Positions 1-64,000 are shown, counted from the first letter of the stretch. The stretch: DNA of 64,000 nucleotides from a bacterium (GCA_030704665.1 JAUYID010000009.1:662462-726461); one strand, 5' to 3'. Numbers and translations are program-made. Notes: a model not told the origin generated them from the letters alone.

Positions 1-744
1 TCCCCTCGTTCCTAAAGCAAAGCAGGCAAAGGTGACCGCTTCATTGCGGTCAAACATGACTTGGTGATTGGCCCCACGCAAGTTCTCGCTACCGACAACC
101 TCAATCGTTCTGGGTTCCGTACGGGAAGCTTGAGCGCCCATTTTGTTTAATAAGCTGATCAAATCATCAACTTCTGGTTCCGCAGCGGCATTGCGAATCG
201 TTGTTTTTCCGGAAGCTAAACAGCCAGCGAGCAACATCATCTCAGTTCCAGTGTGAGTATTTTTGGCAAAAGTAAATTCCGTTCCAATCAAACTTTCGGC
301 GCTCGCCTCAATAAAACCGTTCTCAACAAAAATCTCAGCTCCGAGAGATTTGAGGGCCTCAAAATGACGATCCAAGGGTCTTTCACCGATTTTGTCCCCA
401 CCGGGAAGAGGAACCCTCGCTTTTTTGAAACGATGCAGCAAAACTGGAAGCAAAAGAGTTGCGGCTCGGCTAGAAGAACCAAAACGAGATTCTAGAGAGT
501 TTTTTTCTAAACCTTGTCCACTTGATTCAACGACATGGTTGCCGGGAAATTGTGCTTTTCCACCCAAAGATTCAATCATTTGTTTGACTACTATAGAATC
601 ACGAACGTAAGAAACGTTCTCAAGTCGGGAAGTTTGATCAGAAAGTAAGGAAGCAATCATTAGTTTGAAAGCAGCGTTTTTGGCTCCGTAAATCTCGACC
701 TCACCTTTGAGGGGGACACCCCCATCAATCACGTATTTAGCCAT
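1..744 (-). CDS. murA: UDP-N-acetylglucosamine 1-carboxyvinyltransferase, partial. The N-terminal ~248 aa are in the window and the gene runs off the left edge.
   Basis: Hand translation of the minus strand from ATG at 744 gives MAKYVIDGGVPLKGEVEIYGAKNAAFKLMIASLL..., a typical MurA N-terminus. It overlaps the murB stop by 8 nt. Confidence 0.8.
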   Translation of the reverse strand, partial: MAKYVIDGGVPLKGEVEIYGAKNAAFKLMIASLLSDQTSRLENVSYVRDSIVVKQMIESLGGKAQFPGNHVVESSGQGLEKNSLESRFGSSSRAATLLLPVLLHRFKKARVPLPGGDKIGERPLDRHFEALKSLGAEIFVENGFIEASAESLIGTEFTFAKNTHTGTEMMLLAGCLASGKTTIRNAAAEPEVDDLISLLNKMGAQASRTEPRTIEVVGSENLRGANHQVMFDRNEAVTFACFALGTRG

Positions 745-1648
745 TGCCCCAGTCTCCTAAGTAACGTACCTCTTCGAGTAGCTCAATATTAAATTTTTCT
801 TCAACCTCTTTTTTCATCAAATCTACGAGTGCTTTTACATCGGCAGCTTTGGCACTACCAGTGTTAATAATGAAGTTGCCGTGTTTTTCACTGATTTTAG
901 CTCCTCCAATTTGCTTTCCCTTCAAACCAGCTTTCTCAATCAACTCACCAGCGTGCCCACCCGGAGGGTTGCGAAAAGTCGAGCCAACCGTAGCTCCAGC
1001 TGGGTGATTTACTTTTCTTTGTAAAATATCCTTGACCCGCTCTTCAATTTCTTTTTTGTTTGAGATCTTGAGAGCAATTTTGGCGGAAAGAATGACTTCA
1101 CCAGAACCCTGAAAACGGCTCGTCCGGTAATCGAACCCGGCTTTCTCAGGATAAACTTTTTCAATTTTACCCTCCGGAGTAAGAACCTTGATTTGGGCAA
1201 CCAAATGACCAAAGAACTCCCCCTTTCCTGTATCTCCGGCATTCATAAAAATCGCTCCTCCCACCGAAGAGGGGACCCGCATCATTCTTTCCAAACCGCT
1301 TAAACCTCGTTTTGAGGCTTCGAGCATCAACTGCACCATGTTAACCCCTGATTCAACTTCCACAAAACCGTGAGGCAAAAACTTGATTGCGGAAGTGCGA
1401 TTCAGAATCACCAAACCTCTGATTCCTTTGTCGGAAATAAGTACGTTGGCCCCTTGACCGAGAATATAGTAGGGAACCTCAAATTCACGGGCGAGGCCGA
1501 CCGCTTCAATTAGTTCTTCTTCTGTCTTGACCTCAAGAAAAACATCGGCTGGTCCACCCACCTTCATGTAGGTGTGCGAACTCATTGGTTCGTTGACCCG
1601 CACGCGATTGAAACCAAGCTTGTTGATAAGTTTTTCTTCTGGATCCAT
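737..1648 (-). CDS. murB: UDP-N-acetylenolpyruvoylglucosamine reductase
   Basis: 303-aa ORF with an FAD-binding MurB-like fold (..YMKVGGPADVF.., GGHAGE). Position in the mur gene run supports the call. Confidence 0.85.
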   Translation of the reverse strand: MDPEEKLINKLGFNRVRVNEPMSSHTYMKVGGPADVFLEVKTEEELIEAVGLAREFEVPYYILGQGANVLISDKGIRGLVILNRTSAIKFLPHGFVEVESGVNMVQLMLEASKRGLSGLERMMRVPSSVGGAIFMNAGDTGKGEFFGHLVAQIKVLTPEGKIEKVYPEKAGFDYRTSRFQGSGEVILSAKIALKISNKKEIEERVKDILQRKVNHPAGATVGSTFRNPPGGHAGELIEKAGLKGKQIGGAKISEKHGNFIINTGSAKAADVKALVDLMKKEVEEKFNIELLEEVRYLGDWGNG

Positions 1649-2931
1649 CAGGCCTTGTTCCCCACTTTCTTTAATATTAGCTCGGAAAGCTCGTTGCTAT
1701 CTCCTGCTCCCAAATTGAGAATAACGCTACCAAAGTCTACATTTTTGGCAAGGTAAACTGCGGCTTGCTCCTTGGAACCAGTGCTAACCACTTCCTTGTT
1801 CTTTATTGCCCGCGCCAGATCATCTGAAACAAATTTTCCTGCTCTCTCCCGAGAAGCATAGACCGGTAAAAGCACAATATTATCGACTGGGGCTTTTTCG
1901 AAAGCTTCGACAAACTGCGGGAACAGCTTCTCGAGGCGGCTGAAGGTGTGGGGCTGAAAAACGCACCAAATCTTCTCATTGGGGAATTTTTCTCGGGCGG
2001 CTTTTAGAGTCACTGCCACCCCACTGGGGTGGTGAGCGTAATCATCAAAAACTTTGATTCCCTTTGCCTCCCCGCGAAACTCAAAGCGGCGGCTGATACC
2101 GTCAAAGACTTCCAAAGCTTGTTTGGCAATTTCAGAACCAACTCCAAGATAAAGCGCTGCAGCAAAAGCAAGAGAAGCGTTTTCTTGATTAAACTGTCCT
2201 GGAACCCTCAAATTAAAATTTTCTTTGACAAAAGTTTTTTGTTTTTCTTTCTGATTTCTCAGCTCAACTTTTGGACCCAGGAAGAGCGCGCCATCGGAAG
2301 CAACTTGGGCGGCAAAATCTTCAAAGGCTGACTGAACTGCTTCCAGTGAAGTAAAGTAGTCTGGATGATCGAACTCGATGTTGGTAATGATCTCAACTTG
2401 TGGTCGATAAAGCAAAAACTTTTCCGAATACTCATCCGCCTCGATGACGAAAATTTCTCCCTTGCCCGCCCGGTAGTTGCTTTGCCAGTCCGGAACTACT
2501 GCTCCCACGAAAACGCTCGGGTCTAAGCGAGCTTTTTCCAAAATTAAGCCGAGCATCGCTGTGGTTGTACTTTTTCCGTTGGTCCCAGCAACTGCAACGA
2601 CCTTCTTGTCCTGAAGCAAAAATTCCGCGAGAAATTCTTCGGCTATCTTGACTGGCAGTTTTAATCTTTCTGCTTCTTCAACTTCAGAATTTTCCGGATC
2701 GATTTTCTTGGTCGCGTTGGAGACAACCAACATTTCCACGTCTTGCAAATGCTCTTTGCTGCACTCTTTGAAGGTGGGTATCTTCAATTTTAAAAGTTCA
2801 CCGAAAAAGGGTGAGTCCGGATTTAAGTGCTCACAAGCGCTCACCTCAAAACCGTTTTTTTCTGCCAAAGCAGCAACCGCACTGACTGCCGCCCCACCGG
2901 CGAAAATAAAATGAACTTTTTTAGGCTTCAT
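1648..2931 (-). CDS. murC: UDP-N-acetylmuramate--L-alanine ligase
   Basis: 427 aa. N-terminal VHFIFAGGAAVSAVA, the Mur ligase P-loop AVAGTNGKSTTTAML, and DYAHHP. Confidence 0.9.
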   Translation of the reverse strand: MKPKKVHFIFAGGAAVSAVAALAEKNGFEVSACEHLNPDSPFFGELLKLKIPTFKECSKEHLQDVEMLVVSNATKKIDPENSEVEEAERLKLPVKIAEEFLAEFLLQDKKVVAVAGTNGKSTTTAMLGLILEKARLDPSVFVGAVVPDWQSNYRAGKGEIFVIEADEYSEKFLLYRPQVEIITNIEFDHPDYFTSLEAVQSAFEDFAAQVASDGALFLGPKVELRNQKEKQKTFVKENFNLRVPGQFNQENASLAFAAALYLGVGSEIAKQALEVFDGISRRFEFRGEAKGIKVFDDYAHHPSGVAVTLKAAREKFPNEKIWCVFQPHTFSRLEKLFPQFVEAFEKAPVDNIVLLPVYASRERAGKFVSDDLARAIKNKEVVSTGSKEQAAVYLAKNVDFGSVILNLGAGDSNELSELILKKVGNKA

Positions 2932-3673
2932 CTTTACTCCAATGCTTCTCGATAAACTCGGAGGTCAAAGAAAGCTGCTCTGGCGTATCGACTCCAAACC
3001 AGCCTTGAGTATCAATCTTGTGGGTAACTATTTTTGCCTCCTCGGCTACTGCCAACTCAACCAAATCGGTGAGAAAATACTCATTTGCTTTAGTTAACTT
3101 TAAGTTTTTGATACTTTTCTCAAGCCAAACCCGGTCAAATAAGTAACAGCCGTCATTGACTTCTTTGATCCTTTTTTGTTCCTCAGTGGCGACTTTTTCC
3201 TCAACAATAGCTTCGAGATTGCCTTGGTCATCTCGAACAATTCTTCCCAAACCGGTCGGGTTTTCGGTCTCGGCGGTCAAAAAACTGATGGTCGGCTTTT
3301 CCAACAAATGTTGGGCGAGTAAAACTTCCAAAATACTCTTTTGGTAAACATCAGCTCCATAAAGAACCAGAACCTTTTCTGATTTTTCGTTGACTCTTTC
3401 CAAGCCAAGGCGGACTGCTTCTCCTGTTCCTGTCGCTTGTGGCTGAAGAGCGTATTTGTAATTGTCCCCAAGAGCTTCTTTGATTTGCTCTCCCAAATGG
3501 CCAATCACTATTACCGTGTCTTCAATCCCCAACTTTTTCACAACCTCTAGAGAGTAATGGATCATTGGTTTTCCTGCCACTTCATAGAGAGCTTTGGGCT
3601 TTGGTGAGGGTTGACCGGAATTTAATCTAGTTCCTTCTCCAGCCGCGAGAATAATTGCTGCAGTACCTTTCAT
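2921..3673 (-). CDS. Sugar-1-phosphate nucleotidyltransferase, GlmU N-terminal (uridylyltransferase)-like. It lacks the hexapeptide domain.
   Basis: 250 aa. AIILAAGEGTRL is the nucleotidyltransferase signature. The gene sits between murE and murC. Confidence 0.6.
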   Translation of the reverse strand: MKGTAAIILAAGEGTRLNSGQPSPKPKALYEVAGKPMIHYSLEVVKKLGIEDTVIVIGHLGEQIKEALGDNYKYALQPQATGTGEAVRLGLERVNEKSEKVLVLYGADVYQKSILEVLLAQHLLEKPTISFLTAETENPTGLGRIVRDDQGNLEAIVEEKVATEEQKRIKEVNDGCYLFDRVWLEKSIKNLKLTKANEYFLTDLVELAVAEEAKIVTHKIDTQGWFGVDTPEQLSLTSEFIEKHWSKDEA

Positions 3674-4977
3674 TTGAAAAACCTTTCTTTCAAGGATTGT
3701 CTAGCCAGTTTTTCATCACTCCAAGGAATTTCCTTGCCCCCAATATTCATCGTTTCTTCATGCCCTTTGCCAAAAATTGCCACGATGTCCCCTTTTTTCG
3801 CTAAATTTTTCGTTGCCAAACCAATCGCCTCGGCACGATCTGCTATCTTCCAAAAGCTTTGGTTGAAAACCCCACCGACTTCAACTGCCCCAGCGGCGAT
3901 TTCTTCGATGATTTTGTTTGGATCCTCATTTCTTGGGTCTTCCGAAGTAAAGATTGAATAATCCGCGAGTTTAGTAGCAACTTTGCCCATGACTCCTCTT
4001 TTGAGAATATCACGTTCGGAAGCAGCGCCAAAGACACAAATTAATTTGTTGTGTTGGTAGTGCTGCAAACTTTTCAGAGCTGCCTCAAGAGCAGCCGGAG
4101 TGTGAGCAAAATCTACCACCACAAAAAAATCCTGGCCTTCAGAAATAAACTGCATTCTTCCTTTCACCCCAGGAAAATCCTCTAGTAAAGGCCCAGTTTT
4201 TGCTCCTTCAAATCCCAAAGCTTTCAAGACTCCAACTGTGGCCAGAATATTGTAAACATTAAATCTTCCCGCCAAAGGGGTGGTCAGAGGAAAACTTTCC
4301 TTATCTTTTTGCTTGCCTCGTAAGTTTATTTTTAGCTCCAGCCCAAATTCAGTCTCGGCTACAGAACTCGCCCGTATATCCGCTCCTTGCCTCAAACCGA
4401 AACTAATTAACTGCCCAAAACCCATGAGCCGAAGTTGGCTAAAACTTGGATCGTCAAAATTTAGAACTCGAAACCTTGTCCCCCGCAAAATTTTTGCCTT
4501 GGCCAAAGTATATTTGTTCAAATTTTTGTGGTAGTCCAGGTGCTCCGGAGTAATGTTGGTAATAACAGCTACCCGCAAAGGAATAAAGGCAACTCGATTT
4601 TGGTCCAGACCGTGCGAAGTCATTTCAACAACTGCGTATTTGGTGCCAGCTTTAACCATTTCCCGCAAAAATTTTTGTACTTGAAAAGAGTCCGGTGTAG
4701 TGACATGAAAGCCTGTTTTGACCTCTTTTTCGCCAATTTTTGCTTCAACTGTTGATACCATGCCAACCTTAAGGCCGAGCTTTTTTAAGCTATGGTAAAC
4801 CATCGAAGTCGTGGTTGTTTTTCCATCAGTCCCGGTGACCCCAATCACAATCAGTTTTCTGGCTGGAAAACGAAAAAACAAGGCCGCAAAAAAAGCTGCG
4901 ACAAGATGAAAATAGTTTTTTATTGTCTGGGGCAAGATCTTTTTCATACCCTCAAACATGGGAGACAATTCTACCAC
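3670..4977 (-). CDS. murE: UDP-N-acetylmuramoyl-L-alanyl-D-glutamate--2,6-diaminopimelate (or L-Lys) ligase
   Basis: 435 aa. P-loop GVTGTDGKTTTTSMV, DFAHTP and FGKGHE motifs of MurE-type Mur ligases. Confidence 0.8.
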   Translation of the reverse strand: MVELSPMFEGMKKILPQTIKNYFHLVAAFFAALFFRFPARKLIVIGVTGTDGKTTTTSMVYHSLKKLGLKVGMVSTVEAKIGEKEVKTGFHVTTPDSFQVQKFLREMVKAGTKYAVVEMTSHGLDQNRVAFIPLRVAVITNITPEHLDYHKNLNKYTLAKAKILRGTRFRVLNFDDPSFSQLRLMGFGQLISFGLRQGADIRASSVAETEFGLELKINLRGKQKDKESFPLTTPLAGRFNVYNILATVGVLKALGFEGAKTGPLLEDFPGVKGRMQFISEGQDFFVVVDFAHTPAALEAALKSLQHYQHNKLICVFGAASERDILKRGVMGKVATKLADYSIFTSEDPRNEDPNKIIEEIAAGAVEVGGVFNQSFWKIADRAEAIGLATKNLAKKGDIVAIFGKGHEETMNIGGKEIPWSDEKLARQSLKERFFK

Positions 4978-5001
4978 AAACTCAGTTAGAGTTAACCTTT
5001 T

Positions 5002-6774
5002 TTAGTGGATCGCTATCCCCCAATACGAATACAATTCTCTCGCAATATCAAAGAAAAGTGGTTCGGAAGTTTCCGCGGCGTAAATCGGAATCGGCTCGTT
5101 AAAACGTACAATCATGGCAAATTTTGGTTTTTCAACTGGGCCGAAGCCTACGAAAGAAGCAACGGTTTTGTTTGGGTCATAGTGACCCGCGATTGGAATT
5201 TGCGCGGTTCCAGTTTTGCCTGCAACACGCAGCCCGTGCGGAATCAGTCTTTTTGCTTCCCCATTCTCGACTGCGGAAAAAAGTAGTTCTTTCATGACTG
5301 AGGCAGTTTTGGGTTTGATAATCTGCCCGACCTCTACGGGTTTGTGCTCGATAGTTTTTTCACCAATAATTTTTTGGACGAGATAGGGTTGCATCATTTT
5401 CCCTCCGTTAGCAATGGCACTGGCTGCGGTCAGCATTTGCAGGGAGGTCACAGAAATTCCTTGTCCAAAAGCAGAAGTCACGTAATCTATCGGATACCAA
5501 TCTGCCGGGTCTTTCAAAAGTCCTGTTTCTTCCCCTTGAAGATCCACGCCAGTCTTTTTCCCAAAGCCGAATTTTTTTACATAGTCAATAAATTTGGCCT
5601 TACCAACCTTTTCCGCCATGAAAGAAGCGCCGACATTGTCGGAGTGTTCAAGAATATCGGAAACTGTTGAGCCGGAGTGATACTGATTATTCCAAGTCCT
5701 GATTTCATAGCCTGCGATTTTTATCGGCCCGGTGCAGGGACAAACTGTTTCGGTGGTAATTGCTCCGCTGTCTAGGGCAGCGGCGGCGGTTATCATTTTG
5801 AAAGTCGATCCAGGTTCGTAAACATCACTAATGGCGCCGTTGCGCAAATCTTTATTCTCAAAACTAAACCATTTGCTCGGGTCAAAACTTGGTACGTTCG
5901 CGACGGCCAGAATGGCACCCGTTTTTATGTCCATGACAATAGCGCTACCGGATTTAGCAGAGTATTTTTTCATTCCGGCTCTCAGGTAACGCTCAACGGT
6001 GTACTGAACCGTGCGGTCAATTGTTGTCACCAAATCAAAACCATCAGCAGGAACAGCTCCTGATTTTAAACCTGCCAAAATTGGGTGGCCCTGGGCATCT
6101 ACTTCTTCGGTCAGCTTTCCTACCCTACCTCTCAACTGATCGTCATAAAAACCCTCAAGCCCAGAGTAGCCTCTGTCATTGCCGTCTTCATCTTCACCCA
6201 CAAATCCAAGAAGCTGGGCTGCCAAACTTCCATTGGGATAGAAACGTGAGGCTTGCTCTTCAAAACCAAGACCGACGAGACCGAGTTTTTCTATTTTCTC
6301 TTTTGTTTTTTCAGTTAGTTTGTGGGCAAGGGCGACCCAAACCACGTTTTCAGTTTCTAAAGATTCTGTCAGAGATCTCTTGAGCGAATCGAGAATTTTC
6401 TTTTTCTCTTTGGTGGTTGCTTTCTCGGGTTTTTTGAGATCGGAAATTTTCTCCTCGGCAAGTAAGGGGGCTAAATCGTCAACAATATCTTTTGCAAGCT
6501 TGCCAAAGTCTTTTTTCCCTTTTTCTGAATCTTTTAATTGTTGTAGGTTGGCAAAAAGCAAAAAGGACGGTTGGTTGGCAACAAGGACTTCGAGATCAAA
6601 AGAAAGGATCTTTCCTCGATCGGCCCCAATTGAAACTGTAGTCAGATGCTGGTTTGCCGCTGCAGTCACAAACTCGTCGTAGTTGATTACTTGCCAAAAA
6701 AAGAGTCGCCCTAGTATCGCTAAAGCAAAAAATAAAAATAAACCCTGGAGAAACCAGGCTCGGGGGTTCTTCAT
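5002..6774 (-). CDS. ftsI: Penicillin-binding protein, FtsI/PBP2-type transpeptidase
   Basis: 590 aa with an N-terminal TM segment. All three PBP motifs are present: SGSTFK (EPGSTFKMI), SDN (HSDNVG) and KTGTA (AGKTGTAQI). Confidence 0.9.
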   Translation of the reverse strand: MKNPRAWFLQGLFLFFALAILGRLFFWQVINYDEFVTAAANQHLTTVSIGADRGKILSFDLEVLVANQPSFLLFANLQQLKDSEKGKKDFGKLAKDIVDDLAPLLAEEKISDLKKPEKATTKEKKKILDSLKRSLTESLETENVVWVALAHKLTEKTKEKIEKLGLVGLGFEEQASRFYPNGSLAAQLLGFVGEDEDGNDRGYSGLEGFYDDQLRGRVGKLTEEVDAQGHPILAGLKSGAVPADGFDLVTTIDRTVQYTVERYLRAGMKKYSAKSGSAIVMDIKTGAILAVANVPSFDPSKWFSFENKDLRNGAISDVYEPGSTFKMITAAAALDSGAITTETVCPCTGPIKIAGYEIRTWNNQYHSGSTVSDILEHSDNVGASFMAEKVGKAKFIDYVKKFGFGKKTGVDLQGEETGLLKDPADWYPIDYVTSAFGQGISVTSLQMLTAASAIANGGKMMQPYLVQKIIGEKTIEHKPVEVGQIIKPKTASVMKELLFSAVENGEAKRLIPHGLRVAGKTGTAQIPIAGHYDPNKTVASFVGFGPVEKPKFAMIVRFNEPIPIYAAETSEPLFFDIARELYSYWGIAIH

Positions 6775-7085
6775 GGTAGAAGAGCAAGACCACTGCTGCT
6801 TCTGTAGATCTGGACTTGTCTGATTGGTACAAAACCAAGTTTTTTCGCTGCTTTTGAGATTTTGGCGACTGAGCCCAAACTGCTGACCTGGTTTCCAAGT
6901 CTTTCATTTTCGCTTTTGAGCTCTTGGAGTTCTGTAGAATAGGCGGAAGCTAAACCCCCGGTCGTGGCCAGCTGATTGGAAACGAATATTTTTGCCAGTA
7001 ACAAGCCGACGACAAGAATTGCCAAAAACCAAACAGTTTTGGACAAAAAGGTATTTTCTTTTTTTCCTAGTTTTTGAGTTTCCAT
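6771..7085 (-). CDS. ftsL: Cell division protein FtsL-like (small bitopic membrane protein with a coiled coil)
   Basis: 104 aa with one TM helix followed by a heptad-like region. It lies between rsmH and ftsI, the canonical ftsL position. Confidence 0.5.
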   Translation of the reverse strand: METQKLGKKENTFLSKTVWFLAILVVGLLLAKIFVSNQLATTGGLASAYSTELQELKSENERLGNQVSSLGSVAKISKAAKKLGFVPIRQVQIYRSSSGLALLP

Positions 7086-7100
7086 GGGCAGGGTCCTCTT

Positions 7101-7964
7101 TTAAATTTTCTCGGCAACTCTCAGCTTTGCACTTCTGGCTCTCGGGTTTCTCTCTACCTCTTCTTCAGAAGGCAAAACCGGATTTTTGGTTATTATTTTC
7201 AAATTCTCTTGGTCCTGGAAAAATCTTTTGACAATTCGGTCCTCTAAGGAGTGGAAACTGATAACGAGCAATTTTCCACCCTTTTCCAAGACTTCCAAAC
7301 TTTCTCTCAGTCCTTCTTCCAGATTTTCTAGCTCGCTATTGACTGCAATTCTCAACGCCATGAAAACTTTGGTCGCCGGATGCAGTCTGCCCTTGCGGGC
7401 CCCGACAACACGGTTGATTATTTTAACTAGCTGATAACTCGTCTGGATTTTTTCTTCTCGACGGGCGTCGACAATAGCACGAGCAAGACGTCGCGCAGAG
7501 TGCTCCTCACCATACTTGTCAAATAGCTCATAAAGTTCCCTTTCTGCTAAAGCATTTATTAAATCTGCTGCACTGACTCCTAGGTTCGGATCCAACCTCA
7601 TGTCTAGCGGTGCATCTAGATTGAAGCTCAAGCCCAAACTAGGATCAGAAAGTTGATCGCTTGATATTCCTAAATCAAAAAGTACTCCTGAAACTGAAGT
7701 AATCCCTTTTTCTCTCAGGATTTCGCCTATTCTGCTAAAATTTTTGTTAATGATCGTCAACCCTGCCAGTGCCTCCTCTTCCAGTTTTTCCACTGTCTTT
7801 GGATCCACTTCGAAACCAATTACCTGACCACCCTGCTTAATTATTTCCTTAGCGTGTCCAGCCGCTCCCAGGGTCGCATCTACGTACAGATGACCTTTTT
7901 TAACGTTCAGAAAATCCAAAACTTCCTTCAGAAGTACGCTTTGGTGCTGCCAAGGATTTCTCAT
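7101..7964 (-). CDS. rsmH: 16S rRNA (cytosine1402-N4)-methyltransferase
   Basis: 287 aa. DATLGAAGH and SFHSLEDR motifs of MraW/RsmH. Confidence 0.9.
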   Translation of the reverse strand: MRNPWQHQSVLLKEVLDFLNVKKGHLYVDATLGAAGHAKEIIKQGGQVIGFEVDPKTVEKLEEEALAGLTIINKNFSRIGEILREKGITSVSGVLFDLGISSDQLSDPSLGLSFNLDAPLDMRLDPNLGVSAADLINALAERELYELFDKYGEEHSARRLARAIVDARREEKIQTSYQLVKIINRVVGARKGRLHPATKVFMALRIAVNSELENLEEGLRESLEVLEKGGKLLVISFHSLEDRIVKRFFQDQENLKIITKNPVLPSEEEVERNPRARSAKLRVAEKI

Positions 7965-8392
7965 ATTCCCGAATCTCTTAGTCTTTCCGCGAGGGCTTCA
8001 CCACCAGCTCGAAGTTTGGCCTCCATCTTTTTCCATTTGTTCTTGTCCCAAACTTCAATTCTTTCTAAAACCCCGATAACAATTGCTTCTTTTTTTAAAG
8101 CCGCGTACTTTCTCAAATATTCTGGCAAACTGATCCTACCTAATTTATCAAAATCAACTTCGACTGCCCCGGCAAAAAGGTAGCGACTAAAGGCTCTGGC
8201 GTCGGCTTGAGTCAGAGGCAAAGCAACCATTTTTTTGGCCAGTTCTTCCCAAGAATTTCTCGAGTACAAAAAAAGGCAACCGTCGAGACCACGAGTCAAG
8301 ACTGGTTCCCTGCCAAGAGCCTCTCTAAATTTTTTAGGTACGCTTACCCGCCCTTTATAATCAATACTGTGTTCGTATTCTCCGACAAACAT
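7961..8392 (-). CDS. mraZ: Transcriptional regulator MraZ
   Basis: 143 aa with a duplicated MraZ fold (MFVGEYEHSIDYKGRVSVPKKFR). It is the first gene of the dcw run. Confidence 0.85.
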   Translation of the reverse strand: MFVGEYEHSIDYKGRVSVPKKFREALGREPVLTRGLDGCLFLYSRNSWEELAKKMVALPLTQADARAFSRYLFAGAVEVDFDKLGRISLPEYLRKYAALKKEAIVIGVLERIEVWDKNKWKKMEAKLRAGGEALAERLRDSGI

Positions 8393-8514
8393 CTGCCTTC
8401 AAAAACTTTCTAGGCAGAGTTTCAAAGAGTTTCCTATCTAAGTCCGGTCAGGACTAAAAATCCTGCTGTCCAGAAGGGCAGGCTGTGGAGGAGCAAAGTG
8501 TAAGAAGTTTGATC

Positions 8515-8549
8515 CACTCTTTACCACTTTTTCCCCTTTTTTACCACTG
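8515..8549 (-). promoter_or_regulatory. Candidate MraZ operator: direct repeats TACCACT (minus strand AGTGGTA) at 8515, 8525 and 8545, 10-bp phased.
   Basis: Three CCACT repeats with 10/20-bp spacing, 120-155 bp upstream of mraZ. MraZ proteins are known to bind phased GTGG-type direct repeats. Confidence 0.3.
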
Positions 8550-8645
8550 TAGTCATTTTATGATCCCCTCCCACACCTGTCAAGCCACGACATATCCCGT
8601 CAAAATTTCTTTAGAACACAACATCTAGTGCCGGGTGCTTTTTCC

Positions 8646-8676
8646 TTGTTAACAACCTGACTAAATGTGCTATCAT
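8646..8676 (+). promoter_or_regulatory. Candidate sigma70-like promoter for the 8690 gene: TTGTTA/TTAACA ... TATCAT
   Basis: Hexamer-like boxes with a 16-19 bp spacer about 15 bp upstream of the ATG. No SD is evident. Confidence 0.25.
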
Positions 8677-8689
8677 CTTTCTTACCCCA

Positions 8690-9349
8690 ATGAAAAATCT
8701 TTTTGAGACTGAAGAAAAAATATTTACTGGCTTTCTGACGCTGAAGGGAACTGCTTGGGAATGCCTCACTTCTCTGGAAACCTATATTGACTCTCTGTTT
8801 GAGAATCCTCCTGAAGGTTTAAATCTGCAAAATAATCTACTCCTTGGAGAAAATGTTAAGCTCGGTAACAACGTCGTTGTTCTCGGTAAAGCCATCCTCT
8901 GTGCTGGTACCGAAGTTTGCGACAACGCAGTTCTACGCGACGGGGTCATTCTAGGACAAAACTCTTTTATTGGTTTTGGTATTGAGATAAAGCATTGCGT
9001 AATAATGAGCAGGACACGAATTCCTCACCTCAACTACGTGGCTGACAGTATCATTGGTAATGGCTGCAATTTTGGGGCTGGAGTCATCACCGCCAACTGG
9101 AAGGGTGGCTTTGCCAACAAAGAAATAGCAGTAAGCTTGGACGAAGAAAGGTTTGACACTGGTTTAGAAAAATTTGGTGCTCTTGTTGGCGACGGGGTTT
9201 ATTTAGGTTGCAACGCTGTTTTGGATCCCGGAGCAGTCATTGGTAAAGGGAGTCTCATCTACCCCTTGAGTTTGATTCGTGGCGAAGTGCCTGTCAAGAC
9301 AATTGTAAAAAACCACCAAAATCTAGAAATGGTGGCAAAGGCAGAATGA
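8690..9349 (+). CDS. Left-handed beta-helix (hexapeptide) acetyltransferase, GlmU C-terminal-domain-like
   Basis: 219 aa of hexapeptide repeats. The stretch HLNYVADSIIGNGCNFGAGVITANWKGG ... FGALVGDGVYLGCNAVLDPGAVIGKGSLI follows the GlmU acetyltransferase pattern (HL.Y.GD..IG...N.GAG.IT.N..G ... IGD.VF.G). Confidence 0.55.
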   Translation: MKNLFETEEKIFTGFLTLKGTAWECLTSLETYIDSLFENPPEGLNLQNNLLLGENVKLGNNVVVLGKAILCAGTEVCDNAVLRDGVILGQNSFIGFGIEIKHCVIMSRTRIPHLNYVADSIIGNGCNFGAGVITANWKGGFANKEIAVSLDEERFDTGLEKFGALVGDGVYLGCNAVLDPGAVIGKGSLIYPLSLIRGEVPVKTIVKNHQNLEMVAKAE

Positions 9350-10485
9350 ATCTCTACGAATTTGAGGGTCTCCAACTTTTTGATAAAGCTGAAATCCCAA
9401 CTCCAAAAAGAGTTTTAGTTAACTCCACTGAAGAATTAAACAAAGTGGACTTTCCTGGTCCTTACGTCGCCAAGGCTCAAGTCCTTTCCGGAAAAAGAGG
9501 TAAATCTGGACTAATCAAAATTTTAGACAACCTGGACGAGAAAGAAATCGCCAGACTTTTGGCTTCTTCAAATGGTCGCGTTTTGATTGAAGAAAAATTA
9601 GTTGCCGAAAAAGAGTATTACTTGTCAATCACCTACAGCACAAAGCGGCGCCAACCAGTCATTCTTTTTTCTGAAGCGGGTGGGGTCGATATCGAAGCGG
9701 TTAAAAATGTTCAAGAGTTTCCGGTTGATTTAACCCTAGACTTTAGTTTTAAAAAACTTGACCCCGAAGTTAACACTATAGTAGAGAAGCTCTGGAAAGT
9801 TTTTACGCAGAACGATGCTCGCTTGGCTGAAATCAACCCACTTTTTAAGACCAAAGCTGGTCTAGTGGCGGTTGATGCCAAAGTAATTTTGGATGATGAC
9901 GCCCTTTCCCGCCATGAGGATCTCAGCTTTGAGCCGCGTGATGTCATCGGCAAAAAACCAACCGAGGAAGAACTAGCTGCAGCTGAAATCGACAAAGAAG
10001 ACCACCGCGGCTCGGCGGGTAGTAGCTACATGCAGCTAGAGGGAAACATAGGAATCATTGCTGCTGGTGGAGGCGGTTCTCTAGTCAATATGGACGCTCT
10101 GGTCGCTCTAGGAGGCGAGCCGGCTAACTACACTGAGCATTCGGGCAATCCACCGAGAGAAAAGATTGAGAAACTAACTAAGGTTGTTCTGGGAAAAACT
10201 GGGTTAATCGGTTGTTGGCTAGTTGGGGCGACTGCCAACTTCACTGATATGTATGAAACTCTCTCCGGCTTTGTGGATGGGTTACGAGCAATTAAACCGA
10301 AACCTGATTATCCGATTGTAATAAGGCGAGGTGGTCCACGCTGGGAAGAGGCGAAAGCCATGCTTGAAAAAGTTAAACAAGAGGAAGGTTTTGATCTTCA
10401 TATTTTTGGACCAGAAACACCAATGACCTCAACTGCCAAAACCATGGTTGAACTGGCCAACAAATACAAGGAAAATAAGCAGTGA
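9346..10485 (+). CDS. sucC: Succinyl-CoA synthetase beta-subunit-like (ATP-grasp; SucC/AclB/CcsA family)
   Basis: 379 aa. MNLYEFEGLQLF N-terminus and a C-terminal EGNIGIIAAGGGGSLVNMDALVALGGEPANY CoA-ligase domain. Confidence 0.75.
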   Translation: MNLYEFEGLQLFDKAEIPTPKRVLVNSTEELNKVDFPGPYVAKAQVLSGKRGKSGLIKILDNLDEKEIARLLASSNGRVLIEEKLVAEKEYYLSITYSTKRRQPVILFSEAGGVDIEAVKNVQEFPVDLTLDFSFKKLDPEVNTIVEKLWKVFTQNDARLAEINPLFKTKAGLVAVDAKVILDDDALSRHEDLSFEPRDVIGKKPTEEELAAAEIDKEDHRGSAGSSYMQLEGNIGIIAAGGGGSLVNMDALVALGGEPANYTEHSGNPPREKIEKLTKVVLGKTGLIGCWLVGATANFTDMYETLSGFVDGLRAIKPKPDYPIVIRRGGPRWEEAKAMLEKVKQEEGFDLHIFGPETPMTSTAKTMVELANKYKENKQ

Positions 10486-10925
10486 TTAAGGGAATCATTT
10501 TTGACTTTGGTTACACTATCTACGACCCCGACAAACAAAGTCTTCTACCCGAAGTCCTAGCCTTACTTGAAAAACTTAAAGGTAAATTCAAGCTTGCTTT
10601 GATAAGTCGAACTGCAGATCCTGAAAAGCGGCTCCAACAAATTGAAGAGCTTGGGTTAAACAAGTGGTTTGAGGCAGTTGCCGTGACACCGAAGGGAGAA
10701 AACAAGGATTTGGAACAATTTTTGGAAAAACTAAAGCTGTCTCCAGAAGAAACTCTAGTGGTTGGGGATCGAGTCGACAGTGAAATACGCCAAGGCAATT
10801 TACTCGGTATGCAAACTGCGCATTTTAATTATGGTCCAAGACAAGAAATCAAACCTCAGAGTGAGGCGGAAAAAGCTAAGTTTGAAATTAACAATTTGGC
10901 AGAAATTGAAAATTTAATCTTATGA
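10482..10925 (+). CDS. HAD-superfamily hydrolase (small)
   Basis: 147 aa. N-terminal IIFDFGYTIYD (DxD-like motif I) and a distal VVGDRVDSEI (motif IV). Its reading frame overlaps both flanking genes by 4 nt. Confidence 0.55.
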   Translation: MIKGIIFDFGYTIYDPDKQSLLPEVLALLEKLKGKFKLALISRTADPEKRLQQIEELGLNKWFEAVAVTPKGENKDLEQFLEKLKLSPEETLVVGDRVDSEIRQGNLLGMQTAHFNYGPRQEIKPQSEAEKAKFEINNLAEIENLIL

Positions 10926-11818
10926 GCATTTTAATTGACAAAAAGACCAAAGTTCTCGTTCAAGGCATTACCGGCAAAGAAGGCTCAAGAGCGGCCGAAC
11001 AAATGCTTGCTTATGGTACTGAGGTGGTCGCCGGAGTAACTCCGGGCAAAGGCGGGCAAGAGGTTTTCGGTAAAGCCGTTTACAACAGCGTCAAAGAAGC
11101 TTTGGTCAAACATCCTGAGATCAACACTACCTCCATCGCTGTCCCCGGCGTCTTCGCCAAGGCAGCTATGCTTGAAGCAATTGAAAATAAAATTCCTCTC
11201 ATTCATGTCTTGACTGAACACGTTCCAATTCTTGATTCAGCAATTGCTTTCGCGAGGGCAAAAAAAGCGGGGGTAAGAATTGTGGGTCCCAGTTCAATTG
11301 GCATCATCTCACCTGGAGAAGCCAAACTCGGTAGTATTGGTGGCTCGGATCCAAATTTTTCCTACCAATCCGGAGAAATAGGTGTTATTTCCAAATCTGG
11401 GGGCATGACCAGCGAAATCTCTTTCATTTTGAAAAAAACCGGTCTTGGCGTCTCCACTGCCGTGGGAATTGGGGGAGACATGATTATTGGCTCGACTTTT
11501 GCTGATCTGGCCGGAATTTTTAAAGACGATCCAAAAACCAAAGCTTTGGTAATTTACGGTGAGCAGGGTGGGACCTATGAAGAAGACTTGGCCGAGTATT
11601 TGCTCAAATCTAAATTTGAAAAACCGGTCGTGGCTTTCATCGCCGGAATTTTTGCTGAAAGTTTGCCGGCCGGCCAAGCACTGGGACACGCCGGAGCACT
11701 CATTGAATCCGGCAAGGGTAGAAGAATCGACAAAGTCAAAGCTCTTGAGAAAGCCGGAGTTGGAGTTGCAGCTGTTCCGGATGAGCTGCCCAAAGTCTTG
11801 CAAGAAAGGTTAAAATAA
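10922..11818 (+). CDS. sucD: Succinyl-CoA synthetase alpha-subunit-like (SucD/AclA-N/CcsB family)
   Basis: 298 aa. MSILIDKKTKVLVQGITGKEGS is near-identical in pattern to SucD N-termini, and the phosphohistidine loop GHAGAL is present. Confidence 0.8.
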   Translation: MSILIDKKTKVLVQGITGKEGSRAAEQMLAYGTEVVAGVTPGKGGQEVFGKAVYNSVKEALVKHPEINTTSIAVPGVFAKAAMLEAIENKIPLIHVLTEHVPILDSAIAFARAKKAGVRIVGPSSIGIISPGEAKLGSIGGSDPNFSYQSGEIGVISKSGGMTSEISFILKKTGLGVSTAVGIGGDMIIGSTFADLAGIFKDDPKTKALVIYGEQGGTYEEDLAEYLLKSKFEKPVVAFIAGIFAESLPAGQALGHAGALIESGKGRRIDKVKALEKAGVGVAAVPDELPKVLQERLK

Positions 11819-11824
11819 TTCCAC

Positions 11825-12307
11825 ATGCAGTTTGTCGAACCGCCCTCGAGAAAGGCAAAACGTCCAGTCATATCAGCTATTTTTTCCTTCCTTTATCTTT
11901 TAATTTTTCTTTTCGCTCTCAGTTTGCCGTTTCTTTATCAAAACTTGCCTTTCATTAGCTACCTGGGGCTCACAAAAACTTTAGTCCTGGTCCCGGCTGC
12001 GGTTTTGGCTGCCTATGCTTTTTTGATTGCTTTTTCCTTTTTTCTGCGGGGGGACAATTGGCTCCTTCTCTCGATTGTCATTCTTTTCTTCTCCACCCTA
12101 GGAGCGGTTTTTCTTCTTGTCCTCGGCATCATGACTGGGAAAAACCTGCCGAACGGGATTCCGAGCTGTGTTAATGATATAAGTTTGTGTAATTCAACTG
12201 ATGGCTTTACCTTGCTTTCTGCCCTTCTTCTTGGTATATCTATACCTACCCTAGTTCTGAATCTTTTAACTTTTATTGCTGCTTACAAAACTATGGGAAC
12301 CAAATAA
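11825..12307 (+). CDS. Hypothetical polytopic membrane protein (about 4 TM)
   Basis: 160 aa, highly hydrophobic. It lies between the sucD-like gene and the citrate-synthase-family gene. Confidence 0.4.
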   Translation: MQFVEPPSRKAKRPVISAIFSFLYLLIFLFALSLPFLYQNLPFISYLGLTKTLVLVPAAVLAAYAFLIAFSFFLRGDNWLLLSIVILFFSTLGAVFLLVLGIMTGKNLPNGIPSCVNDISLCNSTDGFTLLSALLLGISIPTLVLNLLTFIAAYKTMGTK

Positions 12308-13074
12308 TGCGTATGTCAGAAAAAACTTGGAAAACTGCGATCACAACTTCAAAAGACGGTGTTCCCCAAATCAAAGGTTACAAACTAACTGATTTACTTC
12401 AAAAAGTAACCTTCACGCGAGCAATATTTTTAATCTTGACCGGAGAACTACCTGAGCCAAAGCAAGAAAAAATGCTCAACGCGGTCTTGGTTGCCTCGAT
12501 TGATCATGGGGTTGAAGCTCCCTCAACGACAGTGGCGAGAATAACCGTCGGCGATGGTGTTCCTCTTGCCAACGCGGTTGCTGCCGGTATCGGAGCCATT
12601 GGTAAATATCACGGCGGGGCGGTTGAAGCTGCGGCCAAACTTTTCCAAGAGGCTGTCAAGAACAACGAGTCTGCAGACTCAATAGTTAAACAAGCTAAGG
12701 AAGAGTCTCGCCGTTTGCCAGGCTTTGGCCACAAAGTTTACGAAGTAGATCCTAGAACAGCTGCAATTCTCGAAGTTTCCCAAGAAATTGGTTTTGGCGG
12801 GCCACACACAGAACTGGCGACCAAAATCGAAGAAGAACTCAACCAAGTTTCCAGCAAAAAACTGCCGCTTAATATTGATGGTATCACCGCAGCTGTGCTT
12901 TCTGATCTTGGTTTACCTTGGCAACTTGGTAATGGTTTCTTTGTCATTGCTCGCACTGTTGGTCTGGTCGCTCATGTTCATGAAGAATTAACTGCCGAAA
13001 AACCAGTTTCCCACCGCCTCAGTGAGGAAGACGTCCTCTACAACGGCCCCGAAAGTCGTCAACTACCAAAATAA
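12307..13074 (+). CDS. Short citrate-synthase-family protein, citryl-CoA lyase (CCL)-like
   Basis: 255 aa, versus >370 aa for true citrate synthases. It contains the citrate synthase signature region LPGFGHKVYEVDPRTA, and its length matches the CCL / ATP-citrate-lyase C-terminal domain. Confidence 0.6.
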   Translation: MRMSEKTWKTAITTSKDGVPQIKGYKLTDLLQKVTFTRAIFLILTGELPEPKQEKMLNAVLVASIDHGVEAPSTTVARITVGDGVPLANAVAAGIGAIGKYHGGAVEAAAKLFQEAVKNNESADSIVKQAKEESRRLPGFGHKVYEVDPRTAAILEVSQEIGFGGPHTELATKIEEELNQVSSKKLPLNIDGITAAVLSDLGLPWQLGNGFFVIARTVGLVAHVHEELTAEKPVSHRLSEEDVLYNGPESRQLPK

Positions 13075-13161
13075 TCGGCCTTACTTCCCTAATAAATTTG
13101 TTTCTACGGTCGCCAGACTAGATCTCGCTCCTTAATTAGGAATTATAGGATATAATTGTTT

Positions 13162-13175
13162 GCGAATGGATTCGC
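13162..13175 (+). promoter_or_regulatory. Perfect inverted repeat GCGAAT-gg-ATTCGC just downstream of a TATAAT box (13151-13156)
   Basis: 6-bp arms with a 2-nt spacer, about 40 bp upstream of the 13214 ATG. An operator-like position. Confidence 0.3.
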
Positions 13176-13213
13176 TTTAACTACCCCCCCAGTTTAGCGA
13201 ATAGGAGAAGATC

Positions 13214-13771
13214 ATGATTGCCTGGTGTTTCAAGTGTGGTAAGGAAAGGCCGCAAATTGGACGTTGTCCCGTCTGCAAAGGCATGACACGGACACAATTC
13301 CGGTCTTCCAACACTTCCGCGGAATCAACTCCCGATCGTCAGGATCAGGATCGTTTGCTCATCGAAGTCCTAAGTAGCTCTGACGAAATCGATCTTGATG
13401 AACTCTCTGCAGAATTCGACTTGGATCCAACGGAGGTGGACATGACCATCGTCATCGTTGACGACGATCCGACAGTTCGCGTCGCTCTCAAAAACTTCTT
13501 GACCGATTCGGGAAGCAGCACAGTCGCCGTTGAGAGCGCCGGGATAGCCTTACTTGCTCCAGACGGTTATTACGGCAACTTCGACATCGCCGTGATCGAC
13601 GGGCTAAACGGAAGGGCTACCGAGGTGGAGAGACGGATTCTGACCGACAAGCCAAATTGCCGGACTATCTGTTTCAGTGGTGATGAAAAACCCAAAGGCT
13701 TTCGAGGCATCTACGTACCCAAGCCCAATTTCCTCGATCTCACCGCTGCGATTGAAGCCCTGACCGCCTAA
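13214..13771 (+). CDS. Zinc-ribbon plus receiver (REC)-domain protein: a single-domain response regulator with an N-terminal CxxC..CxxC
   Basis: 185 aa. CFKCGKERPQIGRCPVC zinc ribbon and an acidic linker. The REC-like core runs IVIVDDDPTVR...DIAVID...ICFSG...YVPKP. The gene is conspicuously GC-rich and has a strong SD (TAGGAGAAG). Confidence 0.5.
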   Translation: MIAWCFKCGKERPQIGRCPVCKGMTRTQFRSSNTSAESTPDRQDQDRLLIEVLSSSDEIDLDELSAEFDLDPTEVDMTIVIVDDDPTVRVALKNFLTDSGSSTVAVESAGIALLAPDGYYGNFDIAVIDGLNGRATEVERRILTDKPNCRTICFSGDEKPKGFRGIYVPKPNFLDLTAAIEALTA

Positions 13772-13792
13772 GCGCACAAACCCGCCCAAACA

Positions 13793-13826
13793 GACCCCCG
13801 CACGCCGCGAGGGTCTTTCCTTTTTT
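13793..13826. terminator. Bidirectional intrinsic terminator between convergent genes
   Basis: GACCCCCGC-ACGCC-GCGAGGGTC hairpin followed by TTTCCTTTTTTGG. It lies between the 13214 gene (+) and glyQS (-). Confidence 0.55.
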
Positions 13827-13842
13827 GGACATTTTAATTTTG

Positions 13843-15177
13843 TTAGGAAAGTTTTTCGAAAAGGAAGTTTTTTATTTCGGAAATCTTCACCCGTTCTTGC
13901 TCCATACTATCCCGATCACGAACTGTAACTGAAGCGTCCTCAAGTGAATCAAAATCGATGGTGATGCAGAATGGCGTTCCGATCTCGTCGGCTCGTCGGT
14001 AGCGCCGCCCGACAGTGGCGGACTCATCATACTGGACAAACCAGCTTTTCTTCAGATCTTGGTATATCTCTTGGGCGATTTTAACTAGTTTTGTGTCTTT
14101 TACCAGTGGGAGGACTGCCACCTTGATGGGAGCCACTCTCGGAGCAAATTTCATCACCAGCCGCGTTTCCTCTTCCCCTTTTTCGGCAGTTCGTACTTTT
14201 TCCTCAGTGTAAGCGTCAATCAGGACTGCGAGCATGGCTCGACCCACCCCAACTGAAGGCTCAATGACGTAGGGAATGACTCTTTCTTTGCTTTCCGGGT
14301 CGAAATACTCAAGTTTTTTGCCCGCAACTTTAGCGTGGTTTTTCAGATCAAAATCAGTGCGGTTGGCGATTCCTTCCAGCTCCGCAAAACCCATGAAAGG
14401 CCAGTCGTACCAAACCTCGCTAGTTGCCTTGGAATAATGAGCCAGATCTTCTTTGGGGAGATCAACCAGTTTGATATTTTCTTTTTTAATTCCCAGTGTC
14501 TTGATGTGCCAATTGAGTCTTTCTTCTCGCCAGTAATCAAACCACTCTTCGTCTTCGCCTGGTTTGACGAAATATTCTAGCTCCATCATTTCAAATTCGC
14601 GAACGCGGAAAAGAAAGTTGCCGGTGGTGATTTCATTGCGGAAACCTTTACCAATCTGAGCAATTCCAAAGGGAAGTTTAACTCGGCTGGATTGAAGAAC
14701 ATTGTCGAAGTTAATAAAAATTCCCTGAGCAGTTTCGGGCCGCAGGTAAGTAACCGCCGCCTCATTCTCCACTGGACCAAGATGAGTCTTGAACATGAGG
14801 TTAAAGTCCTTTGTGGGAGTCCAATCTTTTTTGCCACAGTTGCTACAATTTTTGTTTATATCAATATTATCGGCACGAAAACGTTGGTGACAGGCCTTAC
14901 ACTCAACCATCGGGTCAGAAAAACCAGCGATATGACCTGAAGCTTCCCAAACCTTGGAGTGATGAAGGATAGTTGAGTCCAGACCGACAACTTCGTCACG
15001 TGCTTGGACCATGGCCCTCCACCACAAACCTTTGATGTTGTCGGCTAGCAAAACTCCCAGTGGCCCAAGATCCCAAGTTCCGTTTAAGCCCCCATAGATT
15101 TCCGAGCCGGGAAAAACAAAACCCCGCCTTTTGGCAAGAGAAACAAGCTTTTCCATTACTTGGTTTTTCTTTTCCAT
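13843..15177 (-). CDS. glyQS: Glycine--tRNA ligase, alpha2 (class II, single-chain) type
   Basis: 444 aa with class II motifs (GFRNEITTGNFLFRVREFEMMELEYF, VIEPSVGVGR) and a C-terminal anticodon-binding domain. Confidence 0.9.
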   Translation of the reverse strand: MEKKNQVMEKLVSLAKRRGFVFPGSEIYGGLNGTWDLGPLGVLLADNIKGLWWRAMVQARDEVVGLDSTILHHSKVWEASGHIAGFSDPMVECKACHQRFRADNIDINKNCSNCGKKDWTPTKDFNLMFKTHLGPVENEAAVTYLRPETAQGIFINFDNVLQSSRVKLPFGIAQIGKGFRNEITTGNFLFRVREFEMMELEYFVKPGEDEEWFDYWREERLNWHIKTLGIKKENIKLVDLPKEDLAHYSKATSEVWYDWPFMGFAELEGIANRTDFDLKNHAKVAGKKLEYFDPESKERVIPYVIEPSVGVGRAMLAVLIDAYTEEKVRTAEKGEEETRLVMKFAPRVAPIKVAVLPLVKDTKLVKIAQEIYQDLKKSWFVQYDESATVGRRYRRADEIGTPFCITIDFDSLEDASVTVRDRDSMEQERVKISEIKNFLFEKLS

Positions 15178-15343
15178 AATTCGAAATAACCCTAATTTTA
15201 AAATTACTAAATTTCGAAATACATCGCGCGCGGGCTTACTTTTAATTTTCTCAGAAAAACCTTTAGCGCGATATTATTTTTGCATCTTTCGACATGGCTA
15301 AAAGTATAAGTGCTCTATAGCTTTATTGCAAGCTAGAGCGCTC

Positions 15344-15937
15344 TCAAAAACAGATTCGGAAAAGAAAGCAGGTTATTGCCGGTGTCACGAAAGCTTCGAC
15401 CAGGGCGGCCACTGCCAACAAAGCAATCACGAAAAACCCAACTCTTAAGCTTGCGATCAAGTCTTGAACAAAGACTTTTCTTTTTTCTTTTTTGGCAAAA
15501 AGCCAATGCAAACCCGTCCTGGTCGAGAGGCCAAACCCCACCAAACTGGCAGTGATTTCAAAAATCCCGTGGGGTAAAATCAGAAAAATTAATTTTAGCG
15601 GCGAGAGGACAGCGTAAATATCGAGGAAGCCAAAGTACATCCCAAAAATCATTCCATTGACAAAGGCAACGATAGTAGGCACCAGTCCAAAAAGGCCGAA
15701 GACAAAAGTTCCAATCAAAATGCCGCCGTTGCGTTCAAAAATAAACCAGGCTGTCTTTAGATCAGTTTCGAAGCCGATCTTTTGTAAGGACTTTCCGTAG
15801 CTTTGAAAAAAAGCTCGACTCAAATCAGGGTTGACTAGGGAAATTATTACCCCGCAGGCCACACCAAGAAGGAAAACAAAGACAATGTAGCCAATCCACC
15901 AACGCGCCTCAGAAACAAAATCCCAGGCCTTTTTCAT
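15344..15937 (-). CDS. DUF95/SpoIIM-family membrane protein
   Basis: 197 aa, multi-TM, with the LPHGIFEITA motif characteristic of the stage-II-sporulation-M/DUF95 family. Confidence 0.55.
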   Translation of the reverse strand: MKKAWDFVSEARWWIGYIVFVFLLGVACGVIISLVNPDLSRAFFQSYGKSLQKIGFETDLKTAWFIFERNGGILIGTFVFGLFGLVPTIVAFVNGMIFGMYFGFLDIYAVLSPLKLIFLILPHGIFEITASLVGFGLSTRTGLHWLFAKKEKRKVFVQDLIASLRVGFFVIALLAVAALVEAFVTPAITCFLFRICF

Positions 15938-16692
15938 AAGTTTTTGACCTGATCAATAAACTCTTCGGAAGCTAGATTTGCCTCAACAATATATTCGAGA
16001 TAAAAACCCAAATGCTGATCAATTTCTTTTTGCAGCAGTTTTGGTATCGAAAGCTTCTTTATTTGCTCCCAGTCTTCTTCAAGCAAAAAGCGCAAGATTT
16101 TTATTGCCTCCACCGAAACCGGACGAGCTAAGGATTCAGAGCTGCAGTTTTTATCAAGCAACCCTCCCATCCCTGGAGATAGTCTCTGACTCTCGGCTTG
16201 TAGAGGCCGGGTGCATTTCGTACAAACAAACAGCTGAGGTCGGAAACCAGCTTTGTCCAAAATTTTAATTTCGAAAGCGGACCGAAACAACTGCGCTTGG
16301 CCAAGATCCTGCGCAGAATTTATTCTTTCCAAGGCTTCTAAAAGTAAACCAAAGCTTCCTCTCGCTTCTTGCTCAGAGTCGAAAAGTCGATCGATAATTT
16401 CCGCAATTTTGTAGCCGTAACTGATTTTTTCGAGATCTTCCTTCAAAGTCTGAAACGAAGAGATCGTGGTTGCTTCGGTCAAGATATTGAAATTTTTGCT
16501 CTCAGAAAAAAAGAGTTTGGAGTGATTGAGCAGCTCAACGTTGCCTGCTCGACGCGACGAGACGCGCCGAATTCCTTTCGCCAAGGCGCGTATTTTGCCC
16601 TTGTTTTTAGTGAAAATTGTGAGGAGTTTGTCAGCTTCGCCAAAGTCACTGCGCTTCAAGACTATCCCTTCAGAACCCCAAGTACTCATCAC
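15934..16692 (-). CDS. recO: DNA repair protein RecO
   Basis: 252 aa. N-terminal OB-fold pattern (EGIVLKRSDFGEADKLLTIFT) and a CTKC...C zinc-finger region. Confidence 0.7.
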   Translation of the reverse strand: MMSTWGSEGIVLKRSDFGEADKLLTIFTKNKGKIRALAKGIRRVSSRRAGNVELLNHSKLFFSESKNFNILTEATTISSFQTLKEDLEKISYGYKIAEIIDRLFDSEQEARGSFGLLLEALERINSAQDLGQAQLFRSAFEIKILDKAGFRPQLFVCTKCTRPLQAESQRLSPGMGGLLDKNCSSESLARPVSVEAIKILRFLLEEDWEQIKKLSIPKLLQKEIDQHLGFYLEYIVEANLASEEFIDQVKNL

Positions 16693-16749
16693 CCTCTATC
16701 CTATACCAAACTAACCTCAACCTTCAACTTAAGTTGAATTTAACCCTCT

Positions 16750-17385
16750 TTACTGAGCTCCTTTACCACTGATGATTGCCGGCAGAGTCTTGAAAATGAC
16801 CTTGAGATCAGTCAGAAGCGATGGGTTCTTCGCGTAGTCCGCGTCCATGGCCGCCCGCTCCCGAAAGGAAATCTCGGACCGGCCCGAGACTTGCCAGACC
16901 CCGGAAGCACCCGGTTTAACTTTGGTCACCTCCTCAAGCAAAGGAACTAGGTCGGAATGGAGTTTCTTCTGCATTTCTAGCTCTTCCGGATAAAGTGCGC
17001 GCGGTCCCACCAAACTCATTTCTCCTTTGAGAACATTGAGCAGTTGGGGAAACTCATCAATACTGTAGCGGCGCAGGAAACGACCAATCCTAGTGATTCT
17101 TGGATCGCGGTCAAGTTTAAAGCTGTTCTTTTTCCACTTCTCCATCAGTTTTTTGTACTGTGGGTTTCTCTTGATTTCTTCGTGAGCGTTGGCAACCATG
17201 GTACGGAATTTGTACATCCGAAAAAGTTTGCCGTCTTTCCCAACTCGATGAGAAACTTCCACGAAAACCGGTCCTTCTGAATCAAATTTGATCAAAATTG
17301 AGGTCAAAACCAAGAAAGGTGAGGTAGCGACCAAAACTAAACTCGAAAGGACCAAATCTATTGTTCTTTTCAAAAATTTGTACAT
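16750..17385 (-). CDS. Initiating polyprenyl-phosphate sugar-phosphate transferase (bacterial sugar transferase, PglC/WbaP C-terminal-type)
   Basis: 211 aa with one N-terminal TM. DEFPQLLNVLKGEMSLVGPR is the hallmark motif. Confidence 0.8.
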   Translation of the reverse strand: MYKFLKRTIDLVLSSLVLVATSPFLVLTSILIKFDSEGPVFVEVSHRVGKDGKLFRMYKFRTMVANAHEEIKRNPQYKKLMEKWKKNSFKLDRDPRITRIGRFLRRYSIDEFPQLLNVLKGEMSLVGPRALYPEELEMQKKLHSDLVPLLEEVTKVKPGASGVWQVSGRSEISFRERAAMDADYAKNPSLLTDLKVIFKTLPAIISGKGAQ

Positions 17386-17419
17386 GTTTTAGAAATTTTT
17401 AGAAGGGCAGCAACCAATC

Positions 17420-18508
17420 TCATAAGTATTCAGTTTTGTTTCTTTTCTTGATTTCAGCGACAACCTTCTTGACATCCTGACTACGGTCTTTGGGACAGAT
17501 CAGTAGTGCGTCTGGGGTGTCTACCACAATCATTCCTTCTAGACCAATAGTCGCGATAAGCTTGCCTTCCTTCGAACCAAAAATGAGACAATCTTTAGTA
17601 TCAATATCAATGTGCTGACCTTTAACAACGTTGGCCGACCCACCCAAACTGGCTAGCTCATCCTTGAGAACATTCCAAGCCCCAACATCAGTCCAACCCA
17701 AATCTGCCTCAATCTCAATCTGGTCCTCACTACTGAGTTTTTCAAAAAGTGCGTAGTCAATCGCCTCTCGAGGAATTTTTTGGTATTCTTGCTCAACTAC
17801 TTTTTCTTCCCGACTGGTTCCGACTGCTTCTTGGATCTTTATCAAGGCAGCATAAACCTCGGGAGTGTGCTTTTGGAAAAGAGCCATGATTTTGTCTAGC
17901 TCCCAAACAAAATAACCGGTATTCCAAAGAAAATTCCCCTGTTTTAAAAACTTTTCTGCTGCTTCGTAGTTTGGTTTTTCGACATGTCGGGAAAATTGCC
18001 AAATGTCGAAGCCTTCCAAATTCTCAATCTTTTTGCCGATTTCGATATAACCTAAATGAACACTGGGAAAACTCGGGCGCACATCAACTTTGACGATAAC
18101 ATTTCTCTCTTTAGCTAGTTTTTCAGCTAGCTTCAAAGCTTTGACAAAAGTCGGCGTATTTTTGACCAAATGATCGGCTCCCCAGACCGCGGCCATGGTT
18201 TCACCAGGGAATTTTTTGGCTAAATAGGAAGCCGCAAAACCAACGGCGGCAAGATTGTCGCGCATTTCCGGCTCTCCCAAAATGTTCTCTGGTTTTAAAT
18301 GCGGCGCCTGTTCGGCAACAGTTTCGAGATAATCCTTACCGGTCAAAACAAAAACATCCTCTGGGTCGAAACCGGTCAGGATACGCTTGACCATCGCTTG
18401 AAAAAGCGACTCATCGTCGATCAATTTTTGAAATTGTTTGGGAAGAGCCTGGCGGCTCAGCGGCCACATTCGCGTCCCGGCTCCACCCGAAAAAATTACA
18501 ATCTTCAA
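17420..18508 (-). CDS. manC: Mannose-1-phosphate guanylyltransferase-like nucleotidyltransferase
   Basis: 362 aa. The SGGAGTRMWPLSR signature of the GMP / mannose-1-P guanylyltransferase family. Confidence 0.7.
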   Translation of the reverse strand: MKIVIFSGGAGTRMWPLSRQALPKQFQKLIDDESLFQAMVKRILTGFDPEDVFVLTGKDYLETVAEQAPHLKPENILGEPEMRDNLAAVGFAASYLAKKFPGETMAAVWGADHLVKNTPTFVKALKLAEKLAKERNVIVKVDVRPSFPSVHLGYIEIGKKIENLEGFDIWQFSRHVEKPNYEAAEKFLKQGNFLWNTGYFVWELDKIMALFQKHTPEVYAALIKIQEAVGTSREEKVVEQEYQKIPREAIDYALFEKLSSEDQIEIEADLGWTDVGAWNVLKDELASLGGSANVVKGQHIDIDTKDCLIFGSKEGKLIATIGLEGMIVVDTPDALLICPKDRSQDVKKVVAEIKKRNKTEYL

Positions 18509-18633
18509 TTTAGTTAACCTCCAATCCTATTGAAATCTTAAATTTTCTGTCATTTCCGAGTATACCCGAAGAATCTCTTTGGTTCTTAATTAATCAAGAC
18601 AAGCACTACTAAGTTTGCGAGACTTTTCTCCGC

Positions 18634-19812
18634 TCAGAGTGACGTCTTTGATCTTTTTGCTTGCAGAGCCTCTTTGACAAAGAGCTTCATTTTTTCTTTA
18701 AATCTTTCTTTAGAAAATTTTTCTGCTTGCTTCTTTGCTTCTTGAGGATCAAATTCCATTTTTTCGAATTTTCTAACTGCCTCTATTATAGACTCTTCTG
18801 TCTGCTCTGAGAAAAAAACTCCGGTTTTTCCTTCGACAATTGTTTCGAGAGCCCCACCTTTTCCAAAAGCGATGACAGCTTTGCCCGCGGCTTGGGCTTC
18901 GACTGGGACAATCCCAAAGTCTTCCTCAGTTGGAAAAATCAAGGCTCGACAGTCTTTCATGTAAGCCGCTACTTGGCTATCAGCTAGCCTTCCCAAAAAC
19001 TCAATGTTGGGCTCGGCCATTGCTTTTAGAGTTGTCAGAGCTGGGCCGTCACCAATTATTTTTAGTGGATAACCGAGTTTGTTGAAAGCTTTGACGGCAA
19101 TATCAATTTTTTTATAGCCCCCAAGACGGGAAACAATGAGATAGAAAAATTTATTTGGCCTTGATACTTGATCTTTGATACTGGGTACGCTGGCAAAGCG
19201 AGCTGTCTCTACTGGGGGGTAAAGCACCGTCGCCGGGACACCATATTTATCTTTAATTCGTTTTTTGATTTCTTCAGAATTGGCGATGACAAAATCGATT
19301 TTTTTCATCGCTGCCCGATCTGCCAAGCGCAAAAGGTTTTTAACAACCGGGACAGTAAGTCGGTAGATTGGCTCCAAGTATTTATCAAAACCGCGGTGTC
19401 GGTAGCCGGTCAGTTCTTGATCGTAGCCGTAGAGGAATCTCGGTGGAGTGTTGATATAGGCAATGTGAAACCCACCTTTTTTTGCTCGAGCAAATTTGGC
19501 GGCGTAGGAGGAGACACTGATCACAATATCTGCGTCGGTCTTCTGCAACCGAAAGGCCAGGGGATAAAGAAAGAAGTAGTGTTTGTTTAAATAATGAGCA
19601 AAAGGAAGTTTTTGTATTAAATTAGTGTGAATTCGACTCGGATCAATTTTTAGCCAAGAATCCATCAACTTTTTATCATAAATAGAAGTGTAGATCTGGG
19701 CTTCCGGCCAGATTTCTGCTAAGGCTCCAACGACCCGTTCTCCTCCACCATACTGGTTGAGAAAGTCGTTGACAATTGCCACACTTGGTTGCTTGCTAAA
19801 CATAGGTTCCAA
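18634..19812 (-). CDS. Glycosyltransferase, GT4 family
   Basis: 392 aa. GT-B fold with a C-terminal E..7..E-type region (FPTEEDFGIVPVEAQAAGKAVIA). Confidence 0.7.
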   Translation of the reverse strand: MEPMFSKQPSVAIVNDFLNQYGGGERVVGALAEIWPEAQIYTSIYDKKLMDSWLKIDPSRIHTNLIQKLPFAHYLNKHYFFLYPLAFRLQKTDADIVISVSSYAAKFARAKKGGFHIAYINTPPRFLYGYDQELTGYRHRGFDKYLEPIYRLTVPVVKNLLRLADRAAMKKIDFVIANSEEIKKRIKDKYGVPATVLYPPVETARFASVPSIKDQVSRPNKFFYLIVSRLGGYKKIDIAVKAFNKLGYPLKIIGDGPALTTLKAMAEPNIEFLGRLADSQVAAYMKDCRALIFPTEEDFGIVPVEAQAAGKAVIAFGKGGALETIVEGKTGVFFSEQTEESIIEAVRKFEKMEFDPQEAKKQAEKFSKERFKEKMKLFVKEALQAKRSKTSL

Positions 19813-19977
19813 TTATAGCGCTTTAGCGATACAAGCGCGAGTCTTTCGGGCTTATACAAGTTTAGACTGCTGCAAGCGATTTCAATTGCTTATAGCGCGC
19901 GGCACAAGCGCGAGCCGAGTACTTCTCAAAGCTAAGCTTGACCACTTAGCCAAATTCAGCATATGATTTTTAAGTAG

Positions 19978-21165
19978 ATGAAACTAAAACTTGCCATCTT
20001 TTCTTTTGTTTTTATCCTCCTTTCCCTGGCCCAAATCAACAAAATAACCACTCGGGAATTTGTTTTGGACGAATACATTTGGATACCTGCGGGAATAACT
20101 TTCGTTGACAAACTTTCTCATGGTGAGTTTGAAAAAACCAACCTCTCCACCCGCCCAGGAGTAACCGTTGAAATAGTTACTGGAACAACTACAACCTTGG
20201 TGCGCAGGCTCAATAATCAAAAAGATCTTTTTACCACACAGATTAGCGAGAATGAAATTTTTGTAAATCGAGTAGTCATCGGGCTGATACTTGCTCTTCT
20301 TGCCAGCTTGTCTTTCTTCCCTTTATCTATTTTATTGGGTCAACGCAACGCAGCCCTAGGTACTCTTTTACTAGGTCTAAACCCGTTGTTAATACGCCTT
20401 CAGGCTGCTTGGACCGATCTTTTTTTAGCTTTGTTTTTGGTTTTAAGTTTATTTTGTTACTTGGTGTTTTGGGAAAAGAAAAACAAGAGTTTTCTCTTTC
20501 TTTCTGCCCTAGCCTTTGGTCTTGCCCTTGCTTCAAAAGCTTTCGCCATCATTCTAATACCAAGTCTAGCCCTTTCTTCGATCTGGTTTAACTTCAACAA
20601 AGAAAACGTTAAAAACGCTTTGCGCTCAGTCTTTGTAGTTTTCGCAGGCGGTTTAGCAATCGTTTACCTTATTTACCCTTTCCTTTGGGTCAAACCGTTT
20701 GGACTTTTTTTTCGTTATCCAGAGCTGACCAACAATTTTTCAACCAGTGTGACAGATCAATACTTTGGATCTTTTAGTGTCTTTTTCTACCCCTACAATC
20801 TTTTTCTCTATGATTTCTTTTTAGCCGTTTTGGTTTCTCTTTTATTGCTACCAACAATTCTTCACTTGGTCCGAAAGCGAAGTTGGCCAAACATAATCCA
20901 ATTTCCGGTTCTGTTCTTCCTTCTAAACCTGGTGGCTTTATTGATAGTGTCACAAGCGAAGTACCTCACTCACAACACCGGCCAAAATATTGCGGGTTAT
21001 CGCTATTTTGCCCCAGCCGTTTTCTCGCTGATCTTGTTTCTAGTGGCATCAAGCGCTTTCGTTGCTGAAAAAGTGAATTTTTGGGGAAGAAAATCTTCTG
21101 TTCCAAAAATCTTTCCCTTTTTAGTACTGGGCTATTACCTTTTCGAATTTTTCTTTTGGAGATAG
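19978..21165 (+). CDS. Polytopic membrane protein, possibly a GT-C-type (ArnT/PMT-like) glycosyltransferase
   Basis: 395 aa with more than 10 predicted TM helices. The call rests on general architecture only. Confidence 0.35.
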   Translation: MKLKLAIFSFVFILLSLAQINKITTREFVLDEYIWIPAGITFVDKLSHGEFEKTNLSTRPGVTVEIVTGTTTTLVRRLNNQKDLFTTQISENEIFVNRVVIGLILALLASLSFFPLSILLGQRNAALGTLLLGLNPLLIRLQAAWTDLFLALFLVLSLFCYLVFWEKKNKSFLFLSALAFGLALASKAFAIILIPSLALSSIWFNFNKENVKNALRSVFVVFAGGLAIVYLIYPFLWVKPFGLFFRYPELTNNFSTSVTDQYFGSFSVFFYPYNLFLYDFFLAVLVSLLLLPTILHLVRKRSWPNIIQFPVLFFLLNLVALLIVSQAKYLTHNTGQNIAGYRYFAPAVFSLILFLVASSAFVAEKVNFWGRKSSVPKIFPFLVLGYYLFEFFFWR

Positions 21166-21253
21166 AGTGAAGAATAATTTAGTTCAGAGGGTTCGACGAG
21201 AAAGAGTGCGTTCTTCCTCGTCGGTGTCTATGCAATCACTAACGCACTAGGTG

Positions 21254-21526
21254 CTAGAACATGATTTTCGCCGAGTTGTCAAAGCCCCAATCTTCAACAA
21301 AGAAGTTGGCCCAGATCACTGTTCCAACAATCATGAGGATGGTGAGGGCTACTGGTATCAGCTCCCATTTTCTCCTCTGTGTATCAGTTGTCAAACTGAA
21401 AACGGCCAGCACCATGGTGGCCGCAGCCAGGTCAAAGACTGGCTTGTTCACCCCAAAGCTCGCGGCGAAGACGACCATCGCCAGGATGAAAACCCAGGTG
21501 AAGCGTTCGCGGATCCAAGTCATCTC
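21254..21526 (-). CDS. Small membrane protein (2 TM) in the GC-rich islet
   Basis: Longest ORF is 21254..21634. I trimmed it to the internal Met (MTWIRERFTW...) because the upstream gene ends at 21550. Confidence 0.35.
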   Translation of the reverse strand, partial: EMTWIRERFTWVFILAMVVFAASFGVNKPVFDLAAATMVLAVFSLTTDTQRRKWELIPVALTILMIVGTVIWANFFVEDWGFDNSAKIMF

Positions 21527-21549
21527 ACTACTCCTTTCGACTTGCGCCG

Positions 21550-21945
21550 TTACGCAAATCTCTCGATGATGATCTTGACTGGCACCGCCAGCAGAAGCAG
21601 CAAGGCACTCAGACCACCACCGCTGTGGATCCAAAAGTCGCGCCGGTTGGCACGACCGTTGAACTCAACACCTTCTTCGGTGATCAGGTAGGTCTTGTCG
21701 ACCACCTCGATCCTGATCCACTCGATCAACTTGAACCACAACACGGCACTGACTACCGCTGCGGGCAAGAAGACTAGCGGGTGGATTCCCAAAACCCACA
21801 CCAGCAGAGGTGGCAGTACCGGCAGTAGCAGCGGTACTCCAATCTTCTTGTAGAAAGGCGTGTGGTCCTTGCCACAAATCAAGTCGTGGGCGATTCTAGC
21901 CGACACGAACTCGAGTCCGGGATGACTTTCCCTTGCCTGAGCCAC
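21550..21945 (-). CDS. Hypothetical membrane protein in the GC-rich islet (GTG start; AAGGAGGA immediately upstream)
   Basis: 131 aa: a proline-rich TM segment followed by a soluble region. Start codon is uncertain. Confidence 0.35.
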   Translation of the reverse strand: MAQARESHPGLEFVSARIAHDLICGKDHTPFYKKIGVPLLLPVLPPLLVWVLGIHPLVFLPAAVVSAVLWFKLIEWIRIEVVDKTYLITEEGVEFNGRANRRDFWIHSGGGLSALLLLLAVPVKIIIERFA

Positions 21946-21978
21946 GACTCCTCCTTCCGGCTTTCGCCAGCTTCCCGA

Positions 21979-22407
21979 TCAGGCACTGACAGGTGATTTC
22001 TTCTGCGCCACCACCAAAACACCCAAACGCATCAGATTGATTCCTGCCACCCTAACCGCACCAACATCGGCAAGATCATCTCGCGAGTCGGACTTGATGA
22101 AAAGGGTCAACCAAAAACCCGGACCAAGTTGCAACAAGAATTCTGCGTCAGGAAGATATCCTCGGATGTCCGTCAGATGAAACCTCACGTTTTCCCTGAG
22201 AAGATCCTCTACCCTCCCAAGACGATCGAGTTCCTGCTCGTCAGTCGTTGCCTCCTTGGCGGCAGCCAACACTATAGCCACTGCCTTGTCAGCTCCATCT
22301 TCATCACTGAAGAAAGCGTGATCCACAACTACCTCCTTGGCATTTGCCTGTTTCTTCCGGTTAGAGCAATTATACTTCTCGTCAGCAAATGAAGGTGTAT
22401 AATCCAA
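21979..22407 (-). CDS. Hypothetical protein in the GC-rich islet
   Basis: 142-aa ORF with no recognisable motif. Other-frame ORFs overlap it. Confidence 0.25.
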   Translation of the reverse strand: MDYTPSFADEKYNCSNRKKQANAKEVVVDHAFFSDEDGADKAVAIVLAAAKEATTDEQELDRLGRVEDLLRENVRFHLTDIRGYLPDAEFLLQLGPGFWLTLFIKSDSRDDLADVGAVRVAGINLMRLGVLVVAQKKSPVSA

Positions 22408-22455
22408 ATCAGCAACACGAAACGAGAGAGCCGAAAGGCTAGAAGGAGATTACCC

Positions 22456-22761
22456 ATGCTCGATGACAAGGTAGGTGAGACCTTTGCCTTTGACCTGGAC
22501 TGTACTCGCGATTGGTATCCAGTCGGAGATATAACCGAGGATGAAGCATGGAATTTAGCCAACTCCGCTGCTCCTCATAGCCAGTGGAATGATGAGGAGA
22601 TCACCGCCTTCATCGGCTACCAATACGCTACTGGCAAACGGGATTGGCCTGAGGAAATTGCTCTGGTTGTCACGGTCGATGAGCAGTTTGCCCATGCAGT
22701 CGTGCGCTGGGAAGGCAACTACTACCGTCTGCGACGGAAAGTTGAACCAGTGGCTGTATAA
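22456..22761 (+). CDS. Hypothetical protein in the GC-rich islet
   Basis: 101 aa. Canonical SD AAGGAGAT 5 nt before the ATG, and protein-like composition. Confidence 0.45.
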   Translation: MLDDKVGETFAFDLDCTRDWYPVGDITEDEAWNLANSAAPHSQWNDEEITAFIGYQYATGKRDWPEEIALVVTVDEQFAHAVVRWEGNYYRLRRKVEPVAV

Positions 22762-22963
22762 CAAGGAGAAGACGATGCCAACTGCACAAGAGTCAGCCTA
22801 CAGAGAACGTCTCAAGAACAGCTGGTGTGCGGTTGCGGCAGCACTGACTACACACAGGTCTGCGACCGTGGCAAGCCCAAGAACGGCCCGCCAGGGCTCT
22901 ACTGTCAATCCTGTTTCGAGGAGGCTGACGAGGATTAGCCAAAAGGCTGGAGGAGAGTTTTCC

Positions 22964-23383
22964 ATGGAAACTTTGCGGTTCCCGGACGATTATGACAGAA
23001 TGAGCCTTTGGCTCGCGACCACACCCGATGGCAGACGGATTGTTGAGGGGAAATTGGAAGAGTTCCCCAATCTCTTCTCCGAACAGTTCGATCAAGGACT
23101 TCGGGAGTTGGGATTCGACAGCGCCAATCTGCTGCGGGTCAAAGAATTAGCCTTGGATTGGCATAGGCAAGGTAGTTCTCAACGCGGACGGCTTTCCAGA
23201 ATCGATGTGGCCCTACTGCGAGCAGTCGAGCAGCAGTTGAGCATGTCTTTGGTGAGCCCACCACTAAAAGTCCGTCTTGAGAAACTCTCAAAGGAACTGC
23301 GACAAAACTCGCGCAAACGGCGTGGCCAGCGGACCGAGAGTCTGCGGGGTGCTGGTAACATCGTCATCGGACCCGGTTGTTAG
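22964..23383 (+). CDS. Hypothetical protein in the GC-rich islet
   Basis: 139 aa (METLRFPDDYDRMSLW...). GGAGGAGAG SD upstream. It is the protein-like 3' part of the 264-aa track ORF. Confidence 0.4.
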   Translation: METLRFPDDYDRMSLWLATTPDGRRIVEGKLEEFPNLFSEQFDQGLRELGFDSANLLRVKELALDWHRQGSSQRGRLSRIDVALLRAVEQQLSMSLVSPPLKVRLEKLSKELRQNSRKRRGQRTESLRGAGNIVIGPGC

Positions 23384-23557
23384 GAGGTGATCCGTGGCAG
23401 GTAACGCAACGGAACGACTACAAATTCGATACCGCAACGGCCGAGCGGTAAAACGCCCGCCTTGGGAAGAAGATCGAGGTGGAATGGTTGTGGTACCAGT
23501 TCACTCACCACTGCCGGTGTCGCAGATACCAAAAGGGCGGGAGTAGAGGAGAAGGTC

Positions 23558-23701
23558 ATGACACGCAAGCGAGGGCGCAAACAGCGCAAGCCCAAGCTTA
23601 CCGTTGAACAAGTCTGGTCCAGAATGGAGCGCTCGCTTGAGGAATGGGAGAAGAAATTACCCAAAGCCTCGGACAAGACGCTCCACATGGTTATCAACTG
23701 A
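23558..23701 (+). CDS. Small basic protein (47 aa) in the GC-rich islet
   Basis: MTRKRGRKQRKPKLTVEQVWSRMERSLEEWEKK... GGAGAAGG SD 6 nt upstream. Confidence 0.3.
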   Translation: MTRKRGRKQRKPKLTVEQVWSRMERSLEEWEKKLPKASDKTLHMVIN

Positions 23702-23729
23702 TAATCAACGGGGCGCAGGATCGACAACA

Positions 23730-23769
23730 CGAGCGACCAAAACTTTTTTGGCCGCTCGCTCCGTTTTTT
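23730..23769 (+). terminator. Intrinsic terminator at the right edge of the GC-rich islet
   Basis: CGAGCGACC-aaaactttttt-GGCCGCTCG stem (one mismatch), then CTCCGTTTTTT. Confidence 0.45.
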
Positions 23770-23787
23770 AGGACCTCTTCCCAAAAA

Positions 23788-24711
23788 ATGTATAATGAAA
23801 AGACTGTGCGGCTTTTTTCCTTTCTTCTCCTTAGTTTAATAGTCCTTTCCTTCCCAGGGAGTATCTTCGCCCACGGTTCTGGTCCCCCAATCCTGCTTAT
23901 GAATGGAAAGTATGCAAACAACAACCCTATCTTTACCTCGAGCACTACTGATATTCCCTTGGGAATGGATGTAGCACCGGAAAATTATTTAGTTAATACC
24001 CAGGTTAAGTTTTCCCTGACCCGCAAGAATTTGCCGGCTCCAAAAGAAGTCATCGATCGCTCTACTTTCGGCTGGAACTTTGCTGATGGCAGGCAGGGCA
24101 GCGGGTTAACCGTTTCTCATACCTTTACCAAACCAGGCACTTATATCGTCAAAATCACCGTCAAAGACCCGACTCAAAATACGGTTTTTGATCTCAATAC
24201 CGTGCAGCTGAATATTCTGCCCAACAAAGACTACTCCCTACCGCAAGCCAAGATAAAAATTAACGGTAAGCTGGTTGCAGACCCCCTCAAGGACACTTTC
24301 AAAGTCAAAAAAGGAGACGAAATTGAATTTGATGCGAGCCAATCTGTTGGCGATGGTTTGTCCTACCAATGGGACTTTGGTGATGGGGTGGCACAGAGAG
24401 GAAAGACTATAAAACATACCTACGCTGCCGACTTCTTCCCTAGTTTTCCACTGCTACGGGTCACTGACAAAAACGGCCTCTACAACGATACTTTTGCTGA
24501 GTTTTTTGGTCCTGAAGGTGGAGAAGGCTTTTTCCCAAACCCAGCCTACAAAGTCAATGATAGCAAAACTTCTTCTCCAACTGCTTCAGCAAACTCAAAA
24601 TCTAAAACTGACTTTCCTCTTTTACCTGCTCTGGGAATTGGAGGGGTAGTAGTATTTCTGACTCTAACTTTTTATTTGACCAAGCTTCGTCGCCAAGTGA
24701 AAAATAAGTAA
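23788..24711 (+). CDS. Secreted/cell-surface protein with two PKD-like domains and a C-terminal TM anchor
   Basis: Signal peptide MYNEKTVRLFSFLLLSLIVLSFPGSIFA. WNFADGRQG...HTFTKPGTYIVKITVKD and WDFGDGVAQRGKTIKHTY are classic PKD motifs. Hydrophobic C-terminus followed by KLRRQVKNK. Confidence 0.6.
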   Translation: MYNEKTVRLFSFLLLSLIVLSFPGSIFAHGSGPPILLMNGKYANNNPIFTSSTTDIPLGMDVAPENYLVNTQVKFSLTRKNLPAPKEVIDRSTFGWNFADGRQGSGLTVSHTFTKPGTYIVKITVKDPTQNTVFDLNTVQLNILPNKDYSLPQAKIKINGKLVADPLKDTFKVKKGDEIEFDASQSVGDGLSYQWDFGDGVAQRGKTIKHTYAADFFPSFPLLRVTDKNGLYNDTFAEFFGPEGGEGFFPNPAYKVNDSKTSSPTASANSKSKTDFPLLPALGIGGVVVFLTLTFYLTKLRRQVKNK

Positions 24712-24718
24712 TTTTGTT

Positions 24719-25861
24719 TTAACTCTTTTTTCCCACTTGGTTGTAAACCGCGAGTGTTTGCTCTGCCATTTTCCGCCAGGAAAACTGCCTGACTCTTTCT
24801 TGCCCAGCTTTGGTTAACCCTTCTCTGAGCTTTTTGTTCTCTGCAACTTCTTTTACTTTTTTCGCAAGCTCGGGGGGCTTGTGCGGATCGAAATAGACTG
24901 CCGCAGTAGCGTAAACTTCAGGTAAACTTGAAATTTTGGCCGCAATGACCGGACAGAGACAGGCCATTGCCTCCAAACCCGGAAGCCCAAAGCCCTCAGA
25001 GAGGGAGGGAAAAACAAAGGCGAGCGCCTCCTGAAAAAGAATGACGAGCTCTTCATTGGGAACAAAACCAACAAACTTGACCCGATCTTCCAAACCGAGA
25101 TCTTTAACTTCTTCCTGCACTTTTTCGGTAAAGCGGTTTCGGGCCCCGACGATGACCAGTTTAGTTTTGGGTTCAAGAAGGCGCAGAGCTTCGAAAATGA
25201 CCTGGATGTTTTTGTAAGGAAAAAGGTTTCCCACGTAAAGCAAGTACGGGTCTCTCACTCCGAAGCTCTCCAAAACTTTTTTCTTTTGCCCTTCAGCAAC
25301 TTTCTTTTCTCCAAGGGACAAGAAAATCTGGTCTGCGGCTTCGTAGGTCACTTCAATTTTTGAAGGCTTGACCCCAAAGCTAGCGGCAACTTTCTTTTTG
25401 ATAAATTCCGATGGAACTAGAATTTTGCTTGCCCGTTTCACGGCTTGGTTGGCGACAATCTTGTAACCAGCACTTTTGACAAAATAAATTGGTTTCATTC
25501 TTGTCGTTGCCGCACTACCACCAAACTCGTTGGTAGTCGTGTCATGAACTGTGACGACAAATTTTCCGCCCCAAAGCAAGGGTACGTTGAGGTGGGGGAA
25601 ATGAACCAAATCTGGCTTTTCGCGAGTAAGAACCGCCGGCACGACGACTTGCTCTTTGACCGAGTACCATTTGGCATCAGTGAGGACTTTTTTGAAATTG
25701 GAGCTCTCCGGGTTGAAAAGGGGGTAGTTGTTTTTGCGTAGGAGAACAACATACTCATTCTCTGTGTCAATTTTCACCAACTCGTTTAGTAGATTTTCAA
25801 CGTAACGGCCGATTCCGGTCCCTTCTGGACCAAAGAAACGCGCGTCAATGGCAATTTTCAT
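24719..25861 (-). CDS. Glycosyltransferase, GT4 family
   Basis: GT-B fold (EGFGLPGLEAMA). Start chosen at MKIAIDARF; the track ORF extends 7 codons further upstream. Confidence 0.7.
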   Translation of the reverse strand: MKIAIDARFFGPEGTGIGRYVENLLNELVKIDTENEYVVLLRKNNYPLFNPESSNFKKVLTDAKWYSVKEQVVVPAVLTREKPDLVHFPHLNVPLLWGGKFVVTVHDTTTNEFGGSAATTRMKPIYFVKSAGYKIVANQAVKRASKILVPSEFIKKKVAASFGVKPSKIEVTYEAADQIFLSLGEKKVAEGQKKKVLESFGVRDPYLLYVGNLFPYKNIQVIFEALRLLEPKTKLVIVGARNRFTEKVQEEVKDLGLEDRVKFVGFVPNEELVILFQEALAFVFPSLSEGFGLPGLEAMACLCPVIAAKISSLPEVYATAAVYFDPHKPPELAKKVKEVAENKKLREGLTKAGQERVRQFSWRKMAEQTLAVYNQVGKKS

Positions 25862-26010
25862 TTTGAAGTAACTAGCGAGCAAATATAAATTCGCTTCGCT
25901 CTTTGTAATTTACGATTCTAGATCTCTTCGCTCTCTGCGCTGCAAGCGTCTTCAACCGCGATCCAAATTCTTGGTTTCTTAAGCAAACACCCTTCCTGGT
26001 CGATACGATG

Positions 26011-27171
26011 CTACTTAGACCTGCCTTCTTTCCCTAAAACTTCCCTGATAAGCTTGCCGCTTTCTTCGATCATACGGCTTTTAGTAAATTTTTCCAGAGC
26101 GCTGCTGTAAGCTTCTTGCGTAAACTTCTCTACTTTGATTTTATCATCCAAGGCTTCGAGCAAGGCTTTTGCCAAAGCCCGACTATCCTTCGCCTCGCAC
26201 AGCCAACCACTTTTTCCTTCTTCTATCTCTTCGGGAATACCACCAACTTTTGTCGCAACCACCGGAACATGGGTAAAAATCGCTTCCAGGACTGACAAAG
26301 GCAAACCCTCACTTTCTGACGGTAAAGTGAAGACATCGGCAGCGTAATAAAAATTCAAAGTCTCTTCTCGTTCAATTTTTCCCAAAAAAGTCACCTCTTT
26401 CAACAGACCAAGGTATTTAACTTTGTTTCTTATTTTCTTCTCCATTAACTTATTTCCCCCACCCACTGAAAGCAGATGCACCTCTGGAATTTTTCGTTTG
26501 ACTTCAACCAAGGCCTCCAACAAAGTTTCATAACCCTTGCCCGCGTTAATACGGGCATTGATACCAATCACTGGTTTTTTTTCCAAACCAAGCTTTTTCT
26601 TTGCAGTCAGCTTTTGCTCCTGCCTCGGAGGGACGAAAAAGTGCTCATCGACTCCGTTGTAAACGACTTTTATTTTTTCTTCTGAAACTGAAAAGTCAGC
26701 TAAATATTTTTTCAGAGCCTGACAATCAACCACCACCTGCTCACAAGAATTTAGTTTAGCAACAACTGCCTTTTTGAGAAGCGGGTTTTTTCGCAGCCAA
26801 GCGGGAAATTGAGGATGTTGGATATGAAGATGCGAAAAGCCCTTTTTTACCCTTTCAACCAAAACTAGCTCTTTGTAATCAAAGGTGATGACCAAATCTT
26901 TTTTGGTAGCCGAGGCAAGTTTCTCGGCCATTTTTTTCTGCAACAAAAGGTTTACCGGGTTAAAAAAATTCAAGCCTCGGTAACGACCAAAAGTACTTCC
27001 CAAACTAACTATCTCAGTTTCGACCCCAGCTTTTTCCATTGCCTTTTTAAATGGGCTTTTTTCGGAAGTAACAAATTTCGTCGGAAACTCTTTTTTTAAA
27101 CTGGAGATCAAATCAAGAATTTGGTATTCTGCTCCACCAAAAAAAGGGGCACCGCTAACAAAGATAATCAT
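26011..27171 (-). CDS. Glycosyltransferase, GT4 family
   Basis: 386 aa. ESEGLPLSVLEAIFTHVPVVAT is a GT4 C-terminal motif. Confidence 0.7.
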   Translation of the reverse strand: MIIFVSGAPFFGGAEYQILDLISSLKKEFPTKFVTSEKSPFKKAMEKAGVETEIVSLGSTFGRYRGLNFFNPVNLLLQKKMAEKLASATKKDLVITFDYKELVLVERVKKGFSHLHIQHPQFPAWLRKNPLLKKAVVAKLNSCEQVVVDCQALKKYLADFSVSEEKIKVVYNGVDEHFFVPPRQEQKLTAKKKLGLEKKPVIGINARINAGKGYETLLEALVEVKRKIPEVHLLSVGGGNKLMEKKIRNKVKYLGLLKEVTFLGKIEREETLNFYYAADVFTLPSESEGLPLSVLEAIFTHVPVVATKVGGIPEEIEEGKSGWLCEAKDSRALAKALLEALDDKIKVEKFTQEAYSSALEKFTKSRMIEESGKLIREVLGKEGRSK

Positions 27172-27201
27172 AAACTTTATTTTACCAAGCCTTGGCTAGG
27201 T

Positions 27202-28632
27202 TTACTCCTTTTTCAGAGCCAACCTTGAGCTGGCCAATAGGAAACCGTAAAGAAACCAAGTGTGCGGATAGTAGAGAGTTGAGTTTGTCAGGTTCTGGAA
27301 ACTCACCGCCAAGACTGCCGTCAAACTGCCCAAAACAACAAGTCTCATTTGCCAATCTTTACTTTGAAAGAGACTTAACAAAGCGCTGACAATGAGTGCG
27401 ATGTTAAACCAAAGGAAGGCCCAAAAGCCAAAAACCCCGGTTTCGGCAAGAATCTGTAAATAAACATTGTGGGCTTGGACACGATCTCGTTTAGCTTCGG
27501 GAAGTTTGTAATCGTGATAGCGAAGCATGAAATTTTCCAAACCAACTCCGGTCAGCCAATTGGCTTTGACCATTTTAATACCGGCTTGCCAAATCTGCAG
27601 CCGTTCGGTGTTGGTTGTTGCTTCTGGATCAACACTTGAACTGATTCGCCTTTCCAAATCACTGACGTGGCTTCTGCCTCGCAAACCCCCAAACTGCAAC
27701 GGCCCTATCGCAACCAACAAAACCACCAACATCACTAGACTAGTGAGCCCCACTACAGCAAATTTTGATAGCAAAGCCACAAGGTTAAAGCGCAAGATTA
27801 CAGTCCCAAAAATGAAGATCAACAAAGCTCCCAACAAAGCAATCCAAGCAGCCCGAGAGAAAGTAATAGCCAAGGCTGATATCCCCGCCCCAACTAGGAA
27901 AATTCTCCACCAATTTTCTCTGGTCTTGTCTACCAAAACGGACAACCCAATTGGAAGTGAAACCAAAAGAAAATTCGCCAGAAAATTAGTGTGGTCAAAA
28001 ATCCCTTTGGGGCGGGCAAAAGTTCCTGGATTTAGAATGTTGACCTTGGTATAAAAATCAATGTCCAAATAAAAAGCGACGAACTGATAAATTGCCACTA
28101 CCGTAGTCACTAGTGTTCCAAGCAAAAGAGCTAGAATAGTTTTTAAAACTCGGGACGAATCAGCAACTAGAGCGAAGACGATTCCAAAAACTGTTAAGTC
28201 ATAAACGAGATTGGCAAAAAAACGCAGTGACCGAGTTTGATCGAGAGCAAAATAAACTGATAACAAAGCAAAGGCGAGAAAAACCACCAACGGTAGACTG
28301 AAGGCTCTTGGTGGCAGAGTCGGTAGGCGTCTTTCTTTGACATGATTGTAGAGTAAAAGCAAAAAGGTAATTAGGAAAACGACCATGTGGATCTTGAGAG
28401 AAAAGCCAACGGAAATGTAGATTTGATCGAAGGAAAGACTAAAAACCGCTAGATAAAAAGCCAAGAGATAGTTCTTGAAATAAAAAAAACTGACTAGCAA
28501 GAAAACGGCAAGAGTAAGGAAAGCGAGGTTGAGCTTCAAGATTGCTGCCAGAACCAGCAAAAGATAAATAAGGATTGGTCCAAAAATTCTCGGCTCTTTA
28601 ATTTTTTGGATGAGCAGCTGCAAATTCTTCAT
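27202..28632 (-). CDS. O-antigen polymerase/ligase-family (Wzy-like) polytopic membrane protein
   Basis: 476 aa with more than 10 TM helices and a large periplasmic loop. It sits inside the glycan cluster. Confidence 0.5.
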   Translation of the reverse strand: MKNLQLLIQKIKEPRIFGPILIYLLLVLAAILKLNLAFLTLAVFLLVSFFYFKNYLLAFYLAVFSLSFDQIYISVGFSLKIHMVVFLITFLLLLYNHVKERRLPTLPPRAFSLPLVVFLAFALLSVYFALDQTRSLRFFANLVYDLTVFGIVFALVADSSRVLKTILALLLGTLVTTVVAIYQFVAFYLDIDFYTKVNILNPGTFARPKGIFDHTNFLANFLLVSLPIGLSVLVDKTRENWWRIFLVGAGISALAITFSRAAWIALLGALLIFIFGTVILRFNLVALLSKFAVVGLTSLVMLVVLLVAIGPLQFGGLRGRSHVSDLERRISSSVDPEATTNTERLQIWQAGIKMVKANWLTGVGLENFMLRYHDYKLPEAKRDRVQAHNVYLQILAETGVFGFWAFLWFNIALIVSALLSLFQSKDWQMRLVVLGSLTAVLAVSFQNLTNSTLYYPHTWFLYGFLLASSRLALKKE

Positions 28633-29800
28633 AGGCTCGAATATCCTCCAAGGCTAATTTTTCAAAATCAAAATACTGGCGGGCTTTTTGTGTCTTTTTC
28701 TTCAAACTCAGGTAAAGTTCTTTATCGGTGATGATTTTTGCTAGCTTTTCTTCCAAGTCATTACCATCATCAGCTTTGAAAGTCAGTCCGTTTTCAAAGG
28801 CAACGAGATGATCTACAAAATTGTTCTTTGGCAGAAGTACGGGTAGGAAGCAACCGATAGCGTTGGAGATGCCAACAGTCGGTCGTTTGGGCCAAACAGC
28901 CAGGTCACCAGCAGAATAGTACTGATAAAGATCGCTTTCTTTGACGAATCCAGCGAAATGTACTTGCTTGCTCAAACCAAGTCTTTGAGTCAAAGCCTCC
29001 AGATCAGCTTTGTAGTCTCCCTCACCGACAACCAACACTTTGGCTTGTCCGCTTTTGATCAGATCAGCACCTGCTTTTAATACTACCTCAAAACCTTTAT
29101 CCGCTGCTAGTCTGCCAACCAAAAGGATCAGAAATTCTTTTGTGTTAACTGCAAAGCGCTTTCTGATTTCCTCTCGAGCTTTTTGAGAAAAAAAGAAAAC
29201 TTTGGGATCAAAACCAATGGGAACCAATTTAAGCTTGCTCTCCGGAACCTGCAGATTGTTTTGCAAATACTCTTTGGTGCCGTTGTTGGGACAAAAGATC
29301 ACGTCCGCCTTCTTGTAATAATAGGAATTGGCATATTTTTGAAACAGAAAATAACGAAGAAAACCGGCAACTGATTTGTAAGGCTTATTCGACTCTGGTT
29401 GGATCTGATCGTCCCCAATCAGAAAGTAACCCAGCTCGTCTTTGTATCTGGCCCCGAGAAGAGTCAAACCCTGATTGGGCGCGTAAGTGTGGACAATATC
29501 CGGTTTGATTTTCGCCAAAGCTTCTTTAACTCCGAAAGCAAAGATACTTTCCTTGATTTCAACCCTGGCCGCGAGACGGTGAATCTTGATTCCCTCGAAA
29601 ACGCTCTCCCCTGCCTGCCTTTTTCTGCTCGCCGGCAGATCTAAACGCTTCGCCATAACTTGATAATCAGGAAAAGGGAAAAATTTGTTGGAAGTAATGA
29701 CGTGAACCTCGTGCCCGGCTCGAACTTGGTTGAGAGCGATGTAATATTCTTTGTATCCCAACTCTGGTTGGAAATAGCCGATAAGATGAACGATTTTCAT
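28598..29800 (-). CDS. Glycosyltransferase, GT4 family
   Basis: 400 aa. GT-B C-terminal domain (VGEGDYKADLE..., AGDLAVWPK). Confidence 0.65.
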   Translation of the reverse strand: MKIVHLIGYFQPELGYKEYYIALNQVRAGHEVHVITSNKFFPFPDYQVMAKRLDLPASRKRQAGESVFEGIKIHRLAARVEIKESIFAFGVKEALAKIKPDIVHTYAPNQGLTLLGARYKDELGYFLIGDDQIQPESNKPYKSVAGFLRYFLFQKYANSYYYKKADVIFCPNNGTKEYLQNNLQVPESKLKLVPIGFDPKVFFFSQKAREEIRKRFAVNTKEFLILLVGRLAADKGFEVVLKAGADLIKSGQAKVLVVGEGDYKADLEALTQRLGLSKQVHFAGFVKESDLYQYYSAGDLAVWPKRPTVGISNAIGCFLPVLLPKNNFVDHLVAFENGLTFKADDGNDLEEKLAKIITDKELYLSLKKKTQKARQYFDFEKLALEDIRAYEEFAAAHPKN

Positions 29801-30870
29801 GGTCTAGCTTCTTCCAAAAATTCCTTTATCTTCTCAACAAGAAGACCACTAGCATTTCCAGCACCAAAACTAGTTTTCTGCCCGCCTCGGGATTGAAAAT
29901 TTCTAATCGCCTCAACTATTTTTTCTTTGTCAGACCCCACCAAGAGGTTCCAACCATCCTCGATAGTCTCCACCCACTCGGTTTCTTCTCGCAAAGTAAT
30001 GCAAGGAATTTTGAGAAAATAGGCTTCTTTTTGCACTCCGCCTGAATCAGTCAGAATTTTTTTGGCGTTAGCTTCAAGTTTTAACAAATCAAGATAACCA
30101 AGAGGTTCAATCGCCAGTACATTTTCGGGAATTTTTGTTTCTGAATCTTCAAGAGCCTTTTTTGTGCGTGGATGCAAAGGCAGAACAATTTTTTCCCCAC
30201 TCTGAAGAAAACCTTCAAGAATATTTTGTAAATTTTTAATCGAATCAGTGTTTTCAGCCCGGTGGATTGTTGCTAGTAAGTAATTTTTTTCTTCTAAAGC
30301 CAACTTTTCAAGAATTGTGGAATTTCTTTCTGCTAAATCTTTGTAGTTAATGATACTGTCAAACATAACATCACCAACTTTCCAAACTCCTTTTGTGATG
30401 CCTTCCTTTTTTAGGTTTTCTACTGCCGTCTCCGTCGGGCAAAAAAGTAGCGCTGAAAGGTGATCAGTCAGAACTCGATTGATCTCTTCAGCCATAGATC
30501 GGTTGAAACTACGCAAACCAGCTTCCACGTGGGCAACTGGATAGTGAAGCTTGGCGGCTGCAAGACCACCTGCCAAGGTTGAGTTTGTGTCTCCATAAAC
30601 CAGGACCAGATCTGGATGCTCTTTGACAAGCACTTCTTCTAGACGGACGAGCATTTCTCCAGTTTGTTTGCCTTGGCTTAAGGATCCAACGCCCAATTTA
30701 TAGTCAGGCTCCGGAATCTCCAACTCCTCAAAAAAAGCCTCTGACATATTTGGATCGTAATGTTGCCCGGTGTGGATTAAAACTTCCTGAAACTTTTTTC
30801 GTAATTCTTTTGAAACAACCGCTGCTTTGATAAATTGCGGTCGAGCTCCGACGACACTTACTATTTTCAT
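29797..30870 (-). CDS. UDP-N-acetylglucosamine (or UDP-2,3-diacetamido-glucuronate) 2-epimerase, WecB/WbpI family
   Basis: 357 aa. MKIVSVVGARPQFIKAA, HVEAGLRSFNR and the GDTNSTLAG motifs of non-hydrolysing 2-epimerases. Confidence 0.8.
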   Translation of the reverse strand: MKIVSVVGARPQFIKAAVVSKELRKKFQEVLIHTGQHYDPNMSEAFFEELEIPEPDYKLGVGSLSQGKQTGEMLVRLEEVLVKEHPDLVLVYGDTNSTLAGGLAAAKLHYPVAHVEAGLRSFNRSMAEEINRVLTDHLSALLFCPTETAVENLKKEGITKGVWKVGDVMFDSIINYKDLAERNSTILEKLALEEKNYLLATIHRAENTDSIKNLQNILEGFLQSGEKIVLPLHPRTKKALEDSETKIPENVLAIEPLGYLDLLKLEANAKKILTDSGGVQKEAYFLKIPCITLREETEWVETIEDGWNLLVGSDKEKIVEAIRNFQSRGGQKTSFGAGNASGLLVEKIKEFLEEARP

Positions 30871-32030
30871 ATTGTTAAACGCTTGTAAATAGCGAACAGT
30901 TTTTTTTCTTCAAGCTGCCAATTATACCTTCCCTCAGCTGCCTTTAGGGCATTGTTTTTCATTTTTTCATAAACACCTACCTCATTCAAAACTTGGTTGA
31001 TTTTACTCGCAATCTCTTTGGGGTTCTCTGGGTCAAAGACAACACCAATCTCTTCTTCCTCCACCAACTTTTTCATTTCCTTCATATTGCTGACCGCAAC
31101 CGGAAGTCCTGCAACTAAGTATTCAAAAAGTTTATTTGGAGTTGCCAAGTATTGATTTAAATTTGTTTTTAACATAGGAACAACCCCAAGATCAGCTGAA
31201 CTTGTATAATCCAACAACTGCTCGAGTGGCACTGATTCTAAAAAAACAATTTTCTTTTCAATACCAAGATTCCTCGCCAATTTTTCTAGTTGCGTTTTGA
31301 TTGGTCCCCCACCCATCAAAACTAGACCAAAGTTTTCCGGCCAGTAGACAACTGACTCAAGAAGCTGCCTTAAACCTCGCAGCCAACCAAAGGCTCCTTG
31401 ATACAAAACTACTTTTGTTCCTGGTCCAAAAAGGTCTTTAAACTTGTCCCTACTGGTCACCACGCCACTTCTGGGAGGAACATTGAGCAAAGTTTCAACT
31501 GCTTTAATCTTGTAACGCTTTTTCAATTCTTCCTTGATTGACTCATTGACCGTGATGACCAAATCAACTTTTCCAATAAGCTTTCTTTCAGAAAGACCCA
31601 TAATCAAAAACTTCAGTTTTAACAATAGATATTTGAACAAATTCATGTTTTTTCTATCCAAGGTTTCTAAGTAAAGCTCATGAGAATCATAAACCACTTT
31701 GGAGTTATTAGCTTTTGCTGCTAAATAACACAGAGGTAAAACAGGAAGGTCGTGGGCATGATAAACATCTGCTTTCTCTGCTTTTAATTCTTTCAGCGCC
31801 TTTTGCAAAGAAAAAACAAATCTCCAAGGTTTATAGATAGAGAAACAATCATAATTTGCCGAGGCTCTTTTAACTAAGAATTTGTTAACCTTCTCCTCAC
31901 TTGAATTTTTGACTGTTTTCTGAGCGTAAACTACTACTTCATAACCTGCTTTCGCTAAAGAAGCGGCCTCTTTGTTGACTCGGCTGTCATGATCCAAAGA
32001 ATTGTCAACGACCATACAAATTTTCTTCAT
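30867..32030 (-). CDS. Glycosyltransferase, GT4 family
   Basis: 387 aa, GT-B fold. Confidence 0.65.
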   Translation of the reverse strand: MKKICMVVDNSLDHDSRVNKEAASLAKAGYEVVVYAQKTVKNSSEEKVNKFLVKRASANYDCFSIYKPWRFVFSLQKALKELKAEKADVYHAHDLPVLPLCYLAAKANNSKVVYDSHELYLETLDRKNMNLFKYLLLKLKFLIMGLSERKLIGKVDLVITVNESIKEELKKRYKIKAVETLLNVPPRSGVVTSRDKFKDLFGPGTKVVLYQGAFGWLRGLRQLLESVVYWPENFGLVLMGGGPIKTQLEKLARNLGIEKKIVFLESVPLEQLLDYTSSADLGVVPMLKTNLNQYLATPNKLFEYLVAGLPVAVSNMKEMKKLVEEEEIGVVFDPENPKEIASKINQVLNEVGVYEKMKNNALKAAEGRYNWQLEEKKLFAIYKRLTI

Positions 32031-33079
32031 AGCACACTTTCATAAACTTCTTGATATTGCTTCGCCACAACTTTTGCATCATGATACTTCTGAACAAATT
32101 CGTAGCCTTTCTTTCCCAAAGCCTTCAGTTCCTCTTTTTCGGAAATTGCTTTTTTCAAGATTTCTTTTAGAGTGTCTTTACTTGCGTTAATGATTGGAAT
32201 TTCGTCCCCAAAAGGGACTAGGTCCTTGTACTCGTCCTCTAAATAACAAACTACCGGTTTTTCTAGGGCCATAGCTTCAACAGAAAAACCACCATACCAA
32301 CCAATCAAAAGTTGGTCGACAACGATATCAGAGCGGTTGATCTGTTCAAAAAGTTCTTCTTTTTGCACTTTTTCTACAAGAGTTAACTCTATCTCCATGC
32401 CTTCTTTTTTTAACTCCTCTACAGCACCCGTAACAAACTTAGTGCCTTTTATTTCCTGTTTTGTTGGAGCGTGCAAAATTGTGAAAGCTTTTTTCTCGTT
32501 ATTTTGTTTTTTAAACGCGTGAATTTCTTCTATATTTCTCGAGTAAGGAATTATGTGTGCCGACTTATTAGCCTGACTAGCCAACCAAGGACCAGCAAGG
32601 ACGATCGCGTCTGCATTGTCGATCAAAAATCCGTTTCTCTTCTTTTCATTTTCAAAAAATGTAGCTCCTTTCTTATGGAAGAAAGAGTAGTAAGGGCTTT
32701 CTTTTCCATCAGTTTCGACAGATTTTTTTACATCATAAAGCTCTGAGCCACGAAAATCGTAAATAACTTTTTTGCCTAAAAGTTTGAAGAAGAAATGGTC
32801 AAATCGATACTGGAAAAAGGTCCTTCCGTAGAAAAAATGAAAAATATCGTATTTAAAAAGTGAGGAAATTAATAGGTAGAGACCTTGAAGTTTTTGCAAA
32901 AGTTTGTTTGAAAACGGTCTGAGGGTTACATCACAAGGGGTGTTGACCCACCTTCCGGAAAAGCCAAAAAAATCAATCCTAAAGCCTTCTTTCCTTAGAA
33001 TCCTAGTGAAACTGTAGATTCCTTCCGAACCAGCGTTGTTGAAACCAACAAAAATCTTCTTTTTTTTCAGATCAGGCAT
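32027..33079 (-). CDS. Putative glycosyltransferase (divergent GT-B)
   Basis: 350 aa with a GT4-like C-terminal half (DIVVDQLLIGWYGGFSVEAMALEKPVV). Confidence 0.45.
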   Translation of the reverse strand: MPDLKKKKIFVGFNNAGSEGIYSFTRILRKEGFRIDFFGFSGRWVNTPCDVTLRPFSNKLLQKLQGLYLLISSLFKYDIFHFFYGRTFFQYRFDHFFFKLLGKKVIYDFRGSELYDVKKSVETDGKESPYYSFFHKKGATFFENEKKRNGFLIDNADAIVLAGPWLASQANKSAHIIPYSRNIEEIHAFKKQNNEKKAFTILHAPTKQEIKGTKFVTGAVEELKKEGMEIELTLVEKVQKEELFEQINRSDIVVDQLLIGWYGGFSVEAMALEKPVVCYLEDEYKDLVPFGDEIPIINASKDTLKEILKKAISEKEELKALGKKGYEFVQKYHDAKVVAKQYQEVYESVL

Positions 33080-34064
33080 TTTTGTTTTTAAGCTTGGTTA
33101 TATAATCTTTCATCTCTTTGATCGTTTCCTTGAGCCGAACGGAAAAATCAGTGGAAAATTCCATTCCCAACTTCTTTATTTTTGTGTTGTCGACCTCAAA
33201 GTTTTTGATGTCACCAATAGTCCAATCTTTGTAGTCTATCTGTGATTCATCTCTGCCAAAAGTCTCCAAAACTGCTTTGGCAAGCTCCCCGACAGTAACT
33301 TTGACACCAGAAGCGCAGTTATAAACTTTTCCAATACTACCATCATTTACCGCCACCAAAAGGTTTGCTCTGACAACATCCTTTACATAGGTGAAAGAAC
33401 GCTGCTGACTTCCATCTCCAAAGATAATCAGCGGTTTGTTTTCCATCATATTTCTGATAAAAATCGCCACTACTCCTCCAAAATCATTAAACTCTTGCCT
33501 AGAACCAAAAACATGAAAGTAGCGAAGCACCGTAGTATTGAGACCAAAGAGCTTGTGAAAAAGTATCGCGTATCTTTCCCCTGCCAATTTGCTAACTCCA
33601 TAGGTAGAAACTGGGCTCAGGGGATGACTCTCATCCTGAGGGAAAACAACAGGCTCACCGTAAACAGAACCAGTTGAAGCGTGAACAAATCTTTTTACTC
33701 CGGTGTCTCTTGAAAGCTCAAGTAAGTTAAAGGTTCCCTTGGCGTTTACTTCTAAATCCCTTCTTGGGTCTTTCAAAGAAACCGTTTTTTTCGAAGCTGC
33801 GTTGTGAAAAACAATATCAACTCCTGAAAAATGTTTTTTTAGGTCGTCAAAATCAGTGATGTCAGCTTTAACCCCTAGGAAATTTGGAAACTTTTTTAAG
33901 TCTTGAATATTTTCTTCTTTTCCAGCTACATAGCTATCCAAAGAAACGACCTCAATTCCGGTTTTGACCAACTCTTCACAGATATGTGAGCCGATAAAGC
34001 CGGCTCCACCAGTGACAAGCGCTTTTTTGTATTTTCTAGCAACTTCCTTGTTCAAATCCATCAT
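33072..34064 (-). CDS. NAD-dependent nucleotide-sugar epimerase/dehydratase (extended SDR)
   Basis: 330 aa. ALVTGGAGFIGSH Rossmann motif and a YxxxK region. Confidence 0.7.
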   Translation of the reverse strand: MMDLNKEVARKYKKALVTGGAGFIGSHICEELVKTGIEVVSLDSYVAGKEENIQDLKKFPNFLGVKADITDFDDLKKHFSGVDIVFHNAASKKTVSLKDPRRDLEVNAKGTFNLLELSRDTGVKRFVHASTGSVYGEPVVFPQDESHPLSPVSTYGVSKLAGERYAILFHKLFGLNTTVLRYFHVFGSRQEFNDFGGVVAIFIRNMMENKPLIIFGDGSQQRSFTYVKDVVRANLLVAVNDGSIGKVYNCASGVKVTVGELAKAVLETFGRDESQIDYKDWTIGDIKNFEVDNTKIKKLGMEFSTDFSVRLKETIKEMKDYITKLKNKNA

Positions 34065-34573
34065 TTCTCCTGACTAAATCTTTTTTTAATAAGCAGTGCC
34101 GGAACTCCTGCATAAACACCGTTTTTTTCCAAATCTTTAGTGACTACCGCTCCAGCTCCGATCACAACTCCAGATCCTACTTTCACTCCAGGAGTTATAA
34201 CTACATTGGCTCCAACCCAAACGTTATCTCCAATTTCAACTGGAAGTTTTTGCAAAACTCCCTCTCTGATTTTTACCTCTTTATCATCAAAAGGGTGAGT
34301 TGAAGAAAATATCTTTGTTCCAGTCGCGATAGAAACGTCATTACCAATTTTCACACCACCAAAGCCGGAGATGACACAAAACTCATGGATCGAAACATTG
34401 TTACCAATTTCGATTTCTTCCGGCTCCATGATAAAAACCGCCGTGCCGATCGAAACTGGGCGCCCCATTTTTTTCAGCAGCTTGCGATAACAAAACCTTC
34501 TCAACCGAAGAAAACTAGTTCCTTCCAAATATCTTATCAAGGTGACCAGTTTTCTCGCAATTAAAGTTTTCAT
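34061..34573 (-). CDS. Hexapeptide-repeat acetyltransferase
   Basis: 170 aa of left-handed beta-helix repeats (IGNNVSIH..., IGDNVWVGANVVI). Confidence 0.65.
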   Translation of the reverse strand: MKTLIARKLVTLIRYLEGTSFLRLRRFCYRKLLKKMGRPVSIGTAVFIMEPEEIEIGNNVSIHEFCVISGFGGVKIGNDVSIATGTKIFSSTHPFDDKEVKIREGVLQKLPVEIGDNVWVGANVVITPGVKVGSGVVIGAGAVVTKDLEKNGVYAGVPALLIKKRFSQEK

Positions 34574-36072
34574 GGCCTTGATCTAAATTTGTTAAGAGAA
34601 TTTGCAAGAATCTTGTTTACATAGCCGCTAAGCAGTTGCCTATCTAAATGACTCAGAGCGTTTAGTTTTATTATCAACAAAAGATAGACCAGAGAATAAA
34701 CAGTTCCTGCCAAAAACATTTTAACCAAGACCTCCAAATTTAGATACAAAATAAGGCTGATCGGCAAAGCTGAGAGAATCGAGATTGAGAGTATTTTCAA
34801 CACAACCGTCCAAGGAAAAACGTCTGCCAAGGAAATCTTCACGTAGCGTTTAATCACTATTACATAGTAAAAAACGTTGATAAAGGTTGAGATTACAGTC
34901 GCGACCGCTGGACCGGCCAAACCTAGAGTGAAAACCAAAACTGGATTCAAAATTGCGTTAATAACAAAAAAGACTATTGAGCCCTTTAAGTTTTCTCTAG
35001 TTTTTCCAATTGCCTGAAGTACTATACCGTAGCTAGCTACTCTGATCAAAAGTAAAAGCAGGTAAATTCTGAAATAAGGAACACTACTGGCGAATTTTTC
35101 TGAATAAAGAAGCGTAATTATCTCGTGGGAAAAAATCATGGCGATGACAAAAACGGGCAAGATAATCAAACTAATTTTTCTGATTGAGTTGTGCCAAACC
35201 TCTACCAATCTCTTTGTATTTCCTTCTGAATAGGCTTTGGCCATTTCCGGTAAAACGACTTGGTTTACCGAAGATCGTATTAAACTCACAAAAGGTATTT
35301 CGGTCGCTCCAACCACGTAAACAGCATAAAGTTCTGGGGGGAAGTTGATTGAAACTACAAGTTTATCGAACTCCCAAGCGATCAGACCAATGATTGAAGT
35401 CACCCCCAGTGGGATACCGTAAGCCAGTTGCTCTTTATAGTTTGAAAGATCAAAACTAAGGATCTTTTCCAAAGCAACCATTCTTTTGGTATAAATGATT
35501 CCAAAAAACGGGAAAATCAAACTCACCAATGACAAAGCCAAGAAGATTATTTGTAAATTACCTCCAAACAAAAAGGCCAAAGTCACCGTTGGAATAAAGA
35601 AAAGAGTACTTCTGACTATTGGGTAAATCAAAAGCAAATTTAGCTTGTTGTACATGATCAATAAAGGTTGGAAAAATTGCTCCACGACCGTGGCAAAAGC
35701 ATAAACGCTAAAAATCATCAGGGGGATCATCAGTTTGGGGTTGTGCATGACTCTCGGAGCCCAAAAAGCTGAAACAAAAATAAAGACGGTTAACAAAATG
35801 GCCGTAAAAATCAGCAAGGAAATAGACCGGCTGATAAACTGCTTTTTTAGTTCCAAATCCCTGATACGGGGAAGAAAATAAAATAGACCAGCAGGAATAC
35901 CAACAGTAAAGATTGGAGTAAAAATTTGATAGACTAAAAAGACTTGTTTATAAGTTCCAAAATCGGTTCTTGACAAAAGTCTAGCTAGTACAACACCGGT
36001 CAAAACAGTCAAAACCTGGGCGGCGCCACTTCCGAAGGCAATCAATATAGCTTTTGAAGTAAGCGTTGTCAT
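34570..36072 (-). CDS. Polysaccharide flippase (Wzx / MOP superfamily)
   Basis: 500 aa with about 14 TM helices. N-terminus is typical of polysaccharide biosynthesis protein (Wzx) family members. Confidence 0.65.
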   Translation of the reverse strand: MTTLTSKAILIAFGSGAAQVLTVLTGVVLARLLSRTDFGTYKQVFLVYQIFTPIFTVGIPAGLFYFLPRIRDLELKKQFISRSISLLIFTAILLTVFIFVSAFWAPRVMHNPKLMIPLMIFSVYAFATVVEQFFQPLLIMYNKLNLLLIYPIVRSTLFFIPTVTLAFLFGGNLQIIFLALSLVSLIFPFFGIIYTKRMVALEKILSFDLSNYKEQLAYGIPLGVTSIIGLIAWEFDKLVVSINFPPELYAVYVVGATEIPFVSLIRSSVNQVVLPEMAKAYSEGNTKRLVEVWHNSIRKISLIILPVFVIAMIFSHEIITLLYSEKFASSVPYFRIYLLLLLIRVASYGIVLQAIGKTRENLKGSIVFFVINAILNPVLVFTLGLAGPAVATVISTFINVFYYVIVIKRYVKISLADVFPWTVVLKILSISILSALPISLILYLNLEVLVKMFLAGTVYSLVYLLLIIKLNALSHLDRQLLSGYVNKILANSLNKFRSRP

Positions 36073-36075
36073 GAT

Positions 36076-36927
36076 CTAGGCCACAAACCGTTTCAGCCCT
36101 TCCTCAATACCAATTTTGGGCTTAATAAGTAATTTCTCCATGAGAGCGGTGTCCACTATTTGATTACCTTTGTTTTTGTCCTCAATATACTCAAATTCAG
36201 GTTTTTTTCCAGTGATTTTGACCAAACTCTCTACGATTTCTTTTGGTGTTTTTGTCTCCGGTCCGCCGAGATTGATAGTGTGGCTACCCCCCAGTTCCAG
36301 ACTTTTTTTGGTTGCTTCAACTAAATCGTCTATATAAATAGGATTAGCTTTGGGGTTTTCCCCACCATTGAAAAATTCCACTTTTCTTCCCGGCTCCATG
36401 TTGTTGAGAAGATGAAAAACTAAACCGTGGCGCATTCCGGCTCCGTAAGGATCGTTGTAGCGAAAAATCAAAGTTTCAAAATGGTTTGAATAAAAGCTAA
36501 CAAGTTCTTCAGCGGCAACCTTACTTTCCGCATAAAGATTTTGTGGATTGAGCCGCTCACTTTCCTTGGCCAAGTCTTGCTTTGGACCGTAAACCGCTAC
36601 TGAGGAAGCAAAAGCAAATTTTTTTAACCCAACATCTTTCCCGTACTCTAACAATTTTCTTGTCCCTTCAACGTTTATTTTTAAAAGCTCGGCTGGATTG
36701 GTTTGCTTACGTCCCACCAGAGCAGCTTGGTGAATGATGATATCCAAACTCTTGGGGAGTTTTTCTCTGTCCAGCTCTTCTGCCAGATCGTGTTCGAGGA
36801 AGTTTTCTCCTAACCCAAACTCTTTCCTGTGGACCAAAAGATAAAGTTCGTGATCGGCCAAAGCCTTGGCTAGACTACTGCCAACAAATCCTGAAGCTCC
36901 TGTAATTAAAATCTTTAGCTTTTTCAT
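36076..36927 (-). CDS. NAD(P)-dependent sugar epimerase/reductase (SDR)
   Basis: 283 aa. ILITGASGFVGS Rossmann motif. Confidence 0.65.
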   Translation of the reverse strand: MKKLKILITGASGFVGSSLAKALADHELYLLVHRKEFGLGENFLEHDLAEELDREKLPKSLDIIIHQAALVGRKQTNPAELLKINVEGTRKLLEYGKDVGLKKFAFASSVAVYGPKQDLAKESERLNPQNLYAESKVAAEELVSFYSNHFETLIFRYNDPYGAGMRHGLVFHLLNNMEPGRKVEFFNGGENPKANPIYIDDLVEATKKSLELGGSHTINLGGPETKTPKEIVESLVKITGKKPEFEYIEDKNKGNQIVDTALMEKLLIKPKIGIEEGLKRFVA

Positions 36928-38354
36928 TTTATTTCCTTAAGTTTGGCGATAATTTTTTCTCTACTACCCTGTCTTGAAATAAGTAAAAGTTCTTCAGCAA
37001 ATTCCTCTATATCTTCCTTCTCCGTAGAGTAAACCCGGGAAATTTTTTCATGCTCAGTGCCAACCTTCTTTTCATCGTCCTTGTAGAGTGTTTCTGTCAG
37101 TTTTTCCCCTGGGCGCAAGCCGACAAACTTGATTTCAATATCTTTTTCTGGTTCAAAACCAGCCAAGCGAATCACTTCTTTGGCTAAATCAACAATTTTT
37201 ATTTTTTCGCCCATTTCTAGCATAAAGATTTCTCCGCCCTGAGAAGTAGCTGCTGCCTGAAGAACGAGTTGGGCTGCCTCCGGAATGGTCATAAAGTAGC
37301 GCTCGACTTTTGGATCGGTAACTGTCACCGGCCCACCAAGAGCAATTTGTTTGAGAAACAAAGGCACGACACTACCTCGACTGCCGAGAACATTACCGAA
37401 GCGGACGGCACAAAGTTTAGTTTTTTTGTTTCTTTTTTCTCGGTCAAGAGTGAGCAACTCACCAATTCTTTTGGTCAAACCCATGACATTCTCTGGGTAA
37501 ACTGCCTTGTCCGTCGAAACGAAAACAAAACTTTGCCCCGGGTGCTCGTCATTGGCTCTAAGGATGTTTAATACACCACGAACGTTGGTCTCAACCGCAG
37601 CAGCCGGAAAGGCTTCCATCAAAGGAACGTGTTTGTAGGCGGCCGCGTGAAAAACGATTTCCGGTTTGTACTTTTCAAAAACTTCTTGAACTTCTGAAAA
37701 AACTCTGATATCTCCCATCACCGGCAAGACTTGCTCTTCCTTTCCCAAGGCAAGCAACTCCATGTGTAGGTCATAAAGTTCGCTCTCATTTTGATCGAAA
37801 AGAATTATTTTTTTGGGCTTGAAGTTGGCAATTTGTCGGACCATTTCTGAACCAATTGAACCCCCCGCACCAAAGATCAGAACCTTCTTGGCGTTGAGAA
37901 ACTTCGAAATTTTTTCAAAACTTACTTTGACTGGTTCTCGGCCAAGAATGTCTTCTATCTTCACCTCTCGCACCGGACTGACTTTTCTTTTGCCGGTAAT
38001 AATGTCATAAATTCCCGGCAAGATTTTGTAGTCTAAACCCACCTTTTCACAACCTTGGACGATCTTTCTGATTGTTTTTGCCGGAGCCGAAGGAATAGCA
38101 ATCAAAATTTCTTCAACCGCCGGTTTTTCTGTTTTTGTTTTTTCCAAATAGTCCAAGCCACCCAAAACTTCCACACCCTCAACCAAGGCAGCAATTTTTT
38201 TCTTATCATCATCAAGAAAACCACCAACTTCGTAATTTTTCTCTTGATAACGTCTGATTTCTTCCAGAATCAATTTTCCGGCAACACCAGCACCGTAAAT
38301 CAACACCTGCTTTTTTTTGACTTCTTTGGGAAGGTAAATTCTGTTTTGCACCAT
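36924..38354 (-). CDS. UDP-GlcNAc 4,6-dehydratase-type polysaccharide biosynthesis protein (CapD/PglF/WbpM family)
   Basis: 476 aa. An N-terminal CoA-binding-like domain is followed by the VLIFGAGGSIGSEMVRQI dehydratase core. Confidence 0.75.
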   Translation of the reverse strand: MVQNRIYLPKEVKKKQVLIYGAGVAGKLILEEIRRYQEKNYEVGGFLDDDKKKIAALVEGVEVLGGLDYLEKTKTEKPAVEEILIAIPSAPAKTIRKIVQGCEKVGLDYKILPGIYDIITGKRKVSPVREVKIEDILGREPVKVSFEKISKFLNAKKVLIFGAGGSIGSEMVRQIANFKPKKIILFDQNESELYDLHMELLALGKEEQVLPVMGDIRVFSEVQEVFEKYKPEIVFHAAAYKHVPLMEAFPAAAVETNVRGVLNILRANDEHPGQSFVFVSTDKAVYPENVMGLTKRIGELLTLDREKRNKKTKLCAVRFGNVLGSRGSVVPLFLKQIALGGPVTVTDPKVERYFMTIPEAAQLVLQAAATSQGGEIFMLEMGEKIKIVDLAKEVIRLAGFEPEKDIEIKFVGLRPGEKLTETLYKDDEKKVGTEHEKISRVYSTEKEDIEEFAEELLLISRQGSREKIIAKLKEIK

Positions 38355-38357
38355 TTT

Positions 38358-39395
38358 TTATTTTAACTTGTCTTCCTTGAGACGAATTTTTTCAGTTGCT
38401 AAAGTAGCGATACGCAGGGCTTTGAGTGCTTCTTCCGGACTGGCGGCCAAACTTTTTCTTTCCGGATTTTTGATGCTCGCGACAAAATCTTCAAGCTCAG
38501 AGAGCAAGGGTTCTTTGGTTTTGACAGCAATTTTCTTGCTCTTACTCTCCCGAAATTTGCCAACGTAGTCCTCAAAGTCATCAAACTCAGTCGTGTAGCT
38601 AGTATCGAAAACGAACAGTTCTTGGCTGATAAGATTGGCCACCGCATAACCTTTGGTCCCGGTAACATTGAGTTTGCGAATCTTCACCGGGGTGATCCAG
38701 TTGACTTGGATATGACCAGTAATAGCTAGCCCTTGATTATTAATTGGATACTCAAGAAAAATATCCGCGTAATCTTCAAGCTTGCGTAGAATTGCTTTTC
38801 CTCCTGAGGCGTAAACACCTTCCGGACTAGAGTCGAGAAGAAAATTGAGCAGATCAATATCGTGCACTCCGATATCAAAGATAACGTTGGCGTCCTTGAT
38901 CCGAGAGGGAATCGCATTGGCTCGGCGCGCCATGACTGAAACGATTGTCCCCAAACTTCCTTTGCCAATCAACTCTTTGAGTTTCAGAACAGCGGGATTG
39001 AACCTCTCAATGTGGCCAACGCTCAGGACCAAGCCCTTCTCTTTGGCTAGTTTGATCAAAGCCTTGGCCTCATCCACGTTGCTGGCGATTGGTTTTTCCA
39101 CCAAAACGTTGCTTCCTGACTCCAAAGCTTCACTGGCAATTTTTAAATGAAGTTGGGTTGGAACACAAACACTGACCAAATCCGGTTTTTCGTTTTTGAA
39201 AAATTCTTTGTAGTCAGCGTAGTAGCGGGTAGAAAACTTCTTGGCTAGCTGCCGGCCAAGTTTTTTATCAAGATCAACAATCCCTACCAAAGCAACACCA
39301 CCCATCTCCGCGTAATTGCGTACGTGGTGTCGGCCCATGTTGCCAATACCAATCACCCCTGCTTTGAGTTTTCCCGGCTGAAGCTCTCTAGTCAT
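38358..39395 (-). CDS. Gfo/Idh/MocA-family oxidoreductase (WbpB-like UDP-sugar 3-dehydrogenase)
   Basis: 345 aa. KAGVIGIGNMGRHH Rossmann start and an EKP motif. Confidence 0.65.
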   Translation of the reverse strand: MTRELQPGKLKAGVIGIGNMGRHHVRNYAEMGGVALVGIVDLDKKLGRQLAKKFSTRYYADYKEFFKNEKPDLVSVCVPTQLHLKIASEALESGSNVLVEKPIASNVDEAKALIKLAKEKGLVLSVGHIERFNPAVLKLKELIGKGSLGTIVSVMARRANAIPSRIKDANVIFDIGVHDIDLLNFLLDSSPEGVYASGGKAILRKLEDYADIFLEYPINNQGLAITGHIQVNWITPVKIRKLNVTGTKGYAVANLISQELFVFDTSYTTEFDDFEDYVGKFRESKSKKIAVKTKEPLLSELEDFVASIKNPERKSLAASPEEALKALRIATLATEKIRLKEDKLK

Positions 39396-39404
39396 AATGA
39401 AAAC

Positions 39405-40418
39405 CTAACTAATCTTTATTTCTTGGCCACCCTTTTGCAAAGATTGGTCAACGGACGCAAGCAATTTTACTACCAGCAAACCTTGTTCTGCTCCTGAAAT
39501 CGGCTCTTCTCCACTTTGAATACAATCAAGAAAATGTTTGCAAACTCCCTCGAGCGCTTCCTTTGCTTCTGTTCTCGGAATCCAAACGTCGCCAGCGCGA
39601 TAAATTGGGCTGAAAGGAGTTTCTGTGCTGCGCTTCAGTTTGACGCCATAGTCATACACTTTAATCTTCTCACTAGGGTGGATTTGGTCGTAGGCAACCA
39701 TTTTTTTGTCTCCACTGATCAGCATCAAGCGCATTTTGACTGGTGAAAGCCAACTGACATTGATATGGACAAAGAGATCGTCTGGGTAGCGAACTGTCAG
39801 GTAAGCAATCGCTTCTTTGCTATCCCCCGGGTGTTTAAAGCCTTGGGCTGACAAGCTGATTGGTTTTTTGCCGATCAGATGATTAACAATTGAAAAGTCA
39901 TGTGGTGCCAAATCCCAAACGACGTTGATATCTGATTGAAAGAGCCCCAAATTTATTCGAGTTGAGTCGATATAGTGCAGTTGCCCCAGCTCTCCACTAT
40001 CAACCAATTCCTTGATTTTCTCTACCTGTGGACTAAACAAAAAAGTGTGGTCGACCATCAAAGTCAGCTTTTTTCTTTTGGCGATTTCGAGCAGCTCCTC
40101 GGCTTGAGCCACAGTCGCCGTCATTGGTTTCTCGACCAAGACATGTTTGCCTGCTTCTAAAGCTTCTTTGGCTAGTTGAAAGTGACTAGAAACCGGAGTG
40201 GCAATGACGATTGCCTCGATCTCCTTGTCGTTTAACAAGTCTTGATAATTTGTCGTCGTCCTAGCAATTGAAGGAAAATCTCCTTTGATTTTGGCAAGCC
40301 GGTCTTCTGACAAATCAGCTACTGTCTTTACCCGCACCCCCTCTTGTTTGTGGAAATTGCGAATCAGGTTTGGGCCCCAATACCCAAGACCAATAAAACC
40401 AAGAACAATTCTAGACAT
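39405..40418 (-). CDS. Gfo/Idh/MocA-family oxidoreductase (second copy)
   Basis: 337 aa. LGFIGLGYWGPNLIRN ... VLVEKPM. Confidence 0.65.
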   Translation of the reverse strand: MSRIVLGFIGLGYWGPNLIRNFHKQEGVRVKTVADLSEDRLAKIKGDFPSIARTTTNYQDLLNDKEIEAIVIATPVSSHFQLAKEALEAGKHVLVEKPMTATVAQAEELLEIAKRKKLTLMVDHTFLFSPQVEKIKELVDSGELGQLHYIDSTRINLGLFQSDINVVWDLAPHDFSIVNHLIGKKPISLSAQGFKHPGDSKEAIAYLTVRYPDDLFVHINVSWLSPVKMRLMLISGDKKMVAYDQIHPSEKIKVYDYGVKLKRSTETPFSPIYRAGDVWIPRTEAKEALEGVCKHFLDCIQSGEEPISGAEQGLLVVKLLASVDQSLQKGGQEIKIS

Positions 40419-41496
40419 TCTTGATCACCCCAACAATTTTGTCCAAATCATTTTTGGTCAGGCCGGGATGAACTGGCAAAGAAAGAATAGTTTGGTGCAG
40501 CTTTTCAGCTTTGGCCAAATCTCTGTGTTTAGCCCCTGAATAAATTTTTTCCTGGCTCAAAAGTTTTGGATAGTAAATTCTTGCTCCAATTTCCTCAGCT
40601 AGCAATTTTTTTAACAACTGGTCGCGCTCCAAAGGGTAAGGTTTTTCAATCTTGATCGTATACTGGTGGTAGACGTGACGGCTAGCCTGCGGGACAAAAG
40701 GAGTAGTCAGACCAGAAATCTTCGAGAACTGTTTATCAAAATAGGCCGCATTTTCAATTCTCTTTTTGGTGAAGCCCTCTAGTTTTTTAAGCTGTTGTCT
40801 GCCAATAGCGGCCTCTATTTCCGTCATTCTGAAGTTAAAACCGAGGCTATCATGTTGGTACTGCGCGCTCATGCCTTGGTGACGGAAAATTTTGGCTTTT
40901 TCCATCAAAGCTTTGTCGCTCGTGGTAATCATTCCTCCTTCACCGGTAGTCATGTTCTTCGACGGATAAAAAGAAAAAGTTCCAGCGAGACCCCAACTAC
41001 CCGCTTTTTTGTTTTTAATACTCGCTCCATGAGCTTGGGCCGCGTCCTCGATCACCAAAAGACCGTGCTTTTTGGCAAGAGCACCAATTCTTTCCATATC
41101 TGCCATCAGACCATAAATGTGAACTGGCATGATCGCGCGGGTCTTTTTTGTAATTGCTGACTCAATTTTGCTCGGGTCAAGGTTGAAAGTTTTTTCATCA
41201 ATATCAACAAAAACTGGCTCAGCCCCGAGAAAAGAAATTGCGTTGGCGGTGGCAATAAAAGTAAAAGGAGTAGTAATCACCTGGTCACCTCTTTTAATAC
41301 CTGCCGCAGCCAGGGCGACGATCAAAGCCGAAGTCCCGTTCTCGACTGCCACTGCGTATTTCGTCCCAGAGTAGCCTGCAAATTCTTCTTCGAAAGCTTT
41401 GACCTGCTCTCCTTGGACCAAATTGCCACTGCGAATTACTTTGACAACTGCCTCCTCTTCTTCTTTTCCTAGTTCGGGTTTGGAAATATTAATCAT
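40411..41496 (-). CDS. DegT/DnrJ/EryC1/StrS-family PLP-dependent sugar aminotransferase (WbpE/PglE-like)
   Basis: 361 aa. The [14 protein letters not shown] lysine motif and N-terminal pattern. Confidence 0.85.
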
Positions 41497-42013
41497 TTAC
41501 TTTTTCTCCTTTTTTGTTAACTTTGCCAATCAGTCGAGCGGGGTTACCAACAACCAGACCGAAGTCGGGAACGCCCTTGGTGACGACCGAACCGGCCCCA
41601 ATCATGGCCCACTTACCAATTTTTATACCCGGCAAAATCGTGGCGTTGGCGCCAATTGCGGCCCCGTCCTCAACGATAGTTTCCGAAACAGTCCAATCCG
41701 CACCTGATTTTAAAGTCAAATCCCCATTGACTGCTCGGGGGTGCTTGTCGTTGGTAAAACAAACGTGCGGTCCAATAAAGACTCCGTTGCCTATCTTGAC
41801 TCCTTTGAAAACCGAGGAATCAACTTGCATTTTTACCTTATCCCCGATAGTAACGTCTTGATCAACGAAGACTCCTTTGTGAAGCAGACAATTTTTACCA
41901 ATTTTCGCTCCTTCACGGATTTTGACAAAATTCCAGATCTCGGTTCCCTCACCGATTTCAGCGCTATCAGCGACCTCAGCCGTAGAATGAATTTTTGCTT
42001 TTTCAGCCGACAT
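41489..42013 (-). CDS. Hexapeptide N-acetyltransferase (WbpD/PglD-like UDP-amino-sugar acetyltransferase)
   Basis: 174 aa LbH protein (NPARLIG C-terminal motif). Confidence 0.7.
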
Positions 42014-43352
42014 TGCCGACTCCTTTGTAAATAAAGCCGGCTTTTTTTACTTTTTCTTTATCAAAAAAAGCCCATGCATCAACAATGACTGGCTTGTTCA
42101 AAAGTGCTTTTGTTTCTGCTAGGTCAATTTCTTTATACACATCATGTTTCACCATCAACACCAAAACATCTACGCCTTTTAGGGTTTCCTCAAGTTTTCC
42201 TTGATAGTTCTGAACGAAAGGATCATGGATTTTTATCTCAGCAACGCGTCCTTGCAAACACTCGACCAAAGCTTCGGTAGGTGAGTTTCTAGTATCATCC
42301 GTATTGGCTTTGTAAGCAAAGCCGAGGAGAGCTACCTTGGCTTTTTTGGGATCTATTGTAGCTTGAGCTAAAGCTTCTTCGATCAAAACCGTCATGTTCT
42401 CCGGCATGTAGTCATTAATAGCCCGATTCAAGTTCACTAAATTTGCCACTAGCTCTTTTGCTCTTGACTCTCCGGGAGAAGCCTTAAGCTGCATGATTTT
42501 TAAATAAGGGTCTTTCGGCAGACAGTGGCCACCGACTCCTGGGCCGGGGTTTAAATAAGCGCCCCAGTAGCCAGGGATTTTCCGAATCAGCTTGATAATT
42601 TGGTTGGCATCAACACCGTAGCTTTGACACAGAAGAGCAAAGGCATTGGCCTGGGCAATCAAAGCGTCTCCGAAAGAGTTTTCTTCGGTTTTAGTTACCT
42701 CAGCTGTCAGAGGGTCAACTAAATCCAAATCCCCAGAAGTAATGTTTCGATAAAGCTCCGTCATTGCTTCCGCCGTTTTTGGGCTCGTCCCACCAACCAC
42801 TCTTGGGTAAGTTTTTAGCTGAGCAAAAATGCGTGTTGGCATCAGCCGCTCTGGACAATGACCCACAAAAAAATCTACTTCTAGCTTCATTCCCGACTTT
42901 TCTTCAAGAGTAGGGATGACAATCTGCTTGGTTGTTCCCGGAGCAATCGTCGATTCAACAATGACCAGTGAACCCTTTTGTAAATTTTCACCTACCGAGG
43001 AAAGCGCGCTCCGTAAAGCTTTGTAAGCAGGTAAGTGATCGACCTCTTCAACTGGAGTTTCTACACAAACAATGACAACATCGGCCTCTTTGCTCACCGC
43101 GTAATCATCAGTCGCTAACAGTTTTTTGTTTTTGACAGTTTCTTCAACCAATTGACCGATACCTTCTTCGACTGTATCTAGAGGAGACACACCTTTATTG
43201 ATGAGAGTGATCTTTTCTTTATTTAGATCAATGCCCTTTACGGCAAAACCAGCCTTGGCAAGCAAGCAAGCAACTGGTAGACCTACGTAACCAAGCCCGA
43301 CCACGACTATTTTTGCTTCTTTGTTTTTTATCTTCTGTTTTAGCTTTTCCAT
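42003..43352 (-). CDS. UDP-N-acetyl-D-glucosamine/mannosamine 6-dehydrogenase (WbpA/WecC family nucleotide-sugar dehydrogenase)
   Basis: [13 protein letters not shown] Rossmann fold and the catalytic Cys region GGHCLPKDP. Start set at ATG 43352; the track ORF begins at a GTG 21 codons upstream (43415). Confidence 0.8.
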
Positions 43353-43468
43353 TTTGGGGTTTTCAGAAACTGATTTTAACACAGGCAAACCTAGCAGACA
43401 AACTAACGCTTGCACAGAAAAATAAAGAGTGGTAGATTTATTACCATAAAACTTTTTTAGGGGGCCTT

Positions 43469-43702
43469 ATGAAAAAACCTTCGACTTTTAATATCAGCTT
43501 ACTTACTCTTACCCTTTTCGCTCTTTTTACCAAACCAGCCCATGCTTACTTGAATCCCGGTACTGGAAGCGTCCTCTTTCAGTTTATGATCATCGGTATC
43601 GCGGGTGGGCTTTTTACTGTCAAAACTTATTGGTCGAGTATTAAAACCTTTTTCTCAAGATTCACTCAGAAAAAAACTGCCACGAAAAATGGCAAAAAAT
43701 AA
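43469..43702 (+). CDS. Small signal-peptide/membrane protein (77 aa)
   Basis: MKKPSTFNISLLTLTLFALFTKPAHA signal peptide plus a second hydrophobic segment. Confidence 0.35.
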   Translation: MKKPSTFNISLLTLTLFALFTKPAHAYLNPGTGSVLFQFMIIGIAGGLFTVKTYWSSIKTFFSRFTQKKTATKNGKK

Positions 43703-45083
43703 TCTTGCCGCCTCTTTTCGAGACCCAAGTGGTTTTCTTTTCAAAATTGACAATACCGTCTACCGACAAATAAATTCTTCTTACCGAGAGCACTTTGATT
43801 TTTTGCTAAAAAGCGGGCTCTATAAAAAATTAACCAGCGAAGGACTTTTAATTCCCCATCAAGAAGCCAACCTTTCTTTGAAACAAACCTCCCGGGCTTA
43901 CAAAATTATTAAACCCACTCAAATTCCGTTCATCTCTTATCCTTACGAGTGGTGTTTTAGCCAGTTGAAGGACTCTGCTTTGGTAACTTTAAAAATTCAG
44001 AAAATCGCTTTGGAACACGGAATGACCCTCAAAGATGCCAGCGCCTTCAATATTCAGTTTTTTGAAGGCAAACCCGTGCTGATTGATACTCTTTCCTTCG
44101 AAAAATACAAAGAAGGTGAACCTTGGGTGGCTTACAAGCAGTTTTGCCAGCATTTTTTGGCTACCTTGGCGCTTATGGCTTATACAGATTTTCGACTCTC
44201 CTCTTTGTTCAAAAATTACATTGACGGAATTCCTCTAGACTTAACTGTTAAACTTCTTCCTTTTAAAGCAAGGCTACGTATTCCACTTTTTTTGCATCTT
44301 TTCATGCACGCCAAGAGCCAAATTAACTACGCCGACAAGCAAGTGAAAAAAGAAGAAATTAAGAAAAGTATTTCAAAAACTTCCCTCCTGGCTCTAATTG
44401 ACAGTTTGGAAAGTGGGGTAAACCTACTAAAATGGAAGCCAGCAGGAACCGAGTGGGGCGACTACTACCCAGAAAACAACAATTATGTTTCTAGCGCACT
44501 AAAACAAAAAACGAATTTGGTGAAGGCTTTCTTAAACAGCCAAAAAACAAACTCTGTTTGGGATTTGGGAGGAAATACAGGCTTGTTTAGTAGACTTGCT
44601 TCTGATCAAAATATCCCCACCGTTTCTTTTGATATTGATCCGGATGCGATTGAAGTTAGTTATGAAACTCTTAAAAATAAAAAAGAGAAGTTCATTCTGC
44701 CTCTGCTGCTTGATCTAACTAATCCCAGTCCGGCTTTAGGCTGGGACAACCAGGAAAGGGACCCTATACTTTACCGAGCCAAGGTTGATACGATCTTCGC
44801 TCTAGCTATAATCCATCATCTGGCAATTTCGAACAATGTCTCTTTAGAAAATTTGGCTTCTCTATTCGCCAAACTTTGTAATAACTTGGTCGTTGAATTT
44901 ATCCCCAAAGAAGATTCTCAAGTTCAAAAACTTCTGGCCACACGAGAAGACATTTTCCCCGACTATACCAAGGAAGGTTTTGAAAAAGCCTTTGCAAACT
45001 TTTTTCTGATTGAAAAGTGCGAACTTATCAAGGCTAGCAAAAGATTTTTGTATTTAATGAGAAAAAATGGCCAAAAAGAATAA
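43689..45083 (+). CDS. Two-domain protein with a C-terminal class I SAM-dependent methyltransferase fold
   Basis: Start at MAKNNLAASF. WDLGGNTGLFS matches motif I (D/E-x-G-x-G-x-G). Confidence 0.5.
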   Translation: MAKNNLAASFRDPSGFLFKIDNTVYRQINSSYREHFDFLLKSGLYKKLTSEGLLIPHQEANLSLKQTSRAYKIIKPTQIPFISYPYEWCFSQLKDSALVTLKIQKIALEHGMTLKDASAFNIQFFEGKPVLIDTLSFEKYKEGEPWVAYKQFCQHFLATLALMAYTDFRLSSLFKNYIDGIPLDLTVKLLPFKARLRIPLFLHLFMHAKSQINYADKQVKKEEIKKSISKTSLLALIDSLESGVNLLKWKPAGTEWGDYYPENNNYVSSALKQKTNLVKAFLNSQKTNSVWDLGGNTGLFSRLASDQNIPTVSFDIDPDAIEVSYETLKNKKEKFILPLLLDLTNPSPALGWDNQERDPILYRAKVDTIFALAIIHHLAISNNVSLENLASLFAKLCNNLVVEFIPKEDSQVQKLLATREDIFPDYTKEGFEKAFANFFLIEKCELIKASKRFLYLMRKNGQKE

Positions 45084-46695
45084 AGTAACTGTAACTTTCT
45101 CAAAAGACTCTCTACTAAATTTCTTCAAAAAGCTGATCCAAGAACCGATCTATTTTTTCTTGTTTGCTCTCTATCCAACTTTATCGCTCTACTCGCAAAA
45201 CATTTCCGAGCTTTTTCCGGAAAAGATTCTTCCTTCACTAATTTTCGTTCCCACTCTAAGTTTAGTAATTTTTTTCCTCCTCTCCAAGCTTTTCAAAAGC
45301 AAAGACAAGGCAGCTCTCCTGGTCCTCTTGGTGCTGGTTTTAGCTTTCAATTATGACTTAGTCAAAACCTCTTTGCCTGATTTCACTTTTAATATCTTTG
45401 GTCTTGCCCTTGGTGCAAACAAAACCCTGGTTCCTCTCTTTGGATTTATTCTTCTTTTTGGTAGCTATTTAATCATCAGAAAAGGTAGTGCCAAGCTGAG
45501 GCAACCTCTAAATTGGTTGGTCATTCTTCTCCTTGTCTTTCCTTTGTTCAAAATCTTTTCTTACGAAGTAGGAACGAAAAGGTTTTTTGGTTTAACAAAA
45601 AGAGAAGTGGTGATTGAAAGCACTGACAAGCTGACCCTACCAAAAGACCCACCAGATGTTTATTACTTCATTTTTGACCGCTACGCTAGCTTTCAAAACC
45701 TCAAGGAGTTCTACAACTATGACAACAAAGAATTAGCTGACTTTCTAACTGAGAAAGGTTTTTATCTCGCCAAGGCCAGTCGCGACAATTATCCAGCTAC
45801 CTTCCTGTCTGTTTCAAGCTCTTTAAACTTAAATTACATCACTTCTCTGGTCAAGGCTTTGCCCAAAGATTCAAATGACCAGACTTTAGTTTATCCTCTC
45901 ATGGCCAACTACAAAGTCGAAAAAGATTTGAGAGCCCTTGGTTATAAATATTTTCATGTGGGCAGCTGGTGGAATCCGACCCGGGCCAACAAAAACGCCG
46001 ACAAAAACTATGTCTTTCGATTGTCCAATTTTGTCAATCTGGACGAGTTTTCTTCCAAACTTTTGGAAACAACCATTTTTTCACCAATCATCCAAAAACT
46101 AAATCGTTTCGATCTTGATGAACCCTACGGAAACTTTGATCACAGAAACAGAATTCTTTTTGGTCTGCAAAGTCTGAAAAAAATTCCCCAAGAGAGGGGA
46201 GGCCCAAAATTCGTTTTTGGTCATATACTTCTTCCACACGCTCCTTATGTTCTCGACCAAAACTGCAAACCAATCAGACCGGAACAGACAAAAAAACACT
46301 CTCCGGTAGTAAATTATCTCAACCACATCAAGTGTGCCAATTCAAATATCAAAGAAATTGTGAACAATATCCTGGCACAGTCGAAAAACTCGATCATCGT
46401 CATCCAGGCTGATGAGGGTCCAACCCCAATTTTGAACAAGGTCAGTCAGCGCTGGGACAAATCAAGCTTGAAGTCCCTGAAAGAAAAAACCGGAATTCTC
46501 AATGCCTACTATTTCCCTGACCAGAATTACAAAAACCTCTACCAGACGATTACCCCGGTCAACACTTTCCGGCTGGTTTTCAATCAGTACTTTGGGGCCA
46601 ATTTTAAAAAATTGGAAGACAAAATTTTCATTTTCGAAAACCCTACCGGAGCTCCGTACAAACTCCACGATCGAACCAAAGAAATTTTTAAATAG
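45067..46695 (+). CDS. Membrane-anchored alkaline-phosphatase-superfamily (sulfatase/phosphotransferase-like) protein
   Basis: 542 aa: an N-terminal multi-TM domain, then a soluble domain with YYFIFDRYAS and HILLPHAPY motifs. Confidence 0.5.
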   Translation: MAKKNKVTVTFSKDSLLNFFKKLIQEPIYFFLFALYPTLSLYSQNISELFPEKILPSLIFVPTLSLVIFFLLSKLFKSKDKAALLVLLVLVLAFNYDLVKTSLPDFTFNIFGLALGANKTLVPLFGFILLFGSYLIIRKGSAKLRQPLNWLVILLLVFPLFKIFSYEVGTKRFFGLTKREVVIESTDKLTLPKDPPDVYYFIFDRYASFQNLKEFYNYDNKELADFLTEKGFYLAKASRDNYPATFLSVSSSLNLNYITSLVKALPKDSNDQTLVYPLMANYKVEKDLRALGYKYFHVGSWWNPTRANKNADKNYVFRLSNFVNLDEFSSKLLETTIFSPIIQKLNRFDLDEPYGNFDHRNRILFGLQSLKKIPQERGGPKFVFGHILLPHAPYVLDQNCKPIRPEQTKKHSPVVNYLNHIKCANSNIKEIVNNILAQSKNSIIVIQADEGPTPILNKVSQRWDKSSLKSLKEKTGILNAYYFPDQNYKNLYQTITPVNTFRLVFNQYFGANFKKLEDKIFIFENPTGAPYKLHDRTKEIFK

Positions 46696-46700
46696 TTTCC

Positions 46701-48239
46701 ATGTTTAAATTTACAAACTCAAAAAAACTTCCTTTATGGGTAAAAAACTCTTATCCGATTGCGCAGCTTTTTTTCTTTTCTATTTCCCCAATACTTTATT
46801 TGTTTTCAAACAACACTGATCAGGCAACTGTAAAAGAACTTGTTTTCCCAATCATTTTGTCCCTTTCTTTTTCGCTTCTTCTTTTTAGAGCCGCTCTTTA
46901 CACTTTGGGGAAAATCAAAGCCGCTCTTTTTGTTAGCCTCTTCAACATTCTCTTTTTTTCCTATGGGCACCTAAAAACCTCGCTTGGTGAGATAAGACTA
47001 ACCCTAAATTTTTCGAAAGATGAAATACTTTTACCTATTTTTGTCCTCACTTTGCTCTCTGCTTTCTTTTTTCTCTGGAAAAGTAAAAAAGCGCTCGCCC
47101 CTTTGGCAAAGCTGATCAGCAATCTCGGTTTACTTCTTATCATCTTTGCACTTTTCAATACCTTTTCTACCTCTCTAAAAAACGGTTTTCCAAAGTGGGA
47201 GGAGAAAGAACCAACCAGTGCCTCAGAACTAAAAACAAGAGTTTCAAACCAACCGGATATTTATTACCTAATTCTTGATGGTTATGCCAATGAAAAAATC
47301 CTAAAAAGTGGTTATAAATTCGATAACGCGAGTTTTTTGGATTCTTTGAGCAATAGAGGTTTTTATATTGCTCATGATAGCCGAAGCAATTACCCACTCA
47401 CTTTGCTGTCGCTGTCAAGCTCGATGAATATGAATTATCTGGACTTTATTGATGATAAAAATCTCACTGATCAGGAAAAAAGGCGTAAAGCTTACTTGGG
47501 AATAAGAAACGGAGAACTGCCAAAATTCTTGAAAGCAATGGGCTACACTTTTCTAGACATCGGTACTGGCTGGGTCGGTACCGACCACAACCAGTATGCC
47601 CACGAAGTTATCAAATATCCGCAAAGAACTGAGTTTATCAAGCTTCTTTTCAGTACCAGTGCTCTTACTTTGATAGAGCGTTACCAAAACGATGCGGCCA
47701 AATCGATTCTCTATGCCTTTGACCAAATCGAAAAGATTTCGAAAAGAAAGGAGAGTACTTTTACTTTTGCTCATATTATTTCTCCGCACCCACCTTATCT
47801 TTTTGACGAAGCAGGAAACATCCTCGCGCAACCAGAAAAAGACATTGGTGTTTTCAAACTTTGGAAGCAAAAGGACAGTTATATCAGTCAGTTAAAGTTT
47901 ATCAACAAAAAAGTTCTGAGCCTGGTTGAGCAGATTTTGAAGAATTCCCCTCAACCTCCACTCATTGTCATTCAGTCCGATCACGGACCCACAACCATGG
48001 ATCAATTTTTTCTGCCCCTAGAAAGCTTGACTGAAGAACAAACAAACGAGCGCTTTGGAATTTTGAACGCTTATTACTTACCCGCCGGCGGCCAAAGGCA
48101 GCTGACCCAAACCATAAGTCCGGTCAATTCATTCCGAAAAATATTGAATTTTTATTTTGGTGGCAACTTCAAAACTTTAGAAGACAAACATTACTTTACC
48201 GGCTACAGTGATTTTCAAGAAGCAGTCAAGTTTGATTGA
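46701..48239 (+). CDS. Membrane-anchored alkaline-phosphatase-superfamily protein, tandem paralog of the preceding gene
   Basis: 512 aa with the same architecture (IYYLILDGYAN, HIISPHPPY) and collinear similarity to 45067..46695. Confidence 0.5.
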   Translation: MFKFTNSKKLPLWVKNSYPIAQLFFFSISPILYLFSNNTDQATVKELVFPIILSLSFSLLLFRAALYTLGKIKAALFVSLFNILFFSYGHLKTSLGEIRLTLNFSKDEILLPIFVLTLLSAFFFLWKSKKALAPLAKLISNLGLLLIIFALFNTFSTSLKNGFPKWEEKEPTSASELKTRVSNQPDIYYLILDGYANEKILKSGYKFDNASFLDSLSNRGFYIAHDSRSNYPLTLLSLSSSMNMNYLDFIDDKNLTDQEKRRKAYLGIRNGELPKFLKAMGYTFLDIGTGWVGTDHNQYAHEVIKYPQRTEFIKLLFSTSALTLIERYQNDAAKSILYAFDQIEKISKRKESTFTFAHIISPHPPYLFDEAGNILAQPEKDIGVFKLWKQKDSYISQLKFINKKVLSLVEQILKNSPQPPLIVIQSDHGPTTMDQFFLPLESLTEEQTNERFGILNAYYLPAGGQRQLTQTISPVNSFRKILNFYFGGNFKTLEDKHYFTGYSDFQEAVKFD

Positions 48240-48241
48240 AG

Positions 48242-50008
48242 TTATTTGACCGTCACACTTTTGGCGAGGTTGCGGGGTTTGTCGGGATCTTTGACTCCTT
48301 TGGCGAGTGCAAGATAATACCCAAGAAGGTGAGAAATAGTGATCTGGGCCAGGATCGTCGCTTCACCGATATCCTCCGTGGGTAGGAAAATATCAAAGAC
48401 CTGGTTGTTTTTCGGGCCAATACCGACGATGAAGCCTCCACGTGCTTTGACCTCTGCTGCATTGGAAACTATTTCTTCGTAAGTTTCATCGTTGGGCGCA
48501 AAGACTAGCAAAGGTGTGCCTTTGTCGATCAGAGCAATGACCCCGTGTTTGAGCTCTCCTCCAGGGAAAGCTTCAGCGTGGGTGTAGCTTCCTTCTTTAA
48601 TCTTCAGAGTCGCCTCAAGAGCAACTGCGTAAGACAAACCTCTTCCAATGATATAAATGTGGTCTTGCTTTTTGAGCGTTTCTGCAAGGTCCTTCACCTT
48701 TTTAATATAACTTGGAGCGAGAATCTCTTTGACATTTTTGGCCGCTTTTTTGAGTAGCTCCTGCCCTTGCTTTTGTTTTTTTGCCAGACTGTAAGCGGTC
48801 AAAAGCAAAACCGCAATCATGGCAGTGAAGCTTTTAGTCGCCACGACTGCTTTTTCAGGACCAGACTCGAGCAGAACTTTGAAATCGGCCATCCGGTAAA
48901 GAGTTGAACCCAAAACGTTGACGATCGCGGCAATTTTCGCGCCTTTTTGCTTTTTCGCCTTGGTGATTGGCTCGATGACATCGATTGACTCTCCTGATTG
49001 GGAAATCGGAATCACCAAAGTTTTTTCGCGCACAAAATCCTCAAGATATTTAAATTCTGAGCCAATTGAAAAATTAACGTGTTTTTTGGCGATTTTGGAA
49101 AAAAGATAAGTCGCCCCAACGGCTGAGTAAGAAGCTGATCCGCAAGCAATCAGAAAAGTTCCAAAAGCCCCCTCAATCAGCTCCGCCAGTTTTTTGGTCT
49201 GCGCTAAACTGTTCAAGGCAACCCGCTCAATTACGGCCGCTTCCTCGTGAATTTCTTTGATAAAGAAGTGCTCATAGTTTCCCTTTTCCGCTTCCTCAAA
49301 TCTCCACGTCAGGGTGGTAAACTCAGGCTCTACCTCTTGACCTTCGGGTAGCTCGAGAAGTTTTAATTCTTCGCCAAGAATGACTAGCTGACCATCCTCC
49401 AAAAAAAGGACTTTCTTGGTGTGCTTCAAAATTCCTGCTGCATCGGAAGCGAGATAATAGCCATCTTCTCCAACCCCAACTACCAGAGGGGAACCATTTT
49501 TGCCAGCAATGATTTCTTTCGAGGCCGCATTGGCAACGACAATCGCGTTCATTCCCTCAAGGCGATTGAAGCTGTCACGTACGGCCGAAGCAAAGCCTTT
49601 CTTTTTGAGATTTTCCTCAATCAAATGAACTGCAACTTCTGTGTCAGTTTCCGAAATAAACTTGTGTCCTTGTTTCAGAAGCTCTTCTTTTATTTCCAAG
49701 AAATTTTCGATAATACCGTTGTGTATCAAAGCCAGCTCTCGACTACAGTCAAAGTGGGGATGGGCGTTTTCAGCAGTAACTCCTCCGTGAGTCGCCCAGC
49801 GGGTGTGTCCTATACCCAAATTACTTTCCGGCAAGATCGTTTCGGCTTGACCAATCTTGCCAACATGCTTTTCCAAAGTGATTTTCTTACCGGTCTTGAC
49901 CGCGATTCCCCAAGAGTCGTAACCACGATATTCAAGTTGTTTCAACCCTTCGAGAACAATTTGAGCTACGTCATTTCTTTTTCCGACGTAACCAAAAATT
50001 CCGCACAT
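48242..50008 (-). CDS. glmS: Glutamine--fructose-6-phosphate aminotransferase (isomerising)
   Basis: 588 aa. N-terminal MCGIFGY amidotransferase Cys and two SIS domains. Confidence 0.95.
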   Translation of the reverse strand: MCGIFGYVGKRNDVAQIVLEGLKQLEYRGYDSWGIAVKTGKKITLEKHVGKIGQAETILPESNLGIGHTRWATHGGVTAENAHPHFDCSRELALIHNGIIENFLEIKEELLKQGHKFISETDTEVAVHLIEENLKKKGFASAVRDSFNRLEGMNAIVVANAASKEIIAGKNGSPLVVGVGEDGYYLASDAAGILKHTKKVLFLEDGQLVILGEELKLLELPEGQEVEPEFTTLTWRFEEAEKGNYEHFFIKEIHEEAAVIERVALNSLAQTKKLAELIEGAFGTFLIACGSASYSAVGATYLFSKIAKKHVNFSIGSEFKYLEDFVREKTLVIPISQSGESIDVIEPITKAKKQKGAKIAAIVNVLGSTLYRMADFKVLLESGPEKAVVATKSFTAMIAVLLLTAYSLAKKQKQGQELLKKAAKNVKEILAPSYIKKVKDLAETLKKQDHIYIIGRGLSYAVALEATLKIKEGSYTHAEAFPGGELKHGVIALIDKGTPLLVFAPNDETYEEIVSNAAEVKARGGFIVGIGPKNNQVFDIFLPTEDIGEATILAQITISHLLGYYLALAKGVKDPDKPRNLAKSVTVK

Positions 50009-50010
50009 TT

Positions 50011-50985
50011 TTAGATTATCTCCATGATGGCTGAGGCTATTTTTTCGGTATCATGACGGATTAAACTTCGTTTTAGGCTGTCCCCAGCTGTTTTTTGCAC
50101 TGGAGAACTAGCTAGCAAGTCTGTGCGGATTATTTTGTAACCGTCATCTTCTAGATCGTCTTTGACGGGCTCGTCCCCTTCCTGCTTGTAACGCTGCAAA
50201 ATTTCCTCTGGCAACTCTTGATTGTTAATGAGAACAAAATCCAGGCAAGGTTTGTCTAAATAGCGTTCGATCTCGGCAACAAATTTTGTTGCGGTCCAAC
50301 CAAAAGTTTGTCCATACTTCGTCATCAAGTTCATCACAAAAATTTTCTTGGCACTAGAACCACAAATTGCCTCTGCTGCCCCTGCCACTAGAAGGTTGGG
50401 AATCAAACTAGTAAAAATGTCTCCTGGACCAAGAATGATCGCGTCAGCTTGCTCTATTGCTTCTGCAGTCGGTGGAAAAACTTTGGCCAGCGGATCAAGG
50501 CTCAGTTGTTTGATCGCAATTTTTCCATCGTGCTCCGGCTCATCAATTTTACCTTCTCCGCGAACAACAGAACCGTCTTCATATTCTGCCACCAAAGTGG
50601 CGTGATCAGTAGTCACGGGCAAAACTTTTCCTTTGACATTGAGAATTTGGCTGGCAACAGCAACTGCTTGATCCATCCCACCACTAACTTCAGCCAAGGC
50701 CGTTAAAAATAGGTTGCCGAAAGAATGTCCCTCCAAGCCTTCTCCCTTTGAGTAGCGGTAGTTGAAAAGCTCTCGCAGAACTGAGGTGTCTTTACTGAGG
50801 GCAACTAGAGCTTGGCGTAGATCCCCCGCCGGAAGCTGCCCAAACTCGTCACGCAGCCTTCCTGAGGAGCCACCTGAATCCATCATTGTCACCACGGCAA
50901 CCAGTTCCGAGGTGTATTTTTTCAGCCCCGTCAAAACCGGAAATGTCCCAGTCCCACCGCCAATGACAACAAGCTTTTTGTCCAT
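50011..50985 (-). CDS. yvcK: YvcK/UPF0052 (CofD-like) family protein
   Basis: 324 aa with the VVIGGGTG ... DSGGSSGRLR signature. Confidence 0.8.
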   Translation of the reverse strand: MDKKLVVIGGGTGTFPVLTGLKKYTSELVAVVTMMDSGGSSGRLRDEFGQLPAGDLRQALVALSKDTSVLRELFNYRYSKGEGLEGHSFGNLFLTALAEVSGGMDQAVAVASQILNVKGKVLPVTTDHATLVAEYEDGSVVRGEGKIDEPEHDGKIAIKQLSLDPLAKVFPPTAEAIEQADAIILGPGDIFTSLIPNLLVAGAAEAICGSSAKKIFVMNLMTKYGQTFGWTATKFVAEIERYLDKPCLDFVLINNQELPEEILQRYKQEGDEPVKDDLEDDGYKIIRTDLLASSPVQKTAGDSLKRSLIRHDTEKIASAIMEII

Positions 50986-51021
50986 GATTGAAAAAGAGTA
51001 TAGTACGAGCTCTGCCTGATA

Positions 51022-51957
51022 TCAACTTGACGGCTCTGCGTTCAGCTTTTTTTGGAAATGATCAATAGTTTTTTGCAAGCCCTCTACTAGGCTGGTTTGT
51101 GCTTCCCAACCAAGAACTTTCTTGATCATCTCGACACTAGCGTAAGTTTCCTGAGCATCCCCTGCTCTCGGGCCAAGATCAGTGATCGGTACTGAATGCC
51201 CGACTAAACTAAAGATTTGCTTGACGAGGTCAATCACTTTTTCGCCACTGCCGGTACCAACATTGAGAGTGTTCATTCCTTCCAGCTCCAAAGCCCGAAC
51301 GTGAGCGACTGCCAAATCCTCGACGTAAATAAAGTCCCGAACTTGCTCTCCTTTCCAGTATAAAGGAATTGGCTCATTTTTAATGGTTTTAACAACAAAA
51401 TTCGGAATGGCGTGTGTCTCCGGCTCGTGATTCTCCCCTGGTCCATAAGGATTGAAATAGCGCAGCAAGGTAGCCTCAAAACCCCAATTGTGGTGGTAGG
51501 CTGCGATCATCTGCTCCATCGCTACCTTCGTCGCGCCGTAAGGATTGGTCGAAAGGCCAATTGGATCGGTTTCTTTGATTGGTAAGTTTTTGATTTCCCC
51601 GTAAACGGTGGCTGAAGAAGAAAAAATTATTTTTGTCACTCTTGCTTGCCGCATCACTTCCAGCAATTTCACGGTCTTAACGATGTTGTTTTCCGTATAC
51701 TCAACCGCCCGCTCAACTGATTCGGGAACAACGATGTAATTCGCCAAATGAATAACTGCTTCTTGCCCAGAAAGAACTGCGCTCATTTTTTCGCTGTCCG
51801 CAATATCAGCTTCAACAAATTTCGCTTTTGGATTTATTCCTTCTGGAAAGCTCCGGGAAAGATTGTCAACAATTGTAACTTCGTGACCAGCTTCAATTAG
51901 CTTGTCGGCAACATGTCTACCTATAAATCCGGCGCCCCCGGTCACGACTACTTTCAT
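51022..51957 (-). CDS. UDP-glucose 4-epimerase-family NAD-dependent epimerase
   Basis: 311 aa. VVVTGGAGFIGRH and a YGATK catalytic region. Confidence 0.75.
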   Translation of the reverse strand: MKVVVTGGAGFIGRHVADKLIEAGHEVTIVDNLSRSFPEGINPKAKFVEADIADSEKMSAVLSGQEAVIHLANYIVVPESVERAVEYTENNIVKTVKLLEVMRQARVTKIIFSSSATVYGEIKNLPIKETDPIGLSTNPYGATKVAMEQMIAAYHHNWGFEATLLRYFNPYGPGENHEPETHAIPNFVVKTIKNEPIPLYWKGEQVRDFIYVEDLAVAHVRALELEGMNTLNVGTGSGEKVIDLVKQIFSLVGHSVPITDLGPRAGDAQETYASVEMIKKVLGWEAQTSLVEGLQKTIDHFQKKLNAEPSS

Positions 51958-52099
51958 TTAGTGACTCCACTTCCTTTCAAGAGTTCTTCAACTTTAAAAC
52001 CTTTATCCAGCTTTGCGCTTATGCTCCGCATAATCTTAAATCCGGCTCCTACAGTTACTAAAAACCTCAACGAGGAATCCTCCTTTTCTAATTAATAAA

Positions 52100-52147
52100 A
52101 CCCTAACCCCTAACCCCTAACCCCTAACCCCTAACCCCTAACCCCTT
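52100..52147. repeat. Tandem heptamer repeat (CCCCTAA)n of about 6.5 units; TTAGGGG on the minus (coding) strand
   Basis: Direct reading: ccctaa cccctaa cccctaa cccctaa cccctaa cccctaa cccctt. It overlaps the last codons and stop of the GT2 gene and lies about 165 bp upstream of the GalE-like start. Confidence 0.9.
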
Positions 52148-52873
52148 CAATTTTAACCTTCGGTCGCGCAGTTTAAAGGCGGTCCAAACAAACTCTATTA
52201 TATCCCCTGGGCCAATTTTGGTATGCCCTATCTTTCTTTCGACAAACTCCACCGGAACTTCTTTGATCTTTCCGCCTCCCACAAAAGCTTCAAAAAGTAA
52301 GCTCATTTGAAAAGAATAGCCTTTGACGTGAAGCTTGGTGAGATCGATTTTTTTGAGCAACTCAACTCTGATTGCGCGGAAACCGGCCGTACAATCCGCC
52401 ACGTCATCGATGCCAGCGATATAACGGGCAAAACGGTTGCCCCAACGGCTGTTGGCTTTTCGTAACAAACTCCAACCCTCTGGTATCTTACCTCCGGGGA
52501 CGTAACGACTACCAATGACAAAGTCAGCCCCAGAATCAATTTCAGCAATCAGTCGCGGTAAATCCTCTGGCTTGTGGGAAAGATCGGCATCCATCTCGAC
52601 GACGATCTCTGCCTCTAACTTTTCCATTGCGTAGCGCATTCCGCGAATATAGGCTGCTCCAAGGCCTTGTTTTTCACCGCTAACCAAATGAAGGTTTTTG
52701 TGAGTTTTAATTAGTTCGCCGACTGCCTGCGCTGTTCCATCCGGAGAGTTGTCGTCAACCACCAGTATTTGCAGGTCGTGATTAATTCTATTTCTTTGCT
52801 CCGCGAGCAATGGAATAAGTTTTTGGATGTTTTCGCGCTCACGGTAAGTGGGGATGATGACAACAATTTTCAC
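52124..52873 (-). CDS. Polyprenol-phosphate glycosyltransferase, GT2 family (DPM1-like)
   Basis: 249 aa. IIPTYRERENI ... VVDDNSPDGT ... EMDADLSH (DxD) motifs. The C-terminal GLGVRG residues are encoded by the heptamer repeat. Confidence 0.8.
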   Translation of the reverse strand: MKIVVIIPTYRERENIQKLIPLLAEQRNRINHDLQILVVDDNSPDGTAQAVGELIKTHKNLHLVSGEKQGLGAAYIRGMRYAMEKLEAEIVVEMDADLSHKPEDLPRLIAEIDSGADFVIGSRYVPGGKIPEGWSLLRKANSRWGNRFARYIAGIDDVADCTAGFRAIRVELLKKIDLTKLHVKGYSFQMSLLFEAFVGGGKIKEVPVEFVERKIGHTKIGPGDIIEFVWTAFKLRDRRLKLKGLGVRG

Positions 52874-52904
52874 TAAAATAGGATATCTTTAAAAAGAAAG
52901 TCTG

Positions 52905-54116
52905 TCAAAAACTTGGAGCAGAAAGGGTCGAGACTTCTGATTTTTGACCGGTACTTAAGTTAATAATTACAATAGTTTTTTCTCCTGTAAAACTACCGTC
53001 TGTCACACACTCACCTGAATTGCATTCTCTCAACTTTAAAGTAACCAAAATATTATCATTTACCCAAGCGGGAGTAGCTAAATGCTTCCCTAAACTTTTG
53101 TCTATCTTGCTGTTCAAATTAAATAGACCAACACTCGAATCGGAAGCTTCTGATTCATTAACGGCATAACCTTTGCTGTGAGCAAGGTTTTTACCGTCAG
53201 GGGAAACCGAAGGGCTAGACCAATCTTTTTCAGAACTGATTTTCTCGTCAGTCTTTGAAGCAAGGTCGTAAATATGCATTCCCTCAGAAATCTCCTTGTA
53301 AACAAAGCTAGTGTTTGATACCCAAACTGGCAAAGTCACGTCTCCCTTTATACTAGCTACCTTCGCTCCATTGGTGTCAAAGACTAATATTTTTTCATCA
53401 GTACTGTAGAAAGTGTCAACTATAAGGACCTTATTTGTGTCTGGAGAAAATTTGGCCGAAAAAGCATCGTCTTGTGAAGCTCCCCTACCAACAGAAGCCT
53501 TTTCATAAAGCACTTTGTCTTGATCGGTGGTTAAATCAAAAAGATGTACCGTCACTTTGTCGGAAAAATAGTTAAAAAGTAGTTTTTTATAATCTTTTGT
53601 GATGTCAGTTAGATAAATAGGCTTTTTAAATTTTTTATCTTGGCTAAGAGAAAATTTATTTCCCTTGAAAACCCCTTGCCAAAGCTCACTGCCACTGCCT
53701 TTCTCTTTAACAAAAACAAATGTCGTCTGGGTAAGGAAAGTAGGATTCCGATAAAGAAGGTCGTTTGATCCATCTTTGGTTATCTGAGTTTTCTTTTTAC
53801 TGACAACATCAAGTACCCAAATATTGTTCTTGTCCACAAAACCAACTTTTGTAATCGTCTCGCTCTGAGCGTCTTTGTCCTTTGAAGTTTGCTTTGAACT
53901 GGAAGAAGCTTGTTTGGTGGTATCAGTCTTCGGATTTTTGTTGCTGGTTTTATTCAGTACTAAGTAACCGCCTGCTCCTAAAAGCGCGACTATTACTAAA
54001 ACCCCGAGAGCCAAAAAAAGTTTGTTAATGCCTTTTGTTGGATTTGTTAAGTTTATTTCTTGTTTGGGAAATTCAGCGGGTTTCTGGTTGTCTACTGGGT
54101 TTGATTCATCGGGCAT
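52905..54116 (-). CDS. Membrane-anchored beta-propeller (TolB/PD40-like) protein
   Basis: Single N-terminal TM, a Ser/Thr/Lys-rich linker, then a beta-rich region with FSPDTNKVL / SVSPDGKNLAH PD40-like repeats. The first ATG is at 54116; the track ORF starts at a TTG at 54152. Confidence 0.4.
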   Translation of the reverse strand: MPDESNPVDNQKPAEFPKQEINLTNPTKGINKLFLALGVLVIVALLGAGGYLVLNKTSNKNPKTDTTKQASSSSKQTSKDKDAQSETITKVGFVDKNNIWVLDVVSKKKTQITKDGSNDLLYRNPTFLTQTTFVFVKEKGSGSELWQGVFKGNKFSLSQDKKFKKPIYLTDITKDYKKLLFNYFSDKVTVHLFDLTTDQDKVLYEKASVGRGASQDDAFSAKFSPDTNKVLIVDTFYSTDEKILVFDTNGAKVASIKGDVTLPVWVSNTSFVYKEISEGMHIYDLASKTDEKISSEKDWSSPSVSPDGKNLAHSKGYAVNESEASDSSVGLFNLNSKIDKSLGKHLATPAWVNDNILVTLKLRECNSGECVTDGSFTGEKTIVIINLSTGQKSEVSTLSAPSF

Positions 54117-54150
54117 TGTTCTAATTATAGGTTGCCGGAAATTGCTTGTC

Positions 54151-54178
54151 AAAAAAAGACCCCGCCTTGCAGCGGGGT
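54151..54178 (-). terminator. Intrinsic-terminator-like hairpin read on the minus strand (ACCCCGC-tgcaag-GCGGGGT, then T7)
   Basis: 7-bp GC-rich stem with a 6-nt loop and a U-run on the minus strand. It abuts the alternative TTG start (54152) and lies 35 bp upstream of the first ATG (54116) of the minus-strand gene. Confidence 0.4.
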
Positions 54179-54185
54179 TAGGGTA

Positions 54186-54220
54186 ACACCCGCTGACATA
54201 TTAGCAGGGGTGTTTTTTTT
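54186..54220 (+). terminator. Intrinsic-terminator-like hairpin read on the plus strand (ACACCCgCTG...CAGgGGGTGT, then T8)
   Basis: Stem-loop then TTTTTTTT, about 55 bp upstream of secA. No plus-strand gene lies upstream of it. Confidence 0.4.
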
Positions 54221-54276
54221 GTCAACCCTTTACTTTCGACCTCTAGTTTATTATAACTAGTCTTTTTTGAGGACAG

Positions 54277-57045
54277 ATGCTATACTGCTCGGGCTTTGAG
54301 GACCCAACAAAAATGCTAAAGTTTTTTGGCCAACTACTTGATTCAAACGAACGGGAAATAAAAAAACTTCAACCTATTGTTGAGGCGACTGCTGCTTTTG
54401 AGCCAGAACTAAAAAAACTCTCTGCTGCAAAATTAAAGAAGCAAACCGAGGATTTCAAAAAGCGCCTGGAAAAGGGTGAGACTCTTGATGACCTCCTTCC
54501 AGAAGCTTTTGCTACTGTCAGAGAAGCCTTCCGTCGCACTCTTGGGGTGCGGCCCTACGACGTCCAAATCATGGGTGGCACAGTCCTCCACCAAGGCAAA
54601 ATTGCCGAAATGCGCACCGGAGAAGGAAAAACTTTCGTCGCTACTCTACCTCTCTATCTCAACTCTTTGGTTGGTAAAGGCGCTCATCTAGTCACGGTCA
54701 ACGATTATTTGGCTCGTCGTGACGCTGAATGGGTCGGACCGGTCTTTCACTTGCTGGGAGTAAGCGTTGGCGTCATCAACCATGAAAAATCCTATCTTTA
54801 TGACCCCAACCCGAAAACCAAAGAAGATGATGCGGCTGAAGTTCATTTGACGGCTGCTCAAGCCGCCTCCCCAGATTTGGAAGGAATCGGTATTGGTCGT
54901 TTTTTACGAGAAGTGACTCGCACCCAAGCTTATGGGGCTGACATTACCTACGGAACTAACAATGAATATGGCTTTGATTATCTCCGGGACAACATGGCTG
55001 ATAGTTTGGACAATTATGTTCAAAGAGGGCATCACTACGCTATCGTCGATGAAGTTGACTCAATTTTGATTGATGAGGCCCGCACCCCTCTGATCATTTC
55101 CGCTCCAGCCGAAGAATCGACAGAAAAATACTACGAATTTTCTCGTCTCGTCGATAAACTCACTATCGAAACTGATTTTGTCGTTGATGAAAAAATGCGC
55201 ACTGCCTCTCTGACTGAAATCGGGATTGCCAAAATCGAAAAGCTTCTGGGAGTCGACAATTTGTATGAAAAAGATTTTGAAACGATCCATCATCTCGAGG
55301 AGGCTCTCAAATCCAAAACTCTCTTTTTCCGCGACCGCGACTATGTCGTCAAAGATGGCGAGGTCATCATTGTTGATGAATTTACCGGTCGCATGCTCCC
55401 GGGCCGGCGCTACAGTGAAGGCTTGCACCAAGCCATTGAAGCCAAAGAAGGTGTCGAAATTCAGCGGGAGAGCCGCACCTTGGCAACAATTTCTTTCCAA
55501 AATTATTTCCGTCTTTATGAAAAACTCGCCGGTATGACCGGTACAGCCACTACCTCGGCGGAAGAGTTTCACAAAGTTTATACACTGGACGTCATCACCG
55601 TCCCAACCAACAAACCCATGATTAGAAAAGACCTTCCTGATGCAGTCTACAAAACCACGGCTGCCAAATACGAAGCGATCGTCAAGGACGTCGTAGAGCG
55701 ACACAAAAAGGGTCAACCGGTGCTGGTAGCAACCATTGATATCAACAAGAACCAACTTCTAAGTGACTTGCTGAAACGAAAAGGTATCCCTCACGAGCTT
55801 CTCAATGCAAAATCTATCGCCGAGCAAGATGATCGTGAATCAAAAATCATCGCTTCTGCTGGTCAAAAAGGAGCAGTGACTGTCGCCACCAACATTGCCG
55901 GTCGAGGGGTCGATATTAAGCTAGGCGAAGGCGCTGATAAAGCCGGTGGACTGCACATCATTGGCTCAGAACGCCATGACGCTCGGCGCATTGACAACCA
56001 ACTCCGTGGTCGGTCTGGTCGTCAGGGGGACCCGGGTTCAAGTCAATTTTACGTCAGTTTGCAGGACGATTTGATGAAGCTTTTTGGTGGCGACACGGTC
56101 GCCGGTTTGATGAACGCTCTGAAAATTCCCGATGATGTCCCAATCGAAAACCCAGTTGTCTCCAAGTCAATTGAATCGGCTCAAAGTCGCGTCGAAGGCC
56201 AGAATTTTGACAGCCGTAAGCGCGTCGTCGAGTATGACGATGTCATGAACAAACAAAGAGAGGTCATTTACTCGCTACGGCGCGAAATCCTCGAACTGGG
56301 AGACCCGAACAACGAGAATAAGGAAGAGGCTGAAAAAAAGCTGCGCGAAATGGTCTTTCCAAAAATTGAAGAAGAAATCGAGGTTCTCGTCGACACTTCC
56401 TTGGCCGAAACCAAAATTGATCTGGATATTAATCATCTGACGGCCGAATACTTCACGATTCTTCCTTTTGACGAAGCTTCACAGAAAGAAGTTTTGGAAG
56501 AAGTCGGGAAAAAGAAGAGTAGTCCTGAAGAAGTAAAAGACTATCTGAAAGGCCTGGCGAAAAAGGTTTATGAAACTCGCGAGGCTGCTTTGGGAAGAGA
56601 AGTTTCGCGGCAAATCGAAAAACTAGTTTTGATCTCGGTCATCGATACTCTCTGGATCAATCACTTGGAGGATATTGATGATTTGCGTGAAGGTATTGGT
56701 TTGCGTGGTTATGCCCAGCGCGACCCGCTTGTCGAATACAAAGCTGAAGCCTACAAACTTTTTGAGGATCTCATGGACGCGATCGACTACGAAACTGTCC
56801 ACCGTATTTTCAAAGTTCAAGTCCAAACCCAACCCACTCCTCCAGCGGTCCAAACCACGATGACGACTTCTTCCGGGGCTGCCACAGAGTCTCATGCTGG
56901 CCACAACCACCCAGTGGCTGAAGCGGTTCTAGTAGGGGATAAAATCGGCCGCAATGATCCCTGTCCTTGTGGTAGTGGTCTTAAGTACAAAAAATGTGGG
57001 CTTGTAAATAGCCCAACACATCAAGAAAATATGGCTAAAGCCTAA
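54277..57045 (+). CDS. secA: Preprotein translocase ATPase SecA
   Basis: 922 aa with DEAD-like motor motifs (MRTGEGKT, DEVDSILIDEARTPLIIS) and a C-terminal zinc-binding tail CPCGSGLKYKKCG. Confidence 0.97.
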   Translation: MLYCSGFEDPTKMLKFFGQLLDSNEREIKKLQPIVEATAAFEPELKKLSAAKLKKQTEDFKKRLEKGETLDDLLPEAFATVREAFRRTLGVRPYDVQIMGGTVLHQGKIAEMRTGEGKTFVATLPLYLNSLVGKGAHLVTVNDYLARRDAEWVGPVFHLLGVSVGVINHEKSYLYDPNPKTKEDDAAEVHLTAAQAASPDLEGIGIGRFLREVTRTQAYGADITYGTNNEYGFDYLRDNMADSLDNYVQRGHHYAIVDEVDSILIDEARTPLIISAPAEESTEKYYEFSRLVDKLTIETDFVVDEKMRTASLTEIGIAKIEKLLGVDNLYEKDFETIHHLEEALKSKTLFFRDRDYVVKDGEVIIVDEFTGRMLPGRRYSEGLHQAIEAKEGVEIQRESRTLATISFQNYFRLYEKLAGMTGTATTSAEEFHKVYTLDVITVPTNKPMIRKDLPDAVYKTTAAKYEAIVKDVVERHKKGQPVLVATIDINKNQLLSDLLKRKGIPHELLNAKSIAEQDDRESKIIASAGQKGAVTVATNIAGRGVDIKLGEGADKAGGLHIIGSERHDARRIDNQLRGRSGRQGDPGSSQFYVSLQDDLMKLFGGDTVAGLMNALKIPDDVPIENPVVSKSIESAQSRVEGQNFDSRKRVVEYDDVMNKQREVIYSLRREILELGDPNNENKEEAEKKLREMVFPKIEEEIEVLVDTSLAETKIDLDINHLTAEYFTILPFDEASQKEVLEEVGKKKSSPEEVKDYLKGLAKKVYETREAALGREVSRQIEKLVLISVIDTLWINHLEDIDDLREGIGLRGYAQRDPLVEYKAEAYKLFEDLMDAIDYETVHRIFKVQVQTQPTPPAVQTTMTTSSGAATESHAGHNHPVAEAVLVGDKIGRNDPCPCGSGLKYKKCGLVNSPTHQENMAKA

Positions 57046-57050
57046 AACGC
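56982..57050 (+). repeat. Direct repeat copy 1 (DR1): the native secA 3' end, encoding ...KYKKCGLVNSPTHQENMAKA*
   Basis: Template for two downstream degenerate copies. See DR2 and DR3. Confidence 0.7.
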
Positions 57051-57191
57051 CATTAATTTCTCTAAATTATAGGACTAAAAATTAGACTGTTTATAACTTA
57101 TGACGTCCACAAGGAGTCTCAAGACTCTTACTCGTTTATCAAATAGTATCCCAGTCCATCAAAGCTTAATACCAACTAGCTAACAGCCTAC

Positions 57192-57235
57192 TTGACAGCG
57201 AATTGTTGTTTGTTAATATACTTATATATTAAGTA
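57192..57235 (+). promoter_or_regulatory. Sigma70-like promoter (TTGACA-16 bp-TAATAT) overlapping an inverted repeat ATACTTA-tatat-TAAGTAT. Probable MarR autoregulatory operator.
   Basis: Consensus -35 at 57192-57197 and -10 at 57214-57219. 7-bp perfect arms at 57217-57223 / 57229-57235, 17 bp upstream of the marR-family ATG. Confidence 0.55.
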
Positions 57236-57251
57236 TCTAACATAACTTCGT

Positions 57252-57695
57252 ATGTCGACAAGAGACCAACTCATTGAAGAAATTCTGCATAGCCTCCACG
57301 CTATTCGTAATCATATTAAGGCAAAGGCTGTTCATTTGGGGCATCAAAATCATATTACCCACTCCCAATGGTTTATTTTGAAAACTATCGAACACTATAA
57401 AAGCGTAAGTATCAAAGATATAGCGGAAACACTAGGGATGTCTTCAAGTGCTGCAACTCAGCTTGTGGACGGTCTTGTGCAAGCGGGTTTTGTGATAAGA
57501 CAAGAAAACCCCAATGACCGCCGATTGGTACGGTTGGAGCTTTCGCCAAAAGGCAAGAGGCATATCGCTGCTACGAAAGAAAATCGCATAACCGAAATGG
57601 CACAAGTTTTTGACGCATTGAACGATAAGGAACTTGCGGGATACCTGAAATTGCAGAAGAAAATTCTATCAAAATTTTTGCACAAAAAATCTTAA
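57252..57695 (+). CDS. MarR-family transcriptional regulator
   Basis: 147 aa with a winged-HTH region (VSIKDIAETLGMSSSAATQLVDGLVQAGFVIRQENPNDRRLVRLELSPKG). Confidence 0.8.
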   Translation: MSTRDQLIEEILHSLHAIRNHIKAKAVHLGHQNHITHSQWFILKTIEHYKSVSIKDIAETLGMSSSAATQLVDGLVQAGFVIRQENPNDRRLVRLELSPKGKRHIAATKENRITEMAQVFDALNDKELAGYLKLQKKILSKFLHKKS

Positions 57696-57728
57696 CTCAA
57701 ATAAAACAATGCGATTACTAGGACTAAA

Positions 57729-58562
57729 ATGAACACTTTTCTTCAGTATATCGGGAGATATTTTAGATCTATGCATTATGTCACCATTGTTGTTCTACTG
57801 GTGGTAGCACTTGTTGCAAATACCGGCCGTGGATTTCCTGTAAATTTGGCTGTGGCCGTTCTTGTGGCACCCGTCCTGGATGTTGCTATAAAACGCTTTT
57901 GGCTGAAAAAGAAACCAACTCTACCCTTATCAGCAATCATTACGGGCTTGATAATCGGCACTGTATCAGTAAATGCACCCGTTTCTGGAGTTCTTATTGC
58001 CACATTTCTGGCGATAGGTTCTAAATTCATCATTAGGTGGAACGATTTACACATCTTCAATCCAGCTGTGTTTGGCGTGGTTATTGCACAAGTCTTTAAC
58101 CCAGCCGCTCACGGTGCCGTTACCCATGGTTCATCCCAGGTAGTAGAAGGTTTTGGGGTAGGAGGTTTTACTGTAACTCTCTGGCTCGTGCCGCTTTTGA
58201 TATTTGCGAACTGGCGGGCAAGAAAACTGTGGACTTCAATCCCATTTCTGACTGCAACAGCATTGCTTTTCTACTTCACAAGACTCGCAAGTCTCAATTC
58301 ATTCAATACTCAAGGTGTAATGGGATTTCTTGAAGTCCTGCCCTATTATTTTGCATTCATTATTGTTTCAGAACCGAAGACTTCGCCTAGTGCTAAGAAA
58401 GAGCAGGTCTTGTTTGGACTGGCAATCGCAGTTTTTTCCGTTTTGCCTCTAATTGTTTTGGGTTCCTATTCCCACCTCGGAGCACTTGCAGCAGTGCTTC
58501 TTGGAAATTTAATTTATGTGGCTTATCGCACCAGGAAGATAACTAAATCCTTACAAAAATAA
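57729..58562 (+). CDS. Polytopic membrane protein (about 8 TM), possibly NqrB/RnfD-like
   Basis: 277 aa, Gly/Ala-rich TM helices. The family assignment is tentative. Confidence 0.35.
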   Translation: MNTFLQYIGRYFRSMHYVTIVVLLVVALVANTGRGFPVNLAVAVLVAPVLDVAIKRFWLKKKPTLPLSAIITGLIIGTVSVNAPVSGVLIATFLAIGSKFIIRWNDLHIFNPAVFGVVIAQVFNPAAHGAVTHGSSQVVEGFGVGGFTVTLWLVPLLIFANWRARKLWTSIPFLTATALLFYFTRLASLNSFNTQGVMGFLEVLPYYFAFIIVSEPKTSPSAKKEQVLFGLAIAVFSVLPLIVLGSYSHLGALAAVLLGNLIYVAYRTRKITKSLQK

Positions 58563-58693
58563 TTAACTCCTCGGTAGTACAATTAAACAACAATACCATA
58601 GTGATTGAACAAAACTCTTGTGAAGCGACTGCTATGGGGTTTCATTCTGAGGCTATCAGTCTCACCCATTGAACCTATGGGTGGGCCATTATG

Positions 58694-58762
58694 TAAGCAC
58701 TTCAAAAAATGTTGTCTTGTAAATATACCGGCACATCAAGAAAATATTGCTAAGGCAAAAGA
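58694..58762 (+). repeat. Direct repeat copy 2 (DR2): degenerate copy of the secA 3' end (about 80% identical to DR1)
   Basis: taagcacttcaaaaaatgttgtcttgtaaatataccggcacatcaagaaaatattgctaaggcaaaaga versus DR1 taagtacaaaaaatgtgggcttgtaaatagcccaacacatcaagaaaatatggctaaagcctaaaac. Confidence 0.7.
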
Positions 58763-58816
58763 CCGGGTTTAGGACAAGATTGACTAGCTTATTTTTTTGT
58801 ATTATTCTATATATAG

Positions 58817-59347
58817 ATGAAAATCGCTGCCCTGCTCATCTCCTTTCTTATTTTTATCGGCTCTATTACTATTGTTAACGCAGCTGATACCGGAACAGTT
58901 GCTGCCACTGTCACTCCTCAAAGCATTTCTGTAACTGTTACAGATGGTTCAGTCGCCTATGGAACCGTTGATCTTAGTAGTACCCAAGCTACTACTTCTG
59001 GTGGTTTAGATGATACTCAGGTAGCAACCAACAACGGAAATGTAGCTGAAGACTTCAATATCACAAGTACAAATGCAACTGGGGGAACAGCCTGGACTCT
59101 AGCTAGTACTATCGGTACTGATCAATATAAGCATTCTTTTTGTACCGCCGGTGGCGGCAGTCCAGATCCATGTGACAGCACTCCAACCTGGACAGCAATA
59201 ACAACTGCCGGGTCTTATCAGTCTCTTTCAACAAATGTCGCTGCGAGCGGTACAACAAGATTTGACCTCCAACTCAGCACCCCAAGCTCAGTTGCTGACT
59301 ATGTTCAGAAATCTATCACGGTAACTGTCCAAGCAGTCGCTAACTAA
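58817..59347 (+). CDS. Secreted surface protein with a conserved C-terminal domain (WxL-like, Cys pair)
   Basis: Sec signal peptide (MKIAALLISFLIFIGSITIVNA). The C-terminal ~140 aa are collinear with the C-terminus of the 61051 gene: SVAYGTVDLS ... AEDFNI ... AWTL ... SFCTAGGGSPDPCDSTPTWT ... RFDLQL ... VTVQAV. Confidence 0.5.
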   Translation: MKIAALLISFLIFIGSITIVNAADTGTVAATVTPQSISVTVTDGSVAYGTVDLSSTQATTSGGLDDTQVATNNGNVAEDFNITSTNATGGTAWTLASTIGTDQYKHSFCTAGGGSPDPCDSTPTWTAITTAGSYQSLSTNVAASGTTRFDLQLSTPSSVADYVQKSITVTVQAVAN

Positions 59348-59401
59348 GAAATCTCACCACTTTCATTTTCTTTTTGACTTCTGCTATAGTAGCAGCACTT
59401 T

Positions 59402-60016
59402 ATGGGAAAGCTCTGCTTTTTTTTCGTTTTGCTTGTTTTTTTTCTTGCTGTTCCAAAGGCTGCTCTTTCTGATATTGGGGTTGGAGTTGGAACTGGAAAA
59501 ATAGTTTTGAATGAAAAACTAAAACCCGGAGCTACCTACAAACTTCCACCGTTGACGGTCTTTAATACCGGCACCGTGACCGCCACTTATAAGATCAGAC
59601 CAGCGTTCAACGAAAAACAATCTCAAAAAAAACCAAAAGCCTCATGGTTCTCATTTTCACCAGAAAAAATTAGTATTAATCCGAAAAAATCAGAAGTAGT
59701 AACAGCGAGACTTTCTCTGCCTTTATCGGCTCCACCGGGAGATTATTTTGTCTATTTAGAAGCCGTTCCTGATCAAACAGTCCAAAAAGGTACTACCTCT
59801 GTGGGAGTAGCTGCCGCTACAAAACTTTATTTCACGGTGGTCCCAGCCAACTTTCTGATGGCTCTTCTTTATCGAATAATATCAATCTATCAGCAATTTG
59901 CACCTTGGAGCTATCTGCTAACCCTACTTGTAGTATCGATAACGCTAATCATAGTGCTGAGGAGAGTCATTATAAGACTTCTCCTCACAATCGCAAGGCT
60001 GCTAGAAAAGATATGA
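59402..60016 (+). CDS. Membrane-anchored surface protein (signal peptide, ~150-aa beta-rich domain, C-terminal TM); DUF916/DUF3324-like in pattern
   Basis: 204 aa. GKIVLNEKLKPGATYKLPPLTVFNTGTVTATYKIRP ... SWFSFSPEKISINPKKSEVVTARLSLPLSAPPGDYFVYLEA, then a hydrophobic C-terminus. Confidence 0.5.
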   Translation: MGKLCFFFVLLVFFLAVPKAALSDIGVGVGTGKIVLNEKLKPGATYKLPPLTVFNTGTVTATYKIRPAFNEKQSQKKPKASWFSFSPEKISINPKKSEVVTARLSLPLSAPPGDYFVYLEAVPDQTVQKGTTSVGVAAATKLYFTVVPANFLMALLYRIISIYQQFAPWSYLLTLLVVSITLIIVLRRVIIRLLLTIARLLEKI

Positions 60017-60069
60017 CCGAATTAAAGTCGCGACTAATAAAAAATGCCAAAGCCTTCCACAGGGACTTT

Positions 60070-60684
60070 ATGAGAAATTTCTGTTTGATTCTTACCATTT
60101 TTTTCTTTTTTCTATTCGTAGCCGCGCTTCCTACTGTAGCTGACGTAGGCGTAGGCGTGGGCACTGGAAAGATCAATGTCACTGAGAAACTCAAGCCGGG
60201 TGCTAGTTACACTCTTCCACCAATGACCGTCTTTAATACCGGCACCGTGACCGCCACTTATAAGATCAGACCAGCGTTCAACGAAACTCAACCGCAGAAA
60301 AAACCGGATGCGAGTTGGTTTTCCTTTTCCCCTGAAAATTTTACTCTTACAACCAAAGACTCCCAAAGAGTCACACCAAGACTTTCTCTTCCTTTGAGAA
60401 CACCCCCGGGTGATTATTTTGTCTATCTAGAAGCTGTACCCGACAAGACAGTTCAGAAAGGTGACACCTCTGTGGGAGTAGCTGCCGCCACCAAACTTTA
60501 CTTTACTGTTGTACCAGCAAACCTCTTCATGGCCATCCTCTACTGGATTATCTCTTTTTATCAAAACTATGCTCCTTTCAGCTACATTCTTACTGCTCTT
60601 TTTGTCTTTGGTGTCCTGACAACTATCTTTAGAAAATACTTTAACTTTTCATTCAGGATTCAAAAGAAAGGCAGAGGCAGCTAA
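60070..60684 (+). CDS. Membrane-anchored surface protein, tandem paralog of 59402..60016
   Basis: Start chosen at MRNFCLILTIFFFFLF (a signal-peptide-like start). An alternative ATG at 60013 overlaps the upstream stop (ATGA). About 70% aa identity to the paralog, with identical nucleotide blocks. Confidence 0.5.
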   Translation: MRNFCLILTIFFFFLFVAALPTVADVGVGVGTGKINVTEKLKPGASYTLPPMTVFNTGTVTATYKIRPAFNETQPQKKPDASWFSFSPENFTLTTKDSQRVTPRLSLPLRTPPGDYFVYLEAVPDKTVQKGDTSVGVAAATKLYFTVVPANLFMAILYWIISFYQNYAPFSYILTALFVFGVLTTIFRKYFNFSFRIQKKGRGS

Positions 60685-60686
60685 AG

Positions 60687-61010
60687 ATGAAGATCCACAA
60701 TTTTTACTTAATCTTGCTTTTCACAAGCTTCTTCTTTTTGCTCGCTAGCTTCATCCCAAAAAAGGTCTTGGCCAACAATACAGTCACCGCTACTGTCCAA
60801 ATTCGGCCTCCAGCAAAATCAAGTGTCGAGCTGCCTGGATCAAAATTAGACGAGAAGACCTTTGTTTCCCACGAAACCGGTTTATTAAACAAAAGCGGCT
60901 GGAAAAGCTCTATCTTGCAATACGGTCAACTATCACCAGAGGCACTTGAAGTGAGGAAGCAAACTATTTATCTAAAATCGTTGTTGAACTACTTCATCGC
61001 TGGCCCTTAA
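60687..61010 (+). CDS. Small secreted protein (107 aa) related to the N-terminal segment of the membrane-anchored paralogs
   Basis: Signal peptide. NNTVTATVQIRPPAK resembles TGTVTATYKIRPAF in the paralogs. Confidence 0.4.
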   Translation: MKIHNFYLILLFTSFFFLLASFIPKKVLANNTVTATVQIRPPAKSSVELPGSKLDEKTFVSHETGLLNKSGWKSSILQYGQLSPEALEVRKQTIYLKSLLNYFIAGP

Positions 61011-61050
61011 CATACGGTCTAATACTAGCCTTTACTTAATTTGACTAAAC

Positions 61051-62160
61051 ATGATAAACCCTTTTCTTAACTCAAAAAAATCGTTTTTAAAAAGATTTAT
61101 TGTTTTTCTTTTAATTTTATTCTGGTTATTGTCCGGTTGGCCACCCCTTTGGCAAAATCCCAGCTTCCCACCAAAAATTGGTTTTGTCCAAGCTAGTACT
61201 CTGACCAAAACGTTTACTTTTGATGCAGATACCGAAAGTTGGACCGCCACTGCCTGTGGAGCTGCCGGAGCAACTTGCGCTTGGCAATCCAGTGCTGGTA
61301 GCCCAGCCAATGGAAGTTTGGAAGAGCCGGAAACCAGAAAAAACAAAAGTGGAACCTGGACTTGGGAACTTTCTGGAATTTCGTGGGAGAGCCTTGGCGT
61401 ACCGACAGGTAGTGTTGTAACTGTCGTTGATGGTTCCTACAACCACACCATGGCTACTTGTACGAATTGTAACACTACCGGAGGAAATACATCCGGCACT
61501 TTATCGATCCGCGACTCAGGAGATACCACAACAGTCACTACTCTGGAAACAGAAGTTTCTTACACTGGCGCTACTAGTTGGGCGGCTCGTAATGCTTCTG
61601 GTGCCCAGTCCATCGGTGCTTCTTACCAAGCAAGTTCAACCGGCATTATTCTGCGTCTTTCCGGTAGTATCCAAACCAACAATGTTAACGGTGCGGCCGC
61701 TGTGATAAGACAAGACCAAATCTCCATGGTAATCACCTACACCACTCCAGTGATCTCCGTTTCTATCAGTGACGGCTCTACCGCTTACGGAACCTTGGCA
61801 GTAAATACCAACGAAGATACCACCTCCTCGGGCTTAAACGATACCCAGGTAGCAACCAACGACGGTGACGCTGCCGAAGATTTCAATATCAAAGGACAAT
61901 CTAGTGCTGCTTGGACTCTTGGTGCTAGCGCCGGTAGTGAACAGTATGTCCATTCTTTCTGTACTTCGGGGACTGGTAGTCCAGATCCCTGTGACAGTAG
62001 TCCGACTTGGACAACCCTAACTACAGGTTATACAACTTTGGCCAGTAATATTGCTACTAGCGGTACTCAACGCTTCGACCTGAAAATTACGACACCTACA
62101 TCTACCACCGCCACCACCCAACAAAGCGTCAATGTGACAATACAGGCAGTTCTCCACTAA
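61051..62160 (+). CDS. Large secreted surface protein (369 aa) with the same conserved C-terminal domain as 58817..59347
   Basis: Signal/TM N-terminus and a Thr/Ser-rich middle region. C-terminus: STAYGTLAVN ... AEDFNIKG ... AAWTL ... SFCTSGTGSPDPCDSSPTWTTL ... RFDLKI ... VTIQAV. Confidence 0.5.
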   Translation: MINPFLNSKKSFLKRFIVFLLILFWLLSGWPPLWQNPSFPPKIGFVQASTLTKTFTFDADTESWTATACGAAGATCAWQSSAGSPANGSLEEPETRKNKSGTWTWELSGISWESLGVPTGSVVTVVDGSYNHTMATCTNCNTTGGNTSGTLSIRDSGDTTTVTTLETEVSYTGATSWAARNASGAQSIGASYQASSTGIILRLSGSIQTNNVNGAAAVIRQDQISMVITYTTPVISVSISDGSTAYGTLAVNTNEDTTSSGLNDTQVATNDGDAAEDFNIKGQSSAAWTLGASAGSEQYVHSFCTSGTGSPDPCDSSPTWTTLTTGYTTLASNIATSGTQRFDLKITTPTSTTATTQQSVNVTIQAVLH

Positions 62161-62173
62161 TTCAGCTATATCA

Positions 62174-62246
62174 CGAGCACTTCAAGAAGTGTGGTCTTAC
62201 CGACTCACCCCAACACCAGGAAAACCTGGTTAAAGCCCAAACATAA
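62174..62246 (+). repeat. Direct repeat copy 3 (DR3): more diverged copy of the secA 3' end
   Basis: gagcacttcaagaagtgtggtcttaccgactcaccccaacaccaggaaaacctggttaaagcccaaacataa. Its conceptual translation HFKKCGLTDSPQHQENLVKAQT* mirrors the SecA tail YKKCGLVNSPTHQENMAKA*. Confidence 0.6.
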
Positions 62247-62267
62247 CTGCTTTTCCACAAAAACAAT

Positions 62268-63914
62268 CTAAAAATGGTCTCTGACGTGCTGGAGTGAGTA
62301 TTCCATTGAGGCATCAGTTTTTTTGTGCGGGTTGAAAATGTTCTCGGGATCAAAAATATTTTTCACCTCTTTGAAAAAGTTGAACATTTTCTCTCCATAC
62401 ATTTTTTGCAAATATGGTCCTCTTATCAAACCATCGTTGTGTTCGGCCGAAATAGAGCCTTTGTATTCAAGAACAAGATCGTAAACTTCATTTGCGACAA
62501 TGGGAATTTTTTCTTTTTCGCCAGCTAGAGCTAGGTTCATCAGGGGGATAACGTGAAAATTTCCATCTCCCATGTGTCCGGCAATAGTATAGAGGAGCTG
62601 GTATTTATCCAAAATCGCCGTCAGGCGTGGAAAGAATTCCAGCAAATGCTCCGGAGAAACAATGAAATCATCAATAAAAGGAGCGGTGTGTTTGTCTTTA
62701 ATATTTTTTCTCAAAAGGTTGAAGCTTTCCCGCCGTATCACCCAATATTTTTCGGCTTTGCTTTTTGTATTTGCTTTACTTGTTTTGATATTGAAATGTT
62801 TGATCTGTTGGTGGAGTTCCTCAAGCTTTTGGTCGACTTCATCTTGAGTTTCACCACCGTACTCAACTAAAAGAGTAAATTTGGGGATTCCCTCAGTTGC
62901 AAACATCAAAAGCTGGGGCAGAAAATTCAGGCCCATTTCTATGGTTCCTTTTAGCCCCAGAATTTGGACGAATTTGGGAATAAATTTCAATGCTAGTTTC
63001 ATTGTATGGTCATCAAAAGCTTCAAAACTTTCTGGTTTTGTCGGAACAACCGCATGGACCAGCTCTGGAAGTTTGTGTAAATCTTCAACATAGATGACCA
63101 AAAGCCCGGAATATTTTCTGATTGGGATCAGTTTTAACTTCGCTTCGGTTACCAAGCCCAGAGTACCCTGTGAGCCGACGAAAAGTTTGCTGAGATCAAA
63201 AACACCTTTCTCCCGATCCCAAACATCCCAAAGATTGTAGGCAGTAGAGTTTTTGCTGACCTTGGGTTTAGCAGCTTTGATCGTCTCGTAATTTTCCTCG
63301 ACAATCCGGTAGATCTGGCGGTAGAATTCCCCTTCAAAATTCTCCGCTTTGAGTTTTTCGTCCAATTGTTGTCTGTTGAGCGCTTCCAGGCTGTACTCAT
63401 TGCCGTCACGGAGAATCACTTTTAACCCTTCCACATAGTCAATCGTTTTTCCATGAATCAGGGTTTTTTCTCCGCCTGAATTGTTGTTGATCATCCCACC
63501 CAAAGCGCAAATGTTCTTTGAGGCTGGATAGCTAGGCAGATAAAGCCCTCGCTTTAGTGTCTCTTTTTCAAAATCACGGTAAAAGACCCCTGGTTGGGCT
63601 GTTATTGTTTCCTCTTCAAAATTCTTGATCTGGTTGAAATGTTTTGTAAAATCAACAATGATTGAATCGTTGATTGCCCCACCACCCATATCAGTTCCAC
63701 CAGAACGGGCGGTCAAGGAAATGGTTGGATCCTCCTGCTTTTTCTTGACAATATACTGAACTAACCTTTCAACGTCTTCGCTATCTTTGGGATAAACAAC
63801 TACTTTGGGTTTTATTTCAAAAAGGCTGGTGTCATGGCTGTAAAAACTGAGGGTTTGCGGGTCACTTAAAACCTCACCTTTAATAACTTCTTTAAGGTCT
63901 TCAAATAAGCTCAT
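62268..63914 (-). CDS. FAD-linked oxidase (FAD-binding PCMH type; GlcD/D-lactate dehydrogenase-like)
   Basis: 548 aa. N-terminal FAD_binding_4-type region (ISLTARSGGTDMGGGAIN) and a C-terminal oxidase domain. Confidence 0.75.
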   Translation of the reverse strand: MSLFEDLKEVIKGEVLSDPQTLSFYSHDTSLFEIKPKVVVYPKDSEDVERLVQYIVKKKQEDPTISLTARSGGTDMGGGAINDSIIVDFTKHFNQIKNFEEETITAQPGVFYRDFEKETLKRGLYLPSYPASKNICALGGMINNNSGGEKTLIHGKTIDYVEGLKVILRDGNEYSLEALNRQQLDEKLKAENFEGEFYRQIYRIVEENYETIKAAKPKVSKNSTAYNLWDVWDREKGVFDLSKLFVGSQGTLGLVTEAKLKLIPIRKYSGLLVIYVEDLHKLPELVHAVVPTKPESFEAFDDHTMKLALKFIPKFVQILGLKGTIEMGLNFLPQLLMFATEGIPKFTLLVEYGGETQDEVDQKLEELHQQIKHFNIKTSKANTKSKAEKYWVIRRESFNLLRKNIKDKHTAPFIDDFIVSPEHLLEFFPRLTAILDKYQLLYTIAGHMGDGNFHVIPLMNLALAGEKEKIPIVANEVYDLVLEYKGSISAEHNDGLIRGPYLQKMYGEKMFNFFKEVKNIFDPENIFNPHKKTDASMEYSLQHVRDHF

Positions 63915-64000
63915 TACTACCCCCTAATTTTGGAAAAGTATTCATTTAGAACAGGTTTACTTGATAAAACTGCTACTTTATCTATTTTAATGGTTTTTAC

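Follow-up and report, generated by a model that had tools for sequence, protein, structure and literature searches.

Recombinase-less cassettes whose enzyme is encoded elsewhere are known from integron arrays and from Xer-dependent IMEX/pdif modules, and the tandem ssrA islands of Dehalococcoides offer a further comparison for serial integration. Tandem accretion at the 3' end of a protein-coding gene is described for CIMEs (defined in PMC6323972), as in the ICESt1/ICESt3 family at fda of Streptococcus thermophilus, and composite SCC islands, which include recombinase-less ΨSCC, occupy the 3' end of rlmH (orfX) in staphylococci (10.1101/336396; PMC11470126). The element e14 and phage 21 integrate into icd of E. 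coli (PMC6379469), and the Tycheposon islands of Prochlorococcus result from successive integrations at one site (10.1101/2020.12.28.424599). CIME-type accretion, ΨSCC at rlmH and e14 in icd are the closest known analogues of the locus described here, at which small integrase-less cassettes seem to have been stacked serially in the final codons of secA, an essential gene, each cassette with a replacement for the gene's end. The same secA-tail pattern occurs in six related candidate-phyla-radiation genomes. Serial site-specific insertion at the secA C-terminal codons had been proposed in an original prediction from the window alone (the whole 64,000-nt stretch of DNA that was analysed), and is supported by relatives that harbor such copies with varying cargo. 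The prediction also held this use of secA to be undescribed, and indeed a literature search found no paper describing secA as an attachment or insertion site.

The features of the locus are as follows, in window coordinates.

54313..57045, + strand: secA, the target gene (910 aa; SecA_DEAD, SecA_SW and SEC-C domains)
56960..57049, + strand: DR1, attL-like junction with a secA-type left side (GSGLKY), core AAAAAATGTGG at 56989-56999 and A-type tail LVNSPTHQENMAKA, stop at 57043-57045
57046..57150, + strand: conserved non-coding stretch past the secA stop, shared with L002, L003 and L003 DRb
57192..58562, + strand: cargo of cassette M1, with a promoter-like site at 57192-57219 (promoter scan)
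57252-57695, + strand: MarR regulator (Pfam), M1 cargo between DR1 and DR2
57729-58562, + strand: NQR2/RnfD-like membrane protein (Pfam), M1 cargo between DR1 and DR2
58674..58764, + strand: DR2, with an element-type left arm at 58677-58703 (..CCATTATGTAAGCACTTC), core AAAAAATGTTG at 58704-58714 and putatively displaced tail CLVNIPAHQENIAKAKDRV, which overruns the profile-defined repeat to a stop at 58770-58772
58817..62160, + strand: cargo of cassette M2, five ORFs of secreted or membrane-anchored look (58817-59347, 59402-60016, 60013-60684, 60687-61010 and 61051-62160)
62161..62246, + strand: DR3, with a short element-type left arm at 62171-62183 (GAGCACTTC), core AAGAAGTGTGG at 62184-62194 and tail LTDSPQHQENLVKAQT, stop at 62244-62246
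62268-63914, - strand: FAD-linked oxidase, convergent, next after DR3

The three direct repeats of the secA end announced by the prediction are real, as repeat search, nhmmer, tblastn and independent assemblies agree. A repeat search of the window places them at 56988-57048 (reference), 58703-58763 (82% identity, about 80% having been estimated) and 62183-62243 (64%, the more diverged copy), and an nhmmer profile of the repeat widens them to 56960-57049, 58674-58764 and 62161-62246, with no further copy at E<=1 in the 64-kb window. The SecA C-terminal peptide, YKKCGLVNSPTHQENMAKA, is mirrored by KHFKKCCLVNIPAHQENIAKAKDRV in DR2 and HEHFKKCGLTDSPQHQENLVKAQT in DR3, each followed by a stop. With the last 29 SecA residues as tblastn query, DR2 (E=9e-7) and DR3 (E=5e-7) stand apart from the next best match in the window (E=0.6), which excludes low-complexity A-rich sequence as the source of the similarity. 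Within the window, a six-frame search finds [YF]KKC[GCH] together with HQEN at the three repeat sites only, all on the + strand, and no other secA-tail copy is present in the 64 kb or in the 9.3 kb past the window end. Misassembly on the repeat is unlikely, since Logan contigs assembled independently from run SRR13727534 match the window exactly over all three junctions (L007, covering 52117-58358; L024, 58334-59587; and L006, which starts at 60257 and continues for 9332 nt past the window end). The predicted gene content holds as well: DR1 and DR2 bracket the MarR regulator and the membrane protein, DR2 and DR3 bracket the five ORFs of the surface-protein set, and the polarity switches past DR3.

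By contrast, the prediction's reading of the repeats as target-site duplications of resident sequence is not sustained, because the downstream copies have a left arm of their own that is absent from secA and thus are not duplicates of the resident gene end. This arm (peptide ..PLxKHF, DNA …CCATTAcACAAGCACTTC) is shared by all full-length copies and missing from every secA, where GSGLKY occupies its position. It is followed by a core common to the copies, AARAARTGYGG, which encodes Lys-Lys-Cys-Gly, and then by another version of the whole SecA tail, stop codon included, the switch point lying 3' of a Tyr/Phe codon in every copy. In the window, DR2 has a deviant core (TGTTG in place of TGTGG) but is the top match (E=0.04) of a left-arm profile built from other genomes only, and the left arm of DR3 fits the element consensus over only about 12 nt. 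The two copies in L004 are identical for exactly 25 nt (CAAAAAATGCCACTATCCTAATTAA) between unrelated flanks, a classic att core. This succession of left arm, core and tail has the attL/attR architecture that attP x attB recombination would leave behind. Across genomes so distant, non-coding DNA would have ceased to be alignable unless selected or recently transferred.

In five relatives (L001, L002, L003, L004 and L014), secA is followed by between one and four further copies of its own tail, all in the same orientation, bringing the occupied sites to six genomes with that of the window, a small sample. The SecA C-terminal third of these relatives is 43-63% identical to the query, L014 being left out of this range as it was recovered via the repeat peptide and not via SecA identity. 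Five other genomes (L005 and L020-L023) have a secA without downstream copy. This comparison of occupied and empty sites had been proposed with the prediction, and the same downstream genes without repeats were not seen. The genes between the copies differ in every occupied genome, and across the arrays include VapBC and proteins without known function:

L003: five copies and four cassettes, with ArsR-thioredoxin-permease, RHH-PIN, NYN and a 951-aa DHH protein
L001: a TelA set and Phd/YoeB
L002: a 379-aa ORF
L004: a 535-aa ORF
L014: PIN, a 249-aa ORF and Phd/YoeB

The Phd/YoeB cassettes of L001 and L014 share 80% nucleotide identity, as against about 69% for their secA genes, which points to a transfer of this cassette. 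The stretch past the secA stop at 57046-57150 is 80-81% identical by blastn to L002 and L003, and we infer that it constitutes the proximal arm of M1. For the window's own genome, neither an excised circle nor an empty-site allele was found, its SecA forming a singleton 90% cluster without variant alleles.

Of 57 bases, 20 differ between DR1 and DR3, yet most of the codon changes are synonymous or conservative and 13 of 19 residues are kept (P about 3e-5 in a coding-constraint simulation). The changes in DR3 therefore arose while it was coding, and not through decay at its present position. Its GC3 (0.55, from 20 codons only) is close to that of the secA body (0.47), DR1 having 0.25. DR3 thus looks like a displaced, once-translated tail. 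The predicted rule that older copies are more decayed does not apply to the window, DR3 having preserved its residues, its stop and a secA-body-like GC3. Coding constraint is also detected between the secA tail of L003 and DR1 (P about 3e-4), whereas neutral drift could account for the differences between DR2 and DR1 (P=0.08).

We consider, with moderate confidence, that the secA 3' end is a recurrent insertion site for recombinase-less circularisable cassettes mobilised by catalysis in trans, a reading built on the directly observed repeat anatomy, recurrence with different cargo, coding constraint on displaced tails and lack of a nearby recombinase. Each cassette, of about 0.6-4.5 kb, would carry an attP-like site made up of four segments: a left arm of some 25-30 nt that is conserved between cassettes (…ATATGTGyACCATTAcACAAGCACTTC), the core AARAARTGYGG matching the secA Lys-Lys-Cys-Gly codons, a complete substitute SecA C-terminal tail with stop codon and, in many cassettes, about 100 nt conserved past the stop. 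A crossover within the core would link the secA body to the cassette-borne tail, so that secA stays intact, and would move the former tail to the far side of the cassette, where the cassette's left arm now precedes it. Repeated rounds would give the order secA-DR1-M1-DR2-M2-DR3, with the newest cassette adjoining secA. In the window, the last 16 secA codons and the stop, all 3' of the KKCG codons, would then have been supplied by M1; DR2 would be the junction of M1's right end with the tail that arrived with M2, and DR3 that of M2's right end with the oldest secA tail to survive at this locus. Indeed, secA is full length with its SEC-C domain. We infer the circular intermediate, the crossover position and, entirely so, catalysis in trans by a site-specific recombinase, whose gene would lie at another genomic locus or on a helper element.

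In agreement with the prediction, Pfam scans of the non-nested window ORFs of at least 140 aa, and of a 107-aa cassette ORF, revealed no recombinase, integrase or transposase. The suggested search past the 64 kb called none in the 9.3 kb beyond the window end, and none was found among the scanned ORFs of the relatives' arrays and their neighbourhood or by a motif scan of the collected sequence. A cognate integrase was thus found neither in an element nor in a tandem partner, in the window, the 9.3 kb beyond or the arrays examined. These results bear on the idea that the modules are remnants of prophages, ICEs or IMEs, each of which formerly encoded a secA-specific integrase and lost it by deletion. 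Classical CIMEs are defined exactly so (PMC6323972), and partial, interrupted or truncated copies in L001, L014 and L003 show that deletion and decay do occur. However, about twelve cassettes in six genomes contain neither an integrase nor a Pfam-detectable integrase fragment, many are just 0.6-1.7 kb long and amount to a single compact operon, promoter included, right after the tail, and both att-like ends are kept, which makes an independent loss of the integrase from every element unlikely; we therefore regard this origin as rather improbable.

Cassettes delivered from outside could also have entered without any dedicated recombinase, if foreign circular or concatemeric DNA with a secA-like 3' segment were integrated by RecA-dependent, Campbell-type homologous recombination. 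DR1 and DR2 offer 82% identity over 61 nt with runs of 10-16 identical bases, and RecO is encoded in the window. Against this stand L002 and L003, in which secA now ends with a HQEN-type tail (A) and the most distal intact copy has a PQHKG-type tail (B). The B tail is the common one among SecA relatives with the GLKYKKCGL motif, so its distal position indicates that the native secA end was displaced. The attB and attP reconstructed for this replacement of B by A have only about 5-13 nt in common around TGYGG, a match below the length usually needed for RecA and thus too little for RecA-dependent recombination. Moreover, homology would favour a left arm identical to secA, whereas the actual arm is conserved but different, and the switch always lies 3' of the Tyr/Phe codon. 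Entry through RecA is thus judged improbable too, and slightly more so than the loss of resident integrases.

As in CIMEs, modules without integration or transfer genes keep attL- and attR-like repeats and form a tandem stack where a housekeeping gene has its 3' end, the recombinase being expected from another element; direct repeats derived from the gene's 3' end, a distinct element arm with a short core, an intact target and variation between occupied and empty sites are all found here. Unlike CIMEs, the six arrays include no integrase-bearing partner, the secA cassettes are much smaller (0.6-4.5 kb), the hosts belong to the candidate phyla radiation, and the target, secA, is associated with a long repeat holding a full replacement coding tail. 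SCC islands share serial insertion at the final codons of a conserved gene, the bounding of each element by direct repeats, recombinase-less elements adjoining the target and, as a further likeness, cargo of resistance, defence and surface genes. However, at least one element of an SCC island encodes the large serine recombinase CcrAB or CcrC, whereas here the target is secA and neither the window scans nor the motif scan found a serine recombinase motif or domain. SCC repeats are short, and have no distinct conserved left arm with some 16-19 replacement codons. Like the secA cassettes, e14 and phage 21 insert in a 3' coding region and supply an alternative 3' end that keeps the gene functional, the displaced native end persisting as a pseudo-3' fragment on the other side, but e14 is a single prophage with its own integrase and not an array of recombinase-less cassettes. 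Tycheposons and ssrA islands resemble the secA arrays in that older elements are pushed inward and partial copies of the target end are scattered, in small genomes with few classical transfer systems, but their targets are tRNA or tmRNA genes, and most of these elements encode a tyrosine or serine recombinase themselves. Tn7-like elements at the 3' end of an essential gene are marked by transposase genes and terminal repeats, with 5 bp of target duplicated downstream of that gene, whereas the window contains no transposase domains and its duplications span 60-90 nt inside coding sequence.

Integrons and IMEX/pdif modules likewise end each module of an array in a recombination site and frequently carry toxin-antitoxin cargo. 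A strict integron-like system, in which an IntI-type integrase acts on cassettes as folded single-stranded attC sites, would account for recombinase-less cassettes in an array that each end in such a site, but is very improbable: the repeats fold no better than shuffled sequence (z -1.9 to 0 for eight copies as single-strand DNA), no intI adjoins the array among the non-nested window ORFs of at least 140 aa, and cargo genes, which have promoters of their own, are found in either orientation. The secA site also mimics coding sequence and rebuilds a protein C-terminus. IMEX/pdif modules are bounded by a 28-bp dif-like site with XerC and XerD arms; no dif-like palindrome was seen on reading the repeat alignments. 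Equally improbable, and largely refuted by the left arm, the empty relatives and the coding constraint, is a reading unrelated to mobility, in which the copies either arose by local tandem duplication of the secA end or serve as a conserved functional module (3'-UTR, terminator or regulatory): about 100 nt past the stop are conserved between genomes and include a terminator-like hairpin (57112-57129), but there is no Rfam match and no significant fold, conservation tracks codon positions, the genes between the copies are wholly different among relatives, some of which are copy-free, and the left arm is missing from secA.

In L001 and L014, several of the copies are interrupted or only partly present, and the arrays may therefore be largely fossil; the most distal copy of L003 is decayed (17488-17537). 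In L012 and L013, an element-type copy is present and secA is missing from the 10 kb upstream of it, a situation that the simple model does not predict. Further arrays were sought in metagenomes with one narrow peptide pattern. The product of secA in the window matches MDP2671626.1 exactly, and the gene is preceded by genes for a DPPIV_N-like protein and a GT2 glycosyltransferase. The MarR and NQR2/RnfD-like genes of M1 also form a unit in L015 (80% nucleotide identity over 57191-58564), where no secA-tail repeat is present. The five M2 ORFs have no Pfam or NCBIfam match, and their translations have hydrophobic N-termini. The second and third are paralogous, and the first and last share a C-terminal domain. 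Finally, the 204-aa family of M2 is widespread in Patescibacteria, with some members named PapD-like chaperone by JGI.

The last ~20 codons of secA occur twice more downstream of the gene and in the same orientation, an arrangement that the original prediction had described and that a repeat search, a profile of the repeat, tblastn and independent contigs all reproduce. The gene and its repeats are located as follows.

54313-57045, + strand: secA, the target gene of the repeats
56988-57048 (repeat search) or 56960-57049 (profile), + strand: DR1, the 3' end of secA itself and the reference copy
58703-58763 (repeat search, 82% identity) or 58674-58764 (profile), + strand: DR2, first downstream copy
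62183-62243 (repeat search, 64% identity) or 62161-62246 (profile), + strand: DR3, second downstream copy

The tail peptide of SecA reads YKKCGLVNSPTHQENMAKA, that of DR2 KHFKKCCLVNIPAHQENIAKAKDRV and that of DR3 HEHFKKCGLTDSPQHQENLVKAQT, each followed by a stop codon. When the last 29 residues of SecA were compared with the window by tblastn, the copies were returned with E-values of 9e-7 and 5e-7, the best unrelated match reaching 0.6. The profile detected no fourth copy, either in the window or within 9.3 kb past its end. At the three junctions, the window sequence is matched without a difference by three independent Logan contigs of run SRR13727534, and the structure is thus not an assembly artefact. 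Domain searches returned the genes that had been predicted: DR1 and DR2 enclose genes for a MarR regulator and for an NQR2/RnfD-like membrane protein (the putative cassette M1), and a convergent gene, encoding an FAD-linked oxidase, lies 3' of DR3. The DR2-DR3 interval (the putative cassette M2) carries five ORFs whose products look secreted or membrane-anchored and have no family match. Two Logan unitigs of the same run, L007 and L024, break with a 25-nt overlap at 58334-58358, inside the RnfD-like gene of M1, which may reflect a branching assembly graph, i.e. strain variation within this cassette.

Searching species-representative genomes with the C-terminal third of SecA returned five loci, and searching metagenomes with the repeat peptide gave three new loci and one duplicate of L003. 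The latter search relied on a single, narrow pattern, [KE][HR]FKKC[GC]L, which explains why only three loci were new. Few genomes entered the comparison as a whole. Downstream copies of the secA tail were found in five relatives.

L003 (Woykebacteria): four downstream copies; cargo, an ArsR-thioredoxin-permease set, an RHH-PIN pair, NYN and a 951-aa DHH protein
L001: partial and interrupted copies; cargo, a TelA-containing set and a Phd/YoeB pair
L002: one downstream copy; cargo, a 379-aa ORF
L004: one downstream copy; cargo, a 535-aa ORF
L014: several downstream copies; cargo, a PIN pair, a 249-aa ORF and a Phd/YoeB pair

By contrast, secA has no copy within 10 kb in L005 and L020-L023. Since copies are present in some relatives and absent from others, and the cargo is always different, the site is occupied or empty depending on the lineage. 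This is the pattern that supports insertion, and the opposite of one in which the same downstream genes recur without repeats. The 3' end of secA is very probably a recurrent insertion hotspot. The exact-sequence clusters of SecA and of MarR were both singletons, and provided no empty-site alleles ending in the DR2 or DR3 tail. At two further loci, L012 and L013, an orphan element-type repeat ending in KKHFKKCGLINSPQHNSSIK and a stop lies at 9999-10081, 3' of an amidase gene and an unknown ORF and 5' of LemA/TPM genes, with secA absent within 10 kb upstream. At 14730-14810 of L001, a B-type copy (see below) is interrupted by a 31-nt insert, TAGTCCGAAGGACGCAGAGCGCGAAGCGATC, placed between the KRCGL codons and the INAPQHKA-stop codons. 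The records of L001 and L004 are entitled 'uncultured Gammaproteobacteria' and that of L002 'Nanoarchaeia archaeon'; all three encode a Microgenomates-like SecA, 43-63% identical to that of the window, with similar flanking genes, and these labels look wrong.

Aligned on the Cys codon, all copies can be divided into a left part, a core, and a tail with its stop. Every secA has on its left side …GGnAGyGGnyTnAArTAy (GSGLKY), whereas every full-length downstream copy carries …ATATGTGyACCATTAcACAAGCACTTC (C-x-P-L-x-K-H-F), a left arm that is diverged from the secA sequence, is one codon longer and is found in no secA. A left-arm profile built from other genomes only did not match secA, and its top match in the 64 kb of the window was the DR2 arm (E=0.04); in DR3, no more than the proximal ~12 nt of this arm are left. 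The core common to the copies is AARAARTGYGG, the Lys-Lys-Cys-Gly (KKCG) codons, with one mismatch in DR2. Three types of tail follow, each with its stop: A, L[VI][ND]SPxHQENMAKA…; B, LI[NG][SA]PQHK[GM]; and C, HYPN. In L004, exactly 25 nt (CAAAAAATGCCACTATCCTAATTAA) are identical between the copy in secA and the one downstream, and their flanks are unrelated. Remnants of other SEC-C-domain genes were rejected as a source of the copies, which lack an ORF context and are all 3' of secA in the same orientation. The original prediction had taken the copies for target-site duplications; a distinct left arm joined to a shared core argues against duplication of the resident target. On sequence grounds, the layout is that of putative attL and attR sites, produced by recombination between an attP on the element and an attB on the chromosome.

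Past the stop, ~100 nt are conserved between the window, L002 and L003 in the copy next to secA, and also in the third copy of L003. This non-coding element, which would constitute the proximal arm of the cassette, has the consensus TAGGACTAAAnTTTGGGGyGTTTATAACTTATTACCTCCACAAGGAGTC.

57046-57150 (window): conserved post-stop element, non-coding
5484-5590 (L002): the same element
10976-11075 and 13615-13700 (L003): the same element

In the window it includes a small terminator-like hairpin (57112-57129) whose pairing is kept through base changes; an Rfam scan of 56800-62400 gave no match at E<=1.

The tails themselves bear marks of coding sequence. Of 57 positions, 20 differ between DR1 and DR3, yet 13 of the 19 residues are the same; eight codons show a synonymous difference, among them a Ser codon, AGC versus TCA. 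In 100,000 simulations of random mutation, the mean number of shared residues was 6.7, and at least 13 were shared in only 3e-5 of the runs. Neutral drift could account for the divergence of DR2 from DR1. GC3, calculated on only 20 codons for each tail, is 0.55 in DR3, 0.25 in DR1 and 0.15 in DR2, for 0.47 in the secA body. These values would fit an earlier resident tail in DR3 and imported tails in DR1 and DR2. Among the best 120 SecA homologues by score, B tails dominate in those with the GLKYKKCGL motif and C tails in other Microgenomates, and A tails are rare. In L002 and L003, the secA tail is A-type and the most distal intact copy B-type: the native end has been pushed outward. The expectation that progressively older copies are more decayed does not hold: DR3 is coding-constrained relative to DR1, and true decay is seen only in the most distal copies, e.g. 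at 17488-17537 of L003, reading YFKNFCLINALQYKG before the stop. The tails thus appear to be spare parts, displaced and functional, rather than debris.

A possible reason for this lies in the C-terminal zinc-finger of SecA.

56962-57042: SecA C-terminal zinc-finger, C-P-C-x8-C-G, in which the third Cys is not directly followed by the canonical fourth Cys/His

The motif of these SecA proteins, C-x-C-x8-C-G, lacks the canonical fourth zinc ligand. A His eight residues past the third Cys is conserved in all tail types, within the part that the cassettes replace, and may complete the zinc site. Such a role would explain the need for a correct tail on each cassette.

The window had been predicted to be devoid of an integrase, and this stands. 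No recombinase was found by Pfam in the window (non-nested ORFs of at least 140 aa and cassette ORFs), in the 9.3 kb past its end, or among the scanned array and neighbouring ORFs of the relatives. Motifs of tyrosine and serine recombinases, sought by regular expression in the window and in loci of relatives, were not found either; as such a search is only heuristic, full Pfam scans of the window were added. No viral counterpart was confirmed in IMG/VR with the repeat-peptide profile, and the DNA pattern AGCACTTCAARAARTGYGG had three matches there, about the number expected by chance on a rough estimate, none in a secA-tail-like context. In the B-to-A tail replacements, the reconstructed partners share only ~5-13 nt around TGYGG, which speaks for a site-specific enzyme rather than for Campbell integration by RecA. 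The serial insertion at the C-terminal codons of secA that had been proposed is supported by the relatives' arrays and by the anatomy of the site. Circular cassettes would integrate at the KKCG codons through a recombinase supplied in trans, the newest being M1, which adjoins secA. Where the crossover falls, that the cassettes are circular and that such an enzyme acts are all inferred, and we judge the mechanism as a whole, with its site-specific recombinase acting in trans, somewhat more probable than not.

Several known systems follow a related logic. Tandem accretion at gene 3' ends, as in CIMEs (PMC6323972), and SCC composite islands at rlmH, including the recombinase-less ΨSCC (10.1101/336396), match that of the secA array; e14 in icd supplies the 3' end of its target gene (PMC6379469), as the secA cassettes would; and in tycheposon islands older elements are likewise pushed outward by successive integrations (10.1101/2020.12.28.424599). 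The secA array differs from all of these in its target and its host group, in its small cassettes, about a dozen and uniformly without a recombinase, and in its long composite site, with a conserved arm of its own and ~16-19 replacement codons. An integron, an SCC element and a Tn7-like mechanism were each rejected by their defining tests, and for an attC-type site the single-strand folding of eight repeat copies was not better than that of shuffled sequence. In agreement with the original prediction, secA is not described as an attachment site in the literature searched, whose coverage is incomplete and which gives absence of evidence only.

The Phd/YoeB cassettes of L001 and L014 are 80% identical over 601 nt, for ~69% between their secA genes, and both start with a B-type tail directly followed by a TTGACA promoter. 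The MarR/RnfD-like pair also forms a unit in other Microgenomates (L015-L019), in unrelated contexts, neither beside secA nor with a repeat, which indicates that cargo is modular and not tied to the site. In M2, a tandem paralogue pair at 59402-60684 (204 and 223 aa) shows 75% nucleotide identity over 300 nt, and the first and last proteins (58817-62160) have a C-terminal domain in common. The 204-aa family is widespread in Patescibacteria, JGI labelling some members as PapD-like pilus chaperones; NCBIfam returned nothing useful for the M2 proteins or for the unknown cargo proteins of the relatives.

A bolder and rather doubtful proposal is that of an undescribed cassette-capture system in Microgenomates-type candidate-phyla-radiation bacteria, in which the last codons of secA would be a permanent docking site for recombinase-less cassettes, each with a site that mimics and rewrites the SecA tail, shuffled by one chromosomal or helper-borne recombinase. 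In its function, such a system would resemble an integron, with coding sequence as its basis, and each capture might change the function of the SecA tail. Candidate-phyla-radiation bacteria have tiny genomes with few described mobile elements, and their gain of accessory genes is poorly understood; the secA locus offers a concrete, sequence-defined hotspot. Its signature (left arm, KKCG core and spare SecA tail) can be searched in thousands of metagenome-assembled genomes, which would catalogue toxin-antitoxin, metal/redox and surface-structure cassettes and could reveal the missing recombinase by co-occurrence. A mobile element tolerated only if it encodes part of an essential protein correctly is also a natural experiment on the C-terminal tail of SecA, and a compact recombinase with its site, should one emerge, is a possible tool for organisms without genetics.

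Elsewhere in the window, Pfam at E<=1e-5 gave no match for two large neighbouring ORFs at 43605-46695 (492 and 542 aa). A very long glycan biosynthesis cluster, mostly on the minus strand, occupies 16750-43415, with six GT4 glycosyltransferases, a Wzy_C ligase/polymerase, a flippase, several epimerases/dehydratases, a DegT aminotransferase, acetyltransferases and a UDP-glucose dehydrogenase. Finally, adjoining genes at 9346-13074 encode ATP-grasp_2/Citrate_bind, CoA_binding/Ligase_CoA and Citrate_synt C-terminal domains, predicted to form an ATP-citrate-lyase-like or citryl-CoA synthetase/lyase-like set that is unexpected in a ~0.94-Mb genome of the candidate-phyla-radiation type.
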